Made by a program: the position numbers and the translations under genes. The notes beneath the pieces are model-generated. The model made no database searches, was not told the origin of the DNA, and saw nothing but the letters and a program-made list of their open reading frames with translations. A stretch of DNA of 24,000 bases from Olsenella uli DSM 7084 (GTDB lineage: Bacteria; Actinomycetota; Coriobacteriia; Coriobacteriales; Atopobiaceae): positions 209,186 through 233,185 of the forward strand of contig NC_014363.1 in the NCBI RefSeq assembly GCF_000143845.1, in the 5' to 3' direction. Positions 1 through 24,000 of the stretch are shown here, one piece after another. Position 1 is the first letter of the stretch, and each line of letters starts with the position of its first letter.

Positions 1-1
1 G

Positions 2-208
2 ATGCTGCTTGACAGCGGGGAGTGCGCAAGCGTGTTGCCCCGTGGGGTCATACTGCGACACGATCGCAGCAATGTCCGCACCATCAGGCTCGATATGGGC
101 GACGCAACGCTGTATTGGCTCGCCGCTTGGCACAAGGACGGTGACAGCCGCATCATCGACGCCATCCTTGATGCCATCTCGTGTCGGGAGGACCTGTTCT
201 TCGCGTGA
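2..208 (+). CDS. 3' end of a CDS entering from upstream of the window; possibly the C-terminal effector-binding part of a LysR-type regulator
   Basis: The frame is open to the window edge and stops at 206-208. The tail (GECASVLPRGV...IRLDMGDATLYWLAAWHKD...IIDAILDAI) resembles the last units of LysR substrate-binding domains. The N-terminus is not visible, so this is weak. Confidence 0.3.
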   Translation: MLLDSGECASVLPRGVILRHDRSNVRTIRLDMGDATLYWLAAWHKDGDSRIIDAILDAISCREDLFFA

Positions 209-289
209 GCCCTTCCGCTCGACTTCTCGCGCGCATTCTGTAGAGTGTGGGTGAGAAAGCTTGCCCGGAGGTTGCCGGAGGAACCCGCA

Positions 290-1930
290 ATGAACAGTGA
301 GGCCAACAGCGAGGCCGTCGCGCTCGCGTCCAACCACGTCTTCGTCAGCGCACGGCGCCCCGACGAGGCCGCAACCCTTGTGCTGAGGGGCGGCTGCGTC
401 GAGCGCCTGCTTCCCCGCGAGGCGGCCTCGGATCTTGCGGCAGCAGGGATCGAGGTCCGCGACTTGGGCGAGGCCTTCGTGACGCCGGGATTTCACGACG
501 CCCACCAGCACGTGTTCCATGCCGCCCTCTTTCCCTCGGGACTTGCCACGGAGTATCGTGGCACGAGCGAGCGGGACGTGGTCGACCACATGGTCTCCTT
601 CGCGCGCACGCGCCCGGGAGATGGCTGGCTTCTGGGGCATGGCTGGCGCGAGACCTTCTGGAATCCCGCGCAAGCGCCCACGCGCAGCTCGCTTGACGCC
701 GCCTTCCCCAATCGCCCTGTGGCGCTGTACTCCGGAGACGCCCACACCCTCTGGGTGAACTCGGCAGGCCTGCGGGAGCTGGGGATAGACGAGGGAACCG
801 AGCCTCCCCAGGGCGGCAGCTTCGATCGCGACGACGAGGGGCGCCTGACGGGCGTCCTGCGCGAGGCCGCGGGTATGTTCTATGTGGCGCGTGTCCTGCG
901 CAGCCTTCCCCTCGACGAGATGAAGGGCATCTACCGCTCCTACTTCGTGCGCCTCAATGCCATGGGCGTCACGAGCGTGTGCGACATGGCGCTCTCCCTG
1001 GTGCCCGGTGCAGATGGCATCAACCCTGCCGTGTACGAGGCGCTGCTTGCTGAGGGCGACCTCACGCTGCGTGCCCACCTGTTTCCCACGCTCTCGGAGG
1101 ACGAGTCCAACCTGGAGGGGCTCCAGGCCCGCCTCACGGGCGACATGCTGCGCGCTCCCGGCTTCAAGCAGTTCTTCGATGGCGTGAGCAGCCAGCATAC
1201 TGCCTGGGTCACGGACGAGTATGCCAACCCCCGCTTTGCCGGTGACGTCGGGCGGCCGACCGTCGCGCCGGAGCGCATGCGCGCCCTCGTGCTCGCCGCC
1301 GCGAGCCGAGGCCATGCCGTGCGCATCCACACCATCGGCGACGAGGCCGTCCGCCAGGCCATCGACATCTTCACGGAAGCTCATAGGCGCTACGGCGACC
1401 CCCACCAGGGCGCCAACACGATGGAGCACGTCGAGGACATCCACCCCGAGGACATCGCCCGCATGGCCGCGGCCCACGTGGTCGCATCGGTGCAGCCGCC
1501 CCACGTCACGATCGACGTCACGCAGCCTGCACGCGATCTGGGCGAGTGGCGGGCGCGGCGCATGTGGCCCTTCGACCAGATGCTGCACCAAGGCGTGACG
1601 TTGGCGTTCGGGACGGACGCGCCGGTCGTCGCACCGAATGCACTCGACGTCCTGTGGTGCGCGACCGAGCGCTCCGACCCCGACGCCCACGAGCCGGCCT
1701 CCGGCTGGCATCCCGAGCACCGCGTCTCGCGCATCCAGGCCATTGGGGCCTACACCGCCGGCTCCGCCGCTGCCGTCGCCCGTGCGGGCGAGCTGGGCAC
1801 CCTCGAGCCAGGCATGCTTGCCGACCTCGCTGTCTGGGACACCAACCTCCTGACGGTGCCGTCCGAGCGCCTCCAGGGGTCGCGGGTCCTCGAGACATAC
1901 GTAGGGGGTTGCCGCGTCTGGTGCGCCTAG
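290..1930 (+). CDS. Metal-dependent amidohydrolase, Amidohydrolase_3 / YtcJ-like family (substrate unknown)
   Basis: ORF 245..1930. I prefer ATG 290, which has GGAGG at 277-281 (8-nt spacer). Motifs: TPGFHDAHQHVF (HxH metal site), VRIHTIGD, AFGTDAPV (metal Asp), and a C-terminal ADLAVWD typical of this family. Confidence 0.8.
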   Translation: MNSEANSEAVALASNHVFVSARRPDEAATLVLRGGCVERLLPREAASDLAAAGIEVRDLGEAFVTPGFHDAHQHVFHAALFPSGLATEYRGTSERDVVDHMVSFARTRPGDGWLLGHGWRETFWNPAQAPTRSSLDAAFPNRPVALYSGDAHTLWVNSAGLRELGIDEGTEPPQGGSFDRDDEGRLTGVLREAAGMFYVARVLRSLPLDEMKGIYRSYFVRLNAMGVTSVCDMALSLVPGADGINPAVYEALLAEGDLTLRAHLFPTLSEDESNLEGLQARLTGDMLRAPGFKQFFDGVSSQHTAWVTDEYANPRFAGDVGRPTVAPERMRALVLAAASRGHAVRIHTIGDEAVRQAIDIFTEAHRRYGDPHQGANTMEHVEDIHPEDIARMAAAHVVASVQPPHVTIDVTQPARDLGEWRARRMWPFDQMLHQGVTLAFGTDAPVVAPNALDVLWCATERSDPDAHEPASGWHPEHRVSRIQAIGAYTAGSAAAVARAGELGTLEPGMLADLAVWDTNLLTVPSERLQGSRVLETYVGGCRVWCA

Positions 1931-2242
1931 CACCTGGGCCCTGAGGTCGCGGACGCAGCGCTCGAAATCACGCATGATCTCGCCGCCTATGGCATGGAAG
2001 ACGAGGCACAGATGCATACGATGCGGACGCCGGACTCGATTGCCAACGCATTCGATGCCCTCGAGGTCGCCCGCCGGCGAGGGGTCACGCGTCGTGACGA
2101 CCTCTATGAAGAGCTCTATCGACGGCAGCGCATCGAATGGGCGAGGAGAGAGGACGAGAGGCGCTCCTCATGGGGAGGCTATTGCTAGACTGTGGTGGGA
2201 GCGCTAGCCGTTCGCCCAGAAAAGGCATCACGTCGAGAGGGC

Positions 2243-4195
2243 ATGCCCATGCAGGATGGATTCGTCAAGGTTGCCGCCCGCTCGCCCAAGGTGAGCGTGG
2301 CCGACGTGCACGCCAACGTCGACGCCTGTGTTGCCGAGGCTGCTGATGCCGTGCGGTCCGATGGTGCCAAGCTGGTGGTGCTGCCCGAGCTCTGCGTCAC
2401 GGGCTACACTTGCGAAGACCTCTTCTGGCAGGATGAGCTCCTCGATGCCGCCGAGCGTGGCCTTCGGACGCTGGCCGAGCGCACGACGGTGCTTGACGCG
2501 CTCGTGTTGGTCGGCATCCCTGCGCGCGTGAACGACAAGCTCTACAACTGCGCCGCTGCTCTCGCGCACGGCGAACTCCTAGGCCTGGTGCCCAAGCGCA
2601 ATATCCCTAACTACAACGAGTTCTATGAGGCGCGCCACTTTGCGGCTGGGCCCACGGATGTGTCGCACGTCCGCTTCGCAGATTGGGAGAACATACCCTT
2701 TGGTACGTCCCAGCTGTTTGCCTGCAGCACTCTTCTGCAGCTCAAGGTAGCCGTGGAGGTCTGTGAGGACCTCTGGGTTGCCAGCCCGCCCTCCATCGCC
2801 CATGCTCAGGCGGGCGCCACGGTCATCTGCAACCTCTCCGCCTCCAATGCCGTGGTGGGCAAGGCGGACTACCGCCGCGAGCTTGTGGTGGGCCAGAGCG
2901 CACGCTTGGTTTCCGCCTACGTGTACGCAAGCGCCGGGTGGGGGGAGTCCACGCAAGACCTCGTGTTCTCCGCACATGACCTCATTGCCGAGAACGGCGT
3001 GCTTCTCGCGCAGGCCAGTCCCTTTGGCGAGGCTGCCGTTACCACCGAGATAGACGTGGCCTCGCTTTCCGCAGAACGTCGTCGCCTCTCCACGTTTGGC
3101 TGCACGCCAACGGCCCAAGACGCAGGCTACGAAGTCACGACCTTTTCGCTCGCCACGGCAGACACGCGTCTCACGCGACGCGTCGATCCGCACCCCTTCG
3201 TGCCGGCCAATCCAGCGCGCCGCGCCGAGCGCTGTGAGGACGTGCTCTCCATCCAGTCGCATGGCCTTGCCAAGCGCCTCTCGCACACGCGCTCCGACTG
3301 CGCCGTGGTGGGCGTATCCGGGGGGCTCGACTCCACGCTGGCACTGCTGGTCTGCGCCCGGGCCTTCGACATCCTCGGGTTGGATCGCTCCGGCATCCTC
3401 GCCGTCACCATGCCGGGCTTCGGCACCACAGACCGCACGCACGGCAACGCGACCGTGCTCGCCGACACCTTGGGCGCAACGCTCCGCGAGGTTGACATCA
3501 CGACCGCCGTGCTCCAGCACTTCTCCGACATCGGCCACGACGAATCCGACCACTCCGTCACCTACGAGAACGCCCAGGCCCGCGAGCGCATGCAGGTCCT
3601 GATGGATATGGCCAACCAGGAGGGTGGCCTGGTCGTAGGCACCGGAGACCTCTCCGAGCTGGCGCTGGGCTGGGCCACCTACAATGCCGACCACATGAGC
3701 ATGTACGGCGTGAACGCCGGCATCCCCAAGACGCTCGTGCGTCATCTCGTGCGCTATGTGGCGGACATCACCGCCTCCGACGGCCTCTCGCGCGTGCTGC
3801 TGGATGTTCTCGACACGCCCGTCTCGCCCGAGCTTCTGCCGGCGACGGCGCACGGCACCATCTCCCAGCGCACCGAGGACCTTGTCGGCCCATACGAGTT
3901 GCACGACTTCTTCCTCTACCAGGTCCTGCGTCGAGGCTTTGCTCCGCGTAAGGTGTACCGTCTCGCACGCTACGCGCTGGGGGAGGGGACGGCTGCTGGC
4001 TACGATGACGCTACGATCCTCAAGTGGCTGCGCACGTTCTACCGCAGGTTCTTCTCGCAGCAGTTCAAGCGCAGCTGCCTGCCCGACGGCCCTAAGGTAG
4101 GCTCGGTGGCGGTGAGCCCACGCGGGGACCTGCGCATGCCGAGCGACGCCTGCGCCAATTCCTGGCTGCGTGAGCTTGCCGGACTGGGGAAGTAG
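2243..4195 (+). CDS. nadE: Glutamine-dependent NAD+ synthetase (N-terminal CN-hydrolase/glutaminase domain plus C-terminal NAD synthetase domain)
   Basis: ORF 2192..4195; the start is probably ATG 2243 or 2249 (MPMQDGFVKVAA...). Nitrilase-type motifs: LPELCVTGYTCEDLF and VEVCEDLW (catalytic Cys). PP-loop motif: VGVSGGLDSTLALLV. At about 650 aa it matches the long glutamine-dependent form. Confidence 0.9.
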   Translation: MPMQDGFVKVAARSPKVSVADVHANVDACVAEAADAVRSDGAKLVVLPELCVTGYTCEDLFWQDELLDAAERGLRTLAERTTVLDALVLVGIPARVNDKLYNCAAALAHGELLGLVPKRNIPNYNEFYEARHFAAGPTDVSHVRFADWENIPFGTSQLFACSTLLQLKVAVEVCEDLWVASPPSIAHAQAGATVICNLSASNAVVGKADYRRELVVGQSARLVSAYVYASAGWGESTQDLVFSAHDLIAENGVLLAQASPFGEAAVTTEIDVASLSAERRRLSTFGCTPTAQDAGYEVTTFSLATADTRLTRRVDPHPFVPANPARRAERCEDVLSIQSHGLAKRLSHTRSDCAVVGVSGGLDSTLALLVCARAFDILGLDRSGILAVTMPGFGTTDRTHGNATVLADTLGATLREVDITTAVLQHFSDIGHDESDHSVTYENAQARERMQVLMDMANQEGGLVVGTGDLSELALGWATYNADHMSMYGVNAGIPKTLVRHLVRYVADITASDGLSRVLLDVLDTPVSPELLPATAHGTISQRTEDLVGPYELHDFFLYQVLRRGFAPRKVYRLARYALGEGTAAGYDDATILKWLRTFYRRFFSQQFKRSCLPDGPKVGSVAVSPRGDLRMPSDACANSWLRELAGLGK

Positions 4196-4291
4196 CAAGA
4201 CGACAAGGCCCAGCCACAGGACCCTGCTCTCGCATGAGCACGCGGGCAGTACAAAATCTAAGTGTCATCACGAAGATTTTTTCTCTCAGGG

Positions 4292-4300
4292 TGGTATAAG
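4292..4300 (+). promoter_or_regulatory. Candidate extended -10 element (TGGTATAAG) for groES-groEL
   Basis: TGgTATAAG lies about 108 nt upstream of the groES ATG in a locally AT-richer stretch (gattttttctctc just upstream). No convincing -35 box. The assignment is by eye only. Confidence 0.25.
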
Positions 4301-4321
4301 GCTTGCGCGCTGGGTATCATC

Positions 4322-4333
4322 TCCAACGTTGGA
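4322..4333. promoter_or_regulatory. Perfect 12-bp palindrome TCCAACGTTGGA in the groES leader or promoter region
   Basis: Read directly from the sequence; it is its own reverse complement. It lies about 75 nt upstream of the groES start. Confidence 0.4.
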
Positions 4334-4360
4334 AACGCTCGGGGCCCGGTGGGGCCACCA

Positions 4361-4375
4361 GCGCAAGTCTTGCGC
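4361..4375. promoter_or_regulatory. Perfect palindrome GCGCAAG-T-CTTGCGC in the groES leader; a third CTTGCGC copy lies at 4302-4308
   Basis: Seven-bp arms around a single central T, so the loop is too short for an RNA hairpin and a dimeric protein site is more likely. It ends about 33 nt upstream of the groES ATG. The half-site recurs at 4302-4308. Confidence 0.4.
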
Positions 4376-4407
4376 CCCGTCGGCGCACGAGAGGGAGGTA
4401 CCTCGAT

Positions 4408-4698
4408 ATGACTCTTAAGCCTTTGGGCGACCGCGTCCTCGTCAAGCCTGCTCCCAAGGAGGAGAAGACCGCCAGCGGCCTCTACATCTCCTCTGGCGCT
4501 CAGGAGAAGCCGCAGCGTGGCGAGGTCATCGCTGTTGGTGCCGGCAAGCTCAACGACAAGGGCGAGCGCATCGTCCCGGACGTCAAGGTGGGCGACCAGG
4601 TCTACTACGGCAAGTTCGGCGGCAACGAGATCAAGGTCGACGGCGAGGACTTCCTGCTCCTGCGCGCCGATGACATCTACGCGATCGTTACTGAGTAG
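4408..4698 (+). CDS. groES: Co-chaperonin GroES (10 kDa)
   Basis: MTLKPLGDRVLVKPAPKEEKTASGLYI... is canonical GroES and is 96 aa long. GGGAGG sits at 4393-4398 upstream of ATG 4408. The track ORF (4303) carries a 35-aa non-homologous extension. Confidence 0.97.
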   Translation: MTLKPLGDRVLVKPAPKEEKTASGLYISSGAQEKPQRGEVIAVGAGKLNDKGERIVPDVKVGDQVYYGKFGGNEIKVDGEDFLLLRADDIYAIVTE

Positions 4699-4720
4699 CA
4701 GGATCGTCTTCGCACTCTGA

Positions 4721-6391
<1,671 letters not shown>

Positions 6392-6442
6392 GCCATCCGC
6401 TCTTACCGAGCTGCTTGCTCTCACAGCCGAGTGACATGCCAA

Positions 6443-6476
6443 GACGCCCTGTCCCTCATGCGAGGGTCAGGGCGTC
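6443..6476 (+). terminator. Stem-loop downstream of groEL (likely intrinsic terminator)
   Basis: GACGCCCTGTCCCTC-atgc-GAGGGTCAGGGCGTC: 15-nt arms with one central mismatch and a 4-nt loop, 52 nt after the groEL stop. It is followed by tgtctct, a poor U-tract, which is common in high-GC genomes. Confidence 0.6.
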
Positions 6477-6554
6477 TGTCTCTGCCGGTCCGCGTCCATC
6501 GAGGCAGCCTGGGTGCTCCAAGGAGACCGACAAAGGAGGAGCTCGCAGGTCTCA

Positions 6555-6578
6555 CTCGCGTCCCTTCTCGCGTCCCTT
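6555..6578. repeat. Perfect tandem direct repeat, 12 bp x 2 (CTCGCGTCCCTT)
   Basis: Read directly: 6555-6566 is identical to 6567-6578. It lies in the non-coding spacer between convergent groEL and yjjW. Confidence 0.85.
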
Positions 6579-6631
6579 GGTGCCGCCCCTCTTGGCATCG
6601 ACCTTCGCGGCTTGGCGTCGTCTCTCGGCCC

Positions 6632-6822
6632 CCAGAAGTGTGCACCGCTTCGCCAGAAGTGAGTACTTTTTCGTCCTTTGGAGAGGAGTACAAAGCCCGA
6701 TCGACATGTGCCCCTCGACATCATCGCAGGTACAGTGGCTGCCGAAAAAAGCAGAGGTGGGCGCAGGCACACACTTCCACAGCACAGGCACACACTTCCA
6801 CAGCACGGGTACACACTTCTGG
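6632..6822. repeat. 191-bp element bounded by 15-bp inverted repeats (14/15), with internal 21-bp phased GAAGTG/CACTTC sub-repeats; MITE-like or iteron-like
   Basis: The left end CCAGAAGTGTGCACC (6632-6646) matches the reverse complement of GGTACACACTTCTGG (6808-6822), which is CCAGAAGTGTGTACC. A second CCAGAAGTG lies at 6653-6661, 21 bp from the first. The right side carries a 21-bp tandem array. The interior is less GC-rich than the flanks. Confidence 0.6.
6765..6819. repeat. 21-bp tandem repeat, about 2.6 copies (AGGCACACACTTCCACAGCAC)
   Basis: 6765-6785 is identical to 6786-6806. A degenerate third partial copy, GGGTACACACTTC, spans 6807-6819. This forms the right arm of the 6632-6822 element. 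Confidence 0.9.
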
Positions 6823-6903
6823 TGGGTCCGGCGTGGCAGTGTCGCTTGGCCTACAGGCTTAGGCGCCATCGGTCGCCCTAGCTCCAGGTAACGACCGCCA
6901 CCC

Positions 6904-7800
6904 CTAGGTGGTGACCACCTCCCCAAAGCCGACATCGCGCGCGCGGCGCTCCAGCTGCGCCATGCGCTCGTCGCTGGGCGAGGCCATCGAGGAGAGCTCG
7001 CCGATGACGCCAAAGCGCCGAAACCGGATGAGCTTCAGGCGCTGCCTGCCGACCAGCTCGCCCAAGGTATCCGCGATGCCGTCGATGGCGTCCTCGGGGT
7101 CGTTCCAGCCGTCCACCACGACGACGCGTATCTCCTCGAGTTTGTCCCGCTCGCCCAAGAACGCAAGGTTCTTCAGGACGGTGGCGTTGCCCGAGCCCGT
7201 CAGGCGACGAAAGAGCCCGTCGTCCCAGGCCTTCACGTCGAGCATGACGCCATTGGCCACGGCAAGGAGGTCCTCGTGTCCCTCGAAGTCGATGGTGCCG
7301 TTGGTGTCGATGAGCGTTTCCAGCCCGATGCCCCGGCAGCGCTCAAAGAGCCCCTTCAGGAAGCGAGGGTGCAGCATGCACTCGCCGCCCGAGGTGGTCA
7401 CGCCGCGGATGAAGGGCACGTAGCCGCGCACGATGCCAAAGACCTCCCCGGCGTCCAGGAGGCGCACCTTGGGGGAGGCCCTGTGGCCGCAGACGTGGAT
7501 GCACTGGTCGCAGCCAATGCACGTGGCCTCGTCCCACACCACGCGCCCCTCGCGCAGCGAGAGTGCGCCCGACGGGCAGCCGGCAACGCAGTCCGTGCAG
7601 TTGATGCATGTCGCCTGGGTCTCGGGGTTGTGGCAGTAGGCACAACGGATGTTGCACCCCTGTAGGAAGACGGAGCAGCGCGAACCCGGGCCATCCACCA
7701 GGCTGAAGGGGATGACCTTGTTCACCATCACGCGCTCGGATGTGCGCTCGGATGCCCGCCTTCCCAATCTGGGGGCGGCAGCGTCGTCAGCTGGCATCAC
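6904..7800 (-). CDS. yjjW: Glycyl-radical enzyme activating protein (radical SAM), YjjW-like, with two auxiliary ferredoxin-type cluster motifs
   Basis: VDGPGSRCSVFLQGCNIRCAYCHNPE contains the CxxxCxxC motif at 7633-7656. It is followed by CINCTDCVAGCP and CIGCDQCIHVCG (CxxCxxCxxxC[PG]), and GVTTSGGE is typical of GRE activases. The start is uncertain. GTG 7800 overlaps the upstream stop as GTGA, ATG 7797 is the next codon, and ATG 7728 (MVNKVIPFSLVDGPG) is closest to homologue N-termini but has no clear SD. Confidence 0.85.
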   Translation of the reverse strand: MMPADDAAAPRLGRRASERTSERVMVNKVIPFSLVDGPGSRCSVFLQGCNIRCAYCHNPETQATCINCTDCVAGCPSGALSLREGRVVWDEATCIGCDQCIHVCGHRASPKVRLLDAGEVFGIVRGYVPFIRGVTTSGGECMLHPRFLKGLFERCRGIGLETLIDTNGTIDFEGHEDLLAVANGVMLDVKAWDDGLFRRLTGSGNATVLKNLAFLGERDKLEEIRVVVVDGWNDPEDAIDGIADTLGELVGRQRLKLIRFRRFGVIGELSSMASPSDERMAQLERRARDVGFGEVVTT

Positions 7801-9296
7801 CCGAGGCTGACCTTGCGGTCCGCGAGGTGGTTGGCGGTGTAGTTGCCCAGGCCGTCGTGGGCGGTGTCCTGCAGCACGGCGCCGCCGCCCTGGAAGCGCT
7901 CCATCTCGGAGCGCTTGGCCAGGAAGCCGGTGATGCGCACGAGGTCGCTGTCAGACGAGTAGAACGAGAGGTACTTGTCATCCAGGGCAAAGGCTCCCTT
8001 CACCACATCGAGCAGGGCGTCGGGGTTGCCCTTGGCCGTCGGCTCGATGGGGAAGATATCCGAGACGCCCGTGTTGAAGAAGCGGTGCATGCGCGCCTGC
8101 ATGCGGATGTGGTCGAAGAGGCTCTCTGGCTCCTCGCCCACGCGGATGCGCACGCCGGGCGTGACGCCCTTCTGGTCAGAGAAGCCCGCCTGCGCATGCA
8201 TGAGGAAGTGGCCGCCGGCCACCTCGGAGTAGACAGCGTCGAAGCCGGCCACCTGGGAGCAGATCCTCTCCATGATGCGCTCCGCGAGGGCATTGGCCTC
8301 GGGGTCGGTGCCATAGACGTGGTTGCCGCCAGGGGAGAGGAGCCGCTCCACGCATTCGCTCATGCCGGCGACGCCAAACATGCCACAGAAGCGCTCGCGC
8401 TCGATCAGGCCCTCCCTCACGAGGAAGGAGCTTTCGAAGAAGTGGGAGCGTTCTACGATGAAGCGCACGCGCTCGTTCATGAACTCGAGCAGCGCGCCTG
8501 TGGCCTCGGGAATCAGGTTGTCCATGAAGTCGTCCACGCCCGTGGCGAGCTCTGCCAGATGTGGCAGCAGGATGCGGTCGAGGCAGTAGGCCCCGCCGCG
8601 CAGGGGCAGTACGTTGTAGCAGCTCACGACCGTGTAGTCGTCAGGATAGGTCTCTCGGTGGATGCGGTCGTTGGCGAAGGCGGGGTTCGAGCAGAGCATC
8701 GTGGTCTCGAGGGCGAGGCGGGCGTAGCCGTCGGGCGTTATGGCAGGGTCGTACTTGAGGGTGAAGTTGGGCACGGCGTTCTGCAGCCTCTGCTCGACCC
8801 TGAGGAGCAGCTCTCCGGCGCGGGTGTACTCCGGGCCGATGTTGGCATGGCAGTAGCCGCTGGCGACGGTGCGGTCGACGTAGTCGAGGAAGCGGGCGAG
8901 CCTGTCCATGACCGACTCATCGTCGAGGTTCGCGATGAAGGGCTCGATGACGCGATCGAGCTGGCCCACGTAGACCGGTCTGCTCGTGACGGAGGGGACG
9001 TTGTCGTAGAGCATGGCCAGGCCCCAGAGGAGGTCGTCGAGGTCCTTGGGCGCGTCCAGACGCAAGAAGTCGCTGCCCTGCTCGGCAAAGAGCTGGTAGT
9101 CGGGGGCGATGTAGCGGGGTCGGTAGGGAGCGTTGCCCTCGCACATGTCATCGATGGCATGTGCGGCGAACAGCCGGTCGAACTCCTTCGTCGTCTTGAG
9201 GGGATGTTCGCTGTTCTCAGCGGCCTGCGCCAGGTGCAGCACCTTCTGCTTGTAGGTGAGGTTTCTCGCCGTGATGATGTCCATGAATCCGCTCAT
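7797..9296 (-). CDS. yjjI: YjjI-family (DUF3029) putative glycyl-radical enzyme, function unknown
   Basis: ORF 7797..9407. I prefer ATG 9296 (MSGFMDIITARNL...) because GAAGGGAAGG lies 5-6 nt upstream, giving 499 aa. The C-terminal DLVRITGFLA (7926-7946) resembles the glycyl-radical fingerprint RVxG[YF], with the Gly 43 residues from the end. The gene is translationally coupled to a GRE activase. The family assignment comes from memory of E. coli YjjI (about 516 aa) and is not a computed alignment. Confidence 0.75.
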   Translation of the reverse strand: MSGFMDIITARNLTYKQKVLHLAQAAENSEHPLKTTKEFDRLFAAHAIDDMCEGNAPYRPRYIAPDYQLFAEQGSDFLRLDAPKDLDDLLWGLAMLYDNVPSVTSRPVYVGQLDRVIEPFIANLDDESVMDRLARFLDYVDRTVASGYCHANIGPEYTRAGELLLRVEQRLQNAVPNFTLKYDPAITPDGYARLALETTMLCSNPAFANDRIHRETYPDDYTVVSCYNVLPLRGGAYCLDRILLPHLAELATGVDDFMDNLIPEATGALLEFMNERVRFIVERSHFFESSFLVREGLIERERFCGMFGVAGMSECVERLLSPGGNHVYGTDPEANALAERIMERICSQVAGFDAVYSEVAGGHFLMHAQAGFSDQKGVTPGVRIRVGEEPESLFDHIRMQARMHRFFNTGVSDIFPIEPTAKGNPDALLDVVKGAFALDDKYLSFYSSDSDLVRITGFLAKRSEMERFQGGGAVLQDTAHDGLGNYTANHLADRKVSLG

Positions 9297-9393
9297 CGCG
9301 CCTTCCCTTCGTCGTTCGCTCCGGTCGCCCTCCCCTGCTTTGAGGCAACAAGCTGTCAGCCCCATCTTATGGGAGCGAGCCAAGGCAAGACGA

Positions 9394-9405
9394 GGACATT
9401 TGTCC
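9394..9405. promoter_or_regulatory. Palindrome GGACA-TT-TGTCC about 100 bp upstream of yjjI
   Basis: Read directly: 5-bp arms with a 2-bp spacer, located in the psuG-yjjI intergenic region. Confidence 0.35.
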
Positions 9406-9422
9406 ACTTTTGCGAGAAAATC

Positions 9423-9446
9423 GCCAGCTGCCTTGCCAGCTGCCTT
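9423..9446. promoter_or_regulatory. Perfect tandem 12-mer x 2 (GCCAGCTGCCTT), each containing the CAGCTG palindrome; candidate operator upstream of yjjI
   Basis: 9423-9434 is identical to 9435-9446. It lies 127-150 bp upstream of the yjjI ATG and just downstream, in minus-strand sense, of the psuG hairpin. Confidence 0.4.
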
Positions 9447-9481
9447 TGTGGTGCCCTTCGCTACGGGGCGTCAAGGGGAAA

Positions 9482-9507
9482 GGGCGCACCCCTGATGGGA
9501 TGCGCCC
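9482..9507 (-). terminator. Stem-loop 25 nt downstream of the psuG stop (terminator or attenuator between psuG and yjjI)
   Basis: On the plus strand: GGGCGCAcCCC-tgat-GGGaTGCGCCC, 11-nt arms with one mismatch. On the minus strand it is followed by TTTCCCCTT, a short U-tract. Confidence 0.5.
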
Positions 9508-9531
9508 CCCGCCTGCCACGTCCCTCGGACG

Positions 9532-10461
9532 CTACGCCCTGCGTGCGCAGAGCTCCTTGGCGACCTCGGCACCCAGCGCGACGTTGTTGTACACCAGCTG
9601 GATGTTGGCCTCGAGGCTGGCGCCGCCGGTCATCTTCTGGATCTTGTCGAGGAGGTAGGGCGTTATATCCTTGCCGCGCACGCCCAGGGCGCCCGCCTCG
9701 GCGACGGCCTCATCGATGGTCTGGTTGATCGCGTCCGCATCCATGGAGTACTGCTCGGGGATGGGGTTGGTGACGAGCAGACCGCCCCTGAGGCCGACGG
9801 CCTCCTTGGCATTGAAGATGCCGGCGAGTTCGGAGGCGGTGTCAACGCGGTAGTCGACCCCGAAGGCGCTCTCGCGGGTGTAGAACGCGGGGAGCACGTC
9901 GGTCTGGTAGCCCAGGACGGTGACGCCCTTGGTCTCGAGGTACTCGCGGGTGAGACCGAGGTCGAGGATGGACTTGGCACCTGCGCAGATGACCATGACC
10001 GGCGTCTGCGCGAGCTCCTCGAGGTCGGCGGAGACGTCCATGGTGGTCTCGGCCCCGCGATGGACTCCGCCGATGCCGCCCGTGGCGAACACGGAGATGC
10101 CCGCCAGGCTGGCGATGATCATGGTCGCGGCGACGGTGGAGGCGCCGTCTGCCGCACGCTCGATGAGCACCGGGAGGTCCCTGCGGCTCGCCTTGGTCAC
10201 CTCGAGGCCCTTCTTGCCCAGGCGCTCGATCTGCTCGGCGGAGCAGCCGGCGACGAGCTTGCCGCCGATGATGGCGATGGTGGCGGGGACGGCGCCGTGG
10301 TCGCGGATGATCCTCTCGACGTTGAGGGCGGTCTCGACGTTTCTGGGGTAGGGCATGCCATGGGAGATGATGGTGGACTCGAGGGCGACGACGGGCCTGT
10401 TGTTGTCAAGCGCCTCCTGGACCTCAGGCGAGACGACCAGGTAATCCTTGAGGTTCTTCAC
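9532..10461 (-). CDS. psuG: Pseudouridine-5'-phosphate glycosidase
   Basis: VSPEVQEALDNNRPVVALESTIISHGMPYPRN is the hallmark N-terminus of PsuG/YeiN (indigoidine synthase A-like family). I prefer the GTG at 10461, with GGAAGGAGAGG 5-8 nt upstream, giving 309 aa versus about 312 aa for E. coli. The track ORF (10557) adds an Arg/Pro-rich extension. Confidence 0.9.
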   Translation of the reverse strand: MKNLKDYLVVSPEVQEALDNNRPVVALESTIISHGMPYPRNVETALNVERIIRDHGAVPATIAIIGGKLVAGCSAEQIERLGKKGLEVTKASRRDLPVLIERAADGASTVAATMIIASLAGISVFATGGIGGVHRGAETTMDVSADLEELAQTPVMVICAGAKSILDLGLTREYLETKGVTVLGYQTDVLPAFYTRESAFGVDYRVDTASELAGIFNAKEAVGLRGGLLVTNPIPEQYSMDADAINQTIDEAVAEAGALGVRGKDITPYLLDKIQKMTGGASLEANIQLVYNNVALGAEVAKELCARRA

Positions 10462-10553
10462 GGTACCTCTCCTTCCTTCTTGCCCCGCAGGGGGCACGCG
10501 TTCCTTCGTGCTATGTCGAGCGGGCCGTCGCGGCTGCGGTCGCGACCGTCGCG

Positions 10554-11654
10554 TCACTCCGTCGTGCAGGTCTCCATGCGGGCGAGGAGCGCGTCCTCGC
10601 TCATGGAGGCGCTGATGGTGTCGGGGCTTTCCACGCAGATGGCCGCCGCCGCGATTCCTGCGCGGCCGCCTTCCTCGAGGGAGTGCCCGCAGAGCCAGCT
10701 CCAGGTGATGGCCGCCATCATCGCGTCCCCGGCCCCCGTCGTGTTCGCCACCCTGGTCTCGAGGGGGGGGAGCAGGGTACGATGCGTGTGGTCGGCACAG
10801 AGGACGCCCTCGCTTCCGAGTGAGACGAAGACGCGTTCGAGCCCCGTCCCGAGAAGCCTGTCCACTGCTCTATCGAGTGACGTGCGGTCGCTGATGTGCA
10901 CGCCCGTGAGCACCTCCGCCTCAAGACGGTTGGGCTTGAGCGTGTGGAGCCTCCCGAGGACACCCCCGAGCTTCTCGGCCTTTGCCGTGGAGACGGGATC
11001 GCAGAAGAGGGGCGCCCGCACGTGCTCGGAGAGGTAGCGGATGGATGCCACGGGCAGGTTGGCGTCGATGACGCAGACGTCCGCGCGGTCGAGGGCATCG
11101 AGGTGGCGCTCGAGGAAGGCGGGCGTGAGCTCGTCGAAGATGCGCATGTCGGCAACGGCGACGCTCATGTCCCCCCTGCGGTCCGCCACGAAGAGGTAGG
11201 TGGAGGTGGTACCGCCGCTTACGGTGAGGGAGGATGAGATGTCTATGCCGGCGCTGCGACAGGCTCCCGTCAGCAGGGCCGCGCGCTCGTCGGTGCCGAA
11301 GGCGGAGACGAGACGTACGTCCTGCCCCAGGAGCGCGAGGTTGTGGGCGATGTTCCTGCCCGCCCCACCGGGTGAGGTGGTAACGCTGCCTGGATTTGAA
11401 TCGCGTTGACGGAGCTCCTGGAAGGGACGTCCGCCGATGTCGAGGTTGGCTCCGCCCACGACCGTCACGTAGGGGGCCTTGCGCACCACGTAGCGCCTCC
11501 CCAGTATGGCTCCCTTGCGCATGAGGCTCGAGACGTGCACGGCCACGGACGAGCGCGAGATGCCTGCCCGCCCGGCGAGTTCGGACTGTGTAACGGCAGG
11601 GTTCTCCTCTATCCAGGAGAGGATCTGCCGCTCTCGCTCTGTCAGGGAGTCCAT
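10554..11654 (-). CDS. psuK: PfkB-family pseudouridine kinase fused to an N-terminal winged-helix HTH domain
   Basis: The N-terminus MDSLTERERQILSWIEENPAVTQSELAGRAGISRSSVAVHVSSLMRKGAILGR is a MarR/DeoR-like wHTH. It is followed by VTVVGGANLDIGG, PGGAGRNIAHNLALLG (YeiC-type) and NTTGAGDAMMAA (PfkB signature 2). ATG 11654 is preceded by GGAGCGGAGGG. Confidence 0.85.
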   Translation of the reverse strand: MDSLTERERQILSWIEENPAVTQSELAGRAGISRSSVAVHVSSLMRKGAILGRRYVVRKAPYVTVVGGANLDIGGRPFQELRQRDSNPGSVTTSPGGAGRNIAHNLALLGQDVRLVSAFGTDERAALLTGACRSAGIDISSSLTVSGGTTSTYLFVADRRGDMSVAVADMRIFDELTPAFLERHLDALDRADVCVIDANLPVASIRYLSEHVRAPLFCDPVSTAKAEKLGGVLGRLHTLKPNRLEAEVLTGVHISDRTSLDRAVDRLLGTGLERVFVSLGSEGVLCADHTHRTLLPPLETRVANTTGAGDAMMAAITWSWLCGHSLEEGGRAGIAAAAICVESPDTISASMSEDALLARMETCTTE

Positions 11655-11690
11655 GTGCCCTCCGCTCCTGCTGCGTAATTTAAGCATATG

Positions 11691-11696
11691 ATTATA
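11691..11696 (-). promoter_or_regulatory. Candidate -10 box (perfect TATAAT on the minus strand) for psuK, within an AT-rich divergent promoter zone (about 11676-11725)
   Basis: ATTATA on the plus strand reads TATAAT on the minus strand, about 37 nt upstream of the psuK ATG. It lies inside the 12-bp palindrome TTATATATATAA (11692-11703). No good -35 box. The surrounding AT-rich stretch is conspicuous in a high-GC genome. Confidence 0.35.
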
Positions 11697-11736
11697 TATA
11701 TAAGCACCTGTTTAAAATAGTGAATCGAGACGAGTC

Positions 11737-11800
11737 CTCTGTCAAGGGACTTCCGTCGGCCGGGGCGATTTCGGCCCTCACGGCGCCTTTGTCCACAGAG
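11737..11800. promoter_or_regulatory. 64-nt extended imperfect hairpin in the psuK/deoB divergent region (possible deoB leader structure)
   Basis: The helices are nested: CTCTGT/ACAGAG, GGAC/GTCC, CCGT/ACGG and GGCCG/CGGCC, closing a 9-nt loop (gggcgattt). Read by eye; no free energy was computed. Confidence 0.35.
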
Positions 11801-11998
11801 CGAACATAAGCTGCCTCTCGAATACAACCGCTTACGACGCGATGGGCCCCGTCTGCTTGCGATCGACCGAAGTCTGGCCTGCGAGACGACAAACTGTCCT
11901 ATCGTCTTCTCTGTTATTTCGTACGTGTTTCGTGGCTGCCCCCATGACGCGCCGGGAGATGGGTGCGCGTGGGGGCGCAGGAGTTTGGGAGGTGGGGG

Positions 11999-13201
11999 AT
12001 GGGCAGACGTGCGTTCCTGGTCGTGCTCGACAGCTTTGGCATCGGCGAGGCGCCCGATGCGGCGGAGTACGGTGACGAGGGCAGCAATACCCTGTGCGCC
12101 TGCGCGACAAGTCCGCACTTCTCGATGGACAATATGCGCGACCTGGGGTTGTTTAACATAGAGGGTGCGCTGGACTCCGTCTATGACGTGCACCTCTCGC
12201 CCACGAGCGCTCCCCAGGGCGCCTTCGCGCGCCTGCGCGAGGCGTCCAAGGGCAAGGACACCACGGTCGGGCACTGGGAGATGGCAGGCGTCATCTCGCC
12301 CAAGCTCTTCCCCACCTACCCCGACGGCTTCCCTGCAGAGGTCATAGAGGAGTTCGAGCGCCAGTGCGGTCGCAAGGTTCTCTGCAACAGGCCCTACTCG
12401 GGCACTGACGTCATCCGTGACTTCGGGGACGAGATGGTGGAGCGGGGCGCCCTCATCGTCTACACCTCAGCCGACAGCGTGTTCCAGATCGCCGCGCACG
12501 AGGACGTCGTCCCCTGCGAGAAGCTCTACGAGTACTGCCGCATTGCCCGCGGGATACTGACGGGCGCCCACGGAGTCGCCCGCGTCATAGCTCGCCCCTT
12601 CGTCGGAGAGAGCGGCAGCTACGTGCGCACGCCCCGTCGTCACGACTTCTCGCTGGAGCCGACGGGCACGACCATGCTCGACCGGCTGACCGAGGAGGGC
12701 GCAGACGTCATCTCCGTGGGCAAGATCTTCGACATCTTCGCCCATCGGGGTATCAAGGAGTCCATCCCTACCACGGGCAACCCCGAGGGCATCGAGCGCA
12801 CCATCGAGCTGCTCGACCGCGACTTCGAGGGCCTGTGCTTCACGAACCTGGTGGACACGGACATGATCTACGGTCACCGCAACGACGTCGACGGCTACGC
12901 CAAGGCGCTCGCCTACTTCGACGCGCACGTCCCCGCCATCCTCTCCAAGCTGCGCGAGGACGACCTCTTCATGATCGTCGCCGATCACGGCTGCGACCCT
13001 GTGACGCCCTCGACCGACCACTCGCGCGAGTACGTGCCCTGGGTCATCGCTGGGCCGCGCGTAAGGGCAGGGGCGGACCTTGGCACACGTCCGACCTTCG
13101 CGGACGTCTCGGCGACCATCCTCGACTATCTGGACGCGAGCCCCCTTGGCGTCGGCGTCTCTCATGTCAGCGAGATTCTGGAGGTACGTGACGATGGCTA
13201 G
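11999..13201 (+). CDS. deoB: Phosphopentomutase
   Basis: Motifs [34 protein letters not shown] and VADHGCDP are typical of DeoB; 400 aa. GGGAGG at 11987-11992 lies 6 nt before ATG 11999. Confidence 0.92.
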
Positions 13202-13922
13202 CGTTCCCACGCCCCACAACGACGCCCTCGAGGGGCAGATCGCCCCGCTCGTCCTCATGCCAGGCGACCCCCTGCGCGCCCGTTACATCGCCGAGGGCTA
13301 CCTCGAGGATGTGACCTGCTTCAACGGGGTCCGCAACATGCTTGGCTTCACGGGCACCTACCAGGGAAACCCCGTCTCCGTCATGGGCAGCGGCATGGGC
13401 ATGCCCTCCATCGGGATCTACTCGTACGAGCTCTACAACTTCTACGGCGTGGACGCCATCGTCCGCATCGGTAGCGCTGGTGGCATCGGTGACGGGCTCA
13501 GGCTGCGCGACCTCGTCATTGCCCAAGGGGCTTGCACCGACTCCAACTACGCGCGCCAGTTCGCCCTGCCGGGGACCTTCGCCCCCATTGCGGACTTCGG
13601 CCTGCTCCGTCGTGCCGTGGAGTCGGCCGAGCGCCTGGGCGTGCCCGTGCGTGTGGGCAACGTGCTCTCAGAAGACGCGTTCTACTCGGCAGATGAGACG
13701 GGTGCCGCGCGCTGGGCGGCCATGGGAGTGCTTGCGCTCGAGATGGAGGCCGCAGCCCTCTACATGAACGCCGCCCATGCGCACAAGCGTGCGCTGGCGA
13801 TGCTCTCCATCTCGGACCTCGTGTTCACGGGCGAGGCACTTCCCGCCTCCGAGCGACAGACCAGCTTCACGCAGATGATGGAGGTGGCGCTCTCGCTCGC
13901 CGTTCCCGAGGCAGAAAAGTAG
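13194..13922 (+). CDS. deoD: Purine nucleoside phosphorylase, DeoD type
   Basis: Motifs [40 protein letters not shown] and LSISDLV; 242 aa. ATG 13194 overlaps the deoB stop by 8 nt. GGAGG lies at 13180-13184. Confidence 0.92.
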
Positions 13923-13983
13923 GGCCTCGTGACGTATGGTGTTAGTGGATAGGCCTGCGGGTAGACCCCGCGGGCAGTGGGTG

Positions 13984-14007
13984 TCGCGCGGACGAGGGTC
14001 CGCGCGA
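13984..14007 (+). promoter_or_regulatory. Perfect 10-bp stem / 4-nt loop hairpin between deoD and the BMP gene
   Basis: TCGCGCGGAC-gagg-GTCCGCGCGA. There is no U-tract, and it sits immediately upstream of the SD (GGAGAAGGAGAAG) of the next gene. Confidence 0.5.
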
Positions 14008-14030
14008 GGAGATAGGAGAAGGAGAAGAGC

Positions 14031-15101
14031 ATGAACATGAACCTCTCGCGCAGGCAGTTCATGAGGGGGACGGCCGCGCTCGCCGTCACCCTGGGCCTTG
14101 GTGGCTGTGGCGGCACCAGTGGCGGCACCGACACCGGTGCCACCGACAAGGCCTCCGAGGCCAGCTACAAGATCCAGATGGTCACGGACACGGGCGGCGT
14201 CAACGACCAGTCGTTCAACCAGCTCGCCTGGGAGGGCCTGCAGAAGCTCAAGGACGAGCGCGGCTGGGACATCAGCTACCTCGAGTCCAAGCAGGAGTCC
14301 GACTACGCCACCAACCTCGACAAGGCCGTGGACGACAACGCCAACCTCGTCTGGGGCGTTGGCTTTGCCATGGCAGACGCCGTCGAGAACAGCGCCAAGT
14401 CCAACCCCGACGTGCAGTTCGCCGTCATCGACAACGCCTACGAGAACCCGCCCTCCAACCTCGTGGGCGTCTGCTTCCGTGCGCAGGAGCCCTCGTTCAT
14501 GGTCGGCTACATTGCCGCCTGCACCACCAAGACCGGTCAGGTCGGCTTTGTCGGTGGCGTCTCCAGCTCGATCATCGACCAGTTCGAGTGGGGCTACAAG
14601 GCCGGCGTTGCCTATGGTGCCAAGGAGAAGGGCACCGAGGTGACGGTCTCGGCCCAGTACGCCGACAGCTTCACCGACTCCGCGAAGGGCAAGGCCATCG
14701 CCTCGAAGATGTTCTCCGATGGCTGCGACGTGGTCTTCCATGCTGCCGGTGGCGTGGGCACGGGTGTCATCGAGGCAGCCAAGGAGGCCAACAAGTACGC
14801 CATCGGCGTCGACAAGGACCAGGCCTACCTCGCCCCCGACAACGTCCTGACCTCCGCCCTCAAGCGCGTCGACAAGGCCGTCATCGAGGTCTCGCAGAAG
14901 ATCGAGGCCAAGGAGGTCTCCGGTGGCGACAACATGAGCCTGGGCATGTCCGAGGAGGCGGTCGGCATCCCCGAGGACCACAAGCTCATGGGTGAGGATG
15001 TCTACAAGGCCGCCATCGAGCTCGGCGACAAGATCAGGGGCGGCTCCATCGTTCCTCCCGCGAGCGAAGCCGACTACGCCACGTACGTCGCTGCGCTCTA
15101 G
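14031..15101 (+). CDS. BMP-family (PnrA/TmpC/NupN-like) nucleoside-binding lipoprotein of an ABC transporter, with a Tat-type signal peptide
   Basis: MNMNLSRRQFMRGTAALAVTLGLGGCGG carries a twin-arginine motif SRRxFM and a lipobox LGGC. Mature-domain motifs DTGGVNDQSFNQ and FVGG are typical of the Bmp family. A strong SD precedes the start. Confidence 0.88.
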   Translation: MNMNLSRRQFMRGTAALAVTLGLGGCGGTSGGTDTGATDKASEASYKIQMVTDTGGVNDQSFNQLAWEGLQKLKDERGWDISYLESKQESDYATNLDKAVDDNANLVWGVGFAMADAVENSAKSNPDVQFAVIDNAYENPPSNLVGVCFRAQEPSFMVGYIAACTTKTGQVGFVGGVSSSIIDQFEWGYKAGVAYGAKEKGTEVTVSAQYADSFTDSAKGKAIASKMFSDGCDVVFHAAGGVGTGVIEAAKEANKYAIGVDKDQAYLAPDNVLTSALKRVDKAVIEVSQKIEAKEVSGGDNMSLGMSEEAVGIPEDHKLMGEDVYKAAIELGDKIRGGSIVPPASEADYATYVAAL

Positions 15102-15138
15102 AGGCGCATCGAATCGATTCCCAACCGTTGCCTTGTGA

Positions 15139-15167
15139 GGGGGAGCGCCCGTTTCGGGTGCTCCCCC
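15139..15167 (+). promoter_or_regulatory. Strong intercistronic hairpin between the binding-protein and ATPase genes
   Basis: GGGGGAGCGCCCG-ttt-CGGGTGCTCCCCC: 13-nt arms with one G-U pair. It lies 38 nt after the BMP stop and about 36 nt before the ATPase start. Confidence 0.55.
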
Positions 15168-15202
15168 GCTGCAGGGCCCCAGGAGGGCGAAGGAGGTAAT
15201 GC

Positions 15203-16732
15203 ATGGAGGCATGCTCCGAGTATGCCGTGCAGATGCACGGCATCACCAAGACGTTCGGCACGTTCACGGCTCTCGATGGGGTTGACCTCGACGTACGCAG
15301 GCAGACGGTCCACGCCATCCTCGGCGAGAACGGTGCGGGCAAGTCGACGCTCATGAACGTGCTGTATGGTCTCTATCAGGCAGATTCCGGTGAGGTCTAC
15401 CTTGGCGGCGAGCGCGTGGAGATAGGCGGGCCCAGCGATGCCATCAAGCGCGGTATCGGCATGGTCCACCAGCACTTCATGCTCGTGGAGAACTTCACCG
15501 TCACCGAGAACATCATCCTCGGCGACGAGGTGTGCGGTCCTGCAGGGACGCTTGACATGAGGCGCGCCCGCGAGGACGTCGCCAAGATCGTCGACGAGTA
15601 CGGCTTCGACATCGACCCCGACGCCAAGATCGAGGACATCACGGTCGGCATGCAGCAGCGCGTGGAGATCCTCAAGGCCCTCTACCGCGGTGCCGACACC
15701 CTGATCCTCGACGAGCCGACGGCGGTCTTGACGCCCCAGGAGATCGAGCAGCTCATCAGGATCATGCGTGACCTCGTGAGCAAGGGCAAGACGATCATCA
15801 TCATCACCCACAAGCTCAAGGAGATCATGTCCTCGGCGGACGTGTGCACGATCATCCGCAGGGGACAGTACATGGGCACCGTCGATGTCGCCGACGTCGA
15901 CGAGGCCGAGCTTGCCGCCAAGATGGTCGGGCGCCGCGTCAACCTCACGGTCGAGAAGGCCCCGGCCACGCCGGGCGAGACCGTGCTGTCCATCCGAGAC
16001 CTCCATGTGAAGGACGAGCGCGGCATAGAGCAGGTGACGGGCCTCTCCCTCGACGTGCGCGCCGGGGAGATCGTGGGCATAGCGGGAGTCGACGGCAACG
16101 GCCAGAAGGAACTCGTCGACGCCATCACCTGTCTCGTCAAGGTCGAGTCGGGAACGATCAGCGTGCAGGGGACCGAGCTGCAGAACACGAGCCCCCGCTA
16201 CGTCCTCGACCACGGTGTCGCCACGGTCCACTCGGACCGCCACCGCTTCGGCATGGTGCTGCCCATGACCGTGGCCGAGAACATGGTGCTCGAGCGCCAT
16301 GGCGAGGAGCGCTTCGGCAAGGGGCTCATGCTCGACTATGACAAGATGCGCTCGTTCACCCGCGAGCTGATCGAGGAGTTCGACATTCGACCGTCGGGCT
16401 GCGAGGATAGCGTCGCCAAGGGCCTCTCGGGAGGAAACCAGCAGAAGGCCGTCATCGCACGCGAGGTCTCCGGGAGCCCGGAACTGCTCGTTGCCGTCCA
16501 GCCCACACGTGGCCTGGACGTGGGTGCCATAGAGTTCGTGCACAAGACGCTCGTGCGCGAGCGCGACAAGGGGAAGGCCGTCCTTCTCATCTCGCTCGAG
16601 CTGGACGAGGTGATGAGTGTCTCGGACACCATCGACGTCATCTACGGCGGGAAGATCGTAGGCAGCTTCGAGCAGGGAAGCGTGGGCGAGGAGGAGCTTG
16701 GCCTCCTGATGGCGGGAGGCGGTAGCAAGTGA
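15203..16732 (+). CDS. ABC transporter ATP-binding protein with duplicated ATPase domains (nucleoside/sugar CUT2-type, NupA/NupO-like)
   Basis: Walker A GENGAGKST, second-domain P-loop GVDGNGQKE, signature LSGGNQQK, and Walker B LILDEPT / LLVAVQPTRGLD; 509 aa. AGGAGG lies 6 nt upstream of the start. Confidence 0.9.
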   Translation: MEACSEYAVQMHGITKTFGTFTALDGVDLDVRRQTVHAILGENGAGKSTLMNVLYGLYQADSGEVYLGGERVEIGGPSDAIKRGIGMVHQHFMLVENFTVTENIILGDEVCGPAGTLDMRRAREDVAKIVDEYGFDIDPDAKIEDITVGMQQRVEILKALYRGADTLILDEPTAVLTPQEIEQLIRIMRDLVSKGKTIIIITHKLKEIMSSADVCTIIRRGQYMGTVDVADVDEAELAAKMVGRRVNLTVEKAPATPGETVLSIRDLHVKDERGIEQVTGLSLDVRAGEIVGIAGVDGNGQKELVDAITCLVKVESGTISVQGTELQNTSPRYVLDHGVATVHSDRHRFGMVLPMTVAENMVLERHGEERFGKGLMLDYDKMRSFTRELIEEFDIRPSGCEDSVAKGLSGGNQQKAVIAREVSGSPELLVAVQPTRGLDVGAIEFVHKTLVRERDKGKAVLLISLELDEVMSVSDTIDVIYGGKIVGSFEQGSVGEEELGLLMAGGGSK

Positions 16733-17862
16733 AGACGCTCATCAGGATCATGAGGAAGCCCATCACCTCCTCGTTGGTCGCCATCCTCGTCGGCTTCGTC
16801 GTCGCGTCCATCGTCCTCGCGGCTGCGGGCTATGACCCCCTGGCCTCGTTCGCGGCCCTGTTCAACGGGATGCTCGGCAAGCCCAAGTACATCTCCAACG
16901 TGGTCATCAAGGCCACGCCGCTTTTGCTCACGGGCATCGCCGTCGCCTTCGCGTTCAAGGTGGGCCTGTTCAACATCGGCGCCGAGGGGCAGTACATCAT
17001 CGGCACCATCTGCGCCGTGATGGCGGGCACCACCCTCAACCTCCCGGCCCCCATCCAGGTTCCCCTCGTGGTCCTCGCGGGCATGCTCGGGGGCGCGGCG
17101 GGAGGGGCCTTCGTCGGGTGGCTCAAGGCGCGCTTCGGCATCCACGAGGTCATCACGAGCATCATGATGAACTGGATTGCCCTCTACCTCTGCAACTTCG
17201 TGGTCAACACGAGCGCGTTCCACCAGCCGGACTCGACGGCGAGCTATCCCGTGAACCCCTCGAGCTATACCATGGTCCTACCCAACTGGAAGCTCTCCGA
17301 GGCGGGCATGGACACGCTCAAGGACGTGCCCTGGCTTTACGACGTGCTTGTCAAGACGGACGTCAACGTGGGCATCCTGGTGGCCATCGTGGCGGCGGTC
17401 CTCGTCGCCGTCCTGCTCTCGCGCACCAAGAGCGGCTATGAGATGCGCGCCGTGGGCCTCAACCGGGAAGCCGCCCGCTTCGCGGGCATCAGCGTCGAGA
17501 AGAACATCGTCCTGTGCATGCTCATCTCGGGTGCCCTCTGCGGCCTTGCGGGTGCGCTGACGATCACGGGCACCGCCCCGCACAGCCTGTCCATCCTCGC
17601 CGCCTTCGAGAACGCCGGCTTCAACGGGCTCTCCGTCGCCTTCATCGCGGGATGCTCGCCCATCGGCTGCATCCCGGCGAGCCTGCTCTTCAGCGGCCTC
17701 ATCTACGGTGGCCAGACAGTCCAGCAGGTCATGGGGGCACCGTCTGACATCATCAACATCATGATCGGGACCATCGTGTTCTTCATGGCTCTCGGAGGAG
17801 TCATCCCCATGCTCGCCGCACGGCTCGAGAAGAGGGAGAAGGAGGCCGCACATGCTCAGTAA
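16729..17862 (+). CDS. ABC transporter permease (BPD_transp_2 type, NupB/NupP-like)
   Basis: The 377-aa sequence is strongly hydrophobic and multi-spanning. The GTG start overlaps the ATPase stop as GTGA. The operon context is BMP, ATPase and two permeases. Confidence 0.85.
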   Translation: MKTLIRIMRKPITSSLVAILVGFVVASIVLAAAGYDPLASFAALFNGMLGKPKYISNVVIKATPLLLTGIAVAFAFKVGLFNIGAEGQYIIGTICAVMAGTTLNLPAPIQVPLVVLAGMLGGAAGGAFVGWLKARFGIHEVITSIMMNWIALYLCNFVVNTSAFHQPDSTASYPVNPSSYTMVLPNWKLSEAGMDTLKDVPWLYDVLVKTDVNVGILVAIVAAVLVAVLLSRTKSGYEMRAVGLNREAARFAGISVEKNIVLCMLISGALCGLAGALTITGTAPHSLSILAAFENAGFNGLSVAFIAGCSPIGCIPASLLFSGLIYGGQTVQQVMGAPSDIINIMIGTIVFFMALGGVIPMLAARLEKREKEAAHAQ

Positions 17863-18772
17863 TCTGCTTCTCCTCGTGGGGATCACGCTCATGTACTCGA
17901 CGCCTCTCGTGTTCGGTGCCCTGGGAGGCGTAGTCTCGGAGCGCTCGGGCGTCACCAACATCGGCATCGAGGGCATGATGTCGGTTGGTGCCATAGCCGC
18001 AGCCTCCACCAGCTACTTCACGGGCAACCCCTGGCTTGGCTTTTTGGCTGCCGGCATCGCGGGCACGCTCATCGCGCTGCTGCACGCCATCGCCTCGGTG
18101 ACGTTCAATGCGGACCAGACCGTCTCGGGCGTGGCCATCAACCTGCTTGCGCCTGGTGTGTCGCTGTTCGTCTGCCGCAGGCTCTTCGACAACGCGGCCA
18201 TGACCCCTCCCGTCACCACGCTTCCCAAGCTCTTTGGCGAGGGGGCCTTTGCGGGCACGGAGTTCTCCAACCTCAACGTGGACGTCACGGTCATGCTCGC
18301 GCTCGTGGCGGCACTGGTCGTCTGGTTCGTGCTGTACAAGACCAAGTGGGGACTGCGCGTCCGTGCCGTGGGCGAGCACCCGGCGGCTGCCGACACCCTT
18401 GGCATCGACGTGGGACGCACCCGCTACGTCTGCGTGCTCGTCTCGGGGCTTCTGGCAGGGTTCGGTGGCGCGTCGGTGACGCTGGCCATCATCTCCCAGT
18501 TCACCCAGACGGCCATCAGCGGCCAGGGCTTCATCGCGCTCGCCGCGGTCATCTTCGGCAAGTGGAAGCCGCAGGGTGCCTATGGCGCCTGCCTGCTCTT
18601 TGGTCTTGCGCAGGCCCTCGCGGTCATCCTCGGCGGTGGAGCGACCCCCATCCCCAGCCAGATCGTGGCCATGTTCCCCTACGTCATGACCATCGTCGTG
18701 CTGGTGCTGTTCGTGGGCCGCTCCGAGGCCCCCAAGGCGGACGGCGTCCCCTACATCAAGGGCGGGCGCTAA
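17852..18772 (+). CDS. ABC transporter permease (NupC/NupQ-like)
   Basis: A 306-aa polytopic membrane protein that overlaps the upstream permease gene by 11 nt. Its C-terminus ...GRSEAPKADGVPYIKGGR is typical of this permease family. Confidence 0.85.
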   Translation: MLSNLLLLVGITLMYSTPLVFGALGGVVSERSGVTNIGIEGMMSVGAIAAASTSYFTGNPWLGFLAAGIAGTLIALLHAIASVTFNADQTVSGVAINLLAPGVSLFVCRRLFDNAAMTPPVTTLPKLFGEGAFAGTEFSNLNVDVTVMLALVAALVVWFVLYKTKWGLRVRAVGEHPAAADTLGIDVGRTRYVCVLVSGLLAGFGGASVTLAIISQFTQTAISGQGFIALAAVIFGKWKPQGAYGACLLFGLAQALAVILGGGATPIPSQIVAMFPYVMTIVVLVLFVGRSEAPKADGVPYIKGGR

Positions 18773-18791
18773 GGCAAGGCACGTATGCTAC

Positions 18792-18835
18792 CAGGAGGGG
18801 CCCGCCAGCGCGCCATGCCCTGTGGGCCCCTCCTG
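18792..18835 (+). promoter_or_regulatory. Perfect 12-bp inverted repeat (CAGGAGGGGCCC ... GGGCCCCTCCTG) with a 20-nt loop between the permease gene and cdd; possible partial terminator or mRNA stabiliser
   Basis: Read directly. It begins 20 nt after the permease stop and is followed by actcattctttcc, which is weakly T-rich. The cdd SD AAGGAG lies at 18851-18856. Confidence 0.5.
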
Positions 18836-18865
18836 ACTCATTCTTTCCGGAAGGAGCGATGGGGG

Positions 18866-19312
18866 ATGGAAGACAGCGAGCTCGTGCGAGAGGCTATCGT
18901 TGCCCGCGAGGGCGCGTACGTGCCCTACTCGCACTTCTCCGTCGGCGCCGCGCTGCTGGACGCGGACGGGCGCGTGTGGCATGGCTGCAACATCGAGAAC
19001 GCGGCCTACTCGCCAGGTAACTGCGCGGAGCGCACGGCCATCTTCAAGGCGGTGAGCGAGGGGGTGCGAGGCTTCGTGGCCATCGCCGTCGTGGGCGGGG
19101 CCGAGGGCAGGCCCATCAGCGACTGGTGCGCCCCCTGCGGGGTGTGCCGCCAGGTCTTGCGCGAGTTCTGCGATCCCGGGAGCTTCAGGGTCGTGCTTGC
19201 ACGTTCGCCACAGGACATGCGGGGCTATCTCCTCAAGGAGCTGCTGCCGATGGGCTTTGGGCCCGAGGACCTCAGGCGTGCGGATGACAACGGGGAGGCT
19301 GATGCACAGTGA
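18866..19312 (+). CDS. cdd: Cytidine deaminase (homotetrameric type)
   Basis: Motifs YVPYSHFSVGAALL, CAERTAIFKAV (zinc-binding CAE) and PCGVCRQVLREF; 148 aa from ATG 18866. Confidence 0.92.
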   Translation: MEDSELVREAIVAREGAYVPYSHFSVGAALLDADGRVWHGCNIENAAYSPGNCAERTAIFKAVSEGVRGFVAIAVVGGAEGRPISDWCAPCGVCRQVLREFCDPGSFRVVLARSPQDMRGYLLKELLPMGFGPEDLRRADDNGEADAQ

Positions 19313-20640
19313 GGATGTACGACGTCATCGAGCACAAGCGCAATGGGGGGGAGCTGAGCGACGAGGAGATCAGGTTCTTCGTCGACGGCTACTCCTCCGG
19401 CGAGATTCCCGACTATCAGGCCTCGGCCCTGTGCATGGCCATCTACTACCAGGGCATGACGGAGCGCGAGACGGCCAGCCTCACCATGGACATGGTGCGC
19501 TCGGGCGACGTCGTGGACCTGTCGGGCATAGACGGCGTCAAGGTGGACAAGCACTCCACGGGTGGCGTGGGTGACAAGACCTCGCTGGCGGTCGCTCCCA
19601 TCGTGGCCTCGCTCGGCGTGCGCATGGCGAAGATGAGCGGACGTGGCCTGGGCCACACGGGTGGCACCCTCGACAAGCTGGAGTCCATCCCCGGGCTCTC
19701 CTGTGACATAGATGGTGCGCGCTTCGAGGAGATCGTGAGGACGGTGGGCGTCGCCATCGTCGGACAGACGGGCAACCTCGTGCCCGCAGACAAGAAGCTC
19801 TACGCGCTGCGCGACGTCACGGCGACCGTGGACAGCCTGCCGCTCATCGCCTCGAGCATCATGAGCAAGAAGATCGCCGCAGGATCCGACAAGATCCTGC
19901 TTGACGTGAAGTGCGGCAGCGGCGCCTTCATGAAGACCGTAGATGACGCCATCGCGCTTGCCAAGTCCATGGTCTCCATCGGAGAGCACGTGGGGCGCAC
20001 CACCGTCGCCCTCATCACCGACATGGGCCGGCCCCTGGGCAACTGCATCGGGAACGCCCTCGAGGTGAGCGAGGCGGTGGCCACCCTCAGGGGAGAGGGT
20101 CCGAGGGACCTCACGGACGTCTGCGTGGAGCTGGCGGGCAACCTCCTGTTCTTGGCGGGGAGGGGCGAGCTGGACGCATGCCGCCTTCTGGCCCGTGGAC
20201 AGATCGCCAACGGGGAGGGCCTCGCGAAGCTCAAGGAGATGGTCGCTGCCCAGGGGGGAGACGCCTCGGTGCTGGACGACTGCGCCTCCAGGCTCGTGGA
20301 GCCGCGGCTGTCGCGCGAGCTGCGCGCCACGCGGGACGGACACCTCTTCTCGATGGACACGGAGCGCTGCGGCATGGCGTCAGTCGCCTTGGGCGCGGGT
20401 CGTGCCCGCAAGGAGGACGCCATAGACCACTCTGCCGGCATCGTCCTGGCGAAGAAGACGGGTGACAGCCTGGTCGAAGGCGATCTTCTCGCCACGCTCT
20501 TCGCGGCGGACGAGGGCCTGCTCGACGAGGGGGAGCGCGTCTTCCGCGACGCGCTTGACATCCGAGACGAGCCTCCTGCGGCTCCGCCGCTCTTTCATGC
20601 GCGCGTGTCGTGCGAGGGTGTGGAGCGCACGGACGCGTGA
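19309..20640 (+). CDS. pdp: Pyrimidine-nucleoside (thymidine/uridine) phosphorylase
   Basis: MRMYDVIEHKRNGGELSDEEIRFFVDGYSSGEIPDYQASALCMAIYYQGM and KHSTGGVGDK; 443 aa. The N-terminus parallels B. subtilis Pdp (MRMVDII..., recalled from memory). The GTG start overlaps the cdd stop as GTGA. Confidence 0.92.
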   Translation: MRMYDVIEHKRNGGELSDEEIRFFVDGYSSGEIPDYQASALCMAIYYQGMTERETASLTMDMVRSGDVVDLSGIDGVKVDKHSTGGVGDKTSLAVAPIVASLGVRMAKMSGRGLGHTGGTLDKLESIPGLSCDIDGARFEEIVRTVGVAIVGQTGNLVPADKKLYALRDVTATVDSLPLIASSIMSKKIAAGSDKILLDVKCGSGAFMKTVDDAIALAKSMVSIGEHVGRTTVALITDMGRPLGNCIGNALEVSEAVATLRGEGPRDLTDVCVELAGNLLFLAGRGELDACRLLARGQIANGEGLAKLKEMVAAQGGDASVLDDCASRLVEPRLSRELRATRDGHLFSMDTERCGMASVALGAGRARKEDAIDHSAGIVLAKKTGDSLVEGDLLATLFAADEGLLDEGERVFRDALDIRDEPPAAPPLFHARVSCEGVERTDA

Positions 20641-20766
20641 GGTACGAGGTTCGCGTGGGAGGGGCCTGCCGCGGGTGGCGTGCCCCCTCGCCCCTTCCTT
20701 CGGCGGTGGATGGTAGGATGATACACTGCAACCTCACGCACGTAGGCCCCATGGGGAGAGGGAAGT

Positions 20767-22038
20767 ATGGCGGACAAGCGCGACATGCTCGATGACCTCA
20801 TCGACATCCAGCGCGATTGGCGGAAGGTCTCCAATCCGCTGGGCGACCTCGCCCGCGGGCTTGCGGCCGACCCCAGCGGGGTCAAGACCTTCAACCCGGC
20901 AGACTACAAGGAGCGCCCTCGTGCGAACTCCGTGTTCTGCCTGGACGTCGCATCCAAGCGGCGCGACGTGTGCCGCCGCTGCCTAGACGTCTGCCCTGTC
21001 GACGCCATCGAGATAGGCGAGTCGTCGGTGAGGGTTGCGGATGGCTGCCGCAAGTGCGGCCTCTGCACCATGGTCTGCCCCACCGAGGCGCTGCCCGTCC
21101 AGAGGATCATGGCCAAGGCGCTCTACGACAAGGTCGCTCGGGCCGCCCAGATCCACGAGCGCTGCTACCTCACCTGCACCCGCGCCCTGGGACGTCTTCC
21201 CAAGGACAACGAGATCGTGTTGCCCTGCGTGGGGGCCGTGCCATCGGAATTGTGGTTCTCCCTGCTCGCGGAGTACGATAACGTGGACGTCTACCTGCCC
21301 CTGGGCATATGCGACCGTTGTAGGACCACGACGGGCGAGGAGGCCTACGCCACCCAGATCGCCAGGGCCGAGGAGTTGACGGGCGCTTCGGTGGGCCTTG
21401 AGGTGGAGGAGGGGGACCTCAACCACGAGCAGTCGCGCGCCTACAAGCGCAGCCAGTTCATGGGGCAGATGGTGCGTGCGGGGCAGTCGCTCGCCGCGAC
21501 CGCGAACCCCGCCCTGGGCGGCATCCAGGCCGTGGCACGGCGCATACAGCAGCACTCCAACCAGATCTACGAGATGCAGCGCTCCCTCGAGCGGACCGTG
21601 GGCGGCAAGACCTCGGGAAACCGCAGGCGCATCCTCACCCAGAAGCGCAAGATGATGCTCACCGCCATCCAGCATCATCCGGGCCTCTCGAGGGACCTCG
21701 AGCTCAGGGTGCCGGTCTGTGACCCCACGCTCTGCACGATGTGCGGCGCCTGCGTCACGGCCTGTCCCCCGCATGCCTGTGACCTGGACGAGCGCGGACA
21801 CTTCTCGGTGGAGCCCGCCTACTGCGTGAACTGCGGCGCCTGCGCCACCGTGTGCCCCGAGCATGCGCTCGCCATGGAGCCCTGCGACCCGCAGGACCTC
21901 GTCATCCGCGACGAGGAGGCGGAGCGCAGGAGGAAGGCTGCCGAGCGGCAGCGCGCCCAGGTGGCGCTTGCCAGAGAGAGGGGTAGGCGCCGGCTCGAGC
22001 ACGGGCTCGATGCGCTCGAGCGCCTGGCCGACGAGTAG
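20767..22038 (+). CDS. Cys-rich multi-[4Fe-4S] ferredoxin-domain protein of unknown function
   Basis: 423 aa with about 24 Cys. N-terminal domain: C58-x10-CRRCLDVCP plus CRKCGLCTMVCP. Central region: CYLTC...PC...CDRC. C-terminal canonical dicluster: CTMCGACVTACP plus CVNCGACATVCP. A highly charged Arg/Glu tail follows. The SD GGGGAGAGGGAAG precedes ATG 20767. Confidence 0.75.
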   Translation: MADKRDMLDDLIDIQRDWRKVSNPLGDLARGLAADPSGVKTFNPADYKERPRANSVFCLDVASKRRDVCRRCLDVCPVDAIEIGESSVRVADGCRKCGLCTMVCPTEALPVQRIMAKALYDKVARAAQIHERCYLTCTRALGRLPKDNEIVLPCVGAVPSELWFSLLAEYDNVDVYLPLGICDRCRTTTGEEAYATQIARAEELTGASVGLEVEEGDLNHEQSRAYKRSQFMGQMVRAGQSLAATANPALGGIQAVARRIQQHSNQIYEMQRSLERTVGGKTSGNRRRILTQKRKMMLTAIQHHPGLSRDLELRVPVCDPTLCTMCGACVTACPPHACDLDERGHFSVEPAYCVNCGACATVCPEHALAMEPCDPQDLVIRDEEAERRRKAAERQRAQVALARERGRRRLEHGLDALERLADE

Positions 22039-22081
22039 GTGCCGACAGTCGGCTAACACGACGACGGACGGAGATGAGGAC

Positions 22082-23143
22082 GTGTCACTTTCGATTGGTA
22101 TCGTAGGCCTGCCCAACGTCGGCAAGTCGACGCTCTTTACCGCACTCACCAAGAAGGGCGGCCTGGCGGCCAACTACCCCTTCGCCACGATCGATCCCAA
22201 CGTAGGCGTCGTCGACGTACCGGACGAGCGCCTGCAGCGGCTCGCCGAGATGGCGAACCCGGCCAAGGTCGTTCCGGCGACGGTCGAGTTCGTGGACATC
22301 GCCGGCCTGGTCAAGGGAGCCAACGCAGGGGAGGGACTGGGCAACCAGTTCCTGGCCAACATCCGCAACTGCGATGCCATCTGCGAGGTCGTCCGCTACT
22401 TCAAGGATCCCGACGTCGTCCACGTCGATGGCCGTGTCGACCCTGCGTCAGACGCCGACACCATCATCACCGAGCTCATCCTCGCGGACCTCGGATCCCT
22501 CGAGCGTTCCATACCCAAGCTCGAGAAGGAGGCCAAGCGTGACAAGGACAACCTTCCCAGGCTCCAGATAGCCAGGCGCCTCCAGTCCTGGCTCGATGAG
22601 GGCAACCGTGCCGCCACGCTCGACATGACCGACGACGAGCGTGCTGCCGCCCACGACCTCTTCCTGCTCACGATGAAGCCCATCCTCTACGTCGCCAACT
22701 GCGACGAGGACCAGCTGGGTGACAGGCCGCAGATCGACGGTACGCCCGCCATCCCCATCTGCGCCAAGGTCGAGGCGGAACTCTCGGAGCTGGAGCCCGA
22801 GGAGGCAAGCGAGTACCTGGAGTCACTGGGTCTCGAGCGCTCGGGGCTCGAGACGCTTGCGCAGGCGGCCTATCGCCTGCTGGGACTGCAGAGCTTCTTC
22901 ACGGCCGGTCCGAAGGAGGTCCGTGCCTGGACCGTCCGCATCGGAGCGAAGGCGCCCGAGGCGGCCGGCGTCATCCACTCCGACTTCGAGCGCGGCTTCA
23001 TCAAGGCCGAGACCATCGGTTACGACGACTATGTGTCCCTCGGTGGGGAGCAGGGTGCCAAGGAGGCGGGACGCCTGCGCATGGAGGGCAAGGATTACGT
23101 GGTGCAGGACGGCGACGTAATGGTCTTCCGCTTCAACGTCTAG
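22082..23143 (+). CDS. ychF: Ribosome-binding ATPase YchF (Obg-like GTPase family)
   Basis: (V)[23 protein letters not shown] carries the G1 motif, followed by [13 protein letters not shown] and a C-terminal [11 protein letters not shown]. The GTG start at 22082 has GGAG 8 nt upstream. The track ORF start (21863) lies inside the previous gene and adds non-homologous sequence. Confidence 0.92.
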
Positions 23144-23153
23144 CACGTCGTTG

Positions 23154-23185
23154 CGTACGGGCCCCCGCGCGCGGGGGCCCGTACG
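23154..23185. terminator. Perfect 32-nt GC-rich palindrome; bidirectional terminator between convergent ychF and the LCP gene
   Basis: CGTACGGGCCCCCGCG|CGCGGGGGCCCGTACG. It would fold as a 14-bp stem with a 4-nt loop. It lies 11 nt after the ychF stop and 15 nt after the LCP stop on the other strand. Confidence 0.7.
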
Positions 23186-23199
23186 GCCGACGGTCGACG

Positions 23200-24000
23200 C
23201 TAACGTGCGCGGTCGGTGCCCAAGACGACGATGACGTCAGCGTCCTTCTCGTACGAGCCGTCGTTCTGACGTGCCGAGACCGAGAGGCCCAGCGTCTCGA
23301 TGACGCCCTGGGCCTTGTCGGCGGCGCCCCCGTTGTAGATGACCTTCGACGTGTCCGTCCTGGACGACGCGTTGTCGGCCTGGGCGGAGTAGCCCCTCTG
23401 CGTGAGTTTGTCGGCGGCACTGCCCGCAATGCCCGCAACGCCCGAGGCGTTGTAGACCATGACGGTGCCCGAGTAGTCGGCTGCGACCTCGGTTGCGGAG
23501 GAGGTGGCATCCGAGCTCCCGTCGCCTCCTGCGCTCACGCCGACGGAACCCGCGATGCCCGCCGTGGAGTCCTGGCTCGCGTCCGCGTAGGGCGGCAGGC
23601 CCTGGTCGACGCGCTCCATGACGGACTTCCATGCGGCGGTGTCGCAGATCTCGTACCAGGTGGCGTTGACGTACTTGGACTCGGTCGGCATCTGCCCGGA
23701 GTAGATGTCCTCGTCGACGTTGATGCCCACGAACTTGGACGCTATGGAGAGCATCGTGCTCACGTCCATGTCCGTGGTGACGTGGCCCGCCATGGTCGAG
23801 ACGGTGCCGGCCATGGTGATGGGGTCGGACGCCAGGACCTTCTTGACCACGGCCCCTATGAGCATGCGCTGGTTGGCGGCGCGGTAGAAGTCGCCTCCAC
23901 CGTAGCTGTCGTAGGCGTGGCGCGTGCGTCCCAGCAGCGCGGCCGTCTGGCCGTCGAGCGTCTGCTCGCCGGCCGGCAGGTCAAGACCCGTGTATTCGGG
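23200..24000 (-). CDS. LytR-CpsA-Psr (LCP) family cell-envelope phosphotransferase, 3' part (the N-terminus lies beyond the window)
   Basis: The frame stays open upstream of the track's Met (23865) to the window edge, and my hand translation of 23866-23946 reads ...ALLGRTRHAYDSYGGGDFYRAANQRMLIGAVV, the conserved LCP Arg/Asp core. The C-terminus (GTVMVYNASGVAGIAG...VIVVLGTD) looks like a LytR_C domain. Confidence 0.8.
   Translation of the reverse strand, partial: PEYTGLDLPAGEQTLDGQTAALLGRTRHAYDSYGGGDFYRAANQRMLIGAVVKKVLASDPITMAGTVSTMAGHVTTDMDVSTMLSIASKFVGINVDEDIYSGQMPTESKYVNATWYEICDTAAWKSVMERVDQGLPPYADASQDSTAGIAGSVGVSAGGDGSSDATSSATEVAADYSGTVMVYNASGVAGIAGSAADKLTQRGYSAQADNASSRTDTSKVIYNGGAADKAQGVIETLGLSVSARQNDGSYEKDADVIVVLGTDRAR

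Follow-up and report, generated by a model that had tools for sequence, protein, structure and literature searches.

The window analyzed here, a 24,000-nucleotide stretch of Olsenella uli DSM 7084 (NC_014363.1, positions 209,186–233,185), contains a yjjI gene followed by yjjW on the minus strand, in the midst of genes for nucleoside uptake and breakdown. By position in the window, the features of the locus are:

6904–7800, minus strand: yjjW, YjjW-family radical-SAM activase, longest open reading frame 298 aa (TIGR04041)
7492–7608, minus strand: two CX2CX2CX3C motifs for auxiliary [4Fe-4S] clusters (translation; Fer4_7, Fer4_9 and Fer4_10 at residues 62–107)
7633–7656, minus strand: radical-SAM cluster motif CNIRCAYC (CX3CX2C; C49/C53/C56) (translation; PF04055 and Fer4_12 matches)
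7797–9296, minus strand: yjjI, YjjI-family glycyl radical enzyme, 499 aa (PF11230, TIGR04040, AF2 model)
7926–7937, minus strand: glycyl radical loop R454-I-T-G457 (invariance in alignments, hairpin tip in the model)
8613–8624, minus strand: putative thiyl-radical Cys loop S225-C226-Y-N228 (sole family-wide invariant Cys, hairpin tip, phmmer)
9297–9531, minus strand: psuG–yjjI spacer, 235 nt (weak terminator-like hairpin at 9442–9425; second hairpin at 9482–9507)
9532–10557, minus strand: psuG, pseudouridine-5′-phosphate glycosidase, directly upstream of yjjI (PF04227, E = 9e-130)
10554–11687, minus strand: psuK-like PfkB kinase with an N-terminal winged HTH (PF00294 and HTH_24)
11963–13201, plus strand: deoB, phosphopentomutase, divergent from psuK (PF01676)
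13191–13922, plus strand: deoD, purine nucleoside phosphorylase (TIGR00107, 287 bits against a cut-off of 232)
14031–18772, plus strand: Bmp/PnrA-type nucleoside ABC transporter, comprising binding protein, ATPase and two permeases (PF02608, E = 9e-80; Pfam on a 99%-identical contig)
18785–20640, plus strand: cdd (cytidine deaminase) and pdp (pyrimidine-nucleoside phosphorylase) (PF00383, PF08211; NF004747, 575 bits against 559)

The domain matches agree with the gene order proposed in an earlier, sequence-only reading of this DNA, in which psuK and psuG lie upstream of the pair and deoB, deoD, the transporter, cdd and pdp are divergent from them; the reported lack of deoC within the window is also confirmed. 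In most relatives the position of the psuG–yjjI spacer is occupied by a gene for a Crp/Fnr-family regulator, found in 58 related loci, and no such regulator is present in the window. Queries with the window and E. coli DeoB proteins match in 35 related loci. A sigma-70 promoter scan of positions 6400–12100 gave zero hits, and Rfam found no riboswitch near yjjI, whether in the window or in six diverse loci; apart from a group II intron, a tRNA and an unrelated THF riboswitch, these sequences had no Rfam match. A 423-aa 4Fe-4S protein encoded at 20767–22038 was considered as a redox partner and rejected, as a homologue occurs in none of the related loci.

The yjjI reading frame extends from ATG 9296 to TGA 7797–7799 and encodes 499 residues, with a purine-rich stretch, GAAGGGAAGG, just 5′ of the ATG. 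The product matches PF11230 (formerly DUF3029) over residues 13–496 (695 bits, E = 4.9e-209, model positions 1–484 of 485) and TIGR04040 over model positions 3–496 of 497 (588.1 bits, cut-off 498.3). YjjW scores 356.9 bits against TIGR04041 (cut-off 250.2). Both proteins thus exceed the curated cut-offs of the families to which the sequence-only reading had assigned them, and 7797–9296 and 6904–7800 are confirmed as a genuine YjjI/YjjW gene pair. E. coli YjjI is 38% identical to the window protein, with 95% of the length covered. The family is carried by at least 588 species genomes and many metagenome contigs; full-length members range from 437 to 532 aa, and a search for domain fusions found extra domains in none of them. 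The window pair is an ordinary, well-annotated member of a known orphan family, and its arrangement is typical of Atopobiaceae.

All of the motifs of a glycyl radical enzyme (GRE) activase with two auxiliary clusters, the role first read from the translation, are present in YjjW: VDGPG at residues 35–39, the radical-SAM motif, and the cluster motifs CINCTDCVAGC (7608–7576, C65–C75) and CIGCDQCIHVC (7524–7492, C93–C103). The runner-up models, the hydroxyproline-dehydratase activase and then PFLE_PFLC, fall under their own cut-offs. The GTG at 7800–7798 overlaps the yjjI stop codon as GTGA, and the next in-frame codon, ATG 7797, is the start chosen by the gene caller on an ENA contig of 99% identity. 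The family model begins only at residue 24 of the 298-aa reading frame, leaving the first 23 residues outside it, and an exact 12-nt tandem duplication (7732–7754) is located within these 23 codons. The start could therefore be GTG 7731 or ATG 7728, 66–69 nt past the yjjI stop. When longest-ORF starts are used, the two genes overlap by 4 nt in 18 related loci and by 1 nt in 9. Of 170 loci, nearly all have the two genes side by side or overlapping, and a YjjW-type activase is paired with yjjI in 28/29 and 42/49 lineage groups of the two samples described below. The overlap from which translational coupling had been proposed is present and coupling is likely, but the alternative starts leave it unproven.

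The AF2 model of YjjI (pLDDT 91.4, pTM 0.91) is a GRE barrel for which NrdD is the nearest fold. The top seven Foldseek matches in the PDB are all NrdD chains (E = 5.5e-16 to 4e-14), the best being 8p2s_B (E = 5.5e-16, TMq 0.74), and these are followed by PflD, YbiW, HypD, PDH, GDH and PFL. The model places C226 and G457 each at the tip of a hairpin, formed by strands 221–224 and 228–231 in the first case and by strands 452–455 and 458–461 in the second. DLVRITG is found at 7946–7926, as previously located, with 42 residues C-terminal of Gly457. R454 and G457 are invariant in alignments A1, A2 and A3, and T456 in A1 and A2; the family loop R-[IV]-T-G-[YF] appears in the window as R454-I-T-G457-F. 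The likeness of this motif to the glycyl-radical fingerprint holds as a resemblance but not as a strict match, given that YjjI deviates at three positions (L, T and F) from the PROSITE pattern. For the Cys loop, the candidate VVSCYNVL is strengthened. C226 (VVSCYNV, 8630–8610) is the single Cys that is invariant over the whole YjjI family, the S225-C226-Y-N228 loop is invariant, the Asn included, and phmmer aligned C226 with the CC loop of a formate acetyltransferase. Many Arg, His and Lys residues of YjjI are also invariant.

Neighborhoods were compared by lineage, defined as a cluster at 80% YjjI identity, and nucleoside genes were counted within 10 kb. At high-GC loci greedy ORF calling picked antisense ORFs, so tblastn panels and cross-phylum conserved clusters were used. 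In the clade of the window (the genome sample), nucleoside genes lie within 10 kb of yjjI in 21/29 lineages, drawn from Atopobiaceae, Lachnospiraceae, Oscillospiraceae, Tissierellia, Peptoniphilaceae, Christensenellaceae, Bacillaceae and Spirochaetaceae. The second clade (a low-GC metagenome sample) has them nearby in 12/49 lineages, giving 33/78 for both samples together. For the genome sample the binomial P is <1e-13 even at an assumed 10% chance per lineage, the upper end of an assumed range of 3–10%, and is to be read with the lineages not being independent. Many of the second-clade or distant loci without nucleoside genes adjoin ruvAB-queA-tgt or unrelated genes. Loci with a Bmp-family transporter alone are weak evidence, because this family carries other ligands too.

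At least seven gene orders occur in the clade of the window, including yjjIW-Bmp-ABC-udp-deoD-cdd, Bmp-ABC-yjjIW, udp-yjjIW and cdd-Bmp-ABC-udp. Two lineages of this clade have non-orthologous substitutes, either a nucleoside hydrolase and ribokinase (Texcoconibacillus, crp-yjjI-yjjW-IUNH-rbsK-IUNH) or a NupG symporter (Neobacillus, crp-yjjI-yjjW-nupG). The order in metagenome group 0 is rbsK-yjjI-yjjW...IUNH, and a NUDIX gene sits between yjjI and yjjW in L135 and L137. Inherited synteny does not account for the differing orders or for the replacement by non-homologous nucleoside genes. A uracil-yielding enzyme (Udp, Pdp, PsuG or IUNH, with Cdd leading to uridine) is encoded in 20 of the 21 positive genome-sample lineages. 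Many tblastn matches to DeoD are uridine phosphorylases (TIGR01718 above cut-off), while the Atopobiaceae phosphorylase is a purine-type DeoD. The common thread of the neighborhoods is release of uracil and ribose-5-phosphate. Judged from gene content, the nucleoside link is real, yet clade-dependent, and the counts in both clades, the varied orders and the substitutes support the role in nucleoside catabolism that had been suggested for this pair.

The E. coli pair (YjjI, b4380; YjjW, b4379) resembles that of the window in scoring above both the TIGR04040 and TIGR04041 cut-offs, in its S-C-Y-N Cys loop and R-[IV]-T-G-[YF] Gly loop, and in having the same order, an overlapping or abutting activase gene and nucleoside catabolic genes alongside. 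The position of yjjW-yjjI next to a divergent deoCABD, stated in the sequence-only reading, was verified; the E. coli locus differs from the window in this arrangement and in lacking psuKG and a Bmp transporter, and the window lacks deoC. E. coli YjjI is part of a distant subclade in which the remaining members show no link to nucleoside genes. Among seven distant records (five Proteobacteria, Haliovirga and a Chloroflexota) the link is seen in E. coli only, and no nucleoside genes are found beside yjjIW in Proteus, Vibrio, Aeromonas, Microbulbifer, the Chloroflexota or Haliovirga. The Proteus genes lie in the same radA-serB-ytjB neighborhood as those of E. coli, without the intervening lplA-deoDBAC. 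With the link missing from the other four Proteobacteria, E. coli is a poor independent witness. The neighborhood it shares with a high-GC Gram-positive stands, but the argument that this is unlikely to be chance is weaker than claimed. Full-text literature searches turned up no functional study and no reaction, structure or phenotype for YjjI, yielding nothing beyond data on expression and FNR and a guess from 2011 at nitrogen metabolism, and a sequence search of the PDB returned no relative, in keeping with the statement that no substrate is assigned. E. coli yjjI is among the FNR-bound operons with anaerobically raised expression (PMC3688515).

Like the YjjI system, E. coli PflD/PflC and YbiW/YbiY have activases with auxiliary clusters; they act on anhydro-sugar phosphates, and their deposited structures 8id0 and 8id7 contain sugar-phosphate ligands. 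The pflD and ybiW genes adjoin aldolase genes (fsaB and fsaA), much as yjjI adjoins deoC in E. coli and Atopobiaceae. Unlike the 499-aa YjjI, PflD and YbiW are ∼770–810 aa long with PFL-like and canonical Gly_radical domains, and identity is 10–12%. YjjI scores 18.3 bits against PF02901 (threshold 24.3) and PF01228 is not reported, placing it outside the PFL-like group. The 1,2-eliminase GREs (glycerol/propanediol dehydratase, HypD, CutC and IslA) have one catalytic Cys, to which the single conserved Cys of YjjI would correspond, carry out redox-neutral radical elimination and are served by activases with two ferredoxin-like clusters, as in YjjW. They are larger (780–850 aa), and they carry a Cys-x-Glu general-base motif where YjjI has Cys-Tyr-Asn.

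The locus probably encodes a two-component, strictly anaerobic glycyl radical system that serves nucleoside catabolism. YjjW, which carries two auxiliary [4Fe-4S] clusters besides its SAM-binding one, would generate the glycyl radical of YjjI by removing hydrogen from Gly457 (R-I-T-G loop). Transfer of the radical to Cys226, on the finger loop opposite, would give a thiyl radical that takes a hydrogen atom from the substrate. Gene context suggests that the substrate is imported as a ribonucleoside, by the Bmp-type ABC transporter here and by the NupG symporter in Neobacillus, and that it derives from the flux through Udp/DeoD/Pdp/Cdd, PsuK–PsuG or nucleoside hydrolase and ribokinase to uracil (or purine) and ribose-5-phosphate. 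We give slightly less than even chances to YjjI being an unrecognized minimal (∼500 aa) GRE branch that catalyzes a reaction new to the family on a ribonucleoside-derived substrate, such as radical 2-dehydration or elimination with ribose-5-phosphate or a nucleoside 5′-phosphate as substrate, or anaerobic conversion of uracil. The specific reaction that we favor, very tentatively, is a redox-neutral radical elimination in which the substrate is ribosyl phosphorylated at position 5, either as ribose-5-phosphate or as a nucleoside 5′-phosphate, based on the single conserved Cys, the invariant Arg, His and Lys residues, the class-III-RNR-like barrel and the recurrent PfkB-kinase, DeoB and DeoC neighbors. 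It would resemble the first half-reaction of RNR, in which the 3-H is abstracted and the 2-substituent then leaves, with no true RNR-type reduction. Because ribose-5-phosphate already has a non-radical fate, the selective benefit of a radical step is not accounted for.

Few glycyl radical systems of E. coli lack a known reaction, YjjI/YjjW being among them, and GREs of gut anaerobes have repeatedly yielded new chemistry, as in choline, hydroxyproline and isethionate cleavage. The nucleoside-gene link reduces the substrate search to about a dozen commercially available compounds and suggests a missing radical step in anaerobic nucleoside catabolism. If YjjI is indeed a minimal GRE branch with such a reaction, an orphan E. 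coli gene would gain a function, and anaerobes of gut and sediment an oxygen-independent step in breaking down nucleosides. The result for this particular window is modest; the context makes the function of the pair directly testable.

YjjI could instead act on the freed nucleobase, most plausibly uracil, in an oxygen-independent pyrimidine ring breakdown or nitrogen release standing in for O2-dependent chemistry such as the Rut pathway. The most consistent neighbors are the uracil-yielding Udp, Pdp, Cdd, PsuG and IUNH, the ribose moiety has its own co-located enzymes (DeoB and RbsK), and in a co-expression study from 2011 E. coli yjjI fell into an FNR/nitrogen-metabolism bicluster (PMC3228777). 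We nonetheless consider this improbable, as the loci show no recurrent nucleobase transporter or dihydropyrimidinase- or ureidopropionase-type gene, their transporters are of nucleoside type, the fold is like that of a ribose-binding enzyme and the Atopobiaceae phosphorylase is the purine-type DeoD.

It is also unlikely that YjjI is a stripped-down class III RNR, a nucleoside- or pentose-phosphate-level reductase that converts ribosyl to 2-deoxyribosyl compounds. DeoC would then split the product to glyceraldehyde-3-P and acetaldehyde, which in anaerobes would open a C5 to C3+C2 route and serve as an electron sink. NrdD has, as does the model of YjjI, a 10-stranded barrel whose finger loops bear the Gly and the Cys (TMq up to 0.74); the two also have in common a ribosyl-compound context and, once the ATP-cone is excluded, a similar size. 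deoC adjoins yjjW or yjjI in E. coli, most Atopobiaceae and Hungatella hathewayi, and an Fe-alcohol dehydrogenase occurs together with deoC in 21 loci, but deoC is missing from the window and most Firmicutes loci. Reduction by NrdD needs a second active-site Cys (C175 in E. coli) with Met382, or a Cys pair. The YjjI alignments contain no second invariant Cys or M-x-C motif, position −2 being V/I/A/S; neither Haliovirga nor A3 retains C202; and residues 316–499, including the C-terminal 60, contain no Cys and hence no C-terminal Zn-binding Cys4. Identity to NrdD is 12–14%, YjjI is without an ATP-cone and it scores 17.2 bits against PF13597 (NRDD; gathering score 26.2). Alignment with E. coli NrdD by hhalign, of qualitative use only, is collinear at a probability of 2% with the Cys loops three residues out of register. 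YjjW, in contrast to NrdG, is of the long activase type with two auxiliary clusters, scoring 36.6 bits against the NrdG model (cut-off 126) and 69.7 against NrdG2 (131). Lacking the second redox Cys/Met, the Zn site, an NrdG-type activase and an NRDD score above threshold, YjjI is rejected as an NrdD despite its NrdD-like fold.

A nucleoside neighborhood that is incidental to an unrelated anaerobic function, with adjacency due to shared anaerobic regulation, synteny in a few large clades or chance, would fit the ∼60% of the 78 lineage groups (∼70% in the second clade) without a nearby nucleoside gene, the unlinked Proteobacterial (E. coli excepted), Chloroflexota and Fusobacteriota examples, the Enterobacterales pair, whose place beside serB-ytjB does not depend on the presence of the deo operon, and a most frequent immediate neighbor that is a dedicated Crp/Fnr-type rather than a nucleoside regulator, but it is unlikely given that 33/78 lineages is far above any plausible chance rate and that, across varied orders, the non-homologous IUNH, RbsK, NupG and NUDIX genes replace phosphorylases and ABC transporters.

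The 499-aa product of the upstream gene of the pair aligns from end to end with Pfam PF11230 ('YjjI-like'; E 4.9e-209) and scores 588 bits against NCBIfam TIGR04040 (cut-off 498), and its partner matches TIGR04041 ('YjjW family activase') with 357 bits (cut-off 250), which bears out the assignment to the YjjI glycyl radical enzymes and their YjjW radical-SAM activases made in the sequence-only reading. Both NCBIfam models are typed 'hypoth_equivalog', i.e. a recognised family whose function is not recognised, and YjjI falls below the thresholds of the PFL-like (18 bits) and NRDD (17 bits) models. It is 38% identical to E. coli YjjI over 95% of its length. The nearest proteins are from Atopobiaceae (Olsenella, Atopobium/Lancefieldella and Tractidigestivibacter; 67–75% identity), and a 458-kb ENA metagenome contig that shares the window's gene order carries a 99%-identical copy. 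G+C in the window is 66%. The family is compact: a limit of E <= 1e-3 gives 427 representatives and one of E <= 1e-30 leaves 73. Of the 150 matches listed, those of full length span 437–532 aa and include no fusions. Our literature search found no reaction, phenotype or structure assigned to YjjI, and no solved structure is related to it by sequence. The locus belongs, as a normal member, to an orphan family that is already known and named, so the object itself is not new.

Features of the yjjI–yjjW locus in the window, with two regulator genes from related loci
6904-9296, minus strand: yjjI–yjjW pair, two genes occupying the whole interval
ATG 9296 to TGA 7797-7799, minus strand: yjjI, 499 aa, upstream gene of the pair; GAAGGGAAGG lies immediately 5' of the ATG
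End at 6904, minus strand: yjjW ORF, possible starts GTG 7800 or the next in-frame codon, ATG 7797
7732-7754: exact 12-nt tandem duplication (GCGCTCGGATGT on the plus strand) inside a non-conserved 23-residue 5' extension of the yjjW ORF; peptide ASERTSER
Upstream of yjjI, same strand: psuK, a PfkB kinase with an N-terminal HTH domain
Upstream of yjjI, after psuK, same strand: psuG
Between psuG and yjjI: 235-nt spacer holding a weak terminator-like hairpin
9423-9446: exact 12-nt tandem duplication (GCCAGCTGCCTT x2) that makes up this hairpin
Divergent from psuK: deoB, deoD, a Bmp/PnrA-type ABC transporter, cdd and pdp
Convergent on yjjW: groES–groEL
20767-22038, between pdp and ychF: 423-aa protein containing two 4Fe-4S ferredoxin-type modules set far apart
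L016:9090-9854 and L048:9231-9998 (two related loci), same strand as yjjI: Crp/Fnr-family regulator

The sequence motifs lie where they had been placed: DLVRITG at 7946-7926, with 42 residues after Gly457, VVSCYNV at 8630-8610, and VDGPG, CNIRCAYC (7656-7633) and two CX2CX2CX3C motifs in YjjW. The proposed translational coupling is likely, with one caveat. GTG 7800 and the yjjI stop do overlap as GTGA, but the TIGR04041 match begins only at residue 24 of the 298-aa yjjW ORF, and the duplication in the preceding extension makes the upstream start codon doubtful, so translation may instead begin at GTG 7731 or ATG 7728. The gene caller used on the 99%-identical ENA contig picked the overlapping ATG. 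In related loci, where counts rest on longest-ORF starts, the junction is a 4-nt overlap in 18 cases, a 1-nt overlap in 9 and a 20-nt spacer in 25. No sigma-70 consensus was found in the psuG–yjjI spacer. The 423-aa ferredoxin-like protein matches no specific family, and the first 82 related loci searched hold no homologue of it near yjjI.

With one genome scanned for each species, at least 588 species proved to carry a relative, and the best 80 loci were kept. In a tblastn panel covering genes within 10 kb of 82 loci, matches were obtained to DeoD/Udp (51), Bmp binding protein (50), DeoB (35), DeoC (32), PsuG (28) and Cdd (16). When the loci are grouped into lineages at 80% YjjI identity, 21 of 29 have nucleoside genes nearby, or 20 of 29 if enzymes alone are counted. 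The binomial P for the latter, ~3e-24 to 4e-14, assumes a chance rate of 3–10% per lineage and treats related lineages as separate, and so conveys scale only. The stronger argument for a nucleoside link is the variety of gene orders and the non-orthologous substitutions among them: Bmp-ABC-deoD-deoB divergent from psuK-psuG-(crp)-yjjI-yjjW, with deoC convergent, in Atopobiaceae; yjjI-yjjW-Bmp-ABC-udp-deoD-cdd in Hungatella/Lacrimispora; yjjI-yjjW-cdd-Bmp-ABC-udp in Peptoniphilaceae; udp divergent from Bmp-ABC-yjjI-yjjW in Oscillospiraceae/Spirochaetaceae; and udp-yjjI-yjjW in Christensenellaceae. Two lineages scored negative by the panel in fact have analogous genes: crp-yjjI-yjjW-nucleoside hydrolase-ribokinase-nucleoside hydrolase (Texcoconibacillus) and crp-yjjI-yjjW-NupG-type symporter (Neobacillus). 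Because many of the Firmicutes 'DeoD' matches are uridine phosphorylases (TIGR01718 above cut-off), what the contexts share most consistently is a route from uridine, cytidine or pseudouridine to uracil and a ribose-phosphate; the deoD of the window is of the true purine type (TIGR00107 above cut-off). In most Atopobiaceae relatives (L004–L041, ~12.4–16.3 kb in locus coordinates) deoC is convergent on yjjW, 21 of them with an iron-containing alcohol dehydrogenase nearby, whereas the window has groES–groEL in that position and, as the sequence-only reading had noted, no deoC within its 24 kb.

The association is less frequent elsewhere in the family. A second sample, of 80 metagenome contigs centred on another, low-GC clade, has nucleoside genes in 12 of 49 lineages (10 of 33 where the sequence is >=10 kb), for example as rbsK-yjjI-yjjW...IUNH and Bmp-ABC-IUNH-yjjI-yjjW (IUNH, nucleoside hydrolase), and many other loci have unrelated neighbours, ruvAB-queA-tgt among them. 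One metagenomic lineage carries a NUDIX hydrolase gene between yjjI and yjjW (L135, 7744-8211; L137, 7878-8345), which hints at a nucleoside-diphosphate-X compound, e.g. ADP-ribose, as the source of substrate. No nucleoside link was seen in the Vibrio, Proteus, Aeromonas, Microbulbifer, Haliovirga or one Chloroflexota loci. In E. coli K-12 yjjW-yjjI are indeed divergent from deoCABD, at 257 bp, but this adjacency is not the strong independent witness it was taken for: Proteus mirabilis (L084, 4528-10344) has yjjI-yjjW directly after radA-serB-ytjB, where E. coli (L001) has lplA and deoDBAC between ytjB and yjjI, and so the deo operon and yjjIW are not linked throughout Enterobacterales. Several matched records from a 'plasmids' collection are chromosome-sized (e.g. 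NZ_OL790811.1, 4.08 Mb; NZ_AP026896.1, 4.94 Mb; NZ_CP134663.1, 4.90 Mb) and several are almost unannotated; these matches are no sign of plasmid carriage of yjjI.

In 58 loci from 14 of the 29 lineages the gene directly upstream of yjjI, in the same orientation, encodes a Crp/Fnr-family regulator (cNMP-binding domain plus HTH_Crp_2); in Haliovirga the regulator gene is divergent from yjjI. The one representative examined, from L048, has no N-terminal Cys cluster. The window holds no such gene, which was either lost from this lineage or never present. E. coli yjjI is among the FNR-bound operons with raised anaerobic expression (PMC3688515).

Built with 70 homologues, the AlphaFold2 model of YjjI has high confidence (mean pLDDT 91.4, pTM 0.91). 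Cys226 lies between strands 221–224 and 228–231 and Gly457 between strands 452–455 and 458–461, so both are at hairpin tips, the layout expected of the paired finger loops in glycyl radical enzymes, and we infer that the predicted loops are apposed. phmmer places VVSCYNV opposite a formate acetyltransferase loop, IACCVSS. The best Foldseek matches in the PDB are class III ribonucleotide reductases (NrdD), led by that of P. copri (8p2s_B; E 5.5e-16, TMq 0.74) and including those of T. maritima, T4 and S. thermophilus, followed by PflD, YbiW, hydroxyproline and propanediol/glycerol dehydratases and PFL. Across three alignments (12, 70 and 27 diverse members) C226, within S-C-[YF]-N, is the sole Cys that never varies in the family; C202 is common, but is absent from Haliovirga and in the broad alignment. 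Nucleotide reduction by class III enzymes requires C175/M382, as in E. coli, or a Cys pair, and their Zn site requires Cys. YjjI has an NrdD-like barrel, but in the alignments it has neither a Met at position -2 from C226 nor any Cys in its last 180 residues; with these redox and Zn-site elements missing, a sub-threshold NRDD score and an activase other than NrdG, its features speak against a reductase of the RNR type. Where 1,2-eliminases have a Cys-x-Glu motif, YjjI has Cys-Tyr-Asn. Polar residues invariant throughout the family (E53, R61, Y62, Y97, D114, D141, H150, N177, S225, N228, R241, E295, H367, Q369 and R383), and further Arg, Lys and His that do not vary in the window's clade, may fit an anionic, possibly phosphorylated, substrate.

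As is standard for these families, YjjW, with its radical-SAM and auxiliary clusters, would generate a glycyl radical on G457, and C226 would pass it to the substrate. Judged from gene context, the substrate would be imported as a ribonucleoside and be part of the flux leading to uracil or a purine and to ribose-5-phosphate. The latter is the sole product common to the phosphorylase plus DeoB, hydrolase plus RbsK (ribokinase) and PsuK plus PsuG contexts, and PfkB kinases recur directly upstream of yjjI. The specific hypothesis that we favour, at low confidence, draws on this context together with the lone Cys, the conserved cationic residues and the likeness of the barrel to NrdD: YjjI might carry out a radical elimination, redox-neutral and akin to the first half of the RNR reaction, on a 5-phosphoribosyl compound. 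Action on uracil would suit the pyrimidine theme of the neighbours, but genes for base transport or ring opening do not accompany the pair. YjjI could also have an unrelated function, the nucleoside neighbourhood being incidental. An RNR-like reductase feeding DeoC is weakened by the missing redox residues. What is new here is the link to nucleoside catabolism, quantified and resolved by clade, the pyrimidine and ribose-5-phosphate focus, the companion regulator and the probable exclusion of RNR-type reduction from sequence; together they bring the function of an orphan E. coli gene within direct experimental reach.

The convergent groEL–yjjW spacer of the window is itself repetitive. At 6632-6673 and 6764-6819 it holds a 21-nt unit (CAGGCACACACTTCCACAGCA) in 2.7 tandem copies together with two inverted, degenerate copies 125 nt off. 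The ENA gene caller placed a 173-aa ORF without a Pfam match across the repeat region, and a hairpin with a perfect 16-nt stem lies at 6442-6477.
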